Shown piece after piece: positions 1 to 64,000 of a stretch of DNA of 64,000 nucleotides. The DNA is from Candidatus Kaiserbacteria bacterium. Its GTDB lineage: Bacteria; Patescibacteriota; Minisyncoccia; Phycocordibacterales; Phycocordibacteraceae. Numbering within the stretch: the first letter of the stretch is position 1; each line of letters begins with the position of its first letter. The position numbers and the translations under genes were made by a program. The notes under the pieces were generated by a model. The model saw only the letters and a list, made by a program, of their open reading frames with translations. It did no database searches and had not been told where the DNA came from. The DNA lies in NCBI GenBank assembly GCA_963813065.1, contig CAWEXP010000004.1, positions 7,267 to 71,266 of the forward strand. Reading direction: 5' to 3'.

Positions 1-125
1 AATAATTTGAGTGCCACACGAACTTTTTTGCACTTGAACTCGCCGTCCACAATACCGACATTCCAAGTCACTCTCAGCGACTGGAAGACGATTCTTGTTT
101 CCGTCGCGACTTGAGCCGGCAACAT
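1..125 (-). CDS. Partial ORF running off the window start (MLPAQVATETRIVFQSLRVTWNVGIVDGEFKCKK...). Product unknown.
   Basis: Manual translation of the minus strand from ATG at 125..123. Below the 60 aa cutoff of the ORF track. No homology recognised. Confidence 0.2.
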   Translation of the reverse strand, partial: MLPAQVATETRIVFQSLRVTWNVGIVDGEFKCKKVRVALKL

Positions 126-393
126 GTTTCTGAATAAAGGTCCACTCGGCAAGTACGCGAATCCGATGACAACACGGACACTTCACGAGCAATCTACGCA
201 CAATAATCACTTCGTCGTTCTGGCATTTGACAAGGTGAACAGCGGCTTTGATGGTCTCAGTGTGTGCTTGCTCCCACTTCCGCATCACTTTCTCAGACTG
301 CGGCCGCGGGGTGAGCTTCGGCGCTTGTATCTTCACTCTGTTCATTTTCGGCATCTCGGTCTCCCATGCCAGTTTCCAGCTGAACCCTAACGC

Positions 394-430
394 AAAACCC
401 GCCACTCGTCGAGAGTGGCGGGTTTTGATT
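394..430. terminator. Rho-independent terminator hairpin (cccgccactc/gagtggcggg), flanked by an A run and a T run.
   Basis: GC-rich inverted repeat at 398-423 followed by TTTT. The reverse strand gives hairpin plus TTTTGCGTT downstream of the 441..1511 gene stop. Confidence 0.6.
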
Positions 431-440
431 GTAAAAATGT

Positions 441-1511
441 TTACGCGATCGAGTAGCGGCCGTCCTTGAAGCACTTGAAGTACTTCGGATCGTTGAGGTT
501 CACCAAAATGGTGTTGTCCTTTACGAAGCGTGCCTTCTTGACGTGCTTGATGACCTCTTCCTTCTTCATCGGGCCATCCTTCTCGAGGACTTCGCGGACG
601 ACATCGCGGACAACGCCCGGCGTGTAGCCCCACTCGGCGAGCGCGTAGAGACCGCGGCCCACCAGCACGAAGCGCGGATCCTTAATCAGCTCGTTGTGCG
701 TGGTTGCGACGTGCGCCTTCTTGGAGAAGAGCGTACCAATCGCCTTCGAGACTTCAGAGAAATGCATCGGCTCGCCCTTACGCTTGATGGTGAGGTACGC
801 ATAGTCGCGCACGCCCTTGGTGCGGATGGCCGGCGCCGACGCGCGGCCCCACTCCGCGAGCGGATTCTTGCCGATATGCTTGGAGAGGGAGAGCCAACGC
901 TTGAGGACTTCCTCTTTCTTGTAGGCATCGTTGACACCCTTGAGCTCGTCGAGGAAACGGTCGAGCAGTTCACTCTCGGGAATCACTTCCGCGTCAGAGA
1001 GCGAGGTGTAGAGCTTACCGAGCGCATCGTGGACCTTCTTGGCGGTCTCCTGGTCGATGTGCCAGCGCGCATAGAAATCATCGGTCTCGCGCTCACGGAC
1101 AAAGGTGGCACCGACCACAAGGAGGAAGCGCATGCGATTGCGGCCCTTCTCGTCCTTGGCAAGGGTGGCGAGGAGTTCCTCTTCAGGAACGATGACGCCG
1201 AGCGATTCGACGGCCTTGGCGACCTCGTCGAAGGCGCCCTTGGCCTCGGCAAAGGCCTTGCTAGAGCGAATGGCATCGAGACCCGCGGCCTCAATCTGAC
1301 GGACGCGCTCGCGGGTGATGCCGGAGCGGTCGCCGATGGCCTCGAGCGTCTCGCGCTCTTGAGGCGACCCCAACCCAAAGCGCCGGACGAGCACATCACG
1401 GGCACGCTCAGAGGCGGCTCCGAGAAGCTTTTTGACCAGCGAAACGCTATCGAAACGGAAGGAGACGACTTTCGCCGCCGGGGTCTTTTTGGGGTTCATA
1501 ATTTTTGCCAT
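441..1511 (-). CDS. Sigma-70 region-4-like HTH protein with a C-terminal HARE-HTH domain (transcription factor).
   Basis: ERVRQIEAAGLDAIR is region-4-like. The C-terminus ...MHFSEVSKAIG...VLVGRGLYALAEWGY resembles HARE-HTH. Start ATG at 1511 is about 50 nt downstream of an extended -10. Confidence 0.55.
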   Translation of the reverse strand: MAKIMNPKKTPAAKVVSFRFDSVSLVKKLLGAASERARDVLVRRFGLGSPQERETLEAIGDRSGITRERVRQIEAAGLDAIRSSKAFAEAKGAFDEVAKAVESLGVIVPEEELLATLAKDEKGRNRMRFLLVVGATFVRERETDDFYARWHIDQETAKKVHDALGKLYTSLSDAEVIPESELLDRFLDELKGVNDAYKKEEVLKRWLSLSKHIGKNPLAEWGRASAPAIRTKGVRDYAYLTIKRKGEPMHFSEVSKAIGTLFSKKAHVATTHNELIKDPRFVLVGRGLYALAEWGYTPGVVRDVVREVLEKDGPMKKEEVIKHVKKARFVKDNTILVNLNDPKYFKCFKDGRYSIA

Positions 1512-1557
1512 GGATAATGTGTTCTAGTTATATCAAATGCTAATAAAATAGTCAACT

Positions 1558-1575
1558 GCGGCGGATTATACCACC
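1558..1575 (-). promoter_or_regulatory. Extended -10 promoter TGGTATAATCCGCC. The leuS stop codon TAA lies inside the TATAAT.
   Basis: Reverse complement of ggattatacca at 1563-1573. The same motif recurs at 5007-5016 and 26929-26938. Confidence 0.5.
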
Positions 1576-4430
1576 AGGTTGAGGATTCTGCCTGGCACGT
1601 ACACTACTCTCTTAGGCTCCTTCCCCGCAAGTCCTGCGGCGACTGCCGGCAAAGCCTTCGCCGCCGCGAGCGCATCCTCCTGCGAGGCATCTGCCGAGAG
1701 CGAAATGGAGCCTTTCCGCTTGCCCGCAACCTGCACCACGACCTCGACTTCGTTCTCGACGAGGAGCGCGGGATCGTAGGTCGGCCACGGCGCCCGATGT
1801 ACACTGCCCTCGCCTCCTATTTTCTCGAACAAATCTTCCGCGAGATGCGGCGCGAAGGGCGCGAGCATGATGACGAAATCTCTGAGTACGAGTGGGGATA
1901 TCTTACTTTGCATCCCCTCGGCTTCAAGGTAATTCAAGAGTGTCATGAGTGCGGCAATGGCTGTATTGAATTTAAAGCGGTCGCAATCTTCGGCAACTTT
2001 CTTCGCCGTCTTTGCGAGCGCGCGTTGGATGTTTTGATTCTCGAAGTCGGACACGGCGTGTCCGACTTTTTCAATCAAACGCACGATGCGGTCCAAAAAC
2101 TTTCGCATGCTCGCGACGCCGTCGAGATTCCAGGGGTAGCTACCCGGCTCATTGTAGGGGCCGATGAAGGCGAGATACACGCGCACTGCGTCGGCGCCGT
2201 ATTCGCCCACCATGTCATCGGGGTTGATCACATTCCCCTTCGACTTACTCATTTTCTGTCCATCAGGACCGAGGATGATGCCGCGATTGAAACGCTCGTG
2301 GAAAGGTTCGCTGGTCGGCACGAGCGCGAGATCGTAGAGCGCTTTGTAGAAGAAGCGCGCATAGAAGAGATGCATGGTGGTATGCTCGCTCCCGCCCGAA
2401 TAGCGGTGCACCGGCAACCACTTTTTCATCAGCGCGAGATTGGAGAACTCGTTCACATTCTTCGGGTCGAGATAGCGGGTGAAGTACCACGAAGAATCAA
2501 CGAACGTATCGAGTGTGTCGTACTCGGGCGTCCAGCCTTCGCCGAAAAGTTTCGTCACGCGCTCGCGCAATTCATTTGACGACGCGAGCGGCGACTTCCC
2601 CGTCGGCTTGAAGTCGACATCGGTCGGCAAGAGCCACGGCAGGTGCTCGGCCGGTATCGCATGCGGCTTGCCCTCTGGATCGTAGACGATGGGGATCGGG
2701 CAACCCCAGTAGCGCTGGCGACTCACGAGCCAATCGCGGAGACGGTACTGCGTGGTCATCTCCCCGCCCGCGAGTGCAACGATCTCTGCCGCTACCTCGC
2801 GATTATTTCTACCAGTGAATTCACCGGAATTAATGAGATACCCGTCTCCAGTCAGAGCAACCTCGGTATGGAGTAATTGCCACATCTGCTTCTGGTGCGC
2901 AGGAACGAGACGATTGAGGACTTCATCTTCGCTCACCCATACGAGCGTATGCTTCGCGGATTCAGACGTATCAATCGCGCCTTGTTTGCTCAACGAGTCC
3001 ACTTCGGCCAAAAGTGCGTAAGCGTGTGCGCAACGATTTTCACCTTTGTGCGAGGCGCAATACCGTGCGGCTGTAATCCACTGCGCACGATGTATGATGC
3101 GAATGTCTTCAAGTGCGGCCTCTTCGCGGATCTCCATGAGCGCCGCCTCTCCGGGCGTTTGTCCCGGCTCGATGCCTCCCATGATCGCGGTTGTGATGCC
3201 TTCGAGCGTTCCGTGCCAATCCAGAAGAGCGAACTTGCCCGTCGACTTGTCGCGCAGATGCACAATCACGGTATCGCGCTTCACTTCCTTAAACTCGGGA
3301 CGTGGCGGATTGCCGGGATCATCGGCACACGGCACCACGACCTGGACGACGGGAATGTTGAACTTCTGCGCAAATTCGAAATCGCGCTCGTCGTGCGCAG
3401 GGACGGCCATGATGGCGCCCGTGCCATAGGAGGCGAGCACGTAGTCAGCAATAAAAATTGGAATCTCTTCTTTCGTCGCGGGGTTAATCGCCGTCACGCC
3501 CTTGAGCTCGACGCCGGTTTTCTCTTTATGCTCTGAACGCTCGCGCTCAGTTTTTTTCTGGGTCGCCTCAATATACGCTTCGATTTCTTTTTTATTTGAA
3601 ACGGCGTCCGACAGGGACGCAACGAGGGCGTGTTCGGGTGCCAGCACGAGATACGTCGCGCCAAAGAGCGTATCGGGTCGCGTGGTGAAAATCTCAATGG
3701 GCTGGACATCGGATGTCCTAACTTCGAATTTGATTTTCGCGCCCTCCGACTTTCCGATCCATGCGCGCTGAGCGTCTTTTATTTCGTCACGCCACGGCAG
3801 AGGGTCGAGATCTTTGAGGAGTCGCTCGGCGTACTGTGTGATTTTCAAAAACCATTGCGTGAGCATTTTTTCTTCGACCGGCGTGCCGCACCGATCGCAA
3901 CAACCATCTTTGACCTGCTCGTTGGCGAGCACGGTTTGATCCTTGGGGCACCACTTAACCGCCGCAAGGCGTCGCTCGGCGAGTCCGTGTTCGAAGAATT
4001 TTGCGAAGAGCCACTGCGTCCATTGGTAATACGAGGGATCGCAGGCGACGACCTCTTTGCTCCAATCGAAAGACGCACCCATCGAGGCGAGCTGGGTCTT
4101 CATCCGCTCAATGTTGGCGAGTGTCCAGGCCGAGGGGTCAGCGCCATGCTTGAAGGCCGCGTTCTCTGCCGGCAGGCCGAACGCGTCGAAACCAATCGGG
4201 AACAACACGTTCTTGCCCTGGAGGCGCAGGAAGCGCGCATAGATATCGGTGACCGCGAAGGCGTACCAGTGCCCGATGTGGAGGTCGCCCGAGGGATACG
4301 GGAACTCGACGAGCAGGTAGTACGGCTCTTTCGCCTCGTCTGCGAGATCGCATTCGTTCAGCTTCAGCTCTGCCCATTTCGCTTGGGCTTTTTTTTCAAT
4401 TTCTTTGTGGTCGAATGTCATGCCTAGCAA
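1566..4430 (-). CDS. leuS: Leucine--tRNA ligase
   Basis: 954 aa. HIGH motif (SGDLHIGHWYAF) and KMSKSKGN present. Full-length class I aaRS with the typical LeuS N-terminus. Confidence 0.95.
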   Translation of the reverse strand: MLGMTFDHKEIEKKAQAKWAELKLNECDLADEAKEPYYLLVEFPYPSGDLHIGHWYAFAVTDIYARFLRLQGKNVLFPIGFDAFGLPAENAAFKHGADPSAWTLANIERMKTQLASMGASFDWSKEVVACDPSYYQWTQWLFAKFFEHGLAERRLAAVKWCPKDQTVLANEQVKDGCCDRCGTPVEEKMLTQWFLKITQYAERLLKDLDPLPWRDEIKDAQRAWIGKSEGAKIKFEVRTSDVQPIEIFTTRPDTLFGATYLVLAPEHALVASLSDAVSNKKEIEAYIEATQKKTERERSEHKEKTGVELKGVTAINPATKEEIPIFIADYVLASYGTGAIMAVPAHDERDFEFAQKFNIPVVQVVVPCADDPGNPPRPEFKEVKRDTVIVHLRDKSTGKFALLDWHGTLEGITTAIMGGIEPGQTPGEAALMEIREEAALEDIRIIHRAQWITAARYCASHKGENRCAHAYALLAEVDSLSKQGAIDTSESAKHTLVWVSEDEVLNRLVPAHQKQMWQLLHTEVALTGDGYLINSGEFTGRNNREVAAEIVALAGGEMTTQYRLRDWLVSRQRYWGCPIPIVYDPEGKPHAIPAEHLPWLLPTDVDFKPTGKSPLASSNELRERVTKLFGEGWTPEYDTLDTFVDSSWYFTRYLDPKNVNEFSNLALMKKWLPVHRYSGGSEHTTMHLFYARFFYKALYDLALVPTSEPFHERFNRGIILGPDGQKMSKSKGNVINPDDMVGEYGADAVRVYLAFIGPYNEPGSYPWNLDGVASMRKFLDRIVRLIEKVGHAVSDFENQNIQRALAKTAKKVAEDCDRFKFNTAIAALMTLLNYLEAEGMQSKISPLVLRDFVIMLAPFAPHLAEDLFEKIGGEGSVHRAPWPTYDPALLVENEVEVVVQVAGKRKGSISLSADASQEDALAAAKALPAVAAGLAGKEPKRVVYVPGRILNLVV

Positions 4431-4468
4431 GGTTAAACCTTAAGAATATGCATCAAGGTTTAACCTTG

Positions 4469-5002
4469 CTAGTCGCGGAAGCGCTTCCAACCAATCCAAA
4501 CCAGCGCGCCGAGTCCGATTGCGGCGATCAGCAAACGAATCCACTCTCCCGCCGTCCCCCAGTACTGCGCCGAGGCGATGACAAACGCGATGACGCCGCC
4601 ATAGGAGAGACCGCTCGACACGATTGAGGAACCAATCGGCACGAAGCCAATAATGAGCGCGAGGATGCCGAGACCGACCATGAGCACAAAGGCATAGAGA
4701 TTGTGTTGGTCGCTCGCCGCCTGGTAGAGCGGCTGGCACTTTGCGTATAGATCGCAATAGCCTGTTGTGGCCGGAGCGGCGCCCTTGGCAGGAAGTGGCG
4801 CAGGAGCATTCTCGGTCCAGACACCGCCCGCAGAATCGCAAGCAGAAGCGGTCAGCGTCGTGGACACATTGCTCGGGCAGTAGGTGTTGTAATCGGGCGC
4901 CGGCAGAGCGAGGCTGGTGAGGACACCAAAGAAAATATTCAAAATGACGACGATGCCGACGAGGAGTGCCCACCGGACAAACTTTGGGTGTTTGTTTTCC
5001 AT
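4469..5002 (-). CDS. Hypothetical integral membrane protein. Start placed at MENKHPKF; leaderless.
   Basis: Hydrophobic helices. ATG at 5002..5000 lies 6 nt downstream of TATAAT. The upstream residues in the ORF track (YNPP) are simply the promoter read in frame. Confidence 0.45.
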   Translation of the reverse strand: MENKHPKFVRWALLVGIVVILNIFFGVLTSLALPAPDYNTYCPSNVSTTLTASACDSAGGVWTENAPAPLPAKGAAPATTGYCDLYAKCQPLYQAASDQHNLYAFVLMVGLGILALIIGFVPIGSSIVSSGLSYGGVIAFVIASAQYWGTAGEWIRLLIAAIGLGALVWIGWKRFRD

Positions 5003-5006
5003 CGGC

Positions 5007-5016
5007 GGATTATACC
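5007..5016 (-). promoter_or_regulatory. Extended -10 TGGTATAATCCGCCG immediately 5' of the ATG; leaderless transcript predicted.
   Basis: TATAAT then 6 nt then ATG. Same motif as at 1565 and 26931. Confidence 0.45.
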
Positions 5017-5083
5017 ACAATAGATAACACAAAGACCACAGGGAGGCCGTAGCCTTTGTGGTCTTGAAATGGATCTCGCCGCG

Positions 5084-5557
5084 CTAGTCCGCAAACGGCG
5101 AGTAGTGATGTGGACTGCCGTTGCAACTGTGGACCTCCGAGGTACCTGCATAGTTGGTCGGCGCAGGTTCTCTTGCGAACGCTCTCCGGGATTCCAGTGT
5201 ATCGGCGACAAGCCGATATCGATGAGGCTGACCCGTACAGTGATCGTAGGCAATCGCGAATTGATCGCTGGTGCCTGTAGCGGAGGTGCTGGCAGAATCC
5301 GACGCGCCGATCAGATTGACCGCAACGCCGTTGGACTCGGCAACCGTACGGCCTTTTGGCGGATAGATAAGATGCCAAGAGTCATCCGCGGCAACTTTCG
5401 CTTGTGCGATAATCGCCGCCGTCGTGCCGTTCACCTTATGAGGGGTGAACCGATCGGCCGAATAGCGAGCGAGGCCCACAACAGCGAAAGTGGCCAGAGC
5501 AACCACAATGATTGGGAACGCAACCGAACGCTTCTTAGGTTTTGAAGAACTGGTCAT
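5084..5557 (-). CDS. Hypothetical membrane-anchored or secreted protein
   Basis: N-terminal hydrophobic segment PIIVVALATFAVVGL. No recognisable domain. Confidence 0.4.
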   Translation of the reverse strand: MTSSSKPKKRSVAFPIIVVALATFAVVGLARYSADRFTPHKVNGTTAAIIAQAKVAADDSWHLIYPPKGRTVAESNGVAVNLIGASDSASTSATGTSDQFAIAYDHCTGQPHRYRLVADTLESRRAFAREPAPTNYAGTSEVHSCNGSPHHYSPFAD

Positions 5558-5697
5558 AGCACGAAACCTTTCTCATTGATGTGGTGCCGCGGTAGCGGCC
5601 TGGGAAAGAGGTTAGCATAGTCTTGCGTCTTTGTCAATACTATGCCATTTTCGGCTTATCTGATACTCTTCCCGCGGAATCAACAAGGAGAACTCCG

Positions 5698-6090
5698 ATG
5701 GCCAGCAGTGGCAATCTTAATGGTACCGACTGGGAGAAATACCTATCGGCTCGACAAACGAAACTGATAAAAATCGCGACGGCTCCCGTCCGCGAGGCCT
5801 TGGCACTCTGGCTTGCCGATGAGGATGACTGGGCGGCGGCACTCGTCTTGGCCGCGCGCACCGACCTCAGCAAGCCGCGCTATACCGAACTCTTGCTGAG
5901 CAATAGTTGGCCGCTTCGCGTCGCGCTCTGTCACAATTCGGCATTGCCGCTCCGACTCCTGCGACGGCTCGCCAAGGTGTCTGCGGGGAGTCCGCCGCCA
6001 GAAGCGGACGACTGCGAATGCTTCAAGCCCGACCACCTGGTGCGGATTGCGCGCGCGGCGCTCCGCAAACGGCTCGTGCATAAAAAATAA
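5698..6090 (+). CDS. Hypothetical protein; start chosen at MASSGNLNG.
   Basis: AGGAG Shine-Dalgarno 8 nt upstream of ATG at 5698. Terminator follows. Confidence 0.4.
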   Translation: MASSGNLNGTDWEKYLSARQTKLIKIATAPVREALALWLADEDDWAAALVLAARTDLSKPRYTELLLSNSWPLRVALCHNSALPLRLLRRLAKVSAGSPPPEADDCECFKPDHLVRIARAALRKRLVHKK

Positions 6091-6124
6091 AACCAAGCGC
6101 GCTGATTACAGCGCGCTTTTTTGT
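6090..6124. terminator. Bidirectional rho-independent terminator (agcgcgctg-atta-cagcgcgct plus T6).
   Basis: Perfect 9 bp stem. T run on the plus strand and T-rich run on the minus strand downstream of the ychF stop. Confidence 0.7.
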
Positions 6125-6150
6125 TAGCTATGCTACGTAAAACGAGTACG

Positions 6151-7254
6151 TCACGCGGCGTGCAAGAACACCATCACATCGCCGTCGACGACGACGTAAT
6201 CCTTCCCTTCTGTCCGCACCTTGGCGGCTTCGCGCGCGGCGGCATAGGAGCCGGCGGCGATGAGGTCCTTAGTTGAAACGACTTCTGCGCGAATAAACTT
6301 ATCTTTGAAATCGGTGTGGATGGCGGCACCCGCAATCGGCGCGGTACTGCCGCGAGGGATGGTCCACGCGCGCGTCTCCTTGGGCCCGGTGGTGAAAAAG
6401 GATATGAGCCCGAGCGTCTCGTACGCGCCGCGGATAAAATCCGCGAGCCCGTCCTCTTGCGCGCCGAGCTCTTGGCGGAAGCTGGTGCGATCTTCGTCGG
6501 CGACATCATTAAGGTCGCGCTCGGTCGCGGCGTCCACCTTCACGTAGCGACCGCCGAGCTCGTTGATGAGTTCGTAACAGCGCTCGGCGCGACCATCATT
6601 CAATTCGTCGAGATTGTGTCCGCCGCTCTTGCGATTCAGCGCGTAGAGAATCGGCTTCATGGTGAGCAGATTCAAGTGCGTGATGAGTTCGCGTTCCTCG
6701 CCCGTCAGCCCCGCGTGGAGCGCGAGCTTGCCGGCCGCGAATGCTTGCTCCAATTTCGCCAGTGCGACGTCCTCGGCGGGCGCACTCTTCACTCCCGCAC
6801 GAATGTCGGTCGCGATGCGATCGCGACGCTTGCGCACCTGCTCGGCGTCCGCGAGCGTGAGTTCGAGATTAATGACCTCGATATCCTTGTACGGCTCGAC
6901 GTCGGTGTCGACGTGGATGATGTTCGGGTCGTCGAAGAAACGCACGACCTCGAGAATCGCGTCCGTCTCGCGAATGTGCGAGAGGAATTGGTTGCCGAGC
7001 CCAGCGCCCTCGGCCGCGCCCTTGACCAACCCGGCAATGTCGACGAATTCGATTGCCGCCGGTATCACCTTCTCGCTCGCGGAGAGTTTCGCCAGGGCGT
7101 CGAGTCGTTCATCGGGCACGCCGACCACGCCGACACTCGGGTCGATGGTACAGAAGGGATAGTTCTCCGCCGGTACGCTCGCCTTGGTGAGCGCGTTGAA
7201 GAGCGTGGACTTCCCCACGTTGGGCAAACCGACGATACCTATCTTCAGAGCCAT
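6151..7254 (-). CDS. ychF: Ribosome-binding ATPase YchF (Obg-family GTPase).
   Basis: MALKIGIVGLPNVGKSTLFNALT P-loop. TGS-like C-terminus. 367 aa. Confidence 0.95.
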   Translation of the reverse strand: MALKIGIVGLPNVGKSTLFNALTKASVPAENYPFCTIDPSVGVVGVPDERLDALAKLSASEKVIPAAIEFVDIAGLVKGAAEGAGLGNQFLSHIRETDAILEVVRFFDDPNIIHVDTDVEPYKDIEVINLELTLADAEQVRKRRDRIATDIRAGVKSAPAEDVALAKLEQAFAAGKLALHAGLTGEERELITHLNLLTMKPILYALNRKSGGHNLDELNDGRAERCYELINELGGRYVKVDAATERDLNDVADEDRTSFRQELGAQEDGLADFIRGAYETLGLISFFTTGPKETRAWTIPRGSTAPIAGAAIHTDFKDKFIRAEVVSTKDLIAAGSYAAAREAAKVRTEGKDYVVVDGDVMVFLHAA

Positions 7255-8842
7255 ATGCGCAATAGAGTGTTGTTATTGGGATACGACCGCGGACACGGAG
7301 TTGTTCCTGTGTCCCTACGATTTTCTCCACGACATCTACAACTATCGCGCGTTTTTCACTAAAGTTCAAGTTTGGAAGATACTCTCGCGCACGGGAAGCG
7401 TCGTACTCAATCTCTTCCCGTGTTGGCGGGGTTGCAGAGCGATACACTGCCTCCTGTTGGAGTGCGCCGACCCTCTGTGTTTCAAGTGCCGAGATTTGTT
7501 CTCGCACAGGCATGATGTAGTTCTGCAACTCTTCGAGTGAATACAGCCCGGCAGCATACGCCCTGTTGTACCTCTCCTCTTGTGTCCGCAACTTCCCAAT
7601 CTCCTTTTCGATGAGAGGGACGTCCGCCGCCGCTTCTTTGTTATCTGCCCGGAGCGCGGCACTATGTTCGAGATACGCGGCTTCCAGTAGTTCGGGTGAG
7701 GTCATCAGTGATGCCAACTTGTTCCAAAGCGATCTCGTCTGCTACACGAGCATTTATTGGGTGTTCGTAGCATGTACGCGGCAGCGGAAAACAAAGTATC
7801 TTGTCGGAACAGTCGTAGTAGAGATACTTTCCTCGTTTCCGCGCTGCGCCCGTACGCTTTCGTCCGCACGCACACTCCACCCTCCCACCCAGAAGATAGT
7901 CGTACTTCTTATTCCGTGGATTGAGTTTCGCGTGCTCTCCCAGTTTGTTGCGCACAGCATCGAAGAGTTCTTGGTCAATGATGGCAGGAACCGGGACGGT
8001 CATCCATTCATCCGCTGGACGTGGTTTCCGGCTACTCTTCTTCATCTTGCGGTACTTATCCTTGTTGATTGGGTTCTTTGGTACTACGGCGATGGAACTT
8101 CGATAGTGCGCTCGTCCGACATACGCCCCGTTTCGGAGCATTGTAGTGAGCGTACTTGTGCTCCACACGCCGCGCTTGCTCTTGCGTGGCTTGATAGCCA
8201 GCGTCTGCAACTTGCGAACTACCTGTCGGATAGTAAGACCCTCATTCGCAATCCACTTGAAAATCATCCGTACCACACGTGCCTCCTCCTCGTTTATCTC
8301 GTAGTACCCATGCACGCTATCCTTCTTCGGAGTGTAGTTGTACCCGTAGAGAGGCGAACTGACGAGAATGTGTCCTTCTTTGATTTTGCGAAGTTTGCCG
8401 AGGCGAAAACGCTCGTTTATCTTCGCGCGTTCGTATTCCGCGAAAAGTCCGCGGACGCCGTGGATATCTTGTCCTCCGGGTTCTTGGGGGCGGTAATGGT
8501 AACGAAGATTACCTCGATGCCAGCGTCTCGCAGTTCATCCATCACAAGTTCCTGATACGAATACCGACGAGCGAGACGGTCTGGGTCGTAAATCAAGACT
8601 GCTTCCCAGAGTTTTGAGTCTGCATCCTGTCGTAGGGCATCTAGTGATGGTCGAGCGAGGACATCGCCGCTCCATCCATCGTCAATGTATTCCTTTACGA
8701 TAGTCAGCCCATTCTTACCCGCGAACTCTCGCACAGCGCCCAGTTGCGTCTCGATAGTACCGTCTTCTTCCTGACGAGCAGTAGAGACGCGAGCATAAAC
8801 CGCTACCAGTTTATTGCTCTTCGTAAGTGTTTCGTTGTTCAT
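7255..8842 (-). pseudogene. Large serine recombinase (resolvase-family catalytic domain, recombinase domain, Zn ribbon, coiled coil) broken into three frames by at least two frameshifts.
   Basis: Fragment 8417-8842 has VAVYARVSTARQ. The middle fragment has LFAEYERAKINERF and GYYEINEEEARVV. Fragment 7109-7717 is the coiled-coil tail and runs into ychF. The first frameshift sits at a G5/C5 run near 8483-8493. Confidence 0.7.
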
Positions 8843-8844
8843 GG

Positions 8845-9042
8845 TTATTTCTTTTTAGTATTCACGTGCCTATCCATGAACTTTTTGACCTCGCTTTTGG
8901 GTATGCGCCAAAGCGCAGTGTTCCCGTCGCCCAACTTATAGCCCTTCAACGCTCCCTTTCGGAGCCAGCGTTCCACCGTTCGCTCGTGGACGTTGAAGTA
9001 TTCGGCAACTTCTTTGCGAGAGAAAGTCCATGGCGTAAGCAT
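8845..9042 (-). CDS. xis: Excisionase/Xis-AlpA family HTH protein.
   Basis: 65 aa. EVAEYFNVHERTVERWLRKG...WRIPKSEV is HTH_17-like. Sits 2 nt upstream of the recombinase. Confidence 0.65.
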   Translation of the reverse strand: MLTPWTFSRKEVAEYFNVHERTVERWLRKGALKGYKLGDGNTALWRIPKSEVKKFMDRHVNTKKK

Positions 9043-9056
9043 AGTTTGTAATGTGC

Positions 9057-9257
9057 CTAGTTGTCAACCGCATGTTTCTGCTGCCTGTACATAACTCCAT
9101 CTCGATACATCGCATTGAAGAGGACGGCATACGCACGCTTCAGAGCGGTCTGCCGCACCTCGACCGGCTCATCCGACTCTTCGTATACGAGCGTCATCTC
9201 GACGCGTTCAGGTCGAGGCGGACGTTTTTCTTCATTGCTGTGGCTGGTAGCGTTCAT
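9057..9257 (-). CDS. Small hypothetical protein (66 aa).
   Basis: ORF only. Lies in the island next to xis. Confidence 0.3.
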   Translation of the reverse strand: MNATSHSNEEKRPPRPERVEMTLVYEESDEPVEVRQTALKRAYAVLFNAMYRDGVMYRQQKHAVDN

Positions 9258-9663
9258 TGCGGTTTAGACACCTTCGGTTTCTGCCCATCCGCTCCGAGGA
9301 GACAGCGAGAGAAACTATGTAGAAGAGACCGCGCCGAGGAAGAGTGGGTAGATGTCGAGCCGTCGCCGGACAACATTACGGTTTGTAGGAATGGTTTTGG
9401 GTAGTCATTCGACGACCCGCACAGTGTCCCTTTTCGCCCGCCTGCCAACTCCCCTCCTCCTTGGCGAAACTCCTTCTGCCCCGTTGGGCGCGCGGTCTAA
9501 CCGCGCGTAGTAACGAGGCACAAGGGAATATCCCGTTTGGTTGTTTTTATTCCGTGGTGGTGAGATAATCCCAGCCACGTTGGTCTCTTGATGTGCTGGC
9601 GAAGGTGTGTCCAGAACCCTTCGCCTATAAGTAATGGCGAAAAGTCCTCGGATTTTCCGATGT

Positions 9664-9692
9664 AAAGCAAAAAGCCCCGTAGTTCGGGGCTT
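9664..9692 (-). terminator. Rho-independent terminator (gccccgaactacggggc plus T5) after the 276 aa gene.
   Basis: Hairpin at 9674-9690 with a T run on the minus strand. Confidence 0.6.
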
Positions 9693-9713
9693 TCGCAACT
9701 ATCAGGAGTTTAT

Positions 9714-10544
9714 TTACTCCTCGGTGACGTCACCGGAATAGACACCGAACGTGTCGACCATTGTCGATTTCATTTGGTATGCCTTCTCCTTTCGGTAGTC
9801 GTAAAATGGGTCTTCGGAAATACCGAAAAACGTTTTCAACAGTCCGGCGAGGCGCTGTTTTATCTTCTTGTTACTGACATCGGCTTTGGGGTCTCCCCAA
9901 GCCACCCGACCGTCATTTTTTGCTAGAGCAAGGAGGAACGCCCATTGAACGTCGGGCTTGCCGGTTTTGTTGTTACGAAAACCCATTTCGGTAAAGTCCA
10001 CGAGGTGCATCTGTTTTCCAATCCGAACCTCTAACGTATGCCCGTCCTTGACGGTCATTATGATGTCCTCCCAGTTTGTGTTAGATGGTATCCAGCCGGG
10101 AGTACGCACACGCTTTGGATTATCTTGTTCCTCTTGCGGTCGACCCAGCGTCTTTCGCAACTCATAAAGCCACTCCAACCTCTGGGCGGTTTCCTTTCGT
10201 ATGTTGCGTAAAAGTGTTTGCGATGCCTGTGAGCGTTGGTCGCCATAGGCAAGTCCACCTTTCAGGTACGGCACGTCGTAGGATGCAGAAAAGCGCTGCG
10301 CAATGTCGCGCTGTGGATGCCGTGGCTTCGTCAGTCCTTCTTGCTGCATGTATTCCATTACTGCCACTCTCCACAAGGAAAAGCGGTTATGGACATCTAC
10401 TGCGAGAGCGGGGTTATCGGAATAGATAGCGTCGCCTTCTTGCGCCATCCGTGTTATCTCAATGCCCACTTGAATAAGGTCGTCGAGCGACTCCCATTCG
10501 ACTGGCGGCACGTGAACGACATTCTGTTTGTGAAGTTTGCTCAT
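9714..10544 (-). CDS. Hypothetical protein (276 aa) in the defense island. ATGA start/stop overlap with the upstream 264 aa gene.
   Basis: No recognisable domain. Translational coupling, rev-comp of tcat at 10541-10544. Confidence 0.5.
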   Translation of the reverse strand: MSKLHKQNVVHVPPVEWESLDDLIQVGIEITRMAQEGDAIYSDNPALAVDVHNRFSLWRVAVMEYMQQEGLTKPRHPQRDIAQRFSASYDVPYLKGGLAYGDQRSQASQTLLRNIRKETAQRLEWLYELRKTLGRPQEEQDNPKRVRTPGWIPSNTNWEDIIMTVKDGHTLEVRIGKQMHLVDFTEMGFRNNKTGKPDVQWAFLLALAKNDGRVAWGDPKADVSNKKIKQRLAGLLKTFFGISEDPFYDYRKEKAYQMKSTMVDTFGVYSGDVTEE

Positions 10545-11335
10545 GTTCTTTCGGTAGCCCGCGTCTTCGCTCCTATCATCTTGACCTGCGCCACCAACGT
10601 CTCCAAGAACCAGAGAGCATCCGCTTCTCCCGGCTCTTCGGTATTGCCGGTGTGAGCCACGCCGCTGGCATCACCCCGATACGCGTAGAGTTTTTCGAGG
10701 ACGCCTTGTTGTGCGGCAGCGACGACACCTCTATCACGGAGGACACGCAACGCTGCGGTGTAGTCCTTCTGTCCGGCAAGTGCTTTGACGTAGTCCTCCA
10801 TCGCAATAGCAAAATCCTTCACGATGTCATTTGCACTACGTCCACGTGTGAGCAGGTCATGGAGGGCACGTTGGAAGAAATCAAGCGCCTCGGCTGACTG
10901 TTCGCCAAGCGTTTTCTCTACCGCATCGACATTCTGCGCGGTCTCTTGGGGTATCACCAGAACGACCTCTCCGTTCTCGTTTATTCCGTACACGCTTCCC
11001 GCAGTCCTGAACGCGACCGCAACATCGCGCAATGTTTCGTCGTATGTCTGCTGGTACAAGTTTGCATGAACGAGATGAAGGAAAATCTCGGTTGCCTCAA
11101 ACACCTCGTCGTATGAGCCGCGACGGATGGCGTCCAGTCCTATTTTGTTGAGGCGCACACTGGTTTCGTGGTCAAGTTGTCCACGATTGAGAAAGTAGCC
11201 CTCATTACCAATCCCGATGTGGTAGCCGGTGCGAGCATCTACAATCGCTGCCAGTCGACTGCGCAAACCGTCAGATGCCTGTTCATAGCCGGAGTATTCG
11301 GTCTGTATTTTGTTGCGGGCGCGAAAGTAAGCCAT
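10541..11335 (-). CDS. Hypothetical protein (264 aa) with an Abi_C/HEPN-like C-terminal motif.
   Basis: C-terminus LEKLYAYRGDASGVAHTG...EADALWFLETLVAQVKMI resembles an Abi_C/TIGR02391-like R...AH.G motif. Weak, from memory. Confidence 0.45.
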   Translation of the reverse strand: MAYFRARNKIQTEYSGYEQASDGLRSRLAAIVDARTGYHIGIGNEGYFLNRGQLDHETSVRLNKIGLDAIRRGSYDEVFEATEIFLHLVHANLYQQTYDETLRDVAVAFRTAGSVYGINENGEVVLVIPQETAQNVDAVEKTLGEQSAEALDFFQRALHDLLTRGRSANDIVKDFAIAMEDYVKALAGQKDYTAALRVLRDRGVVAAAQQGVLEKLYAYRGDASGVAHTGNTEEPGEADALWFLETLVAQVKMIGAKTRATERT

Positions 11336-11341
11336 GGGTGG

Positions 11342-11935
11342 TCAGGCGACTTTTACTTCACGGTAATAGCCGTTCTCCTGCTTGAAGTAATAGAGTACTT
11401 CTTTGTAAGGAGTTTTGCGCTGAAACTCGTTTTTCGGCAATCCATTGAAATGGCAGTAGATGAGCGGGAAGTTGTGGTACTCGTCGCCCTCCAAGGAGAC
11501 GAAGTCAATCCATTCGTAAGGAACCTTACCTGCCGGGAATACAACGAACTCGTGCTGTGTGCTACCGCGCACTAACTCCACTGTGCCATCTTCCCGCTCA
11601 TTCGCGCCAACAGGCATGTCCATAAAAAACTCCACTCCGTCGAAACGGCACTCCTTCATTTCCGCTTTCAGGTCGACCCAGTGCTTACTGTTCACACCGG
11701 ACGGATACTCCTTTCGGTGTCGCTTGGTGTCTATAAGACGCACCTCACTTGCGTACTGCTTATAGCGTACGTTCATCTCCAACTCGCGCAGTTTCTTTTG
11801 TACGGCTTCCCGATGTTGCAACAACTGCCGCTCCGAGCGTTGTCGGGAAAGCCAGAATGTAACGAATGGAGAAATGACGGCGAGTAGTGCCAGCAGTGCC
11901 GTAATCCAAGTGTAGTTTTCATTGAACCAGTTCAT
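11342..11935 (-). CDS. Hypothetical protein (197 aa) with one N-terminal TM helix and a cytoplasmic domain.
   Basis: WITALLALLAVISPFVTFWL TM helix. Packed 6-7 nt from its neighbours. Confidence 0.45.
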   Translation of the reverse strand: MNWFNENYTWITALLALLAVISPFVTFWLSRQRSERQLLQHREAVQKKLRELEMNVRYKQYASEVRLIDTKRHRKEYPSGVNSKHWVDLKAEMKECRFDGVEFFMDMPVGANEREDGTVELVRGSTQHEFVVFPAGKVPYEWIDFVSLEGDEYHNFPLIYCHFNGLPKNEFQRKTPYKEVLYYFKQENGYYREVKVA

Positions 11936-11942
11936 AGTCTAT

Positions 11943-12281
11943 TCATCCTTTCTTGAAAATGCGCACGACGGCATCGACCACATACTTTGCCGGAGCAATA
12001 AACGCGGTGCCCGCCTTCTTCCACAGCATCTTTGTCTTCCATGGATAAGCAGTGCCGCATTTATGACAGTTGAGCGGAACATCCTGACCCCCGCCGCCAG
12101 CGATACCATCAAAGTGATGGTATCCCCGTATGTGAGCGCTACAGTGCAAACAGACATGGGTCGTTGCGCTGCCACATCGACGGCAGAACTCCTCACGTTC
12201 GGTTGGGTAGGTGTCATAGTATTCGGTGATTTGATGACCCCATCGTTTACACACCTGCATTGTGTCGTAGTGGTCGCTCAT
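11943..12281 (-). CDS. Cys/His-rich zinc-ribbon protein (112 aa).
   Basis: CRRCG...CLHCSAH...CHKCG motifs. Lies 4 nt downstream of the GmrSD-like gene. Confidence 0.4.
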   Translation of the reverse strand: MSDHYDTMQVCKRWGHQITEYYDTYPTEREEFCRRCGSATTHVCLHCSAHIRGYHHFDGIAGGGGQDVPLNCHKCGTAYPWKTKMLWKKAGTAFIAPAKYVVDAVVRIFKKG

Positions 12282-12285
12282 GAGT

Positions 12286-14073
12286 TCAATCGAGCAAATG
12301 CATCACGAATGACCTGCGCCATGCGCTTTCGACGCACTCTGTGAGGAAGTGCGGGTACTCCATGTTCTGCCACCCCTCCGGGAGCGCGTGCCAATAATAC
12401 GCTTCTTTGCGCGCCGCCTCGTCGCCATTGAAGCGGGCGAGGTATCCGGGGAAATACACGCTCGGTGGATTGTCGCTAATGTCATTGTTGTCGCCCCACT
12501 CGACGAGCGCGTAGTTAGCGACTTGGTTGATTTCTGCGAAGTCCTTTACTCCGATGCGAGCAAGGTATTTGCGCGGAAAGAGGTGGTGCCGCTCCAACGC
12601 CGCCCGCTTCTCTTTCACGCCGTCTTCCAAGAGTTGCGAGGTCGTAAGATTGGAGAAGAGGACGCGAGCACCAAGGATGTTCAGCGCTGCATAGTAAGCA
12701 AACATCGCCGGGTTGCGCGCGGCACCGCTCACGAGTCCGCTGGTCGGGAGAGTGATGTTCCAGTAGTCATCGGTGATTTCGGTTTCGATGATTTTGGAAA
12801 GAATGTTCTCCAACGTCTCGCCTCCGAACTTCGCCTCACCAAAACGGGCAGAGCCGAAAAGCGCACGTCCGCGCTGGATAGCGCCGAGGTCTTCCTCCAT
12901 TTGGGTCTCTGCTGATTTGGTGTACCGACCGGTAAGTGAGATGAAGAAGAACCAGCGCGCAATAAGTTTTCGTAGCGACGGTGCCTCCATGTTGAAGTCG
13001 TATTTCCCTATGAGGAAGAGCGTGTAGGCGTACATGATGTTGTACGAAGAAGTAATCATGCCGCCGCGTGTGTACCCCGCTTCTTTGAGTGCTTTGAGGA
13101 ACTCGTGCCAGTTGTTGAGGTTGAGGGTCTTCTCTTGCGTCTCCTTCAGGATGGCGAACTGCTCTTCGCGTCGCTCGTTGCTGAACTCTTCGGTCTTCAG
13201 GTCTTTCCCGCGCAGGATGCTGTAAGCGTATTTCAGGCGGGCACGGTTGAAACCAAAACCGACAGCGACACGAAGCATCTGGTCTGGGTCGGGCTGGAAA
13301 ATGTAGTTGAAGGGTGTCGCGTGTCCTTCTGCGGGTATGCGGGCAGCACGAGCGAAGTTCTCCAACGCGAAACGCCCCTCATCCCAGAACACAGACATGA
13401 GAGTGAGCACGAAGTCCGTCTCTTTGAGACGTTTCCCTTTGCTGTTGATGCGCACGAAAATCTGTGCCACTTCTTCCTCGGATGCGGTTGAAGAGATTTC
13501 GAGTACCGAAAAGAGGAAGTGCTCCAAGCCGCGTAACTTCCCAATGGCATCCGCTGCTTTATTCTCTTCTTCGCTGGTAAGTCCGCGTGTCGAGCGCAGT
13601 TTCTCCAAGTAATCATTTGTGAAGCGGTTGAAGTTCTCGGTGCCCCATACTTCTGCAATGTCTTGAATGTATGCGGGGTCGTTTTTCGTGCTGGCGTCGG
13701 GCACAACGAACAGTTCTTCAACCGGATTGAAGGCGATGACGACCCTCTCTTTCTCGTAGTCTTCGCGGACAATCTCTTTACCCTTCACAACCGCGAAAAG
13801 CGATGTGAGGCGCTGCTGACCATCCACAATGAGGAAACGCGGAATGTGGTGCTTTGCCTCATCGCCGATGGTCTTGGTGTTGGCTTGATGGACATTCTCC
13901 CAGAAAAGCAGGTGCCCTATCGGGTAGCCACGGTACATACTGTCGAACAGGTCGCGGACTTGGGTGTTCTTCCAGACAAACGGTCGCTGAATGTCAGGCA
14001 AGCCAATGACGCCTCGGTCGATGTCTTCGATGAGACCCATCAGTCGATACTCTGTGCTCTTGAAGAGTGCCAT
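12286..14073 (-). CDS. GmrSD-like type IV restriction/defense nuclease (DUF262 ParB-like N-terminal domain plus DUF1524 His-Me finger C-terminal domain).
   Basis: DGQQRLTSL motif (DUF262). C-terminus ERHHLFPRKYL...NYALVEW (DUF1524-like). 595 aa. Confidence 0.75.
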   Translation of the reverse strand: MALFKSTEYRLMGLIEDIDRGVIGLPDIQRPFVWKNTQVRDLFDSMYRGYPIGHLLFWENVHQANTKTIGDEAKHHIPRFLIVDGQQRLTSLFAVVKGKEIVREDYEKERVVIAFNPVEELFVVPDASTKNDPAYIQDIAEVWGTENFNRFTNDYLEKLRSTRGLTSEEENKAADAIGKLRGLEHFLFSVLEISSTASEEEVAQIFVRINSKGKRLKETDFVLTLMSVFWDEGRFALENFARAARIPAEGHATPFNYIFQPDPDQMLRVAVGFGFNRARLKYAYSILRGKDLKTEEFSNERREEQFAILKETQEKTLNLNNWHEFLKALKEAGYTRGGMITSSYNIMYAYTLFLIGKYDFNMEAPSLRKLIARWFFFISLTGRYTKSAETQMEEDLGAIQRGRALFGSARFGEAKFGGETLENILSKIIETEITDDYWNITLPTSGLVSGAARNPAMFAYYAALNILGARVLFSNLTTSQLLEDGVKEKRAALERHHLFPRKYLARIGVKDFAEINQVANYALVEWGDNNDISDNPPSVYFPGYLARFNGDEAARKEAYYWHALPEGWQNMEYPHFLTECVESAWRRSFVMHLLD

Positions 14074-14088
14074 ACCTAGTATTATCTC

Positions 14089-15378
14089 CTACTTCTGACC
14101 CTCAATAAGAGGCACGTTCTCTGTAGCAATCTTTGATGGCAATCGGGGTTCTTCGTCAATGGTTTGCACCGTCTCTGCTTCGATTTGGAGTCGCCCGCCC
14201 AGATTGTCTATCACCTCTATTTTCGGCATCACACGCGAGTCCCACGAGTTCGCAGCGCTGTTGAACTTCTCGGTCGCTTTGGAGAGCGAACTACCGATAC
14301 CAACGAAGTGCCCAATGAACGCTTTGAGCCGGGCACCGAGGTCGATGACCTCCGTTGCCAACTTCGATGCGTTCTCAACTGACTTGTGTTGCCGCCATGC
14401 GTGCGCGATGAGAAGAATGAGTGGCATGATGGTCGCCGGACTGGCGAGCATGACTTTCTTCTCCTGTGCTTCGCGGTACAGGTTGGTATCGTGCTCGAAC
14501 ACGGCTCGTATCGCCGCTTCACCGGGTACGAACATAACGACGTATGGGATACGCTCGTCGAGATGCTTTTGGTATTCCTTACTCGAAAGGGCTTTGATGT
14601 GCCCACGGAGGTTCTGCGCGAACTTGCTCAAATGTTCCTGCTTCTTCTCTTCGTCCTTCTCTTCGACTGCCTTGAAAAACTCTTCCAGCCCTGCCTTGGA
14701 GTCGATAGCCAACTGCAAGCCGCCCGGAAGGTTTACCACCACGTCTGGACGCAAACGCTCGGCTTCGTCGTTCGTAAGGGTCTCTTGAATGTGGAAGTCG
14801 ATACCTTCCGTGAGTCCTGACTCTTCGAGGAGGTTCTTCAGTACCGTCTCGCCCCAACGACCGCGCACAGCGCTTGCGGACGAAAGCACTGTTTTGAGTG
14901 ATGTCGCCGACTCCTGCATCTTCACACCGGCGTCGAGGACGTTCTTGATGCTCTCGCCGAGTGCACCGAACTGCTCGCCACGCTCCTTTTCGAGGGCGCT
15001 TATCTTCTTCTCTACGGTTTCGATAGACTTGTTGACGCCTTCGGCGATTTTCTCGAAGCCCTTTTCCTTGCTCTCGATTGCTTGGGTATGTGATTTCTGT
15101 ACGCGCTCGAACTCCGAGAGAAAGTCCTTGGAGTGCTCGCGCATAACATCTCCGGCAATCGCCTTGAACCGCGCTTCCAGTTGCCCGACATCTTTCGACC
15201 GCTCTTCGAGAGCGCGTTTCTCCACGGCGATTTCTTGGTCTTTCGCGCGAAGTTCTACATCCTTTGCTTGGATTGCGGCGTTCTTCTCGACAAGTGCCTG
15301 CTTGCTCTTGGAGGAAGCGATGAAATACCCCGCTCCGCCCCCGATTGCCAACGCGATGATGAACCAGAAGTATTCCAT
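14089..15378 (-). CDS. rmuC: DNA recombination protein RmuC.
   Basis: N-terminal TM (MEYFWFIIALAIGGGAGYF), long coiled coil and RmuC nuclease-like C-terminus. The ORF-track N-terminal extension to 16293 is an artifact overlapping hsdR. Confidence 0.8.
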   Translation of the reverse strand: MEYFWFIIALAIGGGAGYFIASSKSKQALVEKNAAIQAKDVELRAKDQEIAVEKRALEERSKDVGQLEARFKAIAGDVMREHSKDFLSEFERVQKSHTQAIESKEKGFEKIAEGVNKSIETVEKKISALEKERGEQFGALGESIKNVLDAGVKMQESATSLKTVLSSASAVRGRWGETVLKNLLEESGLTEGIDFHIQETLTNDEAERLRPDVVVNLPGGLQLAIDSKAGLEEFFKAVEEKDEEKKQEHLSKFAQNLRGHIKALSSKEYQKHLDERIPYVVMFVPGEAAIRAVFEHDTNLYREAQEKKVMLASPATIMPLILLIAHAWRQHKSVENASKLATEVIDLGARLKAFIGHFVGIGSSLSKATEKFNSAANSWDSRVMPKIEVIDNLGGRLQIEAETVQTIDEEPRLPSKIATENVPLIEGQK

Positions 15379-15398
15379 GATGTTATAGGTTATCTCTG

Positions 15399-17861
15399 CT
15401 AATCTTTGCCACCGAACGCGTACACCCGCTCCTTCAGCCCGCGCACGAAGCCGAAGAGACCCTCTGGGTACTTCGCTTGGATGATTTCCTTCTTCGCGTT
15501 CATGTTGGGCAGGAGGAACGCCTCCGACGAGAGGTTCTCTTCGCCGCCGCTCTTGTACTTCTCCATGATGTCGCGGATGGCTTCGCCGATGTCTTTGCCG
15601 TAGTGGTCGAGCATCTGGGCATTGGCACGCATGAACTGCTTGACGCGGTCTTCGCGGGTCAGGAGCGGAGCATCGAAGGCGATGTGGGCTATCACGTCGA
15701 AGGCGTCGCTGTCCTCCAAGTTCTCGATGGACTTGATGAGCGGGATGTTGACGCGCTTCGCCTCCAAGTCCGCGATAAGGCGCTCGCGCTTCTCCGGGTC
15801 GAGCCAGACCGCACGCAGTTCGTCGGTCGTGTGCACCATCTCGGCTATCTTCTCGCCGGAGTATTTGCGATACTCCGCCTTCGAGAGTTTTATGCCGTCG
15901 AACTCTATTTCTATTTCCTCGTCGACCGTAACTACGATGCCTTTGACGGTTATCTTCTTCGGCGCACCCTTGAGCGGCTTCAAGCGGAACTCGTACGGCG
16001 TTTCCTCCTCGGACTTGTGCGGTTCGAGACGCTTGGAGAGACCTTTGTAGTCCGCGTGCTCGACGCGTACCGTAACCTCGTCGTTCGAGGGCAGACCGAA
16101 AATCTTGAAGAAGCCGTCGGCGTCCGTCTTGCCAATCTTCTCCCAGCGTCCCAGTTTGACCTTCACCACAGCACTCGCCACGTGCTCCTCGGTCTTGTTG
16201 TCGACTACGATGCCGGTAATCAGTTTGTCGAAGGGCGCTATCGGCTCCGCCGGAGGCGTAGGCGGTGCTGGCGGCTTCGGTGCAACGTCCCACTCGTCCA
16301 AGAGCCGGGTCGCATTGGTGAAGTCAATGATGCGGAAGAAACCCTTGCCCTCGAAGAGCCGTGAGCCGCGCCCCATAATCTGCTTGAAGAGCACGCGCGA
16401 GGCGATGGGGCGCATGAACACGATGTTCTGCACGTGCGGGATGTCCACGCCGGTCGAGAGCAGGTCGACCGTCGTAGCGATGACCGGCATCGGGCGCTCC
16501 TTGTCGCGGAAGAGCGTGAGGTCGTCCTTGTCCTCCGCCACGACACGCGCGGCGTAGTCCTCGCGCCCCTTCAGTTCGTTCAGTTTGTCCTTCACTGCTT
16601 GCGCGTGCGCCATGTCGACACAGAAGACAATGGTCTTGCCGTACTTGTTCGTATCGTCGAGTACCTCGATGACCTTCTGCGAGAGCAGGTCTATCTGTTC
16701 GGGGATGGTAACGGCGCGTTCGTACTCGGAGGGTTCGTAGAAGTCCTTGATGTCCTCCGGCTCGACTTCGTCGTCGTAGATAACCTCTTCTGCCGCAGCG
16801 ACGGAAAGACCCTTGCGATAGAGGTTCGTGGTTACCTTGTAGATTTTATACGGCACGAGATAGCCGTCTTGGATTGCTTCTCCGAGAGAGTATTGGAAGA
16901 CCGGCTCGCCGAAGTAGTCGTACACGTCGATGTTGTCTTCGCGCCGCGGCGTCGCGGTCATGCCGAGTTGCGCTGCACCACCGAAGTGCTCCAAGATGTC
17001 GCCCCAGTCGCCGTAGCGGGAGCGATGGCACTCGTCGATGATAACGAGGTCGAAGAAGTCGGAGGGTATCTGCTTGTACAGGTCGCCTGCGAAGAGCGTC
17101 TGGTACGTGGCGAAGTAGATGTCGCGGTTGCGGTTGAAGTCGCCGCCCTCTATCTTGGCGCGCGCCTCACCGAACGGCTCGAAGTCGCGGCTGTAGGCGT
17201 CATCGCGCAGGATGATGCGGTCGCAGAGGAAGAGCACGCGGTGTATGGACTTCGATTTGACGAGTTTCCAGACAATCTGGAAGGCAGTGAAGGTCTTGCC
17301 GGTGCCGGTCGCCATCGTGAGAAGCGTCGTCTTCTTGCCCTTGGTGATGTTCTCGACGACCGCCTTTATCGCGGTCTCCTGATACGCACGCGGGCGCTTC
17401 GTGCCGCTCACGTGGAGTGGGTATTCGAGCGCGGAGAGGTTCTTGTCTTCAAGCCCTTTCCACTCTACGTATGCCTTGAACATCTCTTCAGGCGAGAGGA
17501 AGGATGAGACCTCCTCCGGGGCTTTCATCGTGCGACGGTCGTAGAGGTACGTGGTCTTGCCGTTGGAGATGTACGCGAAGGGCACGTCGAGGCGCTGCGC
17601 GTAGTCCTGCACCTGCGTCATGTGCTTCATCGGGTCTTCGTCCTCCGCCTTCGCTTCGAGCACCGCTACTGTTACGTTCTGGTAGATGAGGACGTAGTCG
17701 GCGAAGAGCGCCGTGGGCAGGCGCTTGTATTCCTCGCCTTCGACGTAGAAGCGGTCGTCGGAAATGGGATAGTTGCGGAGCAGATACTCCTCTTTCCACC
17801 CGGCATCATGTATCTGCGGGTCGATGAGTTTTACGCGCGTGTCGTCTTCGGAGTAAGCCAT
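15399..17861 (-). CDS. hsdR: Type I restriction enzyme R subunit HsdR. Carries an inserted carboxypeptidase-regulatory-like beta-sandwich domain and an EcoEI_R_C-like C-terminus.
   Basis: TMATGTGKT Walker A. IIDECHRS DEAH box. ITGIVVDNKTEEHV...TDADGFFKIFGLP CarbopepD_reg-like segment. C-terminal ELRAVWLDPEKRERL... Confidence 0.9.
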   Translation of the reverse strand: MAYSEDDTRVKLIDPQIHDAGWKEEYLLRNYPISDDRFYVEGEEYKRLPTALFADYVLIYQNVTVAVLEAKAEDEDPMKHMTQVQDYAQRLDVPFAYISNGKTTYLYDRRTMKAPEEVSSFLSPEEMFKAYVEWKGLEDKNLSALEYPLHVSGTKRPRAYQETAIKAVVENITKGKKTTLLTMATGTGKTFTAFQIVWKLVKSKSIHRVLFLCDRIILRDDAYSRDFEPFGEARAKIEGGDFNRNRDIYFATYQTLFAGDLYKQIPSDFFDLVIIDECHRSRYGDWGDILEHFGGAAQLGMTATPRREDNIDVYDYFGEPVFQYSLGEAIQDGYLVPYKIYKVTTNLYRKGLSVAAAEEVIYDDEVEPEDIKDFYEPSEYERAVTIPEQIDLLSQKVIEVLDDTNKYGKTIVFCVDMAHAQAVKDKLNELKGREDYAARVVAEDKDDLTLFRDKERPMPVIATTVDLLSTGVDIPHVQNIVFMRPIASRVLFKQIMGRGSRLFEGKGFFRIIDFTNATRLLDEWDVAPKPPAPPTPPAEPIAPFDKLITGIVVDNKTEEHVASAVVKVKLGRWEKIGKTDADGFFKIFGLPSNDEVTVRVEHADYKGLSKRLEPHKSEEETPYEFRLKPLKGAPKKITVKGIVVTVDEEIEIEFDGIKLSKAEYRKYSGEKIAEMVHTTDELRAVWLDPEKRERLIADLEAKRVNIPLIKSIENLEDSDAFDVIAHIAFDAPLLTREDRVKQFMRANAQMLDHYGKDIGEAIRDIMEKYKSGGEENLSSEAFLLPNMNAKKEIIQAKYPEGLFGFVRGLKERVYAFGGKD

Positions 17862-17863
17862 AG

Positions 17864-19063
17864 TTATGTTTGCATAGCGAACGATTGGTTGAGCACCGAG
17901 GAGCGCAAAGCGGTGAAATGTTCCTGTTGCCTATCAAACAGTTGTTCGATTTGGTTTGTTGTGGAGGTCATCTTCTCCAACTCATCGGCAAGCCGTTCTT
18001 GTTCTTTGAGGTCAGGTTCGCCATTCTTCATCGGTATTCCCAGTTTTACTTTCACGAGGTCGGTTTTGGTTATGTGGCGCAGCCCAGCCCCTCCGTGCGA
18101 GTTGGCTATCATCTCATCGAGTTTTTCATTGACCGCGTACTTCAAGTACCTGCGAGAAAGCAGGTCTGTTTTCGGAACGGCGTTGAAGATGTGCTGATTG
18201 AGTATCGCCTTGCCTCTGCTCCAAATAAATGCGCCAAAGGATGTGCCGGGTGTTCCTGACCATGCAATCAACAGGTCTCCGGTGTCTATCAAGAAGCGCT
18301 CTTCAACTGGATGCTCGTAGTGGTTGTATTTTGCGTCAGGGTTATTGAGGTTCTGTATCCGAACAATCGGCAATCCTTTCGCTGACCAATCGGTCTCCTT
18401 GAACGCCCGACCATTTTGCAGGTCAAGCACTTCTCCGAGTGCTATTTCAGCAAAGTCAGGTCTCTGCAAGAGTTCTCTCGCAACGCCAAAACCCAAGGAC
18501 TTTGCCAGCCGTTCGTTGGCTTCGTTTGTACGCACACCTTTTTCTACCTCTGCAAAAACCATTTCTAATCTGTCCGCGATGCGTTTCTGCTCGGCGAGGT
18601 CGGGTTTGCCGTTCGAGAACGGAATGGAAATCTCGATTTCGTTGAGTAGTTCGCGATTGAGAGCCGGGTATTGCGCACCCTGTGTCAAAGCGGTCGTCTG
18701 GTCAACGAAACCATCTGATAACGCGCAATAGAGCAGAAAGCGAGGTTCGAGGTCTGACGACTTCTCTATAACAAAGAAGCCAGTTGATGCGATGGCACCG
18801 TCGTACTCCTTCGGCACTACAGCAAATCCACGCAAATAAGGTCTCACGCTGGCAATCAGTAAATCGCCTTCTCGTACTACTCTACGCGCCCTCGAAGGAG
18901 CGTTTGAGCGGGAGAGTGTTTTTGGGTTCACAACTGTACCGCCCTTCACCGCATCGATGTCGATGTACGTAAACTGCGCAGGCAAATCACCCGGACTTAT
19001 TGAGTGGGTGTTTATTGAGAAGAGCGTGCTTCCGAGTTTTTCTTTACGCCATTCCATACTCAT
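17864..19063 (-). CDS. hsdS: Type I R-M specificity subunit HsdS (two target-recognition domains).
   Basis: Duplicated TRD architecture with conserved central and distal coiled regions. 4 nt overlap with hsdM. Confidence 0.9.
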   Translation of the reverse strand: MSMEWRKEKLGSTLFSINTHSISPGDLPAQFTYIDIDAVKGGTVVNPKTLSRSNAPSRARRVVREGDLLIASVRPYLRGFAVVPKEYDGAIASTGFFVIEKSSDLEPRFLLYCALSDGFVDQTTALTQGAQYPALNRELLNEIEISIPFSNGKPDLAEQKRIADRLEMVFAEVEKGVRTNEANERLAKSLGFGVARELLQRPDFAEIALGEVLDLQNGRAFKETDWSAKGLPIVRIQNLNNPDAKYNHYEHPVEERFLIDTGDLLIAWSGTPGTSFGAFIWSRGKAILNQHIFNAVPKTDLLSRRYLKYAVNEKLDEMIANSHGGAGLRHITKTDLVKVKLGIPMKNGEPDLKEQERLADELEKMTSTTNQIEQLFDRQQEHFTALRSSVLNQSFAMQT

Positions 19064-20703
19064 TTCGCCACCGCCTTTTTCAGCGAGGTCAAAAGTGTCT
19101 CTATCTCGCGCTGGTTCTTCTCTATCTCACCAATGATTTCCACGGGCGGCAAGAGCGCTTCACTCTCTGCGCTGTTGGGGTTCTTTGGCGAAATGTCCCA
19201 GCCACGTTCTCGGATGGTCTCCCCCGGGACAATCCACGAAGTATCCGAGACCTCGCGCTTCTTCCACTTCTCGAAGACCTCCTCCAAGTGCTCGTCCATC
19301 ACGTTTTTCTTCTTGGTGAACTTGCCCTGTACCTCGCCGTACCAGATTTCCTTTGTCGCACCGGTCTTCTCGAAGAAAACGAGGTTGGTTTTCACGCCCG
19401 CACCCATCTGCGCGAAAGTGCCCTGCGGAAGCGAGATGATTGCAGAGACGTTGAACTTCGTCAGGAGGTCTTCGCGTATGCGAGCCATGGCTCCGCCGCC
19501 GAAGAGGATGTTGCCTTCGGGAAGAATGACACCGCAACGTCCTCCGTTTTTGAGACGCTTCATTACGTATTGGAGCGCGAGACCTTCAGTTGCGCCCACT
19601 TGTATCGGGTAGTTGTTCTGTACCGTCTTCGGCTCTTCAGCGCCGAACGGAGGGTTGGTGAGGATGACATCGACCTTCTCACTCTCCGGCATGTTGTGCA
19701 CGTCCTCCATAAAGGTGTTCGTGCGCGTGATGTTCGGCACGAGGACGTGGTGGAGAATGAGGTTCATCGTGCCGATGAGGAATGGCAACGGCTTCTTCTC
19801 TTGACCATAGAGCGTTTTGGTTTGCAGCGTCTTCCATGCGCGGACATCCTTCGTGGAGTTCTCATAGATGTGATTGAAACTCTCAACGAGGAAGCCGCCG
19901 GAGCCAACGAACGGGTCGAGGACGGTCTCGCCCAACTGCGGGTTCACGATTTTGACCATCAGCCGGATGAGCGGGCGCGGCGAATAGAACTCGCCCGACC
20001 AGCCACCTTCGCTGCCCATCGCTTGCAGGATTTCTTCGTACACCTGCGAGAGCAGGTTGGTGTCTTGGAAGTGATGCTTCTCTATCTTGTCGAGTATCTC
20101 GATGACATCGAGCAGGTTGTGCGGCGAGCGGATGCGGTTGCCCGGCAGTTCGCGGAAAATCTCCCCGATTTTGTCGCGGCGCGGGTCGCCCTTCAGTGCT
20201 TGCAGGTACGGGAACAGTTTTTGATTTATGAAAAAAATGAGTTCGTCTTTGTCCTTCCAATCCTTCTTCGCCCACGCCGACCACTGATACTCGGCGTCGA
20301 TGACCGGCTGATACTTCCGTCCCTCCGCCTCTTCGAGTTCTTTCAGTTGCGCTTCGACGCCCTCAAACACTTTGAGGAAGAGGAGCCACGAGAACTGTTC
20401 GATGTAGTCCTTCGCACCGACGCCATCGTCGCGGCGGAGGATGTCGCAGACGTGTTTGATGTCCGCCTTCGTCAAACTCTCGCGCTTGCTCACCATCTCT
20501 TTCTCGATGCCACGCACGACCTCCGGCGCTTCGCCTTCAACAAACGCTTTGAGGGCACTCGCCGAGATGCGCCACGTACCGCCGACCTTCTTGGCTGCGA
20601 GTTTCTTATCGTGGATGTAGCGGAAGGCAGTGCGCTCGCTCACGTGGAGCAGGTCGGCTACCTCATCGAGCGCGTAGAGTCGGTCGGTCGTGGTTTCGTT
20701 CAT
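19060..20703 (-). CDS. hsdM: Type I R-M N6-adenine methyltransferase HsdM with an N-terminal Xis/MerR-like HTH fusion.
   Basis: TNPPFG motif. N-terminus ALDEVADLLHVSERTAFRYIHDKKLAAKKVGGTWRISASAL is HTH_17-like. Confidence 0.9.
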   Translation of the reverse strand: MNETTTDRLYALDEVADLLHVSERTAFRYIHDKKLAAKKVGGTWRISASALKAFVEGEAPEVVRGIEKEMVSKRESLTKADIKHVCDILRRDDGVGAKDYIEQFSWLLFLKVFEGVEAQLKELEEAEGRKYQPVIDAEYQWSAWAKKDWKDKDELIFFINQKLFPYLQALKGDPRRDKIGEIFRELPGNRIRSPHNLLDVIEILDKIEKHHFQDTNLLSQVYEEILQAMGSEGGWSGEFYSPRPLIRLMVKIVNPQLGETVLDPFVGSGGFLVESFNHIYENSTKDVRAWKTLQTKTLYGQEKKPLPFLIGTMNLILHHVLVPNITRTNTFMEDVHNMPESEKVDVILTNPPFGAEEPKTVQNNYPIQVGATEGLALQYVMKRLKNGGRCGVILPEGNILFGGGAMARIREDLLTKFNVSAIISLPQGTFAQMGAGVKTNLVFFEKTGATKEIWYGEVQGKFTKKKNVMDEHLEEVFEKWKKREVSDTSWIVPGETIRERGWDISPKNPNSAESEALLPPVEIIGEIEKNQREIETLLTSLKKAVAK

Positions 20704-20711
20704 GAAGCCAT

Positions 20712-20739
20712 CCTATACCCGCCCGCCCCGTTTGTCAAC
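20712..20739 (-). promoter_or_regulatory. Candidate sigma-70 promoter for hsdM (TTGACA, 16 nt spacer, TATAGG). The ATG is 8 nt downstream, so possibly leaderless.
   Basis: Reverse complement of tgtcaa at 20734-20739 and cctata at 20712-20717. Additional TTGACA-like boxes nearby. Confidence 0.3.
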
Positions 20740-20803
20740 ACTTGTCTTGTCTATAACTCTACTTGACACAACATGACATAGAGTCCTATTGGGTGCCCCA
20801 TCG

Positions 20804-21115
20804 TTAGAATACGGCTCCTTTACTTGATTTTATCATACCTCCGCACTTCGAGCACTGGTCTCCTGACTCCAAAAAAGACCCTATTTCGCCGCAACGGGGG
20901 CATTTCGTATCGTTTTCCATCATCTCGACTACCTGCCCGCAACCAGCACAGTACCGCTCGGAGGTGTATCGAGCGACATACTGCTCGTTTGCCTGTCCTA
21001 CAGGCACCTTGGCGAGGTTCGGCGGCGTATCCGGTTTCCACTCTGGCACGTCCTGCACGAGGCGCACACGGAAGTTGCAGGACAAGTTCTCGCAGCGGAG
21101 GATGAGCGAGTTCAT
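20804..21115 (-). CDS. Zinc-ribbon protein (103 aa), last gene of a 4-gene translationally coupled cassette.
   Basis: CAGCG...CPRCG...CSKCG. ATGA overlap with the upstream gene. Confidence 0.4.
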   Translation of the reverse strand: MNSLILRCENLSCNFRVRLVQDVPEWKPDTPPNLAKVPVGQANEQYVARYTSERYCAGCGQVVEMMENDTKCPRCGEIGSFLESGDQCSKCGGMIKSSKGAVF

Positions 21116-21447
21116 GGCTTCGACTCGTCTTCAATCGCCTTTCGTCCTTCCTTCACTTTGTCCTCAAAATCATGGCGTGCGAGCAGGTCGAAGAAGCCGA
21201 CCATGTCGTTGTCCACGATAGACGTATCAGCCGAGCCGCTCGGCTTTGCGACGAGCCGCTCGTGCTCCAAATCGTGTTCAAGTATCGTTGCGGTGCTACC
21301 GATGTCGTCCGACCCGGTGCGCTTCATAAGCGAGAGAAGCCACCCGGCAACGTACTCCCTGTTCTTCGCGGCTATGGGGTACAGATTTGGAAAGTCTCTC
21401 TCGGTAAGGTCGACGCCCAAGATGTTGATGGTCGCGTGCCGCGTCAT
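21112..21447 (-). CDS. Hypothetical protein (about 111 aa, start MTRHATIN).
   Basis: ATGA overlaps at both ends (21112-21115 and 21444-21447). The ORF-track N-terminal extension is R/S-rich and probably not translated. Confidence 0.35.
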   Translation of the reverse strand: MTRHATINILGVDLTERDFPNLYPIAAKNREYVAGWLLSLMKRTGSDDIGSTATILEHDLEHERLVAKPSGSADTSIVDNDMVGFFDLLARHDFEDKVKEGRKAIEDESKP

Positions 21448-21626
21448 GCGAGTCCGAGAAGATGCGTAATGAGCGCTATGAACACGACTGCGAGACCGAG
21501 AACGAGCACCGCTATGGCTGCTGGCACGAGACCGGCGAAGACCATCACGAGATGGTTGAACCAACTGGCGAGCGTCATGCGCTTGCCGTCGTCTTCCCAC
21601 ACCTCGTACCAGTGCTGCGTACTCAT
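21444..21626 (-). CDS. Small membrane protein (60 aa).
   Basis: One or two hydrophobic helices. ATGA coupled to both neighbours. Confidence 0.3.
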   Translation of the reverse strand: MSTQHWYEVWEDDGKRMTLASWFNHLVMVFAGLVPAAIAVLVLGLAVVFIALITHLLGLA

Positions 21627-22180
21627 GGCTTCATCTTCTGCGTTCGCCCCTTACCATCGACCACGAAGTCGGGGGCGTTCCTGTCGTTCCATCGCTCGAC
21701 CGTTCGCGCCTTTCGGATTGACCAGACGATGAGTGCGCCTCCGAGTAGGAAGATGAAAACACTCACACCATAGGATGCGTCCGTAGAGTTGGTCTTTATG
21801 ATGCCGAGTCCCATGAGCACGAAGACAAAGCCGAGCAGCCGTAAACTCTGTATCGTTTTCGTAGCATCCTCCATTCGCCGCTGCACATGCAATCGCTTTT
21901 CGGCTGGTGATTTCAACTCTTCGAGAACCGACGCCCGGCGTTGTCGATGAAGCGCGTATCTTACGAGAATGACGGAAGCGATAACCGAACCGAGTATGAA
22001 AACGAGTACCCACGGGTCAGTCCAGTGCCAGATGAGCGTAGAAAGCACGAGTGCTGCGGCGTAGCAGACAAGTGCGGTGTTGGAAAAAGGTTTTGGTAGT
22101 TTGAGTTCGCTTGGGCGCATGGGATTGCGCCGGGCGGTCGCAGAGAACCCGCCACGGGCTACGGCTTGCGCCGTACGCAT
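21623..22180 (-). CDS. Membrane protein with four predicted TM helices (start may be MRPSELKL at 22120).
   Basis: Two hydrophobic hairpins separated by a basic helical linker. First gene of the coupled cassette. Confidence 0.4.
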   Translation of the reverse strand: MRTAQAVARGGFSATARRNPMRPSELKLPKPFSNTALVCYAAALVLSTLIWHWTDPWVLVFILGSVIASVILVRYALHRQRRASVLEELKSPAEKRLHVQRRMEDATKTIQSLRLLGFVFVLMGLGIIKTNSTDASYGVSVFIFLLGGALIVWSIRKARTVERWNDRNAPDFVVDGKGRTQKMKP

Positions 22181-22368
22181 CAGTTTCCCAATGCGGCACG
22201 TAATGCGACCCCATGACGGGTTCTCTACGCATTACGTGTCTCCCGACCATGCCACCGTTACCGATGGTTTAGGTCGTCGCCCTTGCGGGCTATTCGTGTG
22301 TCTTCCCCTCACAAGAAGGGTTACTGATAAGTGTAGCGCATTTGCTACCAAGTGCTACCAAGTGTTCA

Positions 22369-22926
22369 TCACTCCTTACACTCGGCTTTCCTCTCCCGCT
22401 CGTACTGGTCTAGATAGGCGGAGAGCGATGGCGAAGAGAGAACACGGCTGGGCGTTTTTGCCATTGACTTCGAGTACCCGGCGGCAAGCAGCATGTCCCC
22501 GTAGTGCAACCATCTGCGACCATTATCCGATAAGATTTCTACGAGTCGGAGTTGCCGAGAATTGAGCGTCTGATGCCTTCCGGTTGGCAAGACAGCGCAT
22601 TCTTTTTCGCTTCCCACGTCCCCCTTATTTCCCTCATCTTCCGATGTGTTTCTGCTGCCCGTACCTTGGCTCATCGCGTCGCACCCGTTCCACCATCTTC
22701 CACCATCTTCCGATAAGTTTTCAGTGGAAAGAGAGGGTTGCGTCATTACCTCTTGGCTATCTGCTGGGGTAGCCACGTACCCCTCTTTTCCAGTACCTTC
22801 CGATGAGTTGATAGTATCCTTCTGTTCAATGTTCATACGTTTTTGTAACCTAGATAATAACGAAGCCCCGCCCACGCCTTTTCGACCCGTCTGCCGCTCT
22901 CCTTTCCCATGTGTGCAAGTTCTCAA
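22369..22926 (-). CDS. Phage terminase small-subunit-like HTH protein with a low-complexity SEG/SED-repeat N-terminal region.
   Basis: C-terminal LNSRQLRLVEIL...GDMLLAAGYSKSMAKTPSRVLSSP resembles the TerS P27 family AGYS..A motif. Repeated cttccgat and ccaccatctt DNA repeats. Confidence 0.3.
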   Translation of the reverse strand: MRTCTHGKGERQTGRKGVGGASLLSRLQKRMNIEQKDTINSSEGTGKEGYVATPADSQEVMTQPSLSTENLSEDGGRWWNGCDAMSQGTGSRNTSEDEGNKGDVGSEKECAVLPTGRHQTLNSRQLRLVEILSDNGRRWLHYGDMLLAAGYSKSMAKTPSRVLSSPSLSAYLDQYERERKAECKE

Positions 22927-23221
22927 TCTTCCATTCGAGTTCTACAGGGGTCGTGATGATAGGCGCATAGGGCTTCTTATTACTAACGGGTAGCAGCGCA
23001 ACGACTCGCTCCACTTCCGATGTCCCAAAGCGCCGCAAGACCCGCTCCATGGCGGCACGCTGGGACTTATTGGGGTAGAGACGCTTGTAACTTGGGTTTA
23101 CCGCCGCGAACCGCCCAACCATCTCGTTCACGAGAGCACCAATGCTTGTCGAGCGCCGTAAGCCCTCAAATAGCGAGATTTGGACTCGTACACTTCCCTC
23201 CGCTTTTCGCGCTCGTTCCAT
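22850..23221 (-). CDS. Hypothetical protein, possibly a phage or plasmid replication/regulatory remnant.
   Basis: ORF only. Overlaps the previous ORF frame, so the true start is uncertain. Confidence 0.25.
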   Translation of the reverse strand: MERARKAEGSVRVQISLFEGLRRSTSIGALVNEMVGRFAAVNPSYKRLYPNKSQRAAMERVLRRFGTSEVERVVALLPVSNKKPYAPIITTPVELEWKIENLHTWERRAADGSKRRGRGFVII

Positions 23222-23224
23222 AGG

Positions 23225-23449
23225 TCATTTGGCGGCTTCAGCGCCCGTATCAACAGTGGAGTATGAAAATCGTCTTGGAGCCGGGTTTTTGGCTCGTAGC
23301 GCTTTGGAAACTGTCCGGTAGTCCGGCGGCGGTAGTTGTATTACAAACTCAAACGGGATGCCTTTCGTTGTGCCATTTATTTCGTGGGCATGGTGTATAG
23401 AGTTCAGACCATGCCGATTCGTAACATGATTCAAACCTACCGCGCGCAA
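23225..23449 (-). CDS. Small hypothetical ORF (74 aa).
   Basis: ORF only. Adjacent to an AT-rich noncoding stretch. Confidence 0.2.
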   Translation of the reverse strand: MRAVGLNHVTNRHGLNSIHHAHEINGTTKGIPFEFVIQLPPPDYRTVSKALRAKNPAPRRFSYSTVDTGAEAAK

Positions 23450-23633
23450 GGATAAAAAGAAAGGTCGTTTTTGCCAAACAACCTGACATGCATGAATGAA
23501 TGTTGATTTGTTTGCCCAATTCCGATGTGTGGATAATGTTGAAATGTGTTGCTTTTGTGCTAACCTAAAGACAGGTCGGTTGGCTTAACGCCTAGCTACC
23601 CTCTCAGCGTATGGTAGGACCGCAAGGGACTGA

Positions 23634-23672
23634 CCACAAAAGCGCCTCATGATTTGTCATGGGGCTTTTTTG
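23634..23672. terminator. Bidirectional terminator hairpin (gcctcatga-tttg-tcatggggc) with flanking A/T runs, after the DUF3800 gene.
   Basis: 9 bp stem with one G-U pair. T6 on the plus strand. TTTTGTGG on the minus strand after the stop at 23647. Confidence 0.55.
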
Positions 23673-24537
23673 TAGCATCAGTACCCCACGGAACTTTCAC
23701 TGCATCGGGAACTTTTACCAAACCATATCCGGCAATCCGTCCTTTAACATTGTGATAAAAATTCTCTGTAATACGGGAGAAAAAAGAGTATTCAACTAAT
23801 GCGTTCCCTTCCGGCGATTCCCAGCTGTCGCCATGTTGTACGAACTGACGGAATATATTGTAAGCAACCGTATCGGCAAGCTGAAGAAAATTTGAATTGC
23901 ACGATTTTTCGAAACGTACACATGCGTGCGAATATTTCTTTTGGTATGAACCGAGATTGAGATCTCTTTTAGAAATCCTCAGGAGCGTACCATGATCGTG
24001 TTTCTGAGACTTGATACTTTCCTCCATTTGGTCAAAAACAATCTCGGCACCACTATTTGGATGTAGTTCGACCCGATCGAACAAGACCTGTGCCAACTCT
24101 TGAAATGGCGTTACCTTCGTTCTTTTCGCGTTATAGAACCGTTTATCAATGATAAACGCTTGAATCTGAATACTCTCACGATTTTTCTCAAACAGACTAT
24201 ACCAAGCATTCTCAACAAACCGTTTAAGGGTCTCTTCGGTAATGGCAAATGGTTCAAGATATTTCTTACGCCGTTTTATCGGAATGCGTAGCCACTCTGA
24301 TTTTATCTCGACGTGTTTTGTACCAAAGTACTCATGTTTCAAAGCGTCTATTTCCGGATTTATTCGGGCAACAGCCTCAGTTGATACATATATGCCAGCA
24401 AGCACGAAGTAATTTCCACGCCAAAATTTTATGTTTTCGTTGATGCGAGCTGGTGGTTTCAATATGAACTCATGGGCATAAGGAGTTTCCCAATCTTTAG
24501 AGCCACTATCATCAACAAAGAAGAACGGTTTGTCCAT
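23647..24537 (-). CDS. DUF3800-family protein (defense-island associated), in a distinctly AT-rich segment.
   Basis: N-terminal FFVDDSG and C-terminal FLQLADTVAYNIFRQF match the DUF3800 signature. GC clearly lower than the flanks. Confidence 0.65.
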   Translation of the reverse strand: MDKPFFFVDDSGSKDWETPYAHEFILKPPARINENIKFWRGNYFVLAGIYVSTEAVARINPEIDALKHEYFGTKHVEIKSEWLRIPIKRRKKYLEPFAITEETLKRFVENAWYSLFEKNRESIQIQAFIIDKRFYNAKRTKVTPFQELAQVLFDRVELHPNSGAEIVFDQMEESIKSQKHDHGTLLRISKRDLNLGSYQKKYSHACVRFEKSCNSNFLQLADTVAYNIFRQFVQHGDSWESPEGNALVEYSFFSRITENFYHNVKGRIAGYGLVKVPDAVKVPWGTDATKKPHDKS

Positions 24538-24554
24538 ACTTCAAGTTGGCCTTT

Positions 24555-25058
24555 CTAATTCTGAGGAAACGCACGGAAACGGATGTACCAAAAGAGTGCG
24601 AGGAGGAGTGCGGTCGCGAGGATGTAGAGTGCGACCGCGGAGCCGAGGGCGATGGCCGGTACCTGGCCGAGCGCGAGGAGCGCGAGGAACCACCATGCGG
24701 AGAAGATGCCCGCCGAGCCGAGCGCGAAGGCGATTCGCTTTTTCGAGAGCAGCCACGAGAGGAGGATGATGAGGAACGCGAGCGCCGTCTGGATCCAGTA
24801 CGCACTCTGGAGCGCCGGTGCGGGCACGACCTGACTCGTGTATGCACTAATCACGAGCCCGAGCGACGCGAGCAAGAGGAGCGACATGCCCCAGCGGAGC
24901 CCGTGCGCGATGTTGCGCAGATGTGCGCGCTCGGCCGTGTCGATGACGCCATCGCGCGCCGCGCGGAAGTACGCGATCTCGGCCCATACCGCGTAGCCCG
25001 CGCCGATGACGGCGCCGAGTGCCTGGATTGCGACGAGTACGGCAGTGAGGGTCGTCAT
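24555..25058 (-). CDS. Hypothetical 4-TM membrane protein.
   Basis: 167 aa of alternating hydrophobic helices. Confidence 0.45.
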   Translation of the reverse strand: MTTLTAVLVAIQALGAVIGAGYAVWAEIAYFRAARDGVIDTAERAHLRNIAHGLRWGMSLLLLASLGLVISAYTSQVVPAPALQSAYWIQTALAFLIILLSWLLSKKRIAFALGSAGIFSAWWFLALLALGQVPAIALGSAVALYILATALLLALFWYIRFRAFPQN

Positions 25059-25060
25059 AG

Positions 25061-25291
25061 TTAGCGTTGCAAGAGCGGTGCGAGCTCGGCGCGATATTTT
25101 TTCATCACCTCCATTGCGGCTCGAGTCTCGCTCTCGCCACCCTTTTTTCGGCGTTCGATCTCCTCGCCGATTTTTTTAAATAGTTCTGGATTCTTGCTCA
25201 CAAGCGTCGTCATCATCTCCCGCTGGCCTGCGGGCAAATCTTTCAACTTCCAGTTCGCGTATTGGCGGATGAGGAAACTCTGGACAGACAT
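25061..25291 (-). CDS. Small hypothetical protein (about 76 aa, start MSVQSFLIRQ).
   Basis: The ORF-track upstream extension is Cys/Ser-rich and overlaps the speH 3' end. Confidence 0.3.
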   Translation of the reverse strand: MSVQSFLIRQYANWKLKDLPAGQREMMTTLVSKNPELFKKIGEEIERRKKGGESETRAAMEVMKKYRAELAPLLQR

Positions 25292-25319
25292 GTGGGCAGT
25301 ATACCACCGCGCGGGCGCG

Positions 25320-25771
25320 CTAGTTTTTGTGCAGATCGAGCCGCACGGGCACGCCGAGCACGGGCTTCCTTGAATGAAAAAACTTTTGGACTGAAACAAA
25401 AAAAGCGAGGACCTGCTTGTCGTGATTCGCGTGGATATTGCAGAGGTGCGTGTTGACGATGGCCGAGCCGTACTCGGGCCAGGTGTGGATGTCGATGGCG
25501 CTTTCGCCGATCCAGGCGAGATAGGTGTAGCCGTGCTGTTCCTCGTCGCTATAGCGCTCGACCGAGGAGCCGAAGAGGGTCAGGCCAGCGCCCCGCACGA
25601 GGTCGTCGATCTTGGTCCGCATCTTGGCCAAGTGGTCGGGAGTGCCGACAATGAGGCGATCTGCTTTCTTGCAATGGTAAAAGGCGGCGGGTTGGATTAC
25701 GCTTTGCGGCGGCTCGTCGAGTTCTGCGAGGTCATGTAAATCTTTTTCTTCCACGCGCGCAGTATGCGGCA
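25320..25771 (-). CDS. speH: S-adenosylmethionine decarboxylase proenzyme (pyruvoyl-dependent, SpeH type).
   Basis: ESAIDIHTWPEYGSAIVNTHLC matches the SpeH ES|HISIHTWPE processing motif. Start chosen at MPHTARVEEKDL. Confidence 0.65.
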
Positions 25772-25868
25772 TTGTGCGCAGGATGCAAGACCTGCGAGGC
25801 CAAAATCCAAAAAACTGTGGATAAACCCGCACACCAAATGTTGGTGTGCGGGTAACTGCACAACCCCC

Positions 25869-25895
25869 TTGACCCAATCCCCACGGGTGTATAAT
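25869..25895 (+). promoter_or_regulatory. Promoter of the SWIB gene (TTGACC, 15 nt spacer, TGTATAAT extended -10).
   Basis: ttgacc at 25869-25874. tgtataat at 25888-25895. About 38 nt leader to ATG at 25934. Confidence 0.5.
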
Positions 25896-25933
25896 GCCCG
25901 GGTCTCTGACACTAATCAAAATTAACTTTCACT

Positions 25934-26194
25934 ATGGCAACAAAGAAAGCAAATCCCGCGTTCATGAAGCCCCACAATCTCTCGCCTGAACTCGAGGCAG
26001 TCGTTGGCAAGGGCCCGCTCTCACGCCCGGAGATTACCAGCAAGCTCTGGGAGTACATCAAGGCACACGATCTCCAGAACCCGAAGAACAAGCGTAACGT
26101 CCTCGCGGATGCCAAGCTCGAAGCCGTCTTCGGCAAGAAGGAAGCGACGATGTTCGAAATGGCCGGGTTCGTCTCCAAGCACCTGCTCGACTAA
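25934..26194 (+). CDS. SWIB/MDM2-domain protein.
   Basis: PELEAVVGKGPLSRPEITSKLWEYIKAHDLQNPKNKRNV...MFEMAGFVSKHL is the canonical SWIB domain. Confidence 0.8.
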   Translation: MATKKANPAFMKPHNLSPELEAVVGKGPLSRPEITSKLWEYIKAHDLQNPKNKRNVLADAKLEAVFGKKEATMFEMAGFVSKHLLD

Positions 26195-26212
26195 TCCTTA
26201 CTCATTCAAAAC

Positions 26213-26245
26213 AAAAACCGCCCAAGGGCGGTTTTTGTTTTTGTG
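26213..26245 (+). terminator. Rho-independent terminator (aaaaccgccc-aag-ggcggttttt).
   Basis: Perfect stem then TTTTTGTTTTTG. Confidence 0.75.
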
Positions 26246-26273
26246 CTTGCACTACGTAGCTTTAGCGAAGTAG

Positions 26274-26346
26274 TGGACCCTGGGGGATTCGAACCCCCTA
26301 CCTCTGCAATGCCATCGCAGCGCTCTACCAAGTGAGCTAAGGGCCC
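26274..26346 (-). tRNA. tRNA-Ala (anticodon GGC).
   Basis: Manual cloverleaf. Acceptor GGGCCCT/AGGGTCC with G3:U70. Anticodon loop ATGGCAT. T loop TTCGAAT. Confidence 0.8.
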
Positions 26347-26360
26347 TGAACAAAAAGATA

Positions 26361-26924
26361 TTACCCCGCCAAAAGATAAAACGCGAGGGCAATGCTCACT
26401 GCCGCCCACGCGAGGCCGCCGAGAATGTCGAGGAGTTCGTGTTGGCGGACAAAGACCGTCGAAACCGCGATGCAGAGCGCAATCGCCCAGATAAGGATGG
26501 CGAACGGCGGGAACGCGAGCGCGAGGAAATAGCCCGAGATAATCGAGAGATAGACGTGCGAGCTGGGGAACGCGTTTGCGAACCCTTCGTGGTGATAAAT
26601 CTCCTTCAAGACGCGGCGCAATTTCCCCTGTCCGACATTGAAGGGGTGCCGGAAACCCGTCGGGAAGAGATACCAGAAGAGCGCGGCAGAAAAGGAAGCG
26701 ATGGCTATCGAGGTATAAAACATGCTAGCGACGGGCGAGAAGAAGAGCGTCACGAACGCAAAAATGACGAAGGGAAAGAGGCTGACATACGGCACAACGA
26801 AGAGCGGCACAAGCGGTACGCGCCTATCCCACGCCGTCTTCCAGTAGTGTCGCGCATGGCGGCGGTTCAACGGGCCCCAGAGCGAGATACCAAAGAGCGC
26901 GACGACCAGCAAGAGCAGAGTCAT
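26361..26924 (-). CDS. PAP2-family membrane phosphatase (undecaprenyl-diphosphatase-like); leaderless start MTLLLL.
   Basis: PSSH and VRQHELLDILGG PAP2 motifs. ATG at 26924 lies 6 nt after TATAAT. Confidence 0.65.
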   Translation of the reverse strand: MTLLLLVVALFGISLWGPLNRRHARHYWKTAWDRRVPLVPLFVVPYVSLFPFVIFAFVTLFFSPVASMFYTSIAIASFSAALFWYLFPTGFRHPFNVGQGKLRRVLKEIYHHEGFANAFPSSHVYLSIISGYFLALAFPPFAILIWAIALCIAVSTVFVRQHELLDILGGLAWAAVSIALAFYLLAG

Positions 26925-26928
26925 GAGC

Positions 26929-26938
26929 GGATTATACC
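26929..26938 (-). promoter_or_regulatory. Extended -10 TGGTATAATCCGCTC for a leaderless PAP2 mRNA. The aminotransferase stop TAA lies inside the TATAAT.
   Basis: Reverse complement of gagcggattatacc at 26925-26938. Confidence 0.45.
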
Positions 26939-28143
26939 GCGGAGTCGAGGTATGCACGGACATTCTCCGCGATGGTGCGGATAGTTTTTTCGAACTGTGC
27001 ATCATCTTGCTCGAGAAGCGTGAGCCGGAATCCGTAACGGTCGGAGTTGAAGCCGGAGGAGAGCGCGACGACGCAGATGCCGGTCTTTGCGAGGAGCTGG
27101 TACGCGAATCGCTGGTCGAGCTGGACGCCGTCGAGATACGGCGCGATGACTGCCCTCGCCTGCTCCGAAATGTTAAGTGACTGCTCTTTTTTTAAAACGC
27201 CATCACGGAAAACGACGGTCAGATAGAACGCGCCGTGCGCTGGGTGCAAAATAATTTCTGGAATCGCGGAGAAAATCTCGCACGCGAGTTTGCTCTTGCG
27301 GTCGTAGCTCGCCGTGCGCTCCGCGAGATACGGCAAGTAGCGCGCGTCGCTCATCACCTCGGGCAGGACTTTCTGCGGGAGCGTCGTCGAGCAGACCTCG
27401 AGCATCTTCGAATCAATCAGTGAGCGTGTGTAGCGGTCGAAGTTGCGGTCGGCAGAGCGATTGTAGAACTCGGCCCAGCCACAGCGGCTCCCGGGCCAGG
27501 GGAACTCCTTCGAGATGCCGCGTAGCGCAATCCCCGGCACCTCGCCGATGACCGAAGCGAGCTTCTTCATCATCGCGCCGTCGTAGGCAAGGTTGGAATA
27601 AATTTCATCCGAGATAATAAAAAGTTTGTAGCGACGCGCGATATCCACCATCTGCGCGAGCGTTTCCTGCGGATAGACGAAGCCCGTCGGATTGTCGGGA
27701 TTAATAATCAAAATGCCCGCAATCGAAGGATTATTCTGTATCTGTTCTTCGAGGTTCGCCACATCTGGTGCCCAACCCTTCTCTGGGTCGAGCCGGTAGG
27801 TCAGCGCGGGCGCATCGGCGTGCGCCGCCTCGGCCGAAGAATGTGTCGGGTATGCGGGGTTCGGCCCAATGACGCGCGCACCGGCGTTGAGGTTGGTATA
27901 GAGTTTCGAAATTGCGTCGCCGAGACCATTGAAAAATAAAATATCGTCGGCCGTAATCTGGATGCCGCCCTCGAGATTGCGCTCCTGCGCGATGTACGCG
28001 CGCGTGGCGTCGAGGCCGGCCGTCGGCGAGTAGGCGTAGGTCGCGGGGTCAGCCGCCGCTCTCTGCACAATCTCGCGTATCCACAGCGGCGGTGCGAAGC
28101 CCTTCGCGACCGGGTCGCCAATATTCTCCCAAACAATGGGCAT
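26932..28143 (-). CDS. PLP-dependent aminotransferase, class I/II.
   Basis: 403 aa. SKEFPWPGSRCGW Schiff-base lysine region. NPDNPTG motif. Confidence 0.8.
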   Translation of the reverse strand: MPIVWENIGDPVAKGFAPPLWIREIVQRAAADPATYAYSPTAGLDATRAYIAQERNLEGGIQITADDILFFNGLGDAISKLYTNLNAGARVIGPNPAYPTHSSAEAAHADAPALTYRLDPEKGWAPDVANLEEQIQNNPSIAGILIINPDNPTGFVYPQETLAQMVDIARRYKLFIISDEIYSNLAYDGAMMKKLASVIGEVPGIALRGISKEFPWPGSRCGWAEFYNRSADRNFDRYTRSLIDSKMLEVCSTTLPQKVLPEVMSDARYLPYLAERTASYDRKSKLACEIFSAIPEIILHPAHGAFYLTVVFRDGVLKKEQSLNISEQARAVIAPYLDGVQLDQRFAYQLLAKTGICVVALSSGFNSDRYGFRLTLLEQDDAQFEKTIRTIAENVRAYLDSAV

Positions 28144-28256
28144 GCCGAGTTTCTCGATCTCTTCGCGAGCGCGACTATCGCGCGAATCTCATAATGCAAT
28201 TGGTCCGCGCCGGGGTGTACGAGATTGGTCCGCATGAGCCTCATATACTACCGTAC

Positions 28257-28439
28257 TTAAAAATACTCCCCACCTTTGACATCGAAGGTGCGCTGGTCGA
28301 ACGAGACGACCATGTACCAGCCCCAGCAAATTTTTTCATTTTTTGCGCCGATGAAATCGAACCAATATTCGGGAACTTCTCGAAGTATTCGACCCAGAGT
28401 TACCGGCTCCTCGTCCGCCGGGTCGAACCTCATCATCAT
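28257..28439 (-). CDS. Small hypothetical ORF (60 aa).
   Basis: ORF only. Confidence 0.2.
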   Translation of the reverse strand: MMMRFDPADEEPVTLGRILREVPEYWFDFIGAKNEKICWGWYMVVSFDQRTFDVKGGEYF

Positions 28440-28441
28440 TT

Positions 28442-28796
28442 TTATCGGTGACGTTCCACCGCGACACTGTAGTGATCGCCGTCCTCGAAGGCACCACTAA
28501 AGATGACGGGCAGTTTTTCTTTCTGCAGAAAATAACGCAGGTCGTCGACCGTGCCGCCCGACTTGGCGAAGACGTGGCCGCCAATCTGCTTGACCGCGTG
28601 GATGAGCCCCTCGTGCTCGGTGCCGATCTCCATCGTCGCGTCGGCGAGTTGCGCGAGCTGGGCCTCGGAAAAATTCTTTGCCGAAATAGGAGAGGAGAAT
28701 CTTGAGTGACGCCGGGCCGCAAAAACCGGCACTCTGGGTGAAGTGCTGTACGGCGACGCCCGCAGGCGCTATGAGTTTGTTCCCGTCGAATGGCAT
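28442..28796 (-). pseudogene. C39-like (papain-fold) peptidase gene split by a frameshift in an A5 run.
   Basis: VQHFTQSAGFCGPASLKILLSYFGKEF is a C39 Cys motif. It continues in another frame as SEAQLAQLADATMEIGTEHEGLIHAVKQIGGHVFA... Confidence 0.4.
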
Positions 28797-28798
28797 GT

Positions 28799-28869
28799 GG
28801 ACCTAGGGAGAATCGAACTCCCGCCTCGTCAATGCGAATGACGCGTAATACCACTTTACTATAGGCCCG
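28799..28869 (-). tRNA. tRNA-Ala (anticodon CGC).
   Basis: Manual cloverleaf. Acceptor GGGCCTA/TAGGTCC with G3:U70. Anticodon loop TTCGCAT. TGGTATAAC -10-like box 10 nt upstream. Confidence 0.75.
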
Positions 28870-28906
28870 TATAGGTTGTTATACCACGAACGGAAATTAT
28901 TTTCAT

Positions 28907-28921
28907 CGGGCCGCCGGGAAC
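28907..28921 (-). repeat. tRNA-Pro 3'-end remnant (tcgggccgccgggaa).
   Basis: 15 nt identical to the 3' acceptor/T-stem of tRNA-Pro(GGG) at 29085-29099. Sits in the 215 bp intergenic stretch between tRNA genes. Confidence 0.5.
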
Positions 28922-29085
28922 CGCGAGTACGCATTCTTCCGCGACTCTCGCCTCGCCGCCGCTCGGCTCGGTCGTGTCCGCGCCTCGGCATCGCGCACTG
29001 CTGTGCGTGATAGGCCTGCGGCTTTCGATTCCCAACGTTCAGCGCGCAGGCGCTGAACTGCGGCCCTCACTCCGCCTTGCTTCGT

Positions 29086-29156
29086 TCGGGCCGCCGGGAA
29101 TCGAACCCGGTCTGCATGACCCCCAGCCATGCGTACTACCAGCATACGCCGGCCCG
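29086..29156 (-). tRNA. tRNA-Pro (anticodon GGG).
   Basis: Manual cloverleaf. Acceptor CGGGCCG/CGGCCCG. Anticodon loop CTGGGGG. T loop TTCGATT. Confidence 0.75.
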
Positions 29157-29170
29157 TCTTCTTGAGCGTA

Positions 29171-29620
29171 TCAGTTGAGTAGGATGATGCCAAGGTTGAG
29201 CGTTGCGGCATACGAGACCCAGAGCAGATATGGCAGGAGGAGCCATGCCGCGGTGCGCGACTGGCGTGCAAAGAGAAACACGAGCCAGAGAATGAGCATC
29301 CAGAGCAAGACGATAATCGCAAATGCAAATCGCGACGCGTGGAGCCCGAAAAAAATAATCGACCAGAGAGCGTTCAGCACGAGCTGTAGGAAAAATATTT
29401 TAATCACAAACGCACGACCCGACCGCCGAGCACGCCACACGAGGAGCGCGGCGATGCCCATCAGGAGATACAGCGTCGTCCATACCGGCGCAAAGACCCA
29501 CGCGGGCGGCGTCCACGAGGGTTGTACGAGATGCGCGTACCACGTTGTGATCTGCGAGGTCGTGAAGAGTGAACCGATGGCTCCGGCAATAAAAGGAGAA
29601 ACGAAACAAAGCGTCGGCAT
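29171..29620 (-). CDS. tspO: TspO/MBR tryptophan-rich sensory protein.
   Basis: PSWTPPAWVFAPVWTTLYLLMG and five TM helices. Confidence 0.8.
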   Translation of the reverse strand: MPTLCFVSPFIAGAIGSLFTTSQITTWYAHLVQPSWTPPAWVFAPVWTTLYLLMGIAALLVWRARRSGRAFVIKIFFLQLVLNALWSIIFFGLHASRFAFAIIVLLWMLILWLVFLFARQSRTAAWLLLPYLLWVSYAATLNLGIILLN

Positions 29621-29682
29621 ACACCAGCGAGGCATAGATGTATGGTAGCACTCGCGCTTCTCCTCTTCCGAGCTGTCCTCTG

Positions 29683-29753
29683 TCGGGCCGCCGAGAATTG
29701 AACTCGGTCCTTACGCACCCGAAGCGCATGTACTACCGGCATACTCCGGCCCG
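29683..29753 (-). tRNA. tRNA-Pro (anticodon CGG).
   Basis: Manual cloverleaf. Acceptor CGGGCCG/CGGCCCG. Anticodon loop TTCGGGT. Confidence 0.75.
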
Positions 29754-29777
29754 ACACAAGACATCTCTATCGCACAG

Positions 29778-29851
29778 GTGGGCGGTACAGGATTCGGACC
29801 TGTGACCTTACGCGTGTGAAGCGTACGCTCTAACCAACTGAGCTAACCGCC
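29778..29851 (-). tRNA. tRNA-Val (anticodon CAC).
   Basis: Manual cloverleaf. Acceptor GGGCGGT/ACCGCCC. Anticodon stem-loop TACGC-TTCACAC-GCGTA. T loop TCCGAAT. Confidence 0.8.
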
Positions 29852-29928
29852 CTAAACCAAGCTTCGCTTGGTCGGGCGAACGCCGCATGGCGGCGTTATA
29901 GCCCTCGCACACCATACCAGACCCGAGC

Positions 29929-30888
29929 CTAGATGCCCAGATTCGCGATTGCTGTTTTCACTTCGTTGATCGGGAGCGAGAAGCCGATATTCTCCGAACC
30001 TTGCACCGTCGCGACGTTCACGCCGATGGCCTCACCATTGAGCGTGACCAACGGGCCGCCCGAGTTGCCGGGATTGATGGCCGCGTCGGTCTGGATGACG
30101 CCGTTGAGGGTCTCGGAGGCGCCGGTCTCGGCATCGGCGGCTGTGATGCTCCGATTCAGTCCCGAGATGACACCGGTGGAGACCGAATTATTATATTGTC
30201 CAAGCGCATTCCCCACCGCGAAAACCGACTCACCGAGCGAGAGTGTCGAGGAATCGCCGAGTGGAAGCGTCGGGTAGCCACTGCCCGCGATTTTCACCAC
30301 CGCGAGATCGTTGGTCGACGATCGCCAGACGACAGTGCCGGTCGCCTGTTTGCCGCTCGCGAGGAGGACGGTGTAGGTCGCGTCGGCGTCGGGCACGACG
30401 TGCTTGTTGGTCAAGATGTATCCCGAAGAGCGGATGATGAAACCGGTGCCCGCCGCGACTTGCTGAGTCGTCGTCCCCACTTGCTGATACACCGGCACCT
30501 GCATGCCGAATCCACCGAAGAACGGATCGTTGCCAAAAGGATTCTCGTAGGTGACCTGCAATTGCGGCACGACTTTGCTCTCGACAATCGAAACGACTGC
30601 GGGTGCCGCGGCCGCAACGGCATTCTGGAGACTCTGGTCCTCGGATTTATTGACGATGGTTTGGCGATGTTGGAGCTCGCTGATGTTCGCCGCCGCTTGT
30701 GCCGCGGTGGTGCTCGCCGTGGTGGCAAGTGTCGCGAAACGCACGTTCAATTCTTCAAGCGACGTCTTGAGATTCGAAACGGAGGCGTTGAGCGATTCAA
30801 CGCGTTGGTATTCAATCAAACTAACGACGGCAATAATCAACACGGCACACAACGTCGCGAGCCACACTTGTTTATTGAGGCCTTTCAT
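29929..30888 (-). CDS. Trypsin-like serine protease (S1C DegP/HtrA family, no obvious PDZ), N-terminal TM anchor.
   Basis: TNKHVV (His), NDLAVVKI (Asp), GNSGGPL (Ser) catalytic triad motifs. Start chosen at MKGLNKQVW. Confidence 0.8.
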   Translation of the reverse strand: MKGLNKQVWLATLCAVLIIAVVSLIEYQRVESLNASVSNLKTSLEELNVRFATLATTASTTAAQAAANISELQHRQTIVNKSEDQSLQNAVAAAAPAVVSIVESKVVPQLQVTYENPFGNDPFFGGFGMQVPVYQQVGTTTQQVAAGTGFIIRSSGYILTNKHVVPDADATYTVLLASGKQATGTVVWRSSTNDLAVVKIAGSGYPTLPLGDSSTLSLGESVFAVGNALGQYNNSVSTGVISGLNRSITAADAETGASETLNGVIQTDAAINPGNSGGPLVTLNGEAIGVNVATVQGSENIGFSLPINEVKTAIANLGI

Positions 30889-30927
30889 ACGTTCTAGTAT
30901 ACGCGACCAGGGCACGGGTTGTTTTGG

Positions 30928-30960
30928 ATAGAAAAAGCCCCGGCAATTAAGCCGGGGCAA
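30928..30960 (-). terminator. Rho-independent terminator after the flotillin gene (gccccggc-ttaatt-gccggggc plus T5).
   Basis: Hairpin at 30937-30958 with a T run on the minus strand. Confidence 0.65.
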
Positions 30961-30975
30961 ACGAACAAAGAACGG

Positions 30976-32976
30976 TTAGGCCGTGGGCGGAGGAGCGACT
31001 GTTGCCAACACGGGAGGCGCTGAGGCTTCAACCACAGGCTTCGGCGTCTCGATGCTCTTATCGGTGACGTTCTTGAGGAACTTCATCGCCAGAGCCTCCA
31101 GTCCGCCACCCTGTCCTGCCACCAAGATTTGTGGCATGAAGGGCTGACTGCTTTCGGCAAGCGCGCGAACGACGTTGATGATGGTCGTTCCTTCATCGCC
31201 AACCGCATCGCGTTGTGCCTTTAAGCCCACTGCCACCGCCAGACCTTGCGCTTCGACTTGGACGGCGCTGGCCTTGCCAACCTTTTCGAGCTTGAACGCC
31301 TCGCCTTCGGCAGACTTTTTCACTGCCTCTGCCAAGTTGGCGGCAATGCTTATGCCGACCTCGGACTTCGCCAGGGCAGCCTGTTGATCAGCCTTGCCGC
31401 GCGACTGTTCGAGCGTGAGACGTTCAGTCTGTGCCCTTTCTTCGGCCTTGTAGGTCTCTTGTTGCTGAGTCGCCACTTCGCGAGCCTGCAACACATCAAC
31501 GATCGCCTTGGGCAAGACGACGTCCTGGATGTAGACGCCGCGCGTTTCGACTCGATAGTCAGCAAGTTTTGCCTTGATATGTTGTTCGGCATCCTGCTGG
31601 ACCTTCGCACGGTCTTGGATGAACTGGACCGCTGCCATGCTTTGCAACTTGTCACGGAAGTGGTTGCCCACCGCCGCCTGCAGAACCTCGTTGACGAGGT
31701 TATACATGGTACCTACCATCGAGATTACTTTCGGCGCTTCGGTGTCCGGCACGTGGATCTGCACCTGCAGATCGATGCTGAACTCGAACCCTTCCTTCGA
31801 CTTCGCGTCGATGGCCTTGAGTTCTTTGTCGAGATTGTGCGCCTTCGAGTCCGCCTCGGCCCAGTTGAGGGTCAAGATGGCCGTCGGTACTTTCTCGACA
31901 TTGTAACAACGCGGATTGATGGCGTATTTGCCGGTGCGAAGCGATTCGCGCCATACGCCACGATGTCCAGGACGCACTAGGGAACCGAACTTGAATTCGG
32001 CACCGGAGGTGTCTTCGGTCGCGAGACCGACATAGGCCTTCACCACCGCCACTTCGCCCTGGTTGACGACGAGCATCGGTACCATCTCGACCGAAACCAG
32101 AAATGGATTCAGCGTGTACGCACCGTAGAGGAGCGGATCATGCTGAAGACCGATACGTCCGCCGTTGTCGACGAATTTCTGGAAGTCCTGGTAGTTATTG
32201 TGGAGGACATTCTTGTTAGAAAGAATGGTTTCCACCAGGGTACTGTCGGCCATCGTGGCCTCGGATTCCAACTTAGATATGTCGTCGAAGTCGCCGAGTC
32301 GGTTTGCGATGGCGCCCTTAGGAATCGGCGCGCCGTCGAACGTGGTCACAATGCCGATCATATCGACGATCTGACCATCGCGTTCGTGTTTTGGCTCAAT
32401 GCGTGTCACTTCGAGCTGGTTTTGCTGGAGACCGAACGCATCCGGCGTGAGACCGCCCTTTTGGTATACCTTTGCCTGGATTTCCTCGTCGATCGGCAGA
32501 CCGAAGACCTGATCCCGTGTGATGACGATAAAACCAAGCGGATGGATTGGGGCCACGGTGCCCGGCGGAAGTACCGGACGCTGGAGACCTTTCTGGCCGT
32601 GGTTATCAACGAATGCCTTCAGGTCCTGGAAGTTTCCGAATTCCGGTTTGTAATCAGCCGACTTCGCACCGGTCGGCAACGCATCGCCGACTTGTGAGAT
32701 GACGACACCGATTTGCCCGGCTGGGATCTGGACCCAAGGGTGACGCGTAACCGCATAGAGCGGCCAAAGTTTGAATTGCAGTCCCGGCTTCAAGAGGTCG
32801 GCCTGATAGCCCGCTTCGCCATTGAAGGCGATGGTTCCACTGGTGAGCTTCTTGAAGCTGAACCGCTTTCGAACGAGACCCATCTCAGTCGCCCCGATGT
32901 TGCGGAACGACAGGAATAACGTGAAGAGAACGAGAATCGAGAGTACCAGTACCGGTACTCCAAGTATGATCGACAT
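30976..32976 (-). CDS. Flotillin-like SPFH/band-7 domain protein.
   Basis: 667 aa. N-terminal TM, SPFH core and long EA-rich coiled coil. Start at MSIILGV. Confidence 0.8.
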   Translation of the reverse strand: MSIILGVPVLVLSILVLFTLFLSFRNIGATEMGLVRKRFSFKKLTSGTIAFNGEAGYQADLLKPGLQFKLWPLYAVTRHPWVQIPAGQIGVVISQVGDALPTGAKSADYKPEFGNFQDLKAFVDNHGQKGLQRPVLPPGTVAPIHPLGFIVITRDQVFGLPIDEEIQAKVYQKGGLTPDAFGLQQNQLEVTRIEPKHERDGQIVDMIGIVTTFDGAPIPKGAIANRLGDFDDISKLESEATMADSTLVETILSNKNVLHNNYQDFQKFVDNGGRIGLQHDPLLYGAYTLNPFLVSVEMVPMLVVNQGEVAVVKAYVGLATEDTSGAEFKFGSLVRPGHRGVWRESLRTGKYAINPRCYNVEKVPTAILTLNWAEADSKAHNLDKELKAIDAKSKEGFEFSIDLQVQIHVPDTEAPKVISMVGTMYNLVNEVLQAAVGNHFRDKLQSMAAVQFIQDRAKVQQDAEQHIKAKLADYRVETRGVYIQDVVLPKAIVDVLQAREVATQQQETYKAEERAQTERLTLEQSRGKADQQAALAKSEVGISIAANLAEAVKKSAEGEAFKLEKVGKASAVQVEAQGLAVAVGLKAQRDAVGDEGTTIINVVRALAESSQPFMPQILVAGQGGGLEALAMKFLKNVTDKSIETPKPVVEASAPPVLATVAPPPTA

Positions 32977-33051
32977 GCAGAGTCTCCCTGCTTGTTGACA
33001 AAGAACCTCCTCTTGCGAGGAAGTAGCGAGCACGATGCCCATCTGGAGAGA

Positions 33052-33080
33052 ACCTTAACGCAGACTGGACTCCCTGTCAA
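33052..33080 (-). promoter_or_regulatory. Candidate promoter of the flotillin gene (TTGACA, 17 nt spacer, TAAGGT).
   Basis: Reverse complement of tgtcaa at 33075-33080 and acctta at 33052-33057. GAGGAGG SD further downstream. Confidence 0.3.
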
Positions 33081-33088
33081 AACTTTTG

Positions 33089-33197
33089 TGGACCCTAGCG
33101 GATTTGAACCGCTGACCCCCTCATTGCAAATGAGGTGCTCCCCGCCCGACCGAGCGGCCCTGTGGAGCTCGGCCGTTCGGGCGGGTACCAGCTGAGC
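33089..33197 (-). pseudogene. Partial tRNA-Ala(UGC) copy (D-stem to 3' end, lacks the 5' acceptor strand) carrying a 45 nt GC-rich hairpin in the D-loop.
   Basis: GCTC-AGCTGGTA-[CCCGCCCGA...TCGGGCGGG]-GAGC then CCTCA-TTTGCAA-TGAGG, T arm, AGGGTCCA. It sits 11 nt downstream of the intact tRNA-Ala(UGC). Confidence 0.55.
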
Positions 33198-33208
33198 GAA
33201 CGACTGTG

Positions 33209-33281
33209 TGGACCGTACCAGATTTGAACTGGTGACCTCCTCATTGCAAATGAGGCGCTCTACCAACTGAGCTAACGGCCC
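33209..33281 (-). tRNA. tRNA-Ala (anticodon UGC).
   Basis: Manual cloverleaf. Acceptor GGGCCGT/ACGGTCC with G3:U70. Anticodon loop TTTGCAA. Confidence 0.85.
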
Positions 33282-33520
33282 TGATCTATTTGTTTTGCAA
33301 GGAATCGACGGCCAGCCGCCGTCTTGAAATATAATTCACGATTCCTAGCTTCTTCAAACGTATCAAATTCCTCAATATACACAACTTTGAGTTCTTGCAT
33401 TCGTGAAGTTGTGCGTGTATGTCCACTTCTATGTTCGCGTAGTCTTCTTTCAAGATTATTCGTCATCCCTTTATATAGTTTTCCATTTTTATCTCGAAGA
33501 ACGTAAGAAATGAACTTCAT
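33272..33520 (-). CDS. GIY-YIG nuclease-domain protein (URI/YhbQ-like, 82 aa) in an AT-rich insert. Its ATG overlaps the ddl stop (TAATG).
   Basis: YVLRDKNGKLYKGMTNNLERRLREHRSG is the GIY-YIG motif. Local GC is far below the flanks. The stop overlaps the tRNA-Ala 5' end. Confidence 0.7.
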   Translation of the reverse strand: MKFISYVLRDKNGKLYKGMTNNLERRLREHRSGHTRTTSRMQELKVVYIEEFDTFEEARNRELYFKTAAGRRFLAKQIDQGR

Positions 33521-34449
33521 TATCGTTCTAATGCCAAATTGACCAGATGCCCAAGAAAGTCAGGAAGCGGAACGCCAACCGAGGAGAGCGCGAGCGCCAT
33601 CGGGGAGCCCGCGCCGAGCCGCGGGAGCGGACTGGTCTCGAGATAGTAGACACCCGAGGGTGCGACGACGAAGTCGCTCTCGGAGTAGTGACGCAGGTCG
33701 AGCGAGCGATGCAGGAGCTTGGCGGCTCGCGTGAGCTCTTCGCGCGCGACGCGCGAAAAGTTGCCCGGACAGACGAGTCGCTCCTCCTCGCCCACAAGCG
33801 TAGACTCGACCGAGGGCAAGACGTAGAGTGCTTCGCCACGCAAACCCTCGACCACTGCAACCGAGGCACGCGGACCGCGAATGTATTCTTCGACCAGCAC
33901 GGCCGGTGCTCCCTCGGCAAACAGTTTCTCAATTGCAGAGAGCACGTGTGCATAGCCACCGACGACTGACGCGCCAACCGGCCCCCACCCCACTGGCTTC
34001 ACCACCACGGGCTGGGAGAACGCGCGGATAATTTCGTGGACGTTTCCTTCAATCGCACGCGCGTCGTCGAGATAGCGCGAGGAGGGCGTGAGCAAGCCAG
34101 CTTCCTGCGCACGCGCTTTCGCCATCAGCTTATGCAGAGCGACATGCGCGTTGAAAGCCTCACTGCCGCTGTAGGGCACGCCCGCTCTCTGCAGAATTTT
34201 CTGCACTTCGCCGTCCTCGCCATACTCGCCGTGGAGGGCGATGAGCACGACATCGAGCTGGCGGAGCGCGCGATCGGGCGTCGTGGGGCGACCGCGGTCG
34301 TGCCACGCGCCGCTTTTATCGATATAGATGTCGCGCGTTTGAAAGCGCTCCTCGGGCAGTTTGGAGAGCATCACCGCGCCCGTCGCGAGCGATGCCTCGT
34401 GCTGGCGTGATGGCCCGCCTCGCAGAACGCCGACGACCGTGCCTTGCAT
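33520..34449 (-). CDS. ddl: D-alanine--D-alanine ligase.
   Basis: VGVLRGGPSRQHEASL, LIALHGEYGEDG and ATP-grasp motifs. 309 aa. Confidence 0.9.
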   Translation of the reverse strand: MQGTVVGVLRGGPSRQHEASLATGAVMLSKLPEERFQTRDIYIDKSGAWHDRGRPTTPDRALRQLDVVLIALHGEYGEDGEVQKILQRAGVPYSGSEAFNAHVALHKLMAKARAQEAGLLTPSSRYLDDARAIEGNVHEIIRAFSQPVVVKPVGWGPVGASVVGGYAHVLSAIEKLFAEGAPAVLVEEYIRGPRASVAVVEGLRGEALYVLPSVESTLVGEEERLVCPGNFSRVAREELTRAAKLLHRSLDLRHYSESDFVVAPSGVYYLETSPLPRLGAGSPMALALSSVGVPLPDFLGHLVNLALER

Positions 34450-34453
34450 GAGA

Positions 34454-35101
34454 TTAGTGTACCGCCTCCCCGCGATATACGAAATACGAGTAGATCACGG
34501 GCACCAGTACCGCAACGCCGATTGGTGCAAAAATCCACCAGAGCGCAAACTGTGGCTCGATGAGTCCACCGAGGAAGATGGTGACGCCCGCCGCCTTGAA
34601 GAGGATGCTGGCGAGGTGATGGGTCTTCCGCCAGACCGTATCGCTCGAGATAGTCCACGGCGTGCGAATGCCGACGAACCAGTTGCGCTTGATCTTGATC
34701 AATAAGAAGCCGATGATAAAGATGAGGATGCCGAGCGCCGGCATAATGGCGCTGAGCATATTGACCTGCCAGCCGAGGTTGATGCCGAGCATGAGTGCGT
34801 AGACGTATGCGAGGAAGGAGACGATGAGGAACCAGAGGAAATCGTACACATAGCGGAAACTCTTGAAATGTCGATCGAGCGGATCGATGCGCGGCAGAAG
34901 CGCCCAGACGCCGATAATGAAAAGCATAATGAACGGCAGAAGGAATGTGCCCCAGAACTTTCCCAGCACGCCGTTCGGGTGGCCCGTCGCATTCCAGTGC
35001 GAGATAAGATGCGCGGGGAGCGCAGGATACACGAGCGCGCCGGTGATGAAGCACGCGATAACGATGATGAAAAGTAGGGTGCCGACAAATTTTGGTCTCA
35101 T
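34454..35101 (-). CDS. SdpI/YhfL-family membrane protein.
   Basis: NWFVGIRTPWTISSDTVWRKTHH signature. Start chosen at MRPKFVGTL. Confidence 0.55.
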   Translation of the reverse strand: MRPKFVGTLLFIIVIACFITGALVYPALPAHLISHWNATGHPNGVLGKFWGTFLLPFIMLFIIGVWALLPRIDPLDRHFKSFRYVYDFLWFLIVSFLAYVYALMLGINLGWQVNMLSAIMPALGILIFIIGFLLIKIKRNWFVGIRTPWTISSDTVWRKTHHLASILFKAAGVTIFLGGLIEPQFALWWIFAPIGVAVLVPVIYSYFVYRGEAVH

Positions 35102-35145
35102 CCCACAAGTATACCAATAAAAAAACCGGCGGCGTGGGCCGTCGG

Positions 35146-35469
35146 TTAGTGTGTCGGGGGCAATAAAGGGTCGCGTTTTTCGAGAGGGACGTAGTTCCGC
35201 ACCCCCTCGATGACGGACGCCATGTAGATTGCTCCGCACGCGTCGCAGTAATACTGATGATAGACCGTGAAGTTATCGAGCAAGCTCTGTGGCGTCGGCG
35301 TCGAGCCGAGGACCAACTGATGCGCATTAGGATTGGCCCCACTCGCATGATCGGTGATCGTTGCTTTCCCGCAGTTGCAGGCTAGTTCGGTATCGAAGTT
35401 TTGACAATACTTCGTTCGTGCCGCGACCAGAGCGTGCGTGCACCGGTCGTTTCTCGATTGACCAGACAT
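35146..35469 (-). CDS. Hypothetical Cys-rich protein (107 aa).
   Basis: ORF only. CNCG...CDACG motifs. Confidence 0.3.
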   Translation of the reverse strand: MSGQSRNDRCTHALVAARTKYCQNFDTELACNCGKATITDHASGANPNAHQLVLGSTPTPQSLLDNFTVYHQYYCDACGAIYMASVIEGVRNYVPLEKRDPLLPPTH

Positions 35470-35516
35470 CGCAGGCTCCTATAGACAACTCTGGAGAAAA
35501 TAATAGCTTGCGCTTT

Positions 35517-36872
35517 TTACCCACGCAAGCCGCGCGAGCGAGCGCGACGATGCCGCGCGAGTGAGAAACGATGTGCCTCAGCATTCGCCCGCACCGCATC
35601 AACCTCGGTGACGCCCGCGAGGCGTGCGCCGATTACTTCGCGGGGGCGATGGCGCTCATCCTTGACCACTGCCGCCACAGGAATCGAGATGCCCGCGTCG
35701 GCGAGCACCGCCTCGGCCGCCTTCTTCTGTGGCTTGCCGCCGTCCACAACGATGGCACTGGGCAATTCCCACTCTGGGTGCCCGAGTCGACGTGAAAGAA
35801 TTTCGCGCAATGAGGCGATGTCGTTATTCAAATTCCGCCCATGTTTGGACTTCGTAAGTCCCTTAGCGCCCGGACTTACGAAGTCCCCGCCCCGAATGCG
35901 AAAAGTCCGGTAGTCTTTTTTTGCCGGTACGCCATCAATCAGCACAGTCATCACACCGACCGCATTGGTACCCGCGAGATGCGCGGTATCGTAGGCTTCA
36001 ATCCGGTATCCACTATTCCCTGCTATAGCAGATTTTTGTGGATACCTCCCCGTCTCACGACTCTCATCTTTAATAAGAGAGACGTCCTGGATATGATCGA
36101 GCGCAAAGAGTTGTCGTCGCGCGGTAGCCGCATCCTCGAAACGCTCTTCGCGCGCGGCAAGAGTCATCTCGCGCATGAGCGTCTTGCGCAATTCTTTGCC
36201 GCGCCCAGCCAGAAACAGCGTGACATTGCGAATCGACTTCAAATACTGCTTTCGATCGTAGTCGCGGGGATACTGCCCTATCTGCGTATTGAATTCTATT
36301 TTTGCGCGGTGATGTTTGTTGGTGGCGATGACCGGTTTCTCGGTATCGAAGAATGGGAAAATGCGTCGAATGAGTCGCAAGCCTTCGCGCAACTGCGGGC
36401 CGGAGGGATAGGGGCCGAAAATCGCCCGCAAGGCGACGCCTTGGGAAGTTGCCTTTAAGGCGTCGCCTTGAATACGGCGATTCTTAAAATCGAGATCTTT
36501 GCCGCGCACGACGAGTACGCGCGGAATGTCTTCTTTCGTGATGACGGCGTAGAGAAAGGTCGAATCATCTTTGCCATCGCTGTTCGCTGGCGGCATATGT
36601 TTCTTAATCAACACCGCCTCGCGCACCAGCGCCTCGAGCACGGTCGGTGTCGGCTCGTAGGCGAGACCGTCAGCCCGCGTCACCATGTCCACGATGCGCG
36701 GCCCGCGTGTGGCGATCAGGTCGTCGTCGAAATAGCTTCGCACGCGATCGCGCAGGCTGGTCGCCTTGCCCACATAGAGAATCTTCCTGCCCTGTTTAAA
36801 AAAATACACACCCGGCACGTCGGGCAGATCATATTTCTTGAGTTCGGCTCGTTCCATATCGTTAGTGTGCAA
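35517..36872 (-). CDS. uvrC: Excinuclease ABC subunit C (GIY-YIG, UVR and RNase-H-like endonuclease domains; no C-terminal HhH). Carries two in-frame palindromic-element insertions.
   Basis: VPGVYFFKQGRKILYVGKATSLRDRVRSYF (GIY-YIG). MREMTLAAREERFEDAATARRQL (UVR). RIEAYDTAHLAGTNAVGV. Extra IQGDALKATSQGVALRA and GDFVSPGAKGLTKSKHGRN segments versus canonical UvrC. Confidence 0.85.
   Translation of the reverse strand: MHTNDMERAELKKYDLPDVPGVYFFKQGRKILYVGKATSLRDRVRSYFDDDLIATRGPRIVDMVTRADGLAYEPTPTVLEALVREAVLIKKHMPPANSDGKDDSTFLYAVITKEDIPRVLVVRGKDLDFKNRRIQGDALKATSQGVALRAIFGPYPSGPQLREGLRLIRRIFPFFDTEKPVIATNKHHRAKIEFNTQIGQYPRDYDRKQYLKSIRNVTLFLAGRGKELRKTLMREMTLAAREERFEDAATARRQLFALDHIQDVSLIKDESRETGRYPQKSAIAGNSGYRIEAYDTAHLAGTNAVGVMTVLIDGVPAKKDYRTFRIRGGDFVSPGAKGLTKSKHGRNLNNDIASLREILSRRLGHPEWELPSAIVVDGGKPQKKAAEAVLADAGISIPVAAVVKDERHRPREVIGARLAGVTEVDAVRANAEAHRFSLARHRRARSRGLRG
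35847..35886. repeat. Palindromic element type A pair (GGACTTCGTAAGTCC, 10 nt spacer, GGACTTACGAAGTCC) inside uvrC, in frame.
   Basis: Inverted 15-mers. Left flank cccatgtt is shared with the uvrA and uvrB copies. Encodes ...PGAKGLTKSKHG... Confidence 0.8.
36430..36469. repeat. Palindromic element type B pair (AAGGCGACGCCTT, 14 nt spacer, AAGGCGTCGCCTT) inside uvrC, in frame.
   Basis: Two inverted 13-mers, each a small hairpin. Encodes IQGDALKATSQGVALRA, which is absent from canonical UvrC. Confidence 0.7.
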
Positions 36873-36894
36873 TACAAGTCGGTTTTAGGCGAGA

Positions 36895-36924
36895 CTTGAC
36901 ATATCGCGAAGTAATCGACTATGG
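36895..36924 (+). promoter_or_regulatory. Sigma-70 promoter (TTGACA, 18 nt spacer, TATGGT) for the small membrane protein gene.
   Basis: Boxes at 36895-36900 and 36919-36924. AAGGAG SD before ATG at 36961. Confidence 0.5.
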
Positions 36925-36960
36925 TGCACGAGTTCGCAACCGCCCGACAAGGAGATTGTC

Positions 36961-37233
36961 ATGACTGTTCTAGCCTTGATCATTATGTGGGGAGGTACCG
37001 CCGCGCTTATGTGTCTCGCCTGGTATGTCTACCAGAACTGCAAGACGCCAGAAGAATTCGAGCTCGGCGCCAAACAAATCCTTGGACTTTTCATCGTCAT
37101 TTTCGCTCTCGTCAGTCTCTTTGACTTCTGTAACGACACTATGCATTGGTTCTACTTCGGTCTCCTCGGTTCGCTCGCCGTCGGCACTACAACCGTGGTT
37201 CGCCGAATCTTCTGGCCACAGCCAGCCGTCTAA
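36961..37233 (+). CDS. Small membrane protein (90 aa, 3 TM).
   Basis: Strong SD, hydrophobic helices, terminator downstream. Confidence 0.5.
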   Translation: MTVLALIIMWGGTAALMCLAWYVYQNCKTPEEFELGAKQILGLFIVIFALVSLFDFCNDTMHWFYFGLLGSLAVGTTTVVRRIFWPQPAV

Positions 37234-37235
37234 AC

Positions 37236-37263
37236 CACAACCGCCCTCGGGCGGTTTTTTCTT
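37236..37263 (+). terminator. Rho-independent terminator (aaccgccctcgggcggtt plus T6).
   Basis: Stem at 37239-37256 plus T run. Confidence 0.75.
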
Positions 37264-37276
37264 ACTTTGCGAGAGC

Positions 37277-37305
37277 TTGACAAGAACTCTATTGGCGTGT
37301 ATATT
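37277..37305 (+). promoter_or_regulatory. Sigma-70 promoter (TTGACA, 17 nt spacer, TATATT).
   Basis: Boxes at 37277-37282 and 37300-37305, upstream of ATG at 37344. Confidence 0.5.
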
Positions 37306-37343
37306 GGCATGCGAGAGTTCACCGTCAATAAGGGAATGGTGTC

Positions 37344-37652
37344 ATGAGCAATTCGAGCATCAAAAACAGCATAGACCATGTCTTGCTGAAAGATCCGCCG
37401 AAATCCGAAGACCGGGACGGCGCCATCGCGCAGCTGAGGCGCCTATCGGCGAAACAGCTCGCGAACTTGTGCGAAGATCTCGACTATCTTCTTTCGCTCC
37501 GTAATCATCCGGTGCGACTCGAACTGACGAAGGTCTACAACAGTCGCCGTGCGTTTTACCAAAACGTACGTCGCGTGCAAGAAGTCGCCAATCAATATCG
37601 CGTTCGCACGGCAGAAGAGCGCGGATACAACCCTGAAGAGATATATGTTTAA
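37344..37652 (+). CDS. Hypothetical protein (102 aa).
   Basis: ORF with promoter and terminator. No domain recognised. Confidence 0.4.
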   Translation: MSNSSIKNSIDHVLLKDPPKSEDRDGAIAQLRRLSAKQLANLCEDLDYLLSLRNHPVRLELTKVYNSRRAFYQNVRRVQEVANQYRVRTAEERGYNPEEIYV

Positions 37653-37664
37653 CGCCCTTTGAGA

Positions 37665-37730
37665 GACCGGGAGCAATCCCGGTCTTTTCTTTATCTAAAA
37701 GTTAGGACACGGCGTGTCCTAACTTTTTTA
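37665..37730. terminator. Two tandem terminator hairpins. The second (gttaggacacggcgtgtcctaac) is bidirectional and overlaps the uvrA stop.
   Basis: Hairpin 37665-37684 plus T run. Hairpin 37701-37723 flanked by an A run and a T run. Confidence 0.65.
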
Positions 37731-40439
37731 TTTCTTTAATTTCCGCTTCAACACTTTCGCGAGATACTGGCCGGTGTAGGAGTGCTCGTTGTCGGCGACT
37801 TCTTCCGGCGTGCCCTTCGCGATGACCTTGCCACCCTTCACGCCACCCTCAGGGCCGAAGTCGATGAGATAATCGCTCGACTTGATGACATCGAGATTGT
37901 GTTCGATAACCACGACCGTGTTGCCGCGACGCACGAGCTCCTGCAAAATTTCTATCAGCTTGCGCACGTCCTCGTAGTGGAGGCCGACCGTCGGCTCGTC
38001 GAGGAGATAAATCGTTTTCATCACCATCGGGCGATAGAGCTCCGAGGCAATCTTCACGCGTTGGGCCTCGCCACCCGAGAGCGTCGTTGCCGATTGGCCG
38101 AGGGTGAGATATTCCAAGCCGGTCGCCTTCAGAGATTCGAGTCGGTCAGAGATCGCGGGAATGTCTTTGAAAAATTCAAGCGCTTCCTCAACCGTCATCT
38201 GCAGGACTTCATAAATATTTTTGCCATGGAAGCTGACTTCGAGTGTCTCTTTCATAAAGCGCTTGCCCTCACAGACATCGCACGTGACGTACACCGTCGG
38301 GAGGAAATGCATCTCGACCGCGATCTGCCCGTTGCCCTGGCAGGCCTCGCAGCGGCCGCCCGGGACGTTGAAGGAGAAGCGGCCCGGCCGCCAGCCGCGC
38401 GCACGCGCCTCCGAGGTCGCGGCGAAGAGGTCGCGAATATGCGTCATCGCGCCGGTGTAGGTTGCGGGATTGGAGCGCGGCGTGCGCCCAATCGGCGACT
38501 GATCGATCAGCACGGTGCGACCGACGTACTCGGTGCCGGCCATCGAGGCGACGTGCTGGAGCTTGGCTTCCCTCTTCGCGAATCGCGCCGCAAGATTTTT
38601 ATGCAAAATATCGTAGAGGAACGTCGACTTGCCACTTCCGGAGACGCCCGTGATGCAGACCAGCTTGCCGAGCGGCACATCCACATTTTGATTCTTCAGA
38701 TTGTGGAGTGTCGCACCACGAATCATAATCTTGCCCTTCTCGCTTTCGCGGCGATCCTCGGGTGTCGGGATTTCTTTTTCGAGGCGCAAATAATCGAGCG
38801 TAACGGAGCCCGAGTCGTTGTGCGGCGTGGTCAGGAGGTCGTCGAGCCAGCCTTGCAGCGACGACCTTCCCGCCGTGCGTGCCCGCGCCCGGACCAATGT
38901 CCACAATGTAGTCGGCGGCGTAGATAGTATCCTCGTCGTGCTCGACGACCACGATGGTGTTGCCGAGCTCCTTCAGCGCAAGCAGAGTCTTGATGAGGCG
39001 ATCATTGTCGCGCTGATGGAGACCGATGGTCGGCTCATCGAGCACGTACAAGGCACCCGTGAGCCCCGGCCGAGCTGGGACGCGAGACGGATGCGCTGGG
39101 CCTCGCCGCCGGAAAGGGTCGCGGCCGAGCGATCGAGGGTGAGATAGTCGAGACCAACATTGAGCATGAAGGTGAGGCGGCTGTTGATCTCGCGCAAGAT
39201 TGGTGCGGCGATATCTTTTTTCATTTCCGAAAGTTCGAGCGAATCGACAAACTTCTTCGCGTCGCCGATGGACATGTTCACAAAGTCAACAATGTTCACA
39301 CCCAGCCCATGTTCGGACTTCGTAAGTCCGGATTCCGAAGAGGACTTACGAAGTCCCCCCATTCCCTCCGACTTCAAGTACACCCGCAAAGCCTCGGGGC
39401 GCAGGCGCTTGCCGAGACAGACCGGACACACTTCCTCGGAAAAAAGTGACTCGGTGCCGAGACCGTTACAGGCCGGGCACGCACCATAGGGAGAATTGAA
39501 GGAGAAGAGTCGCGGCTCCACCTCCGGAAATGAGGCACCGTCCTCGGGGCAAATAAATTTCGACGAGAGCGTCTCGGTCGTGCCGTCCGCGTGTTTAATT
39601 TTTACCAACCCATCAGACTCTTTGAGCGCCAGCTCGAGCGCCTCGGAGAGTCGTTCACGCGCGCCTGCGGTCGAACGCGAGAATTCAGAAACGAAAATAG
39701 TGTCGACAACCGCGTCGATGTCGTGACGCTTGTTGCGGTCGAGTTCGATCTTCTCGCGGAGCGACTGCGATCTTCCCATCAATCATCACTTTTTCATATC
39801 CCTTGCCGAGAAGGTCGTAGAGCAGTTGGTAGTACTCGCCTTTGCGACCGACGACCACCGGCGCATAAATAGTCACTGCGCTCTTGTCGACAACGACCAC
39901 ATCTGCCAAGGTCGAACCTGAGAATTCGGATTTAAGGTTCGACCTTGACGCCGTGCGTCGACGCGCGTGAGCACCATTTTGATCATTTCTTCTTTCGACA
40001 ATTTTACAATCGGGACATCGTGATGGATGCAGTACGCCTGGCCCGCGCGCGCATAGAGGACGCGGAGATAATCGTAAATCTCGGTCACCGTCGCCACCGT
40101 CGAACGCGGATTGTTGGAACGACTTTTTTGGTCGATAGAAATCGCGGGCGAGAGGCCGGTAATCTCATCCACGTCTGGTTTCGCCATCTGGTTGAGGAAT
40201 TGTCGCGCGTAGGCGGAAAGCGATTCGACATAGCGACGCTGACCCTCGGCAAAAATAGTGTCGAACGCGAGCGAGGACTTCCCCGAGCCCGAGAGGCCGG
40301 TGATGACCGACATCGCCCCGCGCGGCAATTGTACGTTGATATTTTTCAAATTATGGGTGCGCGCACCCTTCACCACGAGCCAGTCGCTCCCGTGCTTGTG
40401 TTCGTGTATCTCCTTCGCGCTTTGTTTTTTGGTTGCCAT
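37728..40439 (-). pseudogene. uvrA: Excinuclease ABC subunit A with at least four frameshifts (five overlapping ORF fragments). One in-frame palindromic-element insertion.
   Basis: Fragments 39873-40490 (MATKKQ...[25 protein letters not shown]), 39685-39909, 38973-39782 (Zn finger CPVCLGKRL..., [16 protein letters not shown]), 38599-39051 ([13 protein letters not shown]...GPGAGTHGG) and 37728-38906 (second ABC domain). Confidence 0.8.
39315..39356. repeat. Palindromic element type A pair (GGACTTCGTAAGTCC, 12 nt spacer, GGACTTACGAAGTCC) inside uvrA, in frame.
   Basis: Encodes GGLRKSSSESGLTKSEHG inserted between the VYL... and ...MSIGDA segments, relative to E. coli UvrA. Flank cccatgttc. Confidence 0.8.
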
Positions 40440-40495
40440 GTATGGTAATCGCCCGTCCGTGGCGGGACAGGTTCGGGCGCATTCTAGCATTGAAC

Positions 40496-42614
40496 TTAGC
40501 TTCCAGAAAGCGGCTTGCGCGTGCGACCTTTTTTCTTCGGGCCCGTGCCTTCAAGTTTATAAATCTCGTCACGGATGAGTGCGGCCGTTTCGAAATCAAG
40601 TTTCTCGACCGCTTCCGCCATCTCGTCGCGCTTCTGCTTGATGAAGGCCGTCGGGTCATCGCGGTACGCAAGCTTGTCGAGCACGAGGAGTTCGTCAATC
40701 GTCTTCTGGTGCTCGGTGCGCATCGACGCGGCAATGTCGTGAATCTCTTTGTGGATGGTCTGCGGAGTGATGCCGTGCGCCTGGTTATAGGCGAGCTGGA
40801 TGGCGCGACGACGATTCGTCTCCCCAATCGCCTTCTCGAGAGAGCCGGTCATGACGTCGGCATAGAGAATCACTTTACCGAGTACGTTACGAGCGGCTCT
40901 GCCGATGGTCTGGATGAGCGACGTCTCCGAGCGCAGGAAACCTTCTTTGTCGGCGTCGAGAATGCCCACGAGCTCCACCTCGGGCAAATCCAATCCCTCG
41001 CGCAGGAGGTTCACGCCGACGAGAATGTCGAACTTCCCTTTGCGGAAGTTGGTGAGAATGTCGATGCGGTCAATCGTCTTTACGTCGCTGTGGAGGTACT
41101 CAGCTTTTATTTTTTTCTCGCGCAAGAATTGTGCCAAGTCCTCGGCCATCTGTTTGGTGAGCGTGGTCGCGAGCGCTCGGCCACCGCCCTTGATGGTCTT
41201 CTCTGCTTCTTCAATAAAATCCGCCACCTGTCCAATGTAGGGTTTCGTAAATCCTACATGCTCGGAATGTGGGGACTTCGTAAGTCCGGACATGGGCTCG
41301 GCTCCTTCAGTTACTGGACGAATCACCAGTTCGGGATCAATGAGACCCGTTGGGCGAATAATTTGTTCGACCACTTGCTCGGAGTGCGCCTTCTCGTACG
41401 GCCCCGGTGTCGCGCTCGTGTAGAGTGCTCTGACCAATCCGATTTTCAAATTCTTCGAAGCGAAGCGGACGATTGTCGCGCGCCGAAGGGAGGCGGAAGC
41501 CGTATTCGACAAGCACATCCTTGCGCGATTTGTCGCCCGCATACATGCCGCCAATCTGCGGGACGGTGACATGCGATTCGTCGATGACCGTTAAGAAATC
41601 TGCTGAGCCGTCTTTTTTATGAGGAAAGTATGACAAAAGAGTGTGCGGCGGTTCGCCGGATGCGCGACCGTCGAAGTGGCGTGAGTAATTCTCGATACCG
41701 CTCGTGTAGCCAATCTCGCGGATGAGCGCGAGGTCGTGGAGCGTGCGACGCTTCAAGCGTTCGGCCTCGAGCGGTTTCTCCTCGCGCTTAAACTTCGCGA
41801 GCTGTCCTTCGAGCTCAAGCTTGATGTCTTCGATAGCGCGCACACGTTCCTTTTCGCTACTCACGAAGTGCTTGGCCGGAAAGACGAACACCGAATCGGG
41901 CTCGACCACTTTAGCGCGCGAGACCGGGTCGAGCTGGTGCACCGAAGAAACGACATCGCCATCGAAGGTCGCGCGATAAATCACCTTTTCGTTCACCGGC
42001 ATGAACTCGACCGCATTCCCCACTGCGCGGATCTTGCCCGGCTCGAGGTCGGCATTGGTCCGCTCGAAATAAATCCGGATGAGCTGGCGAATCAATCCTG
42101 CGCGACCACCTTCAATCGCCTTGCCGCGCACAATCTTCACGTGCACTTTCTCATATTCCTCGGGCGAGCCGAGACCGTAAATCGCGGAGACCGACGCGAC
42201 GATAATCACATCCTTGCGCGTGAGTAGCGCTTGCGTCGCCGCGTGGCGGAGACGGTCAATCTCGGCGTTAATCATCGCCTCTTTCTCGATGTACGTATCG
42301 GAGTGCGCAATGTACGCCTCGGGCTGGTAGTAGTCATAGTAAGAAACGAAATAGTGCACCGCGTTCTCGGGGAAAAATTCGCGATATTCCTGCGCGAGCT
42401 GAGCTGCGAGCGTCTTATTGTGCGCGAGGACGAGGGTCGGCTTGTCGAAGTGGGCAATAACATTGGCACAGGTGAAGGTCTTGCCCGAGCCGGTGACGCC
42501 GAGCAGAGTCTGGTGGCGCATGCCCTTCTCTAACCCCTCCTCGAGTGCGCGAATGGCCGCCGGCTGATCGCCTGCGGGCTGGTAGGGGCTCTGCAACTTG
42601 AAATTGCGCGACAT
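40496..42614 (-). pseudogene. uvrB: Excinuclease ABC subunit B with one +1 frameshift near 41430-41445. One in-frame palindromic-element insertion.
   Basis: N-terminal fragment 41337-42614 (GVTGSGKTFTCANVIA...FEEFENRIGQ). C-terminal fragment 40496-41572 (ALYTSATPGPYE...LVGVNLLREGLDLPEV...UVR tail). Junction ggtcagagcactctac. Confidence 0.8.
41240..41285. repeat. Palindromic element type A pair in uvrB (degenerate GGTTTCGTAAATCC plus GGACTTCGTAAGTCC, same orientation), in frame.
   Basis: Encodes MSGLTKSPHSEHVGFTKPYI between PVTEGAE and QVADFIEE. Flanked by ATGTAGG/CCTACAT and ATGTGG/GGACAT inverted ends. Confidence 0.75.
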
Positions 42615-42666
42615 AATGCTCCAGTGTATAGTAAAACCAGAAACCTTGCACGAAAGGAATGCCGCA

Positions 42667-43043
42667 TGACTGAATCTCCCGGCGAGACCGCAATGCGTCT
42701 CTGGAATACGTACCTAAGCACCCCGAAGAAGCTCGAGAAACTGCATGGCATCAGAAATTTTCTCTTCGCACTGGCCCAAGAACAACTCGTGAAGGATGGC
42801 GTCCGGGAGATCCCCATGAATGCTCAAACATTCAAGAACCTTCCTGAACACGAATTGGTAGTGATACTGGCAGTCATCGAAGGGAACCTCCAAGACGACT
42901 CCGCGAGAGCGACGGCCGAGCTCAAACAGCTCAACGCAAAACTCAAGAAGCTGGTCGACCTCGTGGTACAAAAACGCCTCATTGCCAGCGACCCGTCTCT
43001 GGACACTCTTGTAGCCCAGGCGTCTACCTATCAGCGCCGATAA
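42667..43043 (+). CDS. Hypothetical protein (start MTESPGETAM).
   Basis: ORF plus terminator. No domain recognised. Confidence 0.4.
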
Positions 43044-43052
43044 ACGACTCTG

Positions 43053-43080
43053 ACGACCGGAATAATCCGGTCTTTTTATT
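43053..43080 (+). terminator. Rho-independent terminator (gaccggaataatccggtc plus T5).
   Basis: Stem at 43055-43072 plus T run. Confidence 0.7.
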
Positions 43081-43088
43081 TTTCATAA

Positions 43089-43112
43089 AGAAAAACCCGC
43101 CGGTGGCGGGCA
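43089..43112 (-). terminator. Rho-independent terminator for the minus-strand lipoprotein gene (cccgccaccggcggg plus T5).
   Basis: Stem at 43096-43110 with a T run on the minus strand. Confidence 0.65.
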
Positions 43113-43121
43113 GGATGGTAC

Positions 43122-43463
43122 TTATTTTTGATCGGGGATCTGCAAGGCACCAGCTTTTTTGAATTGGTTGCGGAAGAACAGCACTTCGGCGGCAAAACAC
43201 GTGCGTTTATCATTGACCCATTTGTCGTACGCATCTTGGGTAGCGCCTTCCGCAATTTTTGGCTCTTTTTCTTTATAGTAACCGTCGCAGTAGCCAATGG
43301 AATAGAGCTTGATGGCCGCCACGATAGCGGCTTCCTGTTTGCTCACCTGCGGAGCTTCCGTAGTGGGATCTTCCAGCGCTACGGGCCGCGGACTGCAACA
43401 AGCAGCGGATGCGGGCAGAGCGAACAAAACAAGCGCGGCGCCGGCACAAAGAACTGAACGCAT
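43122..43463 (-). CDS. Secreted or lipoprotein-like hypothetical protein (113 aa).
   Basis: Signal peptide LVLFALPASAACC. Confidence 0.45.
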   Translation of the reverse strand: MRSVLCAGAALVLFALPASAACCSPRPVALEDPTTEAPQVSKQEAAIVAAIKLYSIGYCDGYYKEKEPKIAEGATQDAYDKWVNDKRTCFAAEVLFFRNQFKKAGALQIPDQK

Positions 43464-43517
43464 GAGGAACTCCTGTGGTTGGACTATCCGCCACGGTACG
43501 CGGAATGGGGTGGTACG

Positions 43518-44741
43518 TCAAGCGTAATAATTCCGCACGAAATCGTCGCGATAGGTGTCGAAGGTGCCATCGAGAATCGCCGCGCGAGCACCGTCGACGA
43601 GCGAGATGATGAAGCCGAGATTATGGAGCGAGCAGATGACCGAGCCAAGCATCTCCTTGGAGCGGATGAGGTGCGCGACATAGGCACGCGAGAATCCTTC
43701 AACTCCTGCGATAGGAGTTTCAGGATCTAACGGACCAAAGTCATTTTTATATTTTTCGCCAGTCAAGTGAATGATGCCTTTCTTTGTATAGATAGAGCCG
43801 TGCCGACCAATGCGTGTGGGCGCGACGCAATCGAAGAGGTCCATACCGTTCGCAATGCCCTCGAGGATATCGCCCGGCTCGCCGATGCCGAGGAAATGCC
43901 GCGGCAATTCATCGGGCAATTCGCCGACGGCGGCCTGGAGCGCGCCGCGCATATCTGCCTTGCTGAAGGAGCCGCCAATACCGATGCCATCGAAACCGAG
44001 CGAGGCGATCTCGCGCGCGCTTTCTTTCCGCAAATCTTCGTGTCGCCCGCCCTGCACTATTCCAAAAATTCCCTGCGTTTTACTGGCTTCAAGATTTTGC
44101 CGATGTGCCTTCAGAGAACGCGCGGCCCACTTGTGTGTGCGTTCCATCGCCTCGCGTTGATACTCGTAGGGCTCGGTGGGCGAGGTACATTCGTCGAAGG
44201 CGAAGAACATATCGGCGCCGAGCGCGTGTTGAATCTCGATGGAACGCTCGGGCGTGAAGCGATGGAGCGAGCCGTCGAGATGACTGGTGAAGGTGACGCC
44301 TTCGTCGTCGACAATAGCGAGCTGTCCATGTTGCGATGCAACGCCCTCGTCATAGACAGAAATATCGAGGTTTAACCTCGATGAGGATTCTTCTTTGGTA
44401 AATTTTGAAATCTCGCGACCGAATGCCGCGCCGAGCGAGAAAACTTGGAATCCGCCCGAGTCGGTCATCGTAGGGCCTTTCCAATTCATAAACTGCGCGA
44501 GGCCGCCACCTTCCTGCACAATCTGCTCGCCCGGCGAGAGGTAGAGATGGTAGGTGTTCGCGAGCACGACCTGTGCGCCAAGAGCCGCGAGCTGGCTCGG
44601 TAGGACGCCCTTCACGTCGGCCTTGGTGCCGACAGGGACGAATGCAGGCGTCTGGATGACGCCGTGCGGCGTCGTGAGGATGCCCGCTCTTGCCCTGAGC
44701 GAAGTCGAACGGGTCTGTATCTCGAACCGGAGTGCACTCAT
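43518..44741 (-). CDS. tgt: Queuine tRNA-ribosyltransferase (tRNA-guanine transglycosylase).
   Basis: 407 aa. TPHGVIQTPAFVPVGTKADVKG, MTDSGGFQVFSL and Zn-binding C-terminus. Confidence 0.9.
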   Translation of the reverse strand: MSALRFEIQTRSTSLRARAGILTTPHGVIQTPAFVPVGTKADVKGVLPSQLAALGAQVVLANTYHLYLSPGEQIVQEGGGLAQFMNWKGPTMTDSGGFQVFSLGAAFGREISKFTKEESSSRLNLDISVYDEGVASQHGQLAIVDDEGVTFTSHLDGSLHRFTPERSIEIQHALGADMFFAFDECTSPTEPYEYQREAMERTHKWAARSLKAHRQNLEASKTQGIFGIVQGGRHEDLRKESAREIASLGFDGIGIGGSFSKADMRGALQAAVGELPDELPRHFLGIGEPGDILEGIANGMDLFDCVAPTRIGRHGSIYTKKGIIHLTGEKYKNDFGPLDPETPIAGVEGFSRAYVAHLIRSKEMLGSVICSLHNLGFIISLVDGARAAILDGTFDTYRDDFVRNYYA

Positions 44742-44856
44742 CTGCCCACTCTAGCACGAGCTTGACAATATCCTATAGTCCGTGTACCCTATTAGGCAGA
44801 GAGGCCAGTGGTTTCGAGATTCGAATCCACCGCCCTCAAAGGTAAGGAGTTGTTCG

Positions 44857-45588
44857 ATGAAATACATGTTCGCAAAAATCGCAGGCGCGATTGTTCTCGC
44901 AGTTGCACTGAGCGGATGCGGGGCCGTCTCGGCCTTGTCGGGCGGATTCATTGACTCGGGAAGAGCTCCTTCTGGAGTCTTCAACGGTAGCAGTAACCAG
45001 CAAATGTCGAAGGTCAAGTTGTTCAAGTCGGACTATGACCCGAGAACCGGGAAAAATCCGATTCTGTACAAACAGTATCAAGCTGTAGCGGATCTCGCTG
45101 AACGTCTTGGTATCCAGATCAAGTGGCAGACATCGTCCAAAGGCCAGGCTTGTTTGACCAACGGCGCTCCGTACCTCATCGCCGGTACTGCTGGCGGAGC
45201 CACGGAAGGCGCTTTTGCCCCCTCGGCGCTCGTTCCGGCCGCCGTGGTCAATGGAACTACGTATACGCTCGGTGGTTGCGTAAACGGTTTGGTCGTCCAC
45301 TCTTACGGAGGCGACTCTGCCTCTGGCGACTCGATCGAAAAAGCGATGCGCGACATCGAAAACGACGGCACGGAATACATGGTGGTGGTTGGCACGAAGA
45401 CAGTCAAAGATAAGGACGGTAAAGAACACCAGGAAGACATTACCGAATCGCTCTTCCACAACCTCCATGTAACCGCGTCATACGATGACAGCGGCAATCG
45501 CGATGATGCGCCGGCGCCAGAATTCGCCAAGCACATGCCGGACTTCCACGGCGCGGCGGTTGGTGTTCCGACGACGCAGAATCACTAA
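44857..45588 (+). CDS. Lipoprotein, function unknown.
   Basis: AAGGAG SD. Lipobox LAVALSGC. Terminator downstream. Confidence 0.5.
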   Translation: MKYMFAKIAGAIVLAVALSGCGAVSALSGGFIDSGRAPSGVFNGSSNQQMSKVKLFKSDYDPRTGKNPILYKQYQAVADLAERLGIQIKWQTSSKGQACLTNGAPYLIAGTAGGATEGAFAPSALVPAAVVNGTTYTLGGCVNGLVVHSYGGDSASGDSIEKAMRDIENDGTEYMVVVGTKTVKDKDGKEHQEDITESLFHNLHVTASYDDSGNRDDAPAPEFAKHMPDFHGAAVGVPTTQNH

Positions 45589-45612
45589 CTCCTCGTACCT
45601 TCAGATAACGAC

Positions 45613-45648
45613 ATTCGCGCAGGCCCTGGCCTGCGCGAATTTTTCTTA
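45613..45648 (+). terminator. Rho-independent terminator (attcgcgcaggcc-ctggcctgcgcgaat plus T5).
   Basis: 13 bp stem at 45613-45640 plus T run. Confidence 0.75.
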
Positions 45649-45663
45649 CTTATATTTGAGAAT

Positions 45664-46191
45664 CTATTTCCCTGCTTGCACGCTCCGGAGACGCACTTGG
45701 AAGACGAGTGTCGCATTCGGCGGAATCACGTTGCCCGCGCCCTGTGCGCCATAACCGAGCGTGGGCGGAATGACGAGTGTGCGTACACCGCCAACCTTCA
45801 TGCCCGCAACACCTTCGTCCCAACCCTTAATCACCTGCCCGGCGCCGAGCGTGAAGGTGAATCCGGTGGTGCCGTGATTCTGCGATGCATCGAAGACGGT
45901 GCCGTTGGTCAGCTCGCCGACGTAATCGACGGTGACCGAATCGCCTGCCTTGGCGACGGCACCCGTGCCGACGGTGTCGTCGCGCACTTCGAGCTGTGTT
46001 GCGTCAGGGATGTTCATAGTGGTGGTAGTTGCTTGAGTTTGAGTAGTGGTGTCAGCGGGATTCGTGGCAGTTTGTTGCGCAGGCGTTGTCTGCACCGGAG
46101 CACCGAAGGGCCAGAGACCAGGGAAAATAAAGAACGAAATGACAATGGCGAGTGCAAGCGCGACAGCGATACCAGTTTGGGTTTGGTTCAT
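45664..46191 (-). CDS. FKBP-type peptidyl-prolyl cis-trans isomerase with an N-terminal TM anchor.
   Basis: GQVIKGWDEGVAGMKVGGVRTLVIPPTLGYG...ATLVFQVRL. Confidence 0.8.
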   Translation of the reverse strand: MNQTQTGIAVALALAIVISFFIFPGLWPFGAPVQTTPAQQTATNPADTTTQTQATTTTMNIPDATQLEVRDDTVGTGAVAKAGDSVTVDYVGELTNGTVFDASQNHGTTGFTFTLGAGQVIKGWDEGVAGMKVGGVRTLVIPPTLGYGAQGAGNVIPPNATLVFQVRLRSVQAGK

Positions 46192-46206
46192 GGTGAGAAA
46201 AGTATA

Positions 46207-46503
46207 TCAGGACTGCTGGAACTCTTTAAACTTCTTGACCTCGTCGGCAACCGCGGCCTTCGCCACCTCTTCGTGGCCGGGCACCGTCGTATCGAGGAAT
46301 GTTTTGAGCGCGACGGGATCGGCCGCCTCGGAGAGCTTGGCAAATTCTTCACGTTTCTCGGCAGGCATCTTCTCGAGCACCGCGATAGTTGCCGCTTGGA
46401 GCGCCACCTCGCCGAACTGCGCGATAAGTTGCTCCTGCTCTGCGGCCGCGAGGTCGCTGATGCCCAGATCTGCCGCTATTGCTTTCATCATGTCATCTTG
46501 CAT
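46207..46503 (-). CDS. Hypothetical acidic protein (98 aa).
   Basis: ORF only. Confidence 0.35.
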   Translation of the reverse strand: MQDDMMKAIAADLGISDLAAAEQEQLIAQFGEVALQAATIAVLEKMPAEKREEFAKLSEAADPVALKTFLDTTVPGHEEVAKAAVADEVKKFKEFQQS

Positions 46504-46533
46504 GGAGAGATTGTATCACGTGAATAAAAAATG

Positions 46534-46758
46534 CTACGGAACCTTGGGGACACGGTGCGCGAGATCGTCGATGCTCGGCAAATGCTTTGGCAAGTCCGGA
46601 TTGAAGATGGTTCCCACGACGCCTCTTTCGCTCGTAGCAATCTTCACCGCGTTCTCCGTCGGATCCCAGTAGACCTGACTAATTTGCGGATTTGGAATGA
46701 TGCCCAAGATGGGCTTCGAGGAGTCGAAATAGACGATAGCCTTATGATCTGCCGTCAC
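46534..46758 (-). CDS. Hypothetical protein (74 aa or longer; start uncertain).
   Basis: ORF only. Confidence 0.3.
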   Translation of the reverse strand: MTADHKAIVYFDSSKPILGIIPNPQISQVYWDPTENAVKIATSERGVVGTIFNPDLPKHLPSIDDLAHRVPKVP

Positions 46759-46836
46759 CCAATCGAGCGCCTCTTGACCGCGCCTTGCGAGCTCGCCGCC
46801 ATAGACAATTTGTGCCGTACCGTCAGGGCTGGTAAA

Positions 46837-48996
46837 TCAATCAGCAACATGCTCGTCGACACGCAGACCCCACTTGTTCGGCAAAATATTCTCGTGCCCC
46901 GCAATTGGCGGCTCGGGATGCTCGGCACTTACTTCAGTCGGAGTGGTAGGCGCAGTTTCTGCCGAAGCCGGCGCGGTGTGCCCAGGGATAGCGTCGGCAT
47001 GCGTTGGTACGGACGCCGGCGCGGCCGCCTCGGCAGGCGCCGCGCCAGTGTGGTCTGCGCCCAGAACCACTTCATGCTGGGGAGTCGGCGTGACGGCGCC
47101 CTCATGCCCCGCCGGAGCCGCGTGTGCCGCTTCGGGGTGATACGGCGGTGTAGGCGTCGGCGTATGCTCAGGAGCTTGAACAAAATCCTGTTGAGTTGGG
47201 TTGAGGCGATGAAGTGTTGGGTCATCGATATGTACCTGATGGTCCGCACCAATGGTGATATGCGCGTTCGGATCAATCGCGATGCTCGTACCATCGGCGT
47301 TGTAGAAATGATGATCGGTCGCGATACGATGCACCACGCCGTCGATGGTCTGTTCGTTCGCCGTCACGAGCTTGTAGAGATCGCTATTTTTATCAGCGAT
47401 GGTATTCGGGTCAATATGCTGTTTCCAAATCTCCGCAGCCTCGCGCTTCAAGCTGTATTCGTAGCCATGCCCATGTGCGACACCCTCGGTCGGCATCGCG
47501 TGTGCCTCGGGCGGATGTGCCGAGACAGTCGCAGGCGTATGTTCAACTGGTGCCGAATGGTGGCCAAGCAAATTGCCGAACCATTCTCCGACACCGAGCG
47601 CTTCGAGTCCCATCACTGCGCCCTGACCAAGGAGCATGGTGCCCCCCATGTAGAGCATGGCTTGCCTCGCCGAACGCATATTTTTCTCCCGTTCCGTCGC
47701 ATTCGCGTACTTATGAGTGGGGTCCGCGGCAATCTTTGCATCAAGACTTTTACGTCGATTCATGCCAAAGCCGATGCCGCCCACAACGCGCTGAAGATAC
47801 ATGCCACCCAAGAGAATGCCCGAGACAATCGGTGCCACACCTGAAGTGAGCGCGGCCCCTCCGACGAGCGCTCCTGTGATTGCCAGCTTCTTGCTCCAAT
47901 GCAGTTTGTTATATGCCTCGATATTCTGCGTGATGTGCTTTTCCGACCAGACTCCAAGCTTCTTGCCACGCTCTTTCCAATCATCTTTATCTTTCGCAAG
48001 AAATGCCGTCATCTCTTCCGGACTCTTGTTTCGTTTGTGACCCTCTTGCATACCCATAATGAGCGAACGCAACTTGTCCTTCCATTCTCGACGTGTCTCC
48101 GGAGGATTCTTGCCAATGACTTCCCCAATCGTCACCATTGAACCAGGTTCGATGGTTTCTCCTTCCTTTGCCTCGTCCTCCCTCAGCGTATCGAGTGATG
48201 CTGATTCCTCACCACGTGCGGCACGTTCTTCCGCGTGGAGTTGGTCCTCGAGAGCTTGCATTTTTGATTCGATGTCGGGAATCTTCACCCCAGGGCGCGC
48301 CGCCTGTTCCTCGAGATCCTTTATTTGGGCCTTGAGTTCATCAGCGCGAATTTGGTGCTGTGCTGTCGTGCGCTGTTTCTCTGCAGCGCGGATTTGTTCT
48401 TCTGCGGCAAGTACTTTTGCTTCTCTTGTTGTATCCTTGAAACCTTCATGTGCTTTTTCGGCCTGTTCGAGCGACGCGACTTCAGCACGAGCCGACCCAA
48501 TTTTTTCCTCTGCGGTTTTCAAAGCTTCGCCCTTATCCTCACCGGTCTGCGCAAGTGCTTCACGCGCATCACGCGCAGTTTTCTCCATCGCCGCCTGTTC
48601 TTCAGTCGTTCGCGGTGCCGACTCAACCGATGGGAAAATGAGAGAAGATTTTTCGGTGGGAACCGTGGCAGGCTCTACTTCTTTTTGGGGCAGTTTCGCG
48701 CGATTATTTTTATATGTCTGTAAACGGCCTGCATTGCGTTCAATTTCTTCGTGGCGGCGCTGTGATTCAAGGATGTCTCCAGCTGCTTTGCGTACGGCAG
48801 CGGCGTGCTCTTCGGCCTCAACATTAGGATCGGTGAATGAAATCTTTTTGGGCTGTTCAATCTCGAGGGGCGCTGGTTCTGCGGGTAATTCGAGCACGGC
48901 CTCATCAGGCTTCGTGGCGTGCACTTCGCGCACGACATCGGCAAAAGTCATTTCCTTATCTTGTTTCTTCGGTGGTTCGGGCGGAATTGTCTCCAT
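46837..48996 (-). CDS. Large membrane protein (719 aa). Long N-terminal coiled coil, central TM helices and a His/Pro/Ala/Thr-rich C-terminal tail. Possible partner of the upstream VirB4-like ATPase.
   Basis: EAK-rich coiled coil at residues 60-280. TM segments LAITGALVGGAALTSGVAPIVSGILLGGMYL and GGTMLLGQGAVMGLEALGV. No enzymatic motif. Confidence 0.5.
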   Translation of the reverse strand: METIPPEPPKKQDKEMTFADVVREVHATKPDEAVLELPAEPAPLEIEQPKKISFTDPNVEAEEHAAAVRKAAGDILESQRRHEEIERNAGRLQTYKNNRAKLPQKEVEPATVPTEKSSLIFPSVESAPRTTEEQAAMEKTARDAREALAQTGEDKGEALKTAEEKIGSARAEVASLEQAEKAHEGFKDTTREAKVLAAEEQIRAAEKQRTTAQHQIRADELKAQIKDLEEQAARPGVKIPDIESKMQALEDQLHAEERAARGEESASLDTLREDEAKEGETIEPGSMVTIGEVIGKNPPETRREWKDKLRSLIMGMQEGHKRNKSPEEMTAFLAKDKDDWKERGKKLGVWSEKHITQNIEAYNKLHWSKKLAITGALVGGAALTSGVAPIVSGILLGGMYLQRVVGGIGFGMNRRKSLDAKIAADPTHKYANATEREKNMRSARQAMLYMGGTMLLGQGAVMGLEALGVGEWFGNLLGHHSAPVEHTPATVSAHPPEAHAMPTEGVAHGHGYEYSLKREAAEIWKQHIDPNTIADKNSDLYKLVTANEQTIDGVVHRIATDHHFYNADGTSIAIDPNAHITIGADHQVHIDDPTLHRLNPTQQDFVQAPEHTPTPTPPYHPEAAHAAPAGHEGAVTPTPQHEVVLGADHTGAAPAEAAAPASVPTHADAIPGHTAPASAETAPTTPTEVSAEHPEPPIAGHENILPNKWGLRVDEHVAD

Positions 48997-48997
48997 A

Positions 48998-51724
48998 TTA
49001 TTTCGTCAGATAACGCTCACGAATCATATTCTCTACGGTAGCACGGTCACGCCCATAGGTGAGCGCGGACAACTGCACAAGGTCTTCGATTTGTCCTGGG
49101 TTGCCGACCGGATAATCGGGCGTTTTGAGATCAAATGGTTTCTGCGGCACGCCCTTTGCCAGAATTTTCACGTACGCATTTCTATTTTCAACATTGACGA
49201 AGTCGAGTGCCTGGAACACGGGCGCGAATTGCTTGGCAAAAAATTCGGCATCTTCTTCGCCGACACGGAAGACGGCCATGTTACCCACATTGCCGAAGAC
49301 GGCGTCGCGCGTTTTCTCCTCGATCTGCGCGAGGAATTGATGCGCGACCGTGAGCGACAATTTATATTTACGCGCCTCCGAGAGAATGCCCGGAATCGAG
49401 TCAGTGGTGACGTTCTGGAATTCATCTATATATAAGTAAAACGGAGAGTGGCTGGCGCGCGGATCGTCGGCGCGCGAGAGCGCGGACATGAAGAGCTTGC
49501 CGACGACGATGAGGCCGAGCAGATTCGCATTCTTCTCCCCGAGTCTGCCTTTCGAAAGGTTGATGAGCAGAATTTTCTTCGTATCCATCACCTCGCGGAA
49601 ATTGAAGGAAGAAATCTGCTGGCCGACAATGGGGCGAATGAAGTCATTGGCGGTGAAATCGTCGAACTTGTTGGTGATGTAGGGGACGATATTTTCGAGT
49701 GAAGCTTCCCCACCCGCCTTGGTCGCAATTTCTTGCCAGAATTGATTCACAATCGGATTCAAACTCTTCGCGAGCTTCTGTTTGCGGAACTCGCTGTTGG
49801 CGAGCACGCGCGCAATGTCGAGAATGGTCGAGCCGCTCGCGGGATCCTCCATCACGAGCTGGGTCGCATTGCGGAAATATTGTTCGAAGGCGGGACCCAT
49901 GCTCTCGGGCACGTCGCCATAGAGTCGGCGGAAAATCATCAAGAGCTCGTTGACGATAAAGGTCTTCTGCTCTGGGTGTGCTGGGTCGTATTCCAAGAAA
50001 TTTAATCCGAACGGACGAGACAAATCGGCCGGGTCGAAATAAATGACGTCCTTGTACCGCTCGGGCGGCACGGCCGCGAGCACATCGAGAATGTCCGAGC
50101 CGTGCGGATCGATGAAGCAACACCCCTCACCCGCCTTGATGTCCTGGATAATGAGCGACTTCAAGAGGCCGGTCTTACCAGTGCCGGTCTGACCAATCAC
50201 ATAGAGGTGGCGCAGGCGATCCTCGGGCTCGAGATACACTTTCGTTTCTTGGCCGCGATAATTATTCATACCAACGAGCACGCCCGATTGCGGGAGCGAG
50301 AGCGGCGCTGGCGCGTGCGTGAAGCGCGATTGCTTCAGGTGCGGCGAGGATTCGATACCCTTTGGCGGGAAATGGTAGAGCGTTGTAAGTTCGCGGAGCG
50401 AGAGCGGGAGCGCCTCTCGATCAGGAATACGGAAGGAAAAATCGCTCAAGATTGCGTTGGCCTTGCTGCCCGCAAGTGGACGCACGAATTCGAGCCGATT
50501 GCCCTGCGTATTCGTAAACTGATTGAAGGCCGCCTCGAGCTCGCCGAGCACTTGGCCAGCCTTACCGGCGTCGCGCGAAGAAACTGCAAGTCGAATGCTC
50601 GCGCCGACGATGGGCGCAGAAATCTTTTTTTCTAATTGCTCAATCTCGGCCTTGTTGGCCTCGGCCTGGCGCGTCTCGGCCTGCTTCGCCTTCTCCGCAT
50701 CCTTGGGCTTACTCGAGAAGAGCGCCTTGCTGAAGTCGCGCGTGAGCTCGCCCAGCGCAGTCTCGGGCGCCGAGAATGCGACCGAGCGTTTCTCGCCTTT
50801 GCGCAGTGCGCCGAGAATTTTTCGATAATGCTGAACGTGTCGCTCGCCGCGTGGTTCGATAATAATCTGGAGCGCGGCGCCTTCGTGCGTGTGGTCAATC
50901 TTGGCAAACGCATTCAGCACCGCATTTAATGGGTCATAATCGAAATCGTTGTAATCCTTGAGCGGAAGCGCGGGATGCGCAGGGAGCGTCGCGCGCGAGA
51001 CCACCGCCGTGCCACCCTCGGCGAAGATGTTGTAGTCGTTTAATTGCGGCGAGAGATGTGCCGCGGGGAAAATCGCGAGAATTTGTTTTTCAAAAAGGTC
51101 GCGCTTGGCGTTTGGTATCGCGGCATAGAATTGGAGCTCGGGGCTGTCGGCGGGCACCGCGAGCTCGAGCGCGTAATACGCGGGCTCGCCCCGCGCGGAC
51201 GACTCGACCGAGAGCAGACCAGAATAAAATTGTTCCATCGCGCTAATAAGCTCCTTCAACGTCTTTGCGCGCTCCTCGGGCGCCGAAGCGGGCGCGGGGA
51301 GCGCGATCTCGTAGAGCGTCATGCGAAGCGCCTGGAAACGGGGCGCCTTCTCGTCGAAACCAACCGTCGGCAGACCTGCGGCGATATAGCGGACGAGGTA
51401 GCGATGGAAATCGTCGGCGAGGCGCGGATTATTTAATCGCTCGACCACGGCGAGCGCATTCTTGATGCCCTGCTTCTCGAGGGTCGGCAATAATTTCTTG
51501 ATGGCTTCTTCGCCACCACCGAGGTCGAGCTCGGTCAGCACCGTATTCGCAACACTCTCTGCCACCGCGTTCTCGATGCGATAGTTCTCGGCGAGAATCT
51601 CGGCGGGCGCGCTCGCGTGCGCGTGCAATTGTTCAGCTACGATTTCTTCGCGCTTCACGGGGGAACCCTCGGGGTGCGCCGCAGAGAGCTCAGCCTCCTT
51701 CTGCGCAATCTGTGCGCGCAACAC
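48998..51724 (-). CDS. VirB4/TraC-like (AAA_10/DUF87-type) P-loop ATPase of a type-IV-secretion or conjugation-like apparatus.
   Basis: 908 aa. Walker A VIGQTGTGKTGLL. Walker B YLYIDEFQNV. RK...xQ motif EARKYKLSLTVAHQ. Confidence 0.55.
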   Translation of the reverse strand: MLRAQIAQKEAELSAAHPEGSPVKREEIVAEQLHAHASAPAEILAENYRIENAVAESVANTVLTELDLGGGEEAIKKLLPTLEKQGIKNALAVVERLNNPRLADDFHRYLVRYIAAGLPTVGFDEKAPRFQALRMTLYEIALPAPASAPEERAKTLKELISAMEQFYSGLLSVESSARGEPAYYALELAVPADSPELQFYAAIPNAKRDLFEKQILAIFPAAHLSPQLNDYNIFAEGGTAVVSRATLPAHPALPLKDYNDFDYDPLNAVLNAFAKIDHTHEGAALQIIIEPRGERHVQHYRKILGALRKGEKRSVAFSAPETALGELTRDFSKALFSSKPKDAEKAKQAETRQAEANKAEIEQLEKKISAPIVGASIRLAVSSRDAGKAGQVLGELEAAFNQFTNTQGNRLEFVRPLAGSKANAILSDFSFRIPDREALPLSLRELTTLYHFPPKGIESSPHLKQSRFTHAPAPLSLPQSGVLVGMNNYRGQETKVYLEPEDRLRHLYVIGQTGTGKTGLLKSLIIQDIKAGEGCCFIDPHGSDILDVLAAVPPERYKDVIYFDPADLSRPFGLNFLEYDPAHPEQKTFIVNELLMIFRRLYGDVPESMGPAFEQYFRNATQLVMEDPASGSTILDIARVLANSEFRKQKLAKSLNPIVNQFWQEIATKAGGEASLENIVPYITNKFDDFTANDFIRPIVGQQISSFNFREVMDTKKILLINLSKGRLGEKNANLLGLIVVGKLFMSALSRADDPRASHSPFYLYIDEFQNVTTDSIPGILSEARKYKLSLTVAHQFLAQIEEKTRDAVFGNVGNMAVFRVGEEDAEFFAKQFAPVFQALDFVNVENRNAYVKILAKGVPQKPFDLKTPDYPVGNPGQIEDLVQLSALTYGRDRATVENMIRERYLTK

Positions 51725-51809
51725 GCCAGCTCCTCCTCTGGACTCGCAAGCTTAGGCGCTGATTCCATAGGGCGAAGTATATCAAATATTTTCTGCTACA
51801 CTGCGACAC

Positions 51810-52436
51810 ATGCACGCATTCCTCCTCGCGCTTCTGCACCTCGACCCGGTCGCTATCTTGATGGCGGGCGGCTACGTGGGCATCGCGCTCATCGTTTTCG
51901 CGGAGACGGGCATCTTGCTCGGCATCATCTTCCCCGGTGATTCGCTCCTCTTCGCCGCGGGGCTCCTCGCGGCAGGCGGATTCTTCAATCCGGTCGCGCT
52001 CATTATTATTGTGCCCAGCGCCGCCGTACTCGGCGGCGTCTTCGGGTATTGGTTCGGCACGCGCATCGGCCCGCGACTCTTCACGCGAGAGGACGCGCTC
52101 ATATTTAAACGTGCACACGTCGCGCGTACGCAAGCGTTTTTCGAGAAGTATGGCGCTCGCGCGATCTTGCTCGCGCGCTTCGTGCCAGTCGTGCGCGCGT
52201 TCGCGCCCGTGCTCGCGGGCGTTGGGCACATGCCCTACCGCCGCTTTTTCCTCTACAATCTCATCGGCGGCGTCGCCTGGGGCGCGGGCGTTGTCGCGCT
52301 CGGGTACTTCCTTGGCTCACTAATCCCGAACAGCATCCACTACGTCCTCCCGCTCTCGCTCCTCGTCATCGTGATTTCTTTCGTGCCGATTATTGCAGAG
52401 TATTACTCAAGTTCCCGATCTGGGTATAGTAATTGA
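51810..52436 (+). CDS. dedA: DedA/SNARE-associated (VTT domain) membrane protein.
   Basis: FPGDSLLFAAGLLAA...ARFVPVVRAFAPVLAGV. Confidence 0.8.
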   Translation: MHAFLLALLHLDPVAILMAGGYVGIALIVFAETGILLGIIFPGDSLLFAAGLLAAGGFFNPVALIIIVPSAAVLGGVFGYWFGTRIGPRLFTREDALIFKRAHVARTQAFFEKYGARAILLARFVPVVRAFAPVLAGVGHMPYRRFFLYNLIGGVAWGAGVVALGYFLGSLIPNSIHYVLPLSLLVIVISFVPIIAEYYSSSRSGYSN

Positions 52437-52605
52437 GGAACGACGGGACGGCGAAGAAGAGCCCGATGAGCGGGATGACGATGAGCGCAGCGGTTATGAT
52501 GCCCGTCCAGAGCATCCATTTCCGCACGGTCTCAGCAGCTCTATAAGCCGCATCTACTTTTTTCTCGAGTGCGTCGAGACGCGCCGCTAGCTCGGGATCA
52601 ATCAT
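52390..52605 (-). CDS. Small membrane protein (71 aa).
   Basis: ORF with one TM. Overlaps the 3' end of dedA on the opposite strand. Confidence 0.25.
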   Translation of the reverse strand: MIDPELAARLDALEKKVDAAYRAAETVRKWMLWTGIITAALIVIPLIGLFFAVPSFLNYYTQIGNLSNTLQ

Positions 52606-52608
52606 GGA

Positions 52609-52947
52609 CTATTTGTCGTCGCCCCAGGAGTTGAAGACCCAATTGATGATGGCGAGTACGAGTGCGAAGAGGAGCGCGGAACCAAAACCGCCCACCGAGA
52701 AGCCCGGCACAATGAGCGCGGCGAGGAGTACGAGACAGGCGTTGATCACGAGCGAGAAGAGACCGAGCGTCAGGATGTTGATCGGGAGCGTTAGCACGAG
52801 AATAATCGGTTTGATAAAGAGATTCAGCGCACCGAGTACGACGGCCGCGATGAGCGCGGAGATCGGCGTAATCGAGATACCCGGGACGACGAACGCGGCG
52901 ACGAGCAATGCGACCGCCGAGATGAGCCAGTGCAATAAGATTTTCAT
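52609..52947 (-). CDS. DUF360/holin-family-4-like membrane protein.
   Basis: ALIAAVVLGALNLFIKPIILVLTLPINILTLGLFSLVINACL is PF04020-like. Start at MKILLHWL. Confidence 0.5.
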   Translation of the reverse strand: MKILLHWLISAVALLVAAFVVPGISITPISALIAAVVLGALNLFIKPIILVLTLPINILTLGLFSLVINACLVLLAALIVPGFSVGGFGSALLFALVLAIINWVFNSWGDDK

Positions 52948-53047
52948 ACAAGAAGTATAGCAAATAGTTCTGGCCTTCTTTACCATACTTGACAGAACAC
53001 TTACAAATTATACAGTCGTACCGAAACCTAGTCCTTTGGAGGACCCT

Positions 53048-53305
53048 ATGGCAACCAAGCCGCAGAACGAACGTCCCTTCCGACACCAGGGGCCCCATGG
53101 CTCGGAGCTCAGCGCCGAGCGTTGCGATTTCAAGGGCGTCACCACACTCGCGACGCCGCGCCACCTCTCGAGAAAACAGTTCGCGCAAGATGTGGCGGCC
53201 ATTATCGGCTATCATGCGGCGATCATCTTCCCGGAATTCCCCGCCGGCACGCCATTCTCCGGTTATGATTCCGTACTCCAGAATCTAACCATTGTCGAAA
53301 TCTAG
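53048..53305 (+). CDS. Hypothetical protein (85 aa).
   Basis: GGAGG SD. Terminator downstream. Confidence 0.35.
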   Translation: MATKPQNERPFRHQGPHGSELSAERCDFKGVTTLATPRHLSRKQFAQDVAAIIGYHAAIIFPEFPAGTPFSGYDSVLQNLTIVEI

Positions 53306-53321
53306 TCCGAGTATTTCCCTA

Positions 53322-54501
53322 TCAACAACCCCGCTTCGGCGGGTTTTTCTTTAGTGATGATGGCTGTGTGTTTGCGAATGTTCCGACGACCAGCGAGTCA
53401 GCAAAAATATCGCGGCGAGTCGTCGTGATGGGCACCGCGAGCACAATCCCGAGAGAGCCGACGATGGCGCGGACGACCTCCGTCGCGAACATTTCGTGAT
53501 TAATAGTCTGGAGGAAAGATTCGTCACCATAGGATTGGAAGAGGAGCAGGAGCGGTAACGAGACGCCGACGTAAGCGATGGCGAGCGTGTTGACCAGGGC
53601 GCCGATGTGTTCGCGACCCATGCGCAGGGCGCGCTGGAAGAGGTGTGTGCGCGACAGGCCAGGATTCGCTCGGAGCAATTCCTCGACTGCAACGGCCTGA
53701 CCGATGGCGGCGTCATAGAGGATACCGAGCGCGCCAATCAGCATCGCGCCGAGCAAGAGGCCGACGAAATTAATCGAACCTTTCGTCGCGAAATTAAGGT
53801 AGACCGCGCTCTCATCGGCGAAACCGGAGAGCTGGGTTGCAGAGACCGCCACTTGAGCAATGACTGCCGTCACCGCGACCGTCGCGACGAGGCCCAAGAC
53901 CGCCGCGCTCGTGGTGCGATTCACGCCGTGGGTTAGATACGAGCCGAGAATGACGATAAGCCCCGCGACACCAGCGGCGACGAACAGCGGATTGTAGCCA
54001 GCAGAAATGCCAGGCAAGAGCGCATAAAAAACAAGCAAGATACTGACGGCGAGCGAGAGTAAGCCACGGAGCCCCGTCCAGCCACCGACCAGAATCACCA
54101 CGAGCACGAAGACGCCGAGCAAGATGCCGAGCGCCGGCAAGCGATCGGGCTCGAGGACGTTATAGATATCGAGTCCTTCAGAAAGATTGGTGGTATGGGT
54201 AAGGAAAAAAATATCGCCGGATTTCATGGCGAGATAATCGTTCTGCACCTCGACCGTCTTCCCCGCGTCGCTCCCCGAGAGCACGAGCGCCCTGAGCCGT
54301 CTGGTACGTCGCGCTTGTGTCAGTGCCGGGGATATTTTTAATTTGAGAACTTTCGATTGAAACGACTTGCGCTTTCTCGGTCACAATCGTTTCGTTCGTT
54401 GATTGCTCGCCGGGCGCGGCGGCGTGCGCCGTGCCTACCGACAGGCAGGCGACCGGCGCAATGAATACGAGCGAGAGGAATAAGAAAAATCGCCAGCTCA
54501 T
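53322..54501 (-). pseudogene. YibE/F-family membrane protein split by a frameshift near 54285-54330.
   Basis: N-terminal signal-peptide and extracellular part in ORF 54178-54525. TM core in ORF 53322-54284. Confidence 0.55.
53325..53352 (+). terminator. Rho-independent terminator (aaccccgcttcggcgggtt plus T6). It overlaps the 3' end of the minus-strand yibE/F-like gene.
   Basis: Stem at 53327-53345 plus T run. Confidence 0.65.
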
Positions 54502-54502
54502 A

Positions 54503-55225
54503 TCAGCCGGCGATGTGCACTGCAACGAATATCAACGCGGCTCCCGCGAGAGTCGCGAGGGTGGTGAAGAGGCGCGGATGCCGATGATGGCTCTCGGGAA
54601 TCAGGTCGCTCGCCGAGATGTAGAGGAAGAATCCGGCGAAAACCGCGAGCACGAGGCCGATAGCAGAATCGCTGATATGGAAGAAGAGGGTCGAGAGGAT
54701 GCCGAGCACAGGGGCCAGCGCGTCGGCGAGGAACCAACGAAATGCCTGACGCATTGAGCCGCCACTGCGCAGGACGAGATTCACGGTGTTCACGCCATCA
54801 GAGAAGTCGTGCACGAGGACGGCGACTGCAATGATGACGCCAACCGCCGTCGAGACCTGGAAGCCAATGCCGATGCCCACGCCGTCGAGGAAACTGTGAA
54901 TCGAGAGCGTAGCAGCGCCGAAACTTGCTCGTGCTGGATTCGCTCCGTCGTGGTCATGGTCGCCATGCGTGTGGAAGAGTACGGTGCGATCAAGCACGAG
55001 ATAGCCGAGGAAGCCCAGGCCGATGGCGAAGAGAATCGTTTCCGGCGTGTGATACGCGATGCCAATCGCAACCGCCTCCTTCGCGAGATCGAAGAGCGCA
55101 ACGCCGAGCACCGCTCCCGCCGAGAATCCGAGTAAGAGATGCAGACGGTCCTTCAGCTTGAGCGCGACCGAGCCGCCGATGAGAGTGGCGAGGAAGGCTC
55201 CGCAGGCGATGAGGATGAGAATCAT
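54503..55225 (-). CDS. zupT: ZIP-family zinc transporter.
   Basis: HSFLDGVGIG and HDFSDG motifs. 240 aa. Confidence 0.85.
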   Translation of the reverse strand: MILILIACGAFLATLIGGSVALKLKDRLHLLLGFSAGAVLGVALFDLAKEAVAIGIAYHTPETILFAIGLGFLGYLVLDRTVLFHTHGDHDHDGANPARASFGAATLSIHSFLDGVGIGIGFQVSTAVGVIIAVAVLVHDFSDGVNTVNLVLRSGGSMRQAFRWFLADALAPVLGILSTLFFHISDSAIGLVLAVFAGFFLYISASDLIPESHHRHPRLFTTLATLAGAALIFVAVHIAG

Positions 55226-55264
55226 AGGGTGGTCTCCGTAAGAAAGGACAGACTGGTAGGTATA

Positions 55265-55595
55265 CTAATGCAAGTAATTCGCATTTGCAAGACCGCAGTG
55301 CGCACAGATGAACTGGTGCTGATGTTTCCCCTCCGCGGCAAGCGCGTAGTGCATGTGCTGATGTCCGACATCCACACGCCGCACGATACCCGCCTCGGCC
55401 AGCGCTTCAATGGCACGATAGAGATTGGTGATATCAATGCGCGTGCCGAGCTTCTTCGCGAGCGAGTCGACTGACACCGGCTTCCCTATTTTCTCGAGCG
55501 CTCGAGCAGAGCCACGCGCCCGAAGGTCGCGCGGAATCCGGCCGCACGTAGCATTTTCGCGAATCGAATATCGTTGCTTAGACGTGTTTCCATGC
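55265..55595 (-). pseudogene. zur: Fur-family regulator (probably Zur, next to the ZIP transporter) split by a frameshift near 55480.
   Basis: N-terminal piece METRLSNDIRFAKMLRAAGFRATFGRVALLE. C-terminal piece SVDSLAKKLGTRIDITNLYRAIEALAEAGIVRRV...HQHQFICAHCG. Confidence 0.6.
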
Positions 55596-55704
55596 GTTCA
55601 TGGTATCGCAAACGCGATTGATTCGCAATTGCAAGCCCTGCCCTATCAGAGCCAGCCCTATGCCATCCGTACACGGATGGCCGGGCGATCGTGCAAAGCA
55701 TGAT

Positions 55705-56298
55705 TTAGCCGAGGGCAACGAGGCAAAAGATGACGATGAGTGTGCCGAGCACGGTACCGCCCCAGGCGAGCGCGAACCCTTCGGTCAGTGTTTCGACACG
55801 GAACTCGACCTCACGCATGCTACGACCTGCGGCGACAAATTCCCCATTTCCCACCGCGGCAAGCACCACCGCTTGGCGCACGCCTGGCTCGGGTTGCCAG
55901 GTGAAAAAGGTCTCGCCTGCGGGCGTCACGACCGGGACGCCGAGTGCCGCCGAAGGTCGCCACGTTTTAGTGTCGAAGACACCGGCTGGCAAATGCGGTG
56001 GCGCACCATTGAGCACGGCCGAGGATTCGAGCGGCGTACCATCAGCATCATAGACCGCAATCCAGGGTGCGAGACTGGTCGCGACATCAACCGGCACGAT
56101 GCCGCGCTGGACGAGCTCGGCGGGCACACCTCCCTGCGACAATTGTGTCGCACCGTCCTCAGCCATTTGGACCTGCGGGTCGTTGAGCGAGAGACGATAA
56201 TTCTGCTGGACGCCCCAGTACGCGAAGAGGAAGATACCAGACGTCGCCACGGCAATCGGTAACCAGACCGCAAAAGCACGTGCAAATGGTTTTTTCAT
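55705..56298 (-). CDS. Hypothetical membrane-anchored protein (N- and C-terminal TM).
   Basis: Start at MKKPFARAFAVWLPIAVA. Confidence 0.4.
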   Translation of the reverse strand: MKKPFARAFAVWLPIAVATSGIFLFAYWGVQQNYRLSLNDPQVQMAEDGATQLSQGGVPAELVQRGIVPVDVATSLAPWIAVYDADGTPLESSAVLNGAPPHLPAGVFDTKTWRPSAALGVPVVTPAGETFFTWQPEPGVRQAVVLAAVGNGEFVAAGRSMREVEFRVETLTEGFALAWGGTVLGTLIVIFCLVALG

Positions 56299-56357
56299 AT
56301 ACCCATGATAACGCTTGCCCGCCCGTAGCGGTTTCGCGGAGGCGGGCGCCACCGTGA

Positions 56358-57053
56358 TTATTTCAACAGAGGATCAATCGCGGCCTGGAAGGTCGCGTAA
56401 GGGTACGCGCCCGCGATCATCTGCGTGCCAATCACGAAGGACGGCGTTGCCGAGATGCCGAAGTTGGCCGCCTCAGCCTTGTCTGCGTTGATCGCTGTGT
56501 CGTAGGTTGCCTGATTCGCCGTGACATTCGCGGTCACCTTTTTCACGTCGATGCCACTCACCGAGCCCGTCACCTTAAGAACGAACGTGAGATTGTCGGC
56601 GGCACTCAAACTATTTTCTTGCGGCTCCTGCGAATAGAGCGCAGTGCGCCATGCGCCGAACTGCGCCGGATACAGCGCCCAGACCGCACGCGCGTACTCG
56701 GCATCAACCATCGAGTCCGGACCGAGGAATGCGAAATCTTTGAAGACGACTTTCACTTTTCCTGCCGTGACATAGTTCTGCACGATTTGGGGCAAAGTTT
56801 CGGTCTCGAATTTCTCGCAGTACGGGCACTGATAGTCGCTCCACTCGGCGATGGTCACCAGCGCGGTCGCCGAGCCGATGAAGGGCTCGCCGTCGGTCTT
56901 CACGTCTTTAACGTTCACGCTCGGTGCCGGAGGCGTTGTGCCGGTCCCCACGCCCACTTGTGCGGGGTGCGAGCCGTTCCAGAGCACCGCACCGCCGATA
57001 AAGAGCCCGGCAAGCACCACCGCCGCGGGCAAAAAATATTTATTGTTTTCCAT
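56358..57053 (-). CDS. DsbA-family thiol:disulfide oxidoreductase with an N-terminal TM anchor.
   Basis: CPYC active site within IAEWSDYQCPYCEKFE. The ORF-track upstream extension is not coding. Confidence 0.7.
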   Translation of the reverse strand: MENNKYFLPAAVVLAGLFIGGAVLWNGSHPAQVGVGTGTTPPAPSVNVKDVKTDGEPFIGSATALVTIAEWSDYQCPYCEKFETETLPQIVQNYVTAGKVKVVFKDFAFLGPDSMVDAEYARAVWALYPAQFGAWRTALYSQEPQENSLSAADNLTFVLKVTGSVSGIDVKKVTANVTANQATYDTAINADKAEAANFGISATPSFVIGTQMIAGAYPYATFQAAIDPLLK

Positions 57054-57101
57054 GCGCAGAATGATAGCATACGCGAGGAACGCACAACCGCGGAGATTCC
57101 T

Positions 57102-57590
57102 ATGAAAATCGCAGTCCTCGGTATCATTGTTGACCCGCGCAGTCGTGACGTCTTGCTCGCGGAGAAAAAAGATGTCGAAGAAATCGGCGCACGCATCGTT
57201 ACTGGTCCGGGTGGCAAAATTGAGCCGCCCGAGACGCCAGCGCAGTGCCTCGTCCGCGAGACGCGCGAGGAATGGGAGCTGGAGCTCGACCCGAACTCGA
57301 TACGCGAAGTCGCGCTGGTTGATTGTTATGCCGCCGGCATTCTCGACTTCCGTGTCCACGTCCTTGCGGCGCACATCGCGTCAGGCGTCCCGAGCGAGAC
57401 GCGCGTCTTCAAGAAACCGCGCTGGTATCCGCGCGATGCACTACCACTCGCCAAGATGTTCGAGGGCGATCGATACTGGTTCCCGCAGGCCGTGCACGGT
57501 GCACGCTTCCGCGCGAACGTGTACTATCTCGACCGTGCGAAGAATCTTGACCCGAATCGCAAACCAGAATTTTTCCCGCTCGAATCCTAA
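57102..57590 (+). CDS. NUDIX hydrolase.
   Basis: Nudix box GGKIEPPETPAQCLVRETREEWEL. GGAG SD. Confidence 0.8.
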   Translation: MKIAVLGIIVDPRSRDVLLAEKKDVEEIGARIVTGPGGKIEPPETPAQCLVRETREEWELELDPNSIREVALVDCYAAGILDFRVHVLAAHIASGVPSETRVFKKPRWYPRDALPLAKMFEGDRYWFPQAVHGARFRANVYYLDRAKNLDPNRKPEFFPLES

Positions 57591-58078
57591 CCCCTCTGCC
57601 ACTCGCCGCGCGTACCCGCGCGGCGTTTTTCTGTCATCTCGAGCTCTTCGTAGATGCCGTCAATCAGTTCGTAATCCTTCGCCTCGGCCAGCGTGATCCA
57701 GGCATACTGGTCGGTCTCGGCTTCTTGGAGGACGACATCCCCGCTCTCCCAATCCGCCATGCAGGAGATGACGAGCGAGGGTGCCGCGTCGTCGTGGATA
57801 GTCGCGAGACTCGTCACATATTCGATATTTTTTATTTCCAACCCTGTTTCCTCGCGCACCTCGCGACGGAGCGTTTTCTCCAACACGTTGTACCAGTAGC
57901 CAGACGTATCCTTCGGTGTGTTGGCGTAGTCCGCGGTCTCGAGCTTCCCGCCCGGGACCGTCCACATGAGGGGCCAGCGTTTCTTGTTCAGCGAGCGACG
58001 CGTAATCAAATATTTCCCGTCCTTCACGACAATCGCCGTGATTGCGACCTCGTGCAGATAGTGCGATGTGGTTTCCAT
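57587..58078 (-). CDS. NUDIX hydrolase (second copy, convergent).
   Basis: Nudix box GGKLETADYANTPKDTSGYWYNVLEKTLRREVREETGL. Confidence 0.8.
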   Translation of the reverse strand: METTSHYLHEVAITAIVVKDGKYLITRRSLNKKRWPLMWTVPGGKLETADYANTPKDTSGYWYNVLEKTLRREVREETGLEIKNIEYVTSLATIHDDAAPSLVISCMADWESGDVVLQEAETDQYAWITLAEAKDYELIDGIYEELEMTEKRRAGTRGEWQRG

Positions 58079-58158
58079 GCCCGACAGTATACGCTACCCT
58101 TGCCGCATTTCCACAATTGTGATTTAAAGAATGGAGAAGTTGTTTGGAAAGGGAAAAC

Positions 58159-58971
58159 ATGACACTTCCTATCGATCTGGTTCTCGTCCGCCATGGGCAG
58201 TCCGAGGGCAATGCACTGAAGCGGCGTTCCGAAGCGGGCGACCGCGAGGCATTTACGGAAGAATTCTTACGCAGGCACACGGCGAGTTGGCGTCTTACCA
58301 CGGCCGGTAGGCTCCAGGCATTTCAGGCGGGATCGTGGCTTAATAAAGAATTTTATGGTCACGGCATCACGTTCGATCGTCTCTATACCTCGAACTACTA
58401 TCGAGCCATGGAAACTGCCGCCGGGCTGAAACTGCCTGACGCCTCCTGGTATCAAGATTTCTACTTGACCGAACGTGATTGGGGCGATCTCGATAAATGC
58501 ACCGACGACGAGCGTCAAGAAAAATTTGGCGACGCGCTCAAACGGCGCGAAGACGAGCCTTTCTTCTGGCGGGCGCCGAACGGCGAACGCTTTGTCGAGC
58601 TCTGCCTTCGCGTTGATCGGCACTTGAGCACGCTCCACAATAGCTGTAGCGACAAACGAGTCTGTATTGTCTGCCACGGCGAGGTGATGCGCGCTTTCCA
58701 AGTGCGTATCGAACGCCTAAGCCAAGAACGGTTCCGCGAACTACATCTCTCGGAAAATTCAGATGATCGGATTCACAATTGTCAGATTATCCATTATTCG
58801 AGAAGAAATCCGAAGACGAAAGCTGTCGAGCCATACTGTAACTGGGTCCGCATGGTGCGCCCGACCGTGAGCCCCGCGTGGGACACGGGGTGGCGCCAAA
58901 TTACGCGCTCCCAGTATTCCAATGAAGACTTGCTGGCGATTGTCTCACAGGTCGAATCGATGGTGCGATGA
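58159..58971 (+). CDS. Histidine phosphatase superfamily protein (phosphoglycerate-mutase-like).
   Basis: LVLVRHGQSEGN RHG motif. Later CHGEVMRAF. Confidence 0.75.
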   Translation: MTLPIDLVLVRHGQSEGNALKRRSEAGDREAFTEEFLRRHTASWRLTTAGRLQAFQAGSWLNKEFYGHGITFDRLYTSNYYRAMETAAGLKLPDASWYQDFYLTERDWGDLDKCTDDERQEKFGDALKRREDEPFFWRAPNGERFVELCLRVDRHLSTLHNSCSDKRVCIVCHGEVMRAFQVRIERLSQERFRELHLSENSDDRIHNCQIIHYSRRNPKTKAVEPYCNWVRMVRPTVSPAWDTGWRQITRSQYSNEDLLAIVSQVESMVR

Positions 58972-59034
58972 ACTCGAGCCTGACGCATGTGCGTCGGGCT
59001 TTTTTATTACCAGATGACTCGTTATACTTACTCA

Positions 59035-59337
59035 ATGACTCCCTTTGCCGAGAAGGTGCGGGCGACGGTTGCGAAAATTCCAAAAGGAAAGGTCGCGACC
59101 TATGGGCAGATTGCACGGCTCGCGGGCCGGCCACGCGCCGCACGAGCCGTTGGCCAGCTGATGGCAAAAAATAAAGATACGAAGAAATGCCCCTGTCATC
59201 GTGTCGTGGGCGCGAATGGTGCCTTGGTCGGCTACGCCTTCGACGGCGTCTCGATGAAACGCAAAAAACTCATCGACGAAGGTGTCTCCTTCTCGGGTGC
59301 TCGCGTCAATTTGAAAGTATCGCTTTGGAAGAAATAG
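59035..59337 (+). CDS. MGMT-family methylated-DNA--protein-cysteine methyltransferase DNA-binding domain protein.
   Basis: GKVATYGQIARLAG...PCHRVVGANG active-site PCHR. Confidence 0.75.
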   Translation: MTPFAEKVRATVAKIPKGKVATYGQIARLAGRPRAARAVGQLMAKNKDTKKCPCHRVVGANGALVGYAFDGVSMKRKKLIDEGVSFSGARVNLKVSLWKK

Positions 59338-59351
59338 CGTATAGTGCGCCT

Positions 59352-60056
59352 ATGTCAATGCGCATCAACAAGTATCTCGCCCAGCAGGGCCACTCAACGC
59401 GCCGCGGCGCGGATGTGCTGATTGAGCAGAACAAGGTCTACGTCAACGGCGCGCTCGCCGTGCTCGGCCAGCAGGTCGAGGAAGGCGATGTCATCGAGGT
59501 CAAGCATGGGCGCGAGAAGCCCAAGGCCTACACCTACCTCGCCTACAACAAGCCCCGCGGCGTCATCACTCACTCGCCCCAGGGCGAGGAGGAAGATATT
59601 CGCGCGGCGCTCGCGGGCATCCCCGAGGCCAAGCATCTCTTCCCCGTCGGCCGCCTCGACAAGAATTCACACGGCCTGATGATTCTCACCAACGACGGCC
59701 GTATCACCGACCGTCTCCTCAATCCCGAGCACGACCACGAGAAAGAATATAAAGTGACGACGACCGAAAAGTTGCGCGACAGTTTCGCCGACCACATGAG
59801 CGCGGGCGTGGATATCGGCGACTATGTCACCAAGCCCGCCAAGGTCACGCGCGACGGTGACTACTCATTCCACATTGTGCTTGCTGAGGGCAAGAAGCAT
59901 CAGATTCGCCGCATGGTCGACGCGCTCCACAACGGCGTTGCCGACCTCGAACGCGTGCGGGTGATGAATATTAATTTGGGTAAACTGAAAGAAGGCTCCG
60001 TCCGCCGCATCGAGGGCGCTGAGCTTGCTACCTTTTTGAAAAGTTTGGGACTCTAA
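59352..60056 (+). CDS. rsuA: Pseudouridine synthase, RsuA/RluB family (S4 domain plus catalytic domain).
   Basis: MRINKYLAQQGHSTRRGA (S4). FPVGRLDKNSHGLMILTNDG. KKHQIRRM. Confidence 0.85.
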   Translation: MSMRINKYLAQQGHSTRRGADVLIEQNKVYVNGALAVLGQQVEEGDVIEVKHGREKPKAYTYLAYNKPRGVITHSPQGEEEDIRAALAGIPEAKHLFPVGRLDKNSHGLMILTNDGRITDRLLNPEHDHEKEYKVTTTEKLRDSFADHMSAGVDIGDYVTKPAKVTRDGDYSFHIVLAEGKKHQIRRMVDALHNGVADLERVRVMNINLGKLKEGSVRRIEGAELATFLKSLGL

Positions 60057-60953
60057 TTACGGCGCAACGACGGCCCACATATTCCCGACACCTTGCCCGA
60101 GCGTGTCGCCCGAGTTCACGTCATTCTTGAAGAAGTAGAGCGGATTGCCCTTGTAGGTCACCTGGAGCGAACCATCGGCGCGCAAAGCCGATCCCACCGC
60201 GCCCGGAATACCTGCCTGCACATTCGCGAGCGCACTCGTTGTGGCGACCAGATACGGCGGCCAATTGAGTGCGCACTGCTCGACGCAATCAGAGATCTGC
60301 GGCAAACCTTTGGTAATCATATAGATCGTCTTGCCGCTCGAGCCGATAAGGTAGGTGCCGAGTTTTTTGCTTGCGTCGGTACCGAGGAGCAAGTTCCCTC
60401 CTGCGTACATATTTGCGGGGATCTCGGCGAGCGTACCGTGCGTGACGTAGAGATATTTCGAAACGCCCGTCGAGGGCTGGGCGCTCATTGGTTCTCCGGC
60501 GGCGCGATCGGCATAATTGAAAACGGCTTCGCCATATTCGACCTGCGTCGCTTGCGGCGCGATGCGATCACCGAGCAAGATGGCATTGGTACCGATCGCA
60601 CCGCTCGTGGTCGCGAGTGCGACCACGGCATAGAAGAACGTGCCGCTCCCACCCGTGCTCTGCATGAGGATGAGTGCGGTATCGCTTAGGCCATCGCCAC
60701 TGAGGTCGCCGGTCGCCTCATTGCCGAAGACTTGCGTGATAATTTTTTCGGCTGAACCAGGCGCGGCAGGTGTCTCGGCCTGACCATTGACGAGCGTTAC
60801 GGGCTGACCATCAATGATGTAGGTCGTATTTTTATAATCAGTATGCACGACCTTCGGCGTGTGCGCCACGGGCGCGGGCGAGTGCCCGAGCCAATACCAA
60901 CCGCCAAGAGCGGCGAGGAGAATCACCGCCGCGGCGAACAAATAGTTCTTCAT
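60057..60953 (-). CDS. Secreted protein with COG4315-like tandem Y/F-x-x-D repeat domains at the C-terminus.
   Basis: Signal/TM MKNYLFAAAVILLAALG. C-terminal TIYMITKG...NWPPYL...LQVTYKGNPLYFFKND...GNMWAVVAP. Confidence 0.5.
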   Translation of the reverse strand: MKNYLFAAAVILLAALGGWYWLGHSPAPVAHTPKVVHTDYKNTTYIIDGQPVTLVNGQAETPAAPGSAEKIITQVFGNEATGDLSGDGLSDTALILMQSTGGSGTFFYAVVALATTSGAIGTNAILLGDRIAPQATQVEYGEAVFNYADRAAGEPMSAQPSTGVSKYLYVTHGTLAEIPANMYAGGNLLLGTDASKKLGTYLIGSSGKTIYMITKGLPQISDCVEQCALNWPPYLVATTSALANVQAGIPGAVGSALRADGSLQVTYKGNPLYFFKNDVNSGDTLGQGVGNMWAVVAP

Positions 60954-60955
60954 AA

Positions 60956-61357
60956 TTATTCCGTCGTCTTGCCGTCGAAGTGATCGTGCGATTCATCGGC
61001 CTCGGCATCGGCCTTCGTCTTGTGGATGGTGCCGTCGATATGATTCGGCGGCGCGTAGACCGTGTAGAGCTTCATCGGTTTATCGCTCGAGGTATTAATA
61101 ATATTGTGGAGCGTGCCTTGCGGGACGACAATCGCGAAACCATCTTTAATCTCGTGTTCGACGCCATTGAGAATGGCCTTCCCTTCTCCGGCCTCAACGC
61201 GAATAAATTGATCGAGCTGGTGCGTCTCGGCGCCGATTTCTTCAAGCGGCTTGAGACTCATCACCACGAGCTGGACATGCGTGTCGGTGTACAGCACTTT
61301 GCGGAAATACTCGTTTGCGAGCGACTCTGCTTCGATGTTTACGGTGTATCCTTTCAT
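60956..61357 (-). CDS. Cupin-domain protein.
   Basis: Start MKGYTVNIEA. Cupin-like H...E...H pattern HVQLVVM...GVEHEIKDG...PQGTLHNI. Confidence 0.55.
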   Translation of the reverse strand: MKGYTVNIEAESLANEYFRKVLYTDTHVQLVVMSLKPLEEIGAETHQLDQFIRVEAGEGKAILNGVEHEIKDGFAIVVPQGTLHNIINTSSDKPMKLYTVYAPPNHIDGTIHKTKADAEADESHDHFDGKTTE

Positions 61358-61398
61358 ACCGCAAGTATAGCACTCCCGCATCGGGACGCCGTCGGGTG

Positions 61399-62415
61399 CT
61401 AGGCGAGCGGATTGGGGCGGTCGAGCAAGAATGCCTCAGCGTTGTGGACAACCTTTACCATCGTCTCGAGCGCTTCGAGCGGATAATTGCCGCTCGCGGT
61501 CTCGTCTGAGAGCATGACCGCGTCACTGCCATCCCAGACGGCGTTCGCGACGTCCGAGACTTCGGCGCGCGTCGGGCGCGGGTGGTTCACCATCGAGATA
61601 AGCATTTGCGTCGCGGTAATGGTCCCCTTGCCGTACCACTGCGCGTGGCGGATGAGCCCTTTCTGTACGACGGGCAGAGTCTCAATGGGCACTTCGATGC
61701 CGAGGTCGCCGCGCGCAATCATGATGGCGTCGGAAGCGCGCGTGATTGAATTCATATGTTCGATGGCGAGCGCGGTCTCGATCTTGGCGACGATCTGTGC
61801 GCGATCGCCCACAATCTTGCGCAGATGATGCACGTCGTCGGCCGATTGAACGAAAGAAATTGCAATCATATCCACGCCCTGCTCGAGGCCGAACTGCGCA
61901 TCACGAATATCCTTCGCGGTCAGTCCGGAATTAGAAAGCTTGGTGCGCGGGACGTTGACGCCCTTGCGCGAGTGGAGGATGCCGCCGCGGATAACGCGTG
62001 CCTCGATGCGACTCCCCTCGACGCGCTCGGCGATGAGTTCCATCTCACCATTGGCCAGATAAATCGGGTCGCCCACTTCGATGTCGATATGCAGGCGCGC
62101 ATGGTCGATGAAGATGCCGCCTGTGTCAGATTTTTTCGTTGAAAAAGAAACGAGCTCATTCTCGACCAGCTTGATACCCTCCTTGGGCAAGTCGCCAACG
62201 CGAATGCGCGGGCCCTGGAGGTCCTGCAAAATGCGAACGGGGCGCCCGACCGTTTGCTCTGCAGAGCGGATGAGCGCAATCCACTCGGCGAAGCTCTCAT
62301 AGGTGCCGTGCGAAAAATTAAGTCGGGCGATGTCCATGCCCGCAGAGACGAAGGCCTCGATTTTTTCTTTCGAGGCCGAGGAAGGACCGATGGTTGCAAT
62401 TATTTTGGTACGCAT
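61399..62415 (-). CDS. pyk: Pyruvate kinase (338 aa; lacks the usual C-terminal regulatory domain).
   Basis: MRTKIIATIGPSS. K+/Mg site. MIARGDLGIE. MLSDETASGNYP. Confidence 0.9.
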   Translation of the reverse strand: MRTKIIATIGPSSASKEKIEAFVSAGMDIARLNFSHGTYESFAEWIALIRSAEQTVGRPVRILQDLQGPRIRVGDLPKEGIKLVENELVSFSTKKSDTGGIFIDHARLHIDIEVGDPIYLANGEMELIAERVEGSRIEARVIRGGILHSRKGVNVPRTKLSNSGLTAKDIRDAQFGLEQGVDMIAISFVQSADDVHHLRKIVGDRAQIVAKIETALAIEHMNSITRASDAIMIARGDLGIEVPIETLPVVQKGLIRHAQWYGKGTITATQMLISMVNHPRPTRAEVSDVANAVWDGSDAVMLSDETASGNYPLEALETMVKVVHNAEAFLLDRPNPLA

Positions 62416-62454
62416 ACTATGAACCTACCTGCTCGCGGCGCAGAAGTCAAAACT

Positions 62455-63960
62455 TTAATTTTCCAAATCGAGAATATCGTCGATGCGGACTTGCGCGACG
62501 AAGTCGGGGACGTGGCTGACGAGAATCATCGCGCCGCCGTACTCGCCGAGCGCGGTAGCGATGACCGGCAAGTGGCGGAAGTTGATGTGGTTGGTCGGCT
62601 CGTCGAGAATGAGGAGTCCGGGCCGCTCGAGCACGAGTGAGGCGAAGGCGACGAGCCCCTTCTGCCCTTCGCTCAAGCTCCCAATCTTGGTGAACATGGT
62701 CTCGCCCGTGAGCAAGAAGCCAGCGGCGATGGTGCGCATTTTTTGTTCGTCGGGTTGGCCCATCGCGTGCATCAGCGCCGCGTGGACCGTGCTCTCGAAG
62801 TCGAGTGTTGAGAAATCTTGGCGATAGTAGCCGACCTTGGTGCCCGGCGCGATGATCGCACCCTCTGCGGTGCCACGCGCGATGTGTTCGAGGAGCGTGC
62901 TCTTGCCGATGCCGTTGGGGCCTTTGAGCAAGAGGTGGCCGCCGCGACGGAGCTCGACGTGCGCCTTTTTGGTCTGCGGTTTTTTACCTTGCCTACCGGC
63001 GGGCAGGCCTTTTAATACGGTATAAGAATTGAGCGTCAAAATATTTCCGCCGATGCCTTCTTGCGCAGGAATCGTGAAGGGGCGGATGGTGCGATCCTCT
63101 TTGCGCACATCCACCTTGGCCTCTTCCATCTCCTCGACCTCGGTGCGCATCTTCTTGGCGACGAGACGCATCTTGCCACCCTTCTGCGCGAAGAAGTTCG
63201 CCTTGTCCTTGTTCTCTTGAATCTTCTTCGCGAGCTGAGCATTCTTCCGGTTCTCGCGCTCGATGCGCGCCGTGATGTCCGAAAGCACATTAGTGTAGTT
63301 ACCCTGATACTGCTCGACTTTTTGCGTGTAATTGTCGAGATAGAGCACGCCGGTGGTGAAGGCGTTGAGGAACGCGGCATCGTGCGAGATCACGATGCAG
63401 GTTTTGTCGTAGTCGATGAGGAACTGCGTGAGGTGCTCGATACCCGCCTTGTCGAGATTGTTCGTCGGCTCATCGAGCAAGAGGAGGTCCGGGTCCTGGA
63501 TAAGCGCCGAGGCGAGCAAGAACCGCGCCTGCTGGCCGCCGGAGAAGGAGCGCACGATGCGATCGTGCACTTTCTCGTGATGCTTCAATCCCGCTGCTTC
63601 GAGCACGGCGTCGATGCGGGGGTCGATGTCGTAGATTGGTGTATTAAAATAGCTGACGAAGAATGCGCGCACGGTCAACTCCATCTTCTCCCGTGGGATC
63701 ACCTGCGCCGCCGTCGCGACCGTGAGGCCGTGCCCCGTGAGAATCCTCCCCGACTCGGGCGCGAGCTGGCCCACCATGAGCGCGAAGAGGGTCGACTTGC
63801 CCGCGCCATTCTGCCCCATGATGGCGAGCTTCGATCCACGGCGCACGAGGAAATCGACCTCGTCGAGGATAGGTTTGTTCACGCCGTATTCGAACGAAAC
63901 TTTCTCGAAGCGCAGAACGCTCTCGTCGCGTGCCATCGGTGGAGTATTACTTCGCCTCAA
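62455..63960 (-). CDS. ABC-F family ATPase (two tandem ABC domains, no TM).
   Basis: Two Walker A sites GQNGAGKST and GPNGIGKST. Signature LSGGQQ/LSEGQK. Interdomain linker. Confidence 0.85.
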   Translation of the reverse strand: MRRSNTPPMARDESVLRFEKVSFEYGVNKPILDEVDFLVRRGSKLAIMGQNGAGKSTLFALMVGQLAPESGRILTGHGLTVATAAQVIPREKMELTVRAFFVSYFNTPIYDIDPRIDAVLEAAGLKHHEKVHDRIVRSFSGGQQARFLLASALIQDPDLLLLDEPTNNLDKAGIEHLTQFLIDYDKTCIVISHDAAFLNAFTTGVLYLDNYTQKVEQYQGNYTNVLSDITARIERENRKNAQLAKKIQENKDKANFFAQKGGKMRLVAKKMRTEVEEMEEAKVDVRKEDRTIRPFTIPAQEGIGGNILTLNSYTVLKGLPAGRQGKKPQTKKAHVELRRGGHLLLKGPNGIGKSTLLEHIARGTAEGAIIAPGTKVGYYRQDFSTLDFESTVHAALMHAMGQPDEQKMRTIAAGFLLTGETMFTKIGSLSEGQKGLVAFASLVLERPGLLILDEPTNHINFRHLPVIATALGEYGGAMILVSHVPDFVAQVRIDDILDLEN

Positions 63961-64000
63961 TTGCGGCGATGAGCTGGTCGAGTTTGCTGTTGAGCAGATC

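Follow-up and report, generated by a model that had tools for sequence, protein, structure and literature searches.

The window (the whole 64-kb stretch of DNA analyzed, from a Candidatus Kaiserbacteria contig) carries on its minus strand the excision-repair genes uvrC (35517..36872), uvrA (37728..40490) and uvrB (40496..42614), and the short palindromes within these genes are genuine copies, inserted in frame, of a small REP/REPIN-like hairpin repeat. The uvrC gene is an intact 451-aa ORF that is identical to the database protein P0001 over 446 aa, and a Logan re-assembly of it contains the same elements. In this assembly, four 1-nt indels divide uvrA into four reading frames and a single one, near 41430, splits uvrB; the palindromes are not the cause of these frameshifts. 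The statement in the initial annotation that every insertion keeps the reading frame thus holds locally, but not along the full length of uvrA and uvrB as assembled.

Structurally, the basic unit is an imperfect palindrome of about 27 nt with a 15-nt core, in which CATG(T) and 2-3 nt lead into a 6-bp stem (GGACTT, or GGGTTT/AGGTTT), a CGT or ACG loop, the complementary stem, 2-3 nt and (A)CATG. Hairpins of the form GGACTT-CGT/ACG-AAGTCC are present in uvrC, uvrA and uvrB, and two units inverted relative to each other make up a doublet of 36-54 nt, as in REPINs and BIMEs. The motif GGACTTCGTAAGTCC and its reverse complement occur exactly in uvrC (35847-61 and 35872-86) and in uvrA (39315-29 and 39342-56). 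The uvrC doublet (35835..35888, minus strand, 54 nt) reads GG-GGACTTCGTAAGTCC-GGGCGCTAAG-GGACTTACGAAGTCC-AAACATGGGCGG on the coding strand and encodes GDFVSPGAKGLTKSKHGR, whereas the uvrA doublet with its conserved flank (39304..39356, minus strand) reads GGACTTCGTAAGTCC-TCTTCGGAATCC-GGACTTACGAAGTCC-GAACATGGGCT and encodes GLRKSSSESGLTKSEHG. Folded as single-stranded DNA, doublets form hairpins with 15-bp arms (z -4 to -6), with ∆G of -18 kcal/mol (z -5.7) for the uvrC copy and -16.2 kcal/mol (z -4.3) for the uvrA copy. In uvrB, unit a (41267..41293, minus strand) is a long hairpin of 27 nt whose coding strand reads ATGTCC-GGACTT-ACG-AAGTCC-CCACAT with GAGCCC before it, and it includes an exact copy of the 15-nt motif at 41273-87; unit b (41235..41259, minus strand) reads ATGTA-GGATTT-ACG-AAACCC-TACAT on the coding strand and includes GGGTTTCGTAAATCC at 41240-54. 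The paired inverted 15-mers described earlier are therefore exact in uvrC and uvrA, but the two uvrB units lie in the same orientation, 18 nt apart, and do not form an inverted pair. Unit b, previously taken for a partly degenerate copy, is actually a sister subtype (GGGTTT-CGT-AAAyCC) that flanks a transposase gene in related genomes: it is tagged GTAG...CTAC on the plus strand (41237-41257) and matches in subtype both the RAYT-flanking hairpins GGGTTT-CGT-AAACCC of L046/L047 and the lone unit within L050 UvrB. The left flank that the sites share, cccATGTt/c, is confirmed and forms part of the element, reading AAACATGGGCT on the coding strand.

These units are far more frequent than composition would predict. 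At up to three mismatches, the 15-nt motif has 13 matches in the 64-kb window versus 1.21 expected (13 were reached in 0/100 shuffles), and hairpins centred on TT(CGT/ACG)AA with a stem of at least 6 bp number 5 versus 0.02 in shuffles. Alignments of UvrC, UvrA and UvrB to PDB structures reveal clean extra segments of about 14-24 aa that are absent from the solved Uvr proteins, which bears out the earlier placement of 15-25 aa segments at positions uninterrupted in canonical Uvr proteins. The UvrC site is empty in P0002/L040 (RG/FKKNDD) and in 74/120 homologues, L040 lacks the UvrA insert (YLKG-KNDKTLGT-NIVDF), which L022, L029 and L038 carry at that position, and the UvrB site is empty in L051; empty sites for all three genes thus exist in close CPR relatives that are 70-82% identical, and many orthologues hold decayed copies (P0003, P0017, P0034, P0108). 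These comparisons support the view, already put forward in the initial annotation, that the uvr units are lineage-specific in-frame insertions and not ancestral protein features.

Beyond the three window sites, the doublet was found at 38 loci, spread over about 20 MAGs of Patescibacteria and a few Chloroflexota, where the initial annotation had considered a motif restricted to three places, with peptides shared by orthologues, as the sign of ancestral features. One fragmentary Saccharibacteria MAG (CAYJVW01) has 11 doublet loci and several other MAGs have 2-3, compared with 3 sites/64 kb in the window, and the same elements are found in independent assemblies from many studies. The loci were collected by an exact-match search, so hairpin identity among most of them is built in; in the sole independent comparison, window versus L041, the hairpins are 30/30 identical versus 71% identity in the flanks. 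The supposed concentration in one functional pathway dissolves at this scale, since the hosts have many functions (aminoacyl-tRNA synthetases, Tgt, Dus, Rpe, DHFR, Zwf, Pol III delta/delta' and Ogt) and also include intergenic DNA, with ~75% of CGT/ACG doublets inside genuine ORFs of diverse function. Five of the six reading frames are in use, with inserts in frame and stop-free, whereas the sixth frame carries TAA; the ACG unit is most often read as GLTKS. Units are arranged as inverted pairs in 37 cases versus 1 direct, and the conserved 3' flank AAACATGGGCT lies on the coding-strand 3' side in every case. Spacer subtypes recur among unrelated host genes, which indicates that whole doublets are copied. 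The TTCGTAA/TTACGAA core is constant across subtypes with differing stems, and the identical 15-mer is common to phylum-level different CPR lineages. Units of the main family are tagged CATG(T)...(A)CATG, and GTAG...CTAC occurs in some units only (window 41237-41257; P0016).

The earlier guess of a dedicated transposase gains substance from six related genomes in which a Y1/HUH transposase gene is associated with hairpins of this family, and is flanked by them in L017, L026, L045, L046/47 and L048. In L017, a 221-aa ORF matches Pfam Y1_Tnp (PF01797) with 30.7 bits versus a cutoff of 23, and its sole NCBIfam match is the REP-associated tyrosine transposase (NF047646; E 1.8e-11), at 44 bits and thus under the equivalog cutoff of 80; one hairpin lies 32 nt before its start, a doublet lies 6 nt after its stop and one unit lies inside. 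Hairpins of the form CATGAA-(G/A)GGTTT-CGT-AAACC-TTCATG (0.02 expected per 64 kb) lie on both sides of the homologues in L026, L045, L046/47 and L048, and in L006 variant-loop (CCG/CGG) hairpins occur just upstream of the gene and inside it. Each transposase gene has an internal copy of the matching hairpin subtype, in frame and at a conserved position. The family comprises 1,580 homologues, labelled 'transposase' in Kaiserbacteria, Paceibacterota and Minisyncoccota; the gene, apparently present in single copy, is well conserved between lineages (63-77% identity), with invariant HUH histidines H78 and H80 and tyrosine Y138. Although PDB matches by sequence are weak (E~0.8), the top 23 PDB matches of the predicted fold, a moderately confident model (pLDDT 57), are only IS200/IS605 TnpA and TnpA-REP 4ER8. 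The protein is a Y1/HUH enzyme, and we regard it as a candidate RAYT-type transposase. A tblastn search of the 64-kb window returned no RAYT-like gene; one homologue (P0137) shares a Kaiserbacteria contig with the doublets of L005 and L007, and the window's own genome presumably encodes the enzyme as well.

How does this family compare with known repeats? Like REPs and REPINs (BIMEs), it consists of short imperfect palindromes, mostly in inverted doublets able to fold into a larger hairpin, with several subtypes per genome, and in related genomes it shows a REPtron-like layout, with cognate hairpins on both sides of a single-ORF Y1/HUH transposase gene and a REP abutting the stop codon. Unlike classic REPs, which are mostly extragenic, about three quarters of its copies are intragenic, the core spans just 15 nt, CATG(T)/(A)CATG replaces GTAG or CGTC as the tag (with only some units beginning GTAG), phylum-level CPR lineages have the 15-mer in common, an in-frame REP occupies a conserved position inside the transposase gene, and that transposase falls under the NCBIfam RAYT equivalog cutoff. 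The likeness to Rickettsia palindromic elements drawn in the initial annotation is apt for a dispersed repeat family that behaves in the same way, with palindromes that sit in frame at permissive sites of housekeeping genes in a reduced genome, seem to be translated and are absent from orthologues. However, lineage and sequence are unrelated, a candidate transposase adjoins the repeats here, and RPE-1, at about 100-150 bp, is much longer than the units described here. The transposase resembles those of IS200/IS605 elements (IS608, ISDra2), its best structural matches, in fold, in HUH and Tyr motifs and in its predicted recognition of sub-terminal DNA hairpins, but a full-length element with left and right ends is missing, as is tnpB, and the hairpins are dispersed alone in trans. 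Novelty implied earlier was overstated: REPs within genes, including in-frame copies in uvrA, uvrB and other repair genes, are known from other phyla, where dimers encode 20-30 aa and numerous copies lie in uvrA/uvrB/excinuclease and tRNA-related genes, and RPE-4 and RPE-6 are CGTC-type REPs that interrupt R. conorii uvrB (Di Nocera et al. 2013, PMC3733652). The present elements share with these intragenic REPs their in-frame position, dimers of ~20 aa and frequent location in uvrA/uvrB/excinuclease, tRNA synthetase and tRNA-modification genes. REP-like elements inside genes, excision-repair genes included, are thus already known in other bacteria and apparently new for CPR; what is new here is the CATG tag in place of GTAG/CGTC, the mostly intragenic location and the CPR-wide range. 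In a literature search, the 15-mer had no match in any paper found, and no REP/RAYT paper found mentioned Patescibacteria.

Taken together, the units are very probably REP/REPIN-like non-autonomous hairpin elements. We posit that a RAYT-type Y1/HUH transposase, conserved across Patescibacteria, would recognise the hairpin in single-stranded DNA, where a doublet could fold as one long hairpin, and copy it to new sites; such mobilisation is suggested by the transposase genes bracketed by matching subtypes in relatives. Survivors would mainly be insertions into permissive protein surface loops that preserve the frame (27 nt = 9 codons) and are stop-free (five of six frames open), and since there is hardly any intergenic space in these genomes, it is within such loops that insertions would mainly persist. 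The inserts would probably be translated as short Gly/Ser/Lys/Pro-rich loops (GLTKS, GLRKS, DFVSP, DLRSP, TYEVP), with some loops in UvrA, UvrB, UvrC, Tgt and LysRS serving as recurrent hot spots that different repeat families would fill in different lineages. CPR proteins contain unexplained lineage-specific insertions, and CPR genomes are nearly devoid of intergenic DNA; a hairpin repeat that has a candidate cognate transposase would offer a concrete source for part of these insertions, and would extend REP/RAYT biology to a huge uncultivated group through a REP family surviving mostly within genes. Such inserts inflate apparent protein divergence, open alignment gaps at hot spots and can pass for functional motifs, and the recurrence of REPs in uvrA, uvrB and uvrC across unrelated phyla can now be tested in a second, independent system. 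A broader version, to which we give rather less than even credence, is that the RAYT-type transposase is superphylum-wide and apparently vertically inherited, that mini-REPINs turned mainly intragenic are a principal source of the lineage-specific loop insertions in CPR housekeeping proteins, with hot spots in repair and translation enzymes, and that the in-frame REP in the transposase gene is autoregulatory.

The hairpins might instead be kept for a function in RNA, e.g., in stabilising mRNA, pausing ribosomes or serving as binding sites. Doublets are stable as RNA (∆G about -30 kcal/mol, z -3.4 to -4.9), the flank is strictly oriented relative to the coding strand, the hairpins of the window and L041 are identical amid diverged flanks, and the core is conserved though stems differ between subtypes, but this last feature equally fits a transposase recognition element. 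An RNA role leaves unexplained the hairpin-bracketed transposase genes, the intergenic copies and the decayed copies, and Rfam has no family matching the uvr palindrome sites. We consider it unlikely, and at most an added function, not an alternative origin. One version would make the hairpins anticodon stem-loop mimics and substrates of tRNA enzymes, e.g., TadA, which edits mRNA hairpins in E. coli: we take the loop UUACGAA to be that of tRNA-Arg(ACG) and UUCGUAA that of tRNA-Thr(CGU), and A-to-I editing would turn the Thr of GLTKS into Ala. It is highly improbable that the transcripts are substrates of TadA-type editing by virtue of the UUACGAA loop.

Local, independent origin by replication template switching or hairpin-templated repair, with immobile palindromes and convergent sequences, draws on two observations. 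Perfect short hairpins in general are twice as frequent in the window as in shuffles (108 versus 50), and the long imperfect palindrome at 36005..36046 (minus strand; RYP...GYR), the third hypervariable site of UvrC, is orthologous in UvrC homologues, where paired changes in both arms keep its symmetry, as arm-to-arm correction would. Template switching, though, would copy the neighbouring sequence instead of a constant motif, it gives no reason to expect the transposase association, and identical 15-mers with the same flank and spacer subtypes lie in unrelated genes of phylum-level different lineages, which makes this origin very improbable for the family described here. DDE-type MITEs are likewise short, dispersed and built of inverted repeats, with filled and empty sites; however, no consistent direct repeat flanks the filled sites when compared with empty ones, elements of 27-54 nt are far below typical MITE length, and the associated gene has a Y1/HUH and not a DDE fold, so we see barely any case for them. 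Scarcely credible, finally, are ancestral or selected peptide motifs of CPR Uvr proteins, which the prevalence of GLTKS could suggest but which the five reading frames, intergenic copies and empty sites in UvrC, UvrA and UvrB of relatives refute, and assembly artefacts, given the recurrence in independent assemblies and in the Logan re-assembly of the window's uvrC.

For the local excess in uvr genes, the transposition mechanism itself gives no explanation. Palindromes of other families also occur there, at 36005-36046, 36429-36470 and 39907-39947. A third-family doublet in uvrC (36429..36470, minus strand; CAAGGC-GAC-GCCTT...CAAGGC-GTC-GCCTTG) encodes QGDALKATSQGVAL at the second hypervariable UvrC site, and a second-family doublet of 41 nt in uvrA (39907..39947, minus strand) reads CAAGGT-CGA-ACCTT-AAATCCGAATTCTC-AGGT-TCG-ACCTTG and is 1 base short of the in-frame orthologous copy in L029. 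Translational-bypass elements ('byps') are known from Magnusiomyces mitochondria. Like the mitochondrial coding palindromes of Nematomorpha (PMC6649704), they resemble the present repeats as short GC-containing palindromic mobile inserts in protein-coding genes; unlike byps, the repeats here are in frame and without stops, so no bypass is needed. Bypass was also rejected for the frame-breaking 39907-39947 copy, whose frame break is explained by the 1-nt indel relative to its orthologue. Outside the uvr genes, an intergenic doublet of the AAGGT family (4424..4472; CTAGCAAGGTTAAACCTT-N13-AAGGTTTAACCTTGCTAG; ∆G -18.9 kcal/mol, z -8.3) lies between a stop codon and the start of the next gene, and a single hairpin unit in tgt (44364..44382, minus strand; ATCGAGGT-TAA-ACCTCGAT) occupies the same loop that bears GGACTT doublets in the orthologues L007 and L031.

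The 15-mer GGACTTCGTAAGTCC, a hairpin with a 6-bp stem and a 3-nt loop, was found in uvrC, uvrA and uvrB, all on the minus strand, at exactly the positions reported in the initial annotation: as inverted pairs with its reverse complement in uvrC (35847-35886, minus strand, 10 nt apart) and uvrA (39315-39356, minus strand, 12 nt apart), and as a perfect unit in uvrB (41273-41287, minus strand) that adjoins GGGTTTCGTAAATCC at 41240-41254. The inverted pairing proposed for all three sites holds for uvrC and uvrA but not for uvrB, where the units share one orientation and lie 18 nt apart. At up to three mismatches, the 15-mer had 13 matches in the window versus 1.2 expected, a count reached by no shuffle, and TT(CGT/ACG)AA-centred hairpins with stems of at least 6 bp numbered five versus 0.02 in shuffles. 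In alignments to solved structures, each uvr site appeared as a clean extra segment of ~14–24 residues between blocks that are contiguous in solved UvrC, UvrA and UvrB. UvrC of the window also carries a CAAGGC-GAC-GCCTTG doublet at a second hypervariable site (36429-36470, minus strand) and a long palindrome at a third (36005-36046, minus strand). A second family, AAGGT-N3-ACCTT with spacer AAATCCGAATyCTC, is present in uvrA (39907-39947), as an intergenic copy (4424-4472), as a single unit in tgt (44364-44382, from comparison with orthologues), and at UvrC sites of other genomes.

Structurally, with copies oriented by coding strand, the basic unit spans ~27 nt and comprises CATG(T), 2–3 nt, a 6-bp stem, the loop CGT or ACG, the complementary stem, 2–3 nt and (A)CATG. 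Doublets of the CGT/ACG family consist of two inverted units (37 inverted versus one direct), with a conserved AAACATGGGCT invariably on the coding-strand 3′ side. Their spacers are often palindromic themselves, and host genes with no relation to one another contain the same spacer subtypes (CTCGTCATATGGG in uvrC of locus L029 versus CCAGTCATATGGG in holB of L015; TCTTCGGAATCC in uvrA versus TTCTGCGGAATCC in uvrC of L041), which indicates that whole doublets are copied as units. Single-stranded doublets fold into one hairpin with 15-bp arms, at −16 to −18 kcal/mol as DNA (z −4.3 to −5.7) and ~−30 kcal/mol as RNA. Since most loci were found by exact match, hairpin identity among them is circular; the sole independent comparison, window versus L041, gave 30/30 identical hairpin bases versus 71% flank identity, and many homologues defined by protein sequence carry decayed copies.

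Of the 120 closest UvrC homologues (62–100% identical), 74 lack any insert at the site ...FRIRG|...|NDDIASL, 43 carry one, drawn from at least four palindrome families, and three fall outside the site pattern. The empty DNA of one homologue (P0002, locus L040) reads CGC GGC|TTC AAG AAG AAT, whereas the window, L041 and L029 each carry 54 nt there, and a single 27-nt hairpin, AATGTA-GGACGT-CGT-ACGTCC-TACATT, fills the site in another (P0016). L040 also has an empty UvrA site. The UvrB site, a 9-residue linker in ordinary bacteria, is empty in L051 (70% identical) and holds one unit with a 16-bp stem in L050 (82% identical), GCCCATGCGG-GGGTTT-ACG-AAACCC-CCGCTTGGGC, where the window has two. Empty sites in relatives, proposed initially as a check, exist for all three genes and, together with the extra segments relative to solved proteins, support the initial reading of lineage-specific insertions. 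Comparison of filled with empty sites revealed no consistent target-site duplication. Other candidate phyla radiation (CPR) UvrB genes, in L060, L052 and L054, have unrelated inserts at the same linker, one of them PPVIARSGATKQSCL, encoded by GTCATTGCGAGGAGCGGAGCGACGAAGCAATCC, and that of L054 a ~100-nt palindrome. At an otherwise empty UvrC site, the protein P0024 reads ...FRIRGLTKSDDIASL, with GLTKS lacking a hairpin insert, which at the protein level could be either coincidence or a footprint.

Beyond the uvr genes, an exact-pattern scan for paired hairpins in one genome per prokaryotic species returned 38 loci. Nearly all belong to Patescibacteria (Saccharibacteria, Paceibacterota and Kaiserbacteria, as well as Nealsonbacteria, where the loop is a CCG/CGG variant), and three are on Chloroflexota contigs. 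These three (L013, L024 and L028, high-GC Chloroflexota/Anaerolineaceae MAG contigs) carry the variant-loop doublet GGACTT-CCG/CGG-AAGTCC, which could reflect horizontal spread, binning contamination or an independent family. About three-quarters of the loci lie inside long genuine ORFs, the remainder being intergenic or in gene leaders, and the host ORFs (Dus, Rpe, cysteine desulfurase, Tgt, LeuRS, LysRS, ValRS, GluRS, Zwf, DHFR, Pol III delta/delta′, Ogt, a helicase, UvrA and UvrC) span many functions rather than the single pathway in which the insertions had been thought to concentrate. Units are read in five of six frames (GLRKS, DFVSP, GLTKS, DLRSP and TYEVP), and the sixth, which contains TAA, was never seen as a reading, which argues for a DNA element filtered by open-frame selection. 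GLTKS as a selected peptide is rejected by the five frames in use, the intergenic copies and the empty sites.

The Saccharibacteria locus L017 encodes a 221-aa ORF that scored 30.7 bits against the Pfam Y1_Tnp model (cutoff 23), and whose sole NCBIfam match, at E 1.8e-11 and below the model's equivalog cutoff, was 'REP-associated tyrosine transposase' (RAYT). The ORF is preceded, 32 nt before its start, by a GGACTT unit whose stem spans 12 bp; a doublet starts 6 nt past its TAG stop, and one in-frame unit lies inside the gene. Homologues occur in L026, L030 and L006, loci fetched solely for containing a doublet, and a database search returned 1,580 homologues (63–77% identity among the best 120), which are labelled 'transposase' in Kaiserbacteria, Paceibacterota, Minisyncoccota and 'Patescibacteria group'. 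CATGAA-(G/A)GGTTT-CGT-AAACC(C/T)-TTCATG hairpins bracket the gene in four further genomes, the upstream one stopping a few nucleotides short of the start codon and the downstream one following directly on the stop. The 'degenerate' uvrB unit of the window (41235-41259, minus strand) has essentially the core seen in L046/47, GGGTTT-CGT-AAACCC. Shortly before the HUH motif, each gene contains an in-frame unit that matches its own subtype, GGACTT in L017 (4762-4784) and the GGGTTT/GGATTT type in L026, L045, L046 and L048, and this segment is a low-confidence loop in the predicted model. In every RAYT-like gene examined, the internal unit sits at a conserved position (~codons 48–58, consensus ...MxDFVNPSF...), and it may be an autoregulatory site. 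Two HUH histidines and one tyrosine are invariant, and the top 23 PDB matches to the predicted core fold were only IS200/IS605 TnpA and E. coli TnpA-REP with a REP hairpin (4ER8); PDB sequence matches for the transposase profile were weak (E~0.8). The doublets of L005 and L007 share their Kaiserbacteria contig with the database protein P0137. No transposase homologue was found within the 64-kb window, and we infer that the gene is present in its source genome.

The elements are consistent with a REP/REPIN system whose transposase, of the RAYT type, would mobilise the units, and the inserts would be translated with their host genes. Hairpin-bracketed RAYT-like genes in related genomes support the dedicated transposase guessed at initially. 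The report of Di Nocera et al. on intragenic REPs (PMC3733652) makes the comparison drawn then with Rickettsia palindromic elements apt: REPs can lie in ORFs, dimers that encode 20–30 residues account for over half of these inserts, and many interrupt genes for DNA synthesis and repair, among them uvrA, uvrB and the excinuclease complex in Opitutus terrae, Thioalkalivibrio and Rickettsia conorii (RPE-4/6), with tRNA synthetase and pseudouridine synthase genes also hosts. Unlike classic REP families, however, these elements carry a CATG(T) tag rather than GTAG/CGTC, have a very short core, are mostly intragenic, share the 15-mer across phylum-level CPR lineages, and include a REP copy lodged within the transposase gene. 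A literature search found no papers linking RAYT or REPIN with CPR and none with the 15-mer, and we therefore class the elements as a variant of the known REP kind, apparently new. The hairpins could also have an RNA-level role, which would not replace the mobile-element explanation; Rfam matches in the window were tRNAs and LOOT only, with the palindromes matching no known RNA family, and the UUACGAA/UUCGUAA loop regions, which we take, speculatively, to resemble the anticodon loops of tRNA-Arg(ACG) and tRNA-Thr(CGU), would be one feature of such a role.

Within the window, a scan for short inverted repeats, with detection that is not uniform across genes, placed REP-like doublets at three sites in uvrC, two in uvrA, one in uvrB and one intergenic, to which comparison with orthologues adds the tgt unit. 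Given that the uvr genes make up ~10% of the window, this local excess is striking and echoes the 2013 report, though it comes from that non-uniform detection. It may stem from permissive loops that large multidomain proteins offer, or from a lineage in which selection on excision repair is relaxed, the latter suggested by frameshifts in uvrA and uvrB. The initial view that every insertion keeps the reading frame is correct locally, but in this assembly four 1-nt indels break up uvrA (37728-40490), near 39934 (within a palindrome), 39760, 39060 (in a run of G) and 38860, and one near 41430 breaks up uvrB (40496-42614). The orthologues in L022, L029 and L038 are intact, the window's other long genes look intact, and the indels could mark incipient pseudogenes or errors of local assembly. 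Deleting the 41-nt uvrA element restores the frame; translational bypass or an intron is rejected for it, as the intact L029 orthologue has the element in frame and the window copy is 1 nt shorter. Palindromes as the cause of the frameshifts are likewise rejected, the four other breaks being plain 1-nt indels away from palindromes.

UvrC in this clade (window 35517-36872; P0001-P0120) is only 411–463 aa long and terminates directly behind the RNase H-like endonuclease domain, without the C-terminal (HhH)2 domain of canonical UvrC (~600 aa). Elsewhere in the window, two long same-strand ORFs (14089-16293 and 15399-17861, minus strand; 734 and 820 aa) share ~900 nt, read in different frames, and could represent another frameshifted large gene or a chance open frame. 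A LOOT RNA (Rfam RF03000; 22160-22275, minus strand) scored 84 bits, well over the gathering score, and fits a Patescibacteria-like source. Two tandem tRNA-Ala(TGC) genes (33088-33160 and 33208-33281, minus strand), ~50 nt apart, have identical anticodon arms and different acceptor and D arms.

Follow-up and report, generated by a model that had tools for sequence, protein, structure and literature searches.

The window, the whole 64-kb stretch of DNA analysed here, carries on its minus strand a uvrC coding sequence at positions 35517–36857, which encodes 446 aa from its ATG and whose open reading frame can be extended to a TTG at 36872. The product is 100% identical to the database entry P0001, aligns with UvrC orthologs from Kaiserbacteria/Paceibacteria, and contains the Pfam domains GIY-YIG (residues 16–89), UVR (221–254) and UvrC_RNaseH (283–408). 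Inside this gene lie two perfect inverted copies of a 13-nt REP-like unit, AAGGCGACGCCTT at 36430–36442 and its exact reverse complement AAGGCGTCGCCTT at 36457–36469, separated by a gap of 14 nt. This is the arrangement described in the first-pass annotation of this DNA, except that the perfect arms extend to 14 nt each (36429–36442 and 36457–36470; pair I18 of the inverted-repeat scan).

Anatomy of the uvrC repeat pair

Each unit has the form AAGGCG-W-CGCCTT and is a 6+1+6 palindrome. The annotation took each 13-mer to be a 6-bp hairpin in its own right, which is infeasible with a 1-nt loop; at most a 5-bp stem closed by a 3-nt loop can form. On the coding strand, the unit at 36457–36469 lies upstream and reads (Q)GDAL, and the unit at 36430–36442 lies downstream and reads (Q)GVAL. 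The asymmetric spacer between them, gggaagttgccttt (36443–36456; AAAGGCAACTTCCC on the coding strand), supplies the end of the Leu codon that the unit opens, followed by K-A-T-S. The pair encodes QGDALKATSQGVAL in frame between DLDFKNRR and IFGPYPSGPQL, exactly as previously read, so that the local sequence of the protein runs RR-IQGDALKATSQGVALRA-IFGPYPSG; it lies in a hypervariable loop.

The element is predicted to fold as one long hairpin, in which host codons add a 9-bp outer stem to the 14-bp stem. In the minimum free energy structure, GGCGAUUUU (36418–36426, the downstream side on the coding strand, codons (R)-A-I-F) pairs with AGAAUCGCC (36476–36484, the upstream side, variable codons K-N-R-R), and the outer-stem flanks share the 7-nt inverted match AATCGCC. 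The calculated fold energies are −39.8 kcal/mol as RNA (z = −5.9) and −23.8 kcal/mol as DNA (z = −5.3), and an Rfam scan of the window returned no family at the element.

The uvrC repeat pair is a non-chance feature. First-order Markov simulations of the window yield a mean of 0.03 perfect 13-nt inverted pairs with gaps of 5–30 nt, compared with 21 overlapping pairs at 8 loci in the actual sequence. Within the window the AAGGCG-W-CGCCTT unit occurs in the uvrC doublet only, and a DNA-uptake-sequence model was rejected because two unit copies in 64 kb are all that is present.

The insertion site in UvrC orthologs

The distance between the DFKN and RAI motifs is 17 residues in the UvrC of the window and three in the shortest orthologs, P0004, P0037 and P0052. 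The resulting length difference of 14 aa, or 42 nt, equals C + 13 + 14 + 13 + G; compared with the orthologs, the segment is inserted. From this length arithmetic and from the fold, the entire insertion (C, unit, spacer, unit and G, minus strand) occupies 36429–36470. The annotation had named as adverse findings the same 17 residues in orthologs and a lack of further copies; none of 120 UvrC orthologs carries the identical segment, and the unit pair was found elsewhere in related genomes (see below). Its statement that canonical UvrC is continuous at this site is too simple for the clade: a lone 5-aa unit (S-Q/D-G-x-x-L) occupies the loop in about half of the 120 orthologs, and many have other palindrome doublets there.

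At least four different unit families are found at the loop across lineages. The nearest ortholog, P0002, has a decayed and non-palindromic version only, while both units of the window copy are perfect; L028 (P0009) has CAGGGCGTCGCCTTG at the same position of uvrC. Partial local duplications are seen at the loop in the orthologs P0044, P0011 and P0089, and partial duplications together with palindromes that run into host codons in the loci L032, L033 and L035. The syntenic loci L004 and L020, from genomes about 60% identical at the protein level, each have an insert of their own at this loop, so that the exact insertion boundaries are not definable from synteny. An AlphaFold2 model of UvrC (mean pLDDT 64.8, N-terminal domain below 50) is too poor for reliable placement of the insert.

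Further doublets in the window

Five of the six doublets in the window are located within uvrA, uvrB or uvrC. A doublet of another family, type A (GGACTTCGTAAGTCC / GGACTTACGAAGTCC), lies at 35847–35886 in the RNase H domain region of uvrC (GDFVSPGAKGLTKS), and a second one at 39315–39356 in uvrA (GGLRKSSSESGLTKS). In uvrB, a type A unit at 41273–41287 and its degenerate partner GGGTTTCGTAAATCC at 41240–41254 are found within a 19-aa insertion. The uvrA gene also contains a doublet of an AAGGT family, CAAGGTCGAACCT..AGGTTCGACCTTG (39907–39947, pair I20), whose inverted arms span 41 nt; the uvrA reading frame shifts inside this element. Its spacer, AAATCCGAATTCTC, is identical at 13 of 14 positions to that of the uvrC-loop doublet of L035, from another Kaiserbacteria genome. 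The sixth doublet is intergenic: CTAGCAAGGTTAAACCTT..AAGGTTTAACCTTGCTAG, with 18-bp arms, at 4424–4472, just upstream of the ATG at 4422 of a 954-aa minus-strand open reading frame (I2). Both uvrA and uvrB of the source genome carry frameshifts, five in all, one of which is the shift inside the doublet.

The AAGGCG-W-CGCCTT unit and the GGACTTCGTAAGTCC units are, as had been recognized from the sequence, distinct families with the same doublet architecture. A target motif common to the two, proposed earlier as a point to check, is not evident.

A dispersed family of unit pairs

The exact unit pair was found in 26 stretches of the GTDB species-representative genomes, a set outside which the source genome lies, where about 0.003 are expected by chance (596 Gb × 26 gap lengths / 4^26), and in 22 further stretches of JGI metagenomes. 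These represent about 40 distinct flank contexts, nearly all of them in metagenome-assembled genomes (MAGs) of the Candidate Phyla Radiation (CPR), with Kaiserbacteria, Adlerbacteria and Vogelbacteria among the carrier lineages. The layout of the uvrC element, an inverted doublet with a spacer that forms a single hairpin, recurs at about 40 other sites. The number of doublets per MAG reaches eight in JAUSIO01, with six in VGJQ01 and three in CAYHVJ01, and the genome-specific spacers indicate proliferation within genomes. The uvrC spacer itself bears a weak resemblance to the family consensus spacer AACACCAGGGCTCTCC (alignment score −0.5 / −5), and together with its junctions (GCCTTAAAGGCAACTTCCCAAGGC) it has no match in the JGI metagenomes.

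Like the uvrC copy, 22 of the 26 long-spacer copies lie inside open reading frames of at least 150 aa, a location that departs from the extragenic one of REP sequences. The host genes include those for LepA, an IscS-like protein, TsaE, Fmt, IF-2, an aminoacyl-tRNA synthetase, RecJ and UvrA, and in-frame insertion in unrelated genes is a trait that the family has in common with Rickettsia palindromic elements (RPE). The 22 intragenic copies are oriented in sense (10) or antisense (12), and their cores measure 42 nt (11 copies), 39 nt (6), 41 nt (4) or 40 nt (1). The G-D-A-L reading frame is used by 18 of the 22, cores of 39 or 42 nt account for 17, and the 41-nt AAGGT-family element in uvrA of the window coincides with a frameshift. 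On these grounds, selection appears to be responsible both for the preserved frame and for the G-D-A-L reading. The earlier proposal of a general mechanism of in-frame palindromic insertion therefore stands as regards a REP/REPIN family linked to RayT-like transposases, but not as regards the frame, since the insertion mechanism itself is not frame-preserving.

No target-site duplication was found at 38 sites, where the mean length of the longest direct repeat in the flanks is 3.5 nt, compared with 3.7 nt in shuffled pairings. The doublet edges show a weak preference for C/A before and T/G after the element, and no target motif was found. At the IscS site, 42 of 44 element positions are identical between species, and the flanking DNA is 55–63% identical.

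A RayT-like transposase gene flanked by the units

A search of 307 kb of sequence (the window plus loci) with E. coli RayT by tblastn gave nothing, the query being too distant, and the 64-kb window contains no RayT homolog. A RayT-like gene was located by reading the open reading frames beside intergenic doublets. It encodes a 244-aa protein in Kaiserbacteria (VGJQ01000023.1, L017/L059) that matches Pfam PF01797, Y1_Tnp, with E 7.5e-5 and 23.3 bits at a cutoff of 23. Among its 372 homologs, many have a PF01797 match already computed, and some are named at source 'REP element-mobilizing transposase RayT' or 'transposase [Candidatus Kaiserbacteria]'. Its single NCBIfam match is NF047646, REP-associated tyrosine transposase (E about 1e-6); against the NCBIfam RAYT equivalog model the RayT-like proteins score 25–30 bits, below the cutoff of 80. 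The motifs NHxH and QY[IV]HLNP are invariant in the family, and the HUH and Y-x-H-x-N-P motifs of the L017/L059 protein align with those of E. coli RayT. Sequence and profile searches of the PDB with the family gave no match. Judged by these models and motifs, the protein is a member of the Y1_Tnp/RAYT superfamily, RayT-like rather than a certified equivalog.

In L059, AAGGCGACGCCTT..AAGGCGTCGCCTT doublets stand on either side of the gene (214–265 and 1024–1069), and the same holds for an 86%-identical homolog in L061. A 51%-identical homolog in L062 (GCA_016204705.1) has AAATCCAAGAGGCGTCGCCTCTTGGATTT on both sides, which is the AAGGCG-W-CGCCTT unit with a compensatory A>G / T>C change. A RayT-like gene with unit-built hairpins on both sides is accordingly present at three Kaiserbacteria loci (L059/L060, L061 and L062). 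The spacers of the RayT-flanking doublets are short and palindromic (6–8 nt), whereas those of the intragenic copies are asymmetric (13–16 nt); what the two kinds of doublet have in common is the 13-mer alone. No unpaired GTAG/CGTC tag occurs beside the RayT-adjacent hairpins or the element of the window, and CGTC is present only at the unit centre. The repeated flanking suggests that the RayT-like clade moves the doublets; on this reading the source genome would encode such a gene as well.

Discussion

REPINs are inverted doublets of REP sequences which, with the spacer between them, form one hairpin, and of which single units are remnants (Bertels & Rainey 2011, PMC3116915). We consider it probable, with odds of roughly two in three, that the uvrC element is an intragenic REPIN that was mobilised in trans and retained because it preserves the frame and lies in a tolerant loop. 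The two 13-nt units would be REP-type units, and with their short spacer they would belong to a family of ~40-bp non-autonomous hairpin elements that proliferates in genomes of Paceibacteria (CPR). The likely mobiliser would be a RayT-like Y1 tyrosine transposase (HUH, IS200-type) encoded elsewhere in such genomes, an enzyme type that acts on single-stranded hairpin DNA and leaves no target duplication. Most insertions would fall in genes because these genomes are almost entirely coding. Surviving copies would be those that are in frame and stop-free and that add small polar loops (Q-G-D-A-L ... K-A-S-P-L or Q-G-V-A-L) at tolerant surface loops, and the loop that follows the GIY-YIG domain of UvrC would have been colonised repeatedly by such elements in other lineages. 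The uvrC copy probably arrived by transposition, and its insert is probably translated, being simply read as 14 extra residues. Translational bypass and RNA-level removal were set aside, since reading straight through the intragenic copies, which keep the frame and contain no stop codon, is explanation enough.

An origin in place, although unlikely in our judgement, deserves the most attention among the alternatives. Template switching during replication, or slippage at a hairpin, would here have produced a second, inverted copy of an older single REP unit, represented by the S-Q-G-V-A-L codons present at this position in many orthologs. No new transposition would be involved, the dispersed family being nonetheless real. 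This would fit the single unit beside the R-A-I codons in about half of the 120 orthologs and the CAGGGCGTCGCCTTG of L028, as well as the partial duplications and host-codon palindromes at the loop in the orthologs and loci described above. The outer stem of the window element consists of host codons, and its unique spacer agrees with the unit at 8 of 13 positions when aligned from the second spacer base. Quasi-palindrome correction, an established template-switch mutagenesis in which replication errors create or perfect inverted repeats in place, could explain palindromes that reach into host codons at the uvrC loop. It cannot, however, explain identical units and related spacers over unrelated genes and genomes, or the association with RayT-like genes. 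Doublets of the form 13 + 13–16 + 13 are clearly dispersed over unrelated genes, and the near-identical spacers of the AAGGT doublet in uvrA of the window and the doublet in uvrC of L035 occur in different genes of different genomes. The decayed state of the element in P0002, next to two perfect units in the window, likewise argues against duplication in place.

A selected nucleic-acid structure, in which the hairpin acts in the uvrC mRNA or DNA, for example through attenuation, RNase cleavage or protein binding, appears quite improbable. It would account for the very stable predicted hairpin (z about −5 to −6), for the maintenance of the palindrome through compensatory differences between lineages, and for the IscS-site element being far more conserved than its flanks. 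The same element is, however, found in many unrelated genes, in both orientations and at non-homologous positions, three orthologs have no insertion at the loop and the closest one has a non-palindromic remnant, and no Rfam family matches the uvrC site. Even less credit can be given to a classical MITE or the excision footprint of a transposon, i.e., a cut-and-paste element with terminal inverted repeats and target-site duplication. The inverted terminal arms, small size and multiple copies are reminiscent of such elements, but direct flank repeats at the 38 sites do not exceed background, the arms are themselves palindromes like those found beside Y1 transposase genes, and no IS with matching ends was found.

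That the 14 residues were selected for UvrC function, with the DNA palindrome incidental, is very hard to sustain. The insert is in frame and stop-free and the loop is variable in all lineages; the peptide, however, differs wholly between lineages, which have DNA palindromy as their common feature, the same peptide occurs in unrelated proteins, and the frameshifts in uvrA and uvrB of the source genome make selection on the pathway doubtful. An assembly or sequencing artefact is practically negligible as an explanation: hairpins can yield fold-back artefacts, and L016 is a perfect palindromic contig with 3-kb arms centred on such a doublet, but the identical gene is present in an independent Logan assembly of run ERR11630400, the uvrC open reading frame is intact, and the element occurs in dozens of independent assemblies.

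Among known systems, the probable intragenic REPIN resembles the described REPINs in its short inverted palindromic units with a spacer, the single predicted hairpin, the single-unit remnants and the lack of target duplication, and its family does so, in related genomes, also in the multiple copies with genome-specific variants and in a single Y1/RayT-type gene flanked by the same units (PMC3116915). It differs in size, at about 40 bp with 13-nt units compared with REP spacings of 71 and 110 bp in Pseudomonas (PMC3116915), and in location, the elements of Kaiserbacteria and other CPR being mostly intragenic and in frame where REPINs are extragenic (PMC3116915). The RayT-like proteins, of about 225–245 aa, also have only a remote relationship to the curated RAYT models.

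REP sequences that stand singly or as dimers inside replication and repair genes, where they encode extra residues, have been reported, notably for excinuclease ABC genes such as uvrA of Opitutus terrae and Thioalkalivibrio and uvrB of Rickettsia conorii (Di Nocera et al. 2013, PMC3733652). The preponderance of doublets in uvrA, uvrB and uvrC of the window is in line with these GTAG/CGTC-tagged REPs (PMC3733652). In contrast to the latter, the hairpins described here have no unpaired tag beside them, the phylum is CPR, and the host genes in related CPR genomes are housekeeping genes of many kinds, not mainly repair genes (PMC3733652). RPEs, which measure around 100–150 bp and encode a conserved peptide (reviewed in PMC10969869), are likewise palindromic mobile repeats found in frame in unrelated essential genes of a reduced genome, and in both cases the inserts are thought to be translated and tolerated at protein surfaces (PMC10969869). 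Compared by description, the CPR elements are REP doublets of 40–42 bp and lack the size and the conserved peptide of RPEs.

Elhai and colleagues are said to have described, in 2008, very small dispersed repeats (SDR) in Nostoc and related cyanobacteria (cited in PMC3116915). SDRs are mobile, have hairpin structure, are well under 100 nt long and also occur inside genes, in all of which they resemble the CPR elements; again compared by description, they belong to different sequence families and a different host phylum.

Intragenic REP dimers in uvrABC genes thus have precedents in other phyla, to which the uvrC element would add a further bacterial group. Full-text literature searches aimed at CPR/Patescibacteria found no report of a REP/REPIN–RayT system in CPR, and the present reading would extend this system to the Candidate Phyla Radiation, with REPINs at their smallest size (about 40 bp) and living mostly within genes. 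CPR proteins contain many short insertions peculiar to single lineages, and hairpin mini-elements tied to a RayT-like transposase would give some of these a concrete origin. In practical terms, perfect palindromes inflate apparent protein divergence, those with a length that is not a multiple of three can break genes, and palindromes can seed fold-back assembly artefacts in MAGs.

A broader proposal is possible but tentative. RayT-driven REPINs of Paceibacteria may have shifted from extragenic to mainly intragenic locations and become a major means by which essential proteins continue to gain loop insertions specific to a lineage, with the same permissive loops repeatedly re-colonised. The IscS element (95% identical, with flanks about 60% identical) suggests that they may also pass from one species to another at orthologous positions. 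They may preferentially strike nucleotide-excision-repair genes, to judge from the location of the window doublets and the frameshifted state of uvrA and uvrB. The concentration of elements in uvrABC echoes an unexplained observation in other phyla (PMC3733652). If this proposal is true, REPINs would contribute to repair-gene decay and to mutator states in ultra-small genomes.

Anatomy of the uvrC element

The inverted unit pair in uvrC is best read as an intragenic REPIN, i.e., a doublet of REP sequences. Its sequence is as described in the first-pass annotation, with unit AAGGCGACGCCTT at 36430-36442, the 14-nt spacer gggaagttgccttt and the inverse unit AAGGCGTCGCCTT at 36457-36469, all within a minus-strand ORF (35517..36872); the inverted arms match perfectly over 14 nt (36429-36442/36457-36470, pair I18). 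The U-type unit occurs in the window at this site only, and the spacer is unique, resembling the family spacer only weakly. Perfect 13-nt inverted pairs with gaps of 5-30 nt are present at 8 window loci, compared with a mean of 0.03 in first-order Markov simulations of the window. On the coding strand the region reads CGC CGT ATT CAA GGC GAC GCC TTA AAG GCA ACT TCC CAA GGC GTC GCC TTG CGG GCG ATT, coding for R R I Q G D A L K A T S Q G V A L R A I; judged from these codons, UvrC would carry a translated insert of 14 residues.

Each 13-mer had been proposed to be a 6-bp hairpin, but a 6-bp stem cannot close over a loop of 1 nt. The whole element is predicted to fold into a single long hairpin with a 14-bp stem and an outer 9-bp stem contributed by the host codons AGAAUCGCC/GGCGAUUUU, with free energies of -39.8 kcal/mol as RNA (z = -5.9) and -23.8 kcal/mol as DNA (z = -5.3).

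A dispersed family of unit pairs

The exact pair AAGGCGACGCCTT-N(5-30)-AAGGCGTCGCCTT was found in 26 stretches of species-representative genomes (chance expectation ~0.003), nearly all of them from CPR MAGs (Kaiserbacteria, Adlerbacteria, Vogelbacteria and unclassified Patescibacteria), with 8 copies in JAUSIO01 and 6 in VGJQ01. A second scan, of metagenomes, added 22 stretches, and both scans combined give ~40 distinct flank contexts. Two classes are discerned. Class 1 doublets have asymmetric spacers of 13-16 nt (consensus AACACCAGGGCTCTCC, with genome-specific variants), and 22 of the 26 are embedded in long ORFs, including genes for LepA, an IscS-like desulfurase, TsaE, Fmt, IF-2, an aminoacyl-tRNA synthetase, RecJ, a MurF-like ligase and UvrA. 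Class 2 doublets have palindromic spacers of 6-10 nt, form plain long hairpins, and are mostly intergenic or at gene ends.

The intragenic class 1 copies are inserted in both orientations (10 sense, 12 antisense), have cores of 42 nt (n = 11), 39 nt (n = 6), 41 nt (n = 4) or 40 nt (n = 1), and 18 of the 22 use the G-D-A-L reading frame. No target-site duplication was detected, the direct repeats in the flanks being 3.5 nt as compared with 3.7 nt in shuffled pairings.

In the IscS-like genes of three species (loci L044/L004, L041 and L047/L056) the doublet occupies one shared codon position. The element is identical at 42-43 of 44 nt among the three, while flank identity is 55-63% between the most distant pair, so the element is younger than the genes, was exchanged between species, or is otherwise maintained; the pattern suggests interspecies exchange, repeated site-specific insertion, or element maintenance. 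Similarity is also unusually high (82%) over the 45 nt downstream of the element.

In a Vogelbacteria MAG (locus L016, JAZDGA010000029.1), the 8-kb stretch forms a perfect palindrome centered at 4952/4953, its arms being 3,048 nt or longer and free of mismatches, and the center coincides exactly with a AAGGCGACGCCTT..AAGGCGTCGCCTT doublet within a TsaE-like ORF. Most likely, the hairpin seeded a fold-back artefact of assembly.

Association with RayT-like transposase genes

Reading of the ORFs adjoining intergenic doublets identified a 244-aa protein on Kaiserbacteria contig VGJQ01000023.1 that matches the Pfam family of IS200-like Y1 transposases (PF01797; E 7.5e-5, 23.3 bits, cutoff 23). It has 372 homologs (E <= 1e-5), many with a precomputed PF01797 match and several named at source as 'REP element-mobilizing transposase RayT' or 'transposase [Candidatus Kaiserbacteria / Paceibacterota / Patescibacteria]'. 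The sole NCBIfam match is the REP-associated tyrosine transposase model, at a score under its equivalog cutoff, and the NHxH and QY[IV]HLNP motifs, both invariant, correspond in alignment to the HUH and tyrosine motifs of E. coli RayT.

At loci L059/L060, a perfect 52-nt palindrome containing AAGGCGACGCCTT-tatcgata-AAGGCGTCGCCTT is located ~30 nt upstream of the RayT-like gene, and another doublet of this kind overlaps with that gene's stop codon. A homolog of 86% identity (L061) is likewise flanked, with more GAGGCGACGCCTC hairpins upstream, and a homolog of 51% identity (L062, GCA_016204705.1) has on both sides AAATCCAAGAGGCGTCGCCTCTTGGATTT, which is the U-type unit with a compensatory A>G/T>C change. 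By definition, a REPIN is an inverted REP doublet that folds into a hairpin, and REP sequences are characteristically associated with RAYT genes (PMC3116915), an association displayed by the unit-flanked RayT-like genes. Within the 64-kb window itself there is no RayT homolog.

The 1-kb non-coding stretch upstream of the L061 gene (4255-5231) is dense in hairpins, among them a number of U-type units and their variants (AAGGTGTCGCCTT, GAGGCGACGCCTC and two copies of AAGGCGACGCCTT in direct orientation), and resembles a REP cluster adjoining its transposase gene.

A hypervariable loop in UvrC

The host ORF is identified by Pfam as UvrC (GIY-YIG, aa 16-89; UVR, 221-254; UvrC RNase H domain, 283-408), and its relatives are UvrC proteins of 411-463 aa from Candidatus Kaiserbacteria and other Paceibacteria (CPR). 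When 38 of the 120 orthologs were aligned and the full set was inspected, two hypervariable spots emerged, i.e., the loop with the element and the site of the GGACTTCGTAAGTCC doublet. The loop is bounded by D-F-K-N and R-A-I-[YF]-G-P-F-P-S-G, and in its minimal form, seen in three orthologs, reads DFKNHNFRAI, relative to which the window UvrC has 14 additional residues, or 42 nt (C + 13 + 14 + 13 + G). The uvrC loop is empty in L031 (AAG AAC AAT GAT TTT CGA GCG ATA) and reads CAGGGCGTCGCCTTG in L028. The AlphaFold2 model of UvrC was too poor to inform on the insert.

Other lineages carry other palindrome doublets at this loop: RFNLKSESSRLNL in at least 12 sequences, and KSDFNTNSQKSDFNL, QGDTSRKGVTL and QGDALTQGDAL. 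In L035 the loop consists of AAGGTTCAACCTT-AAATCCGAATCCTC-AAGGTTGAACCTT, with 22-bp perfect arms that extend into the host F-R codons, and in L032 and L033 it forms perfect palindromes of 29 and 23 nt, respectively, that draw on host codons. The insertion points of the different families lie a few nucleotides apart, which fits a permissive loop struck repeatedly better than a single exact target. The P0033 genome (L034) has a three-unit array at this same loop, as well as a doublet GAGGTGTCACCTT..AAGGTGACACCTC at a third uvrC position (10805-10841).

About half of the orthologs have a single 5-residue unit (S-Q/D-G-x-x-L) at the loop, and partial local duplications occur there; together these make in-place inverted duplication of an old REP singlet a live, if rather unlikely, alternative to the REPIN reading for the uvrC doublet.

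Other doublets in the window and the excision-repair genes

The window contains six doublet-type elements, five of which are in uvrA, uvrB and uvrC, i.e., in ~10% of its length. Besides the uvrC element, these comprise three of type A, namely one doublet each in uvrC (35847-35886) and uvrA (39315-39356) and, in uvrB (41240-41287), a unit whose partner is degenerate, together with an AAGGT-type doublet, CAAGGTCGAACCT..AGGTTCGACCTTG, in uvrA (39907-39947). The spacer of the latter, AAATCCGAATTCTC, is identical at 13 of 14 positions to that of the uvrC-loop doublet in L035 (Kaiserbacteria, GCA_016204815.1), and the occurrence of one AAGGT sub-family in different genes of different genomes argues for mobility. 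The inverted arms of the uvrA AAGGT-type doublet span 41 nt, which is no multiple of three, and the reading frame changes inside. The sixth doublet, CTAGCAAGGTTAAACCTT..AAGGTTTAACCTTGCTAG, is intergenic (4424-4472; 18-bp perfect arms, 13-nt spacer).

All three type A copies have a conserved extension, [AG]ACATGGGC, after one unit, and the changes in the degenerate uvrB partner, GGGTTTCGTAAATCC, preserve pairing in the stem (C>T with G>A, and a G-T wobble). The intergenic doublet is directly upstream of the ATG (4422) of a 954-aa minus-strand ORF and has the CAAGG..CCTTG frame in common with the uvrC and uvrA doublets. Two palindromes of nearly equal sequence, GCCGAGCCGCTCGGC and ACGAGCCGCTCGT, in direct orientation 7 nt apart and with an equal central base (21230-21263), lie inside the overlapping ORFs 21112-21600(-) and 21172-21732(+), and may be another small repeat type. 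The window further contains an Rfam LOOT RNA match (22160-22275, minus strand; 84 bits, E 2e-14) and seven tRNA genes between 26274 and 33281.

Compared with the closest relative, L029, uvrA (37728-40490) has four frameshifts, the first inside the 41-nt doublet at 39907-39947 and the others near 39785, 39070 and 38862; the four alternate -1/+1 such that the frame is restored twice. There is one frameshift in uvrB (near 41430-41490; gene at 40496-42614), and TGT, the FKBP-type gene and uvrC are intact. The frameshifts reflect either a genuine decay of excision-repair genes into pseudogenes or local errors in the sequence.

Discussion

The substrate of REP/RAYT and IS200/IS605-type systems is hairpin DNA in single-stranded form, and their insertions produce no target duplication. 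Single-strand hairpin transposition fits the absence of target duplication and of orientation bias in the present family. In genomes with almost no intergenic space, insertions would fall in genes, and selection would retain the copies that keep the frame, are free of stops and give small polar loops at tolerant positions; such a filter would explain why most cores are 39 or 42 nt long, why the G-D-A-L frame prevails and why the same loops are used again and again. The first-pass annotation was right to suggest a general mechanism of insertion, however, the frame preservation that it ascribed to this mechanism is assigned to selection. The 41-nt uvrA doublet coincides with a frameshift.

Intragenic REP singles and dimers encoding 20-30 residues have been described, many of them in genes for excinuclease ABC, UvrD, PolA and RecBCD in Opitutus terrae, Thioalkalivibrio and Rickettsia conorii, those of the last being equivalent to RPE-4 and RPE-6 (PMC3733652), and in-frame RPEs are a textbook case (PMC10969869). 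The concentration of window doublets in uvrABC, seen in one window only, parallels the unexplained repair-gene bias of intragenic REPs (PMC3733652). The present element differs in being very small (13-nt units, ~40 bp in total) and, like the RayT-adjacent hairpins, in lacking the GTAG/CGTC tag; furthermore, its family is predominantly intragenic and the RayT-like clade is divergent. The host group is also new, as full-text literature searches directed at CPR/Patescibacteria yielded no account of REP, REPIN or MITE-like elements there.
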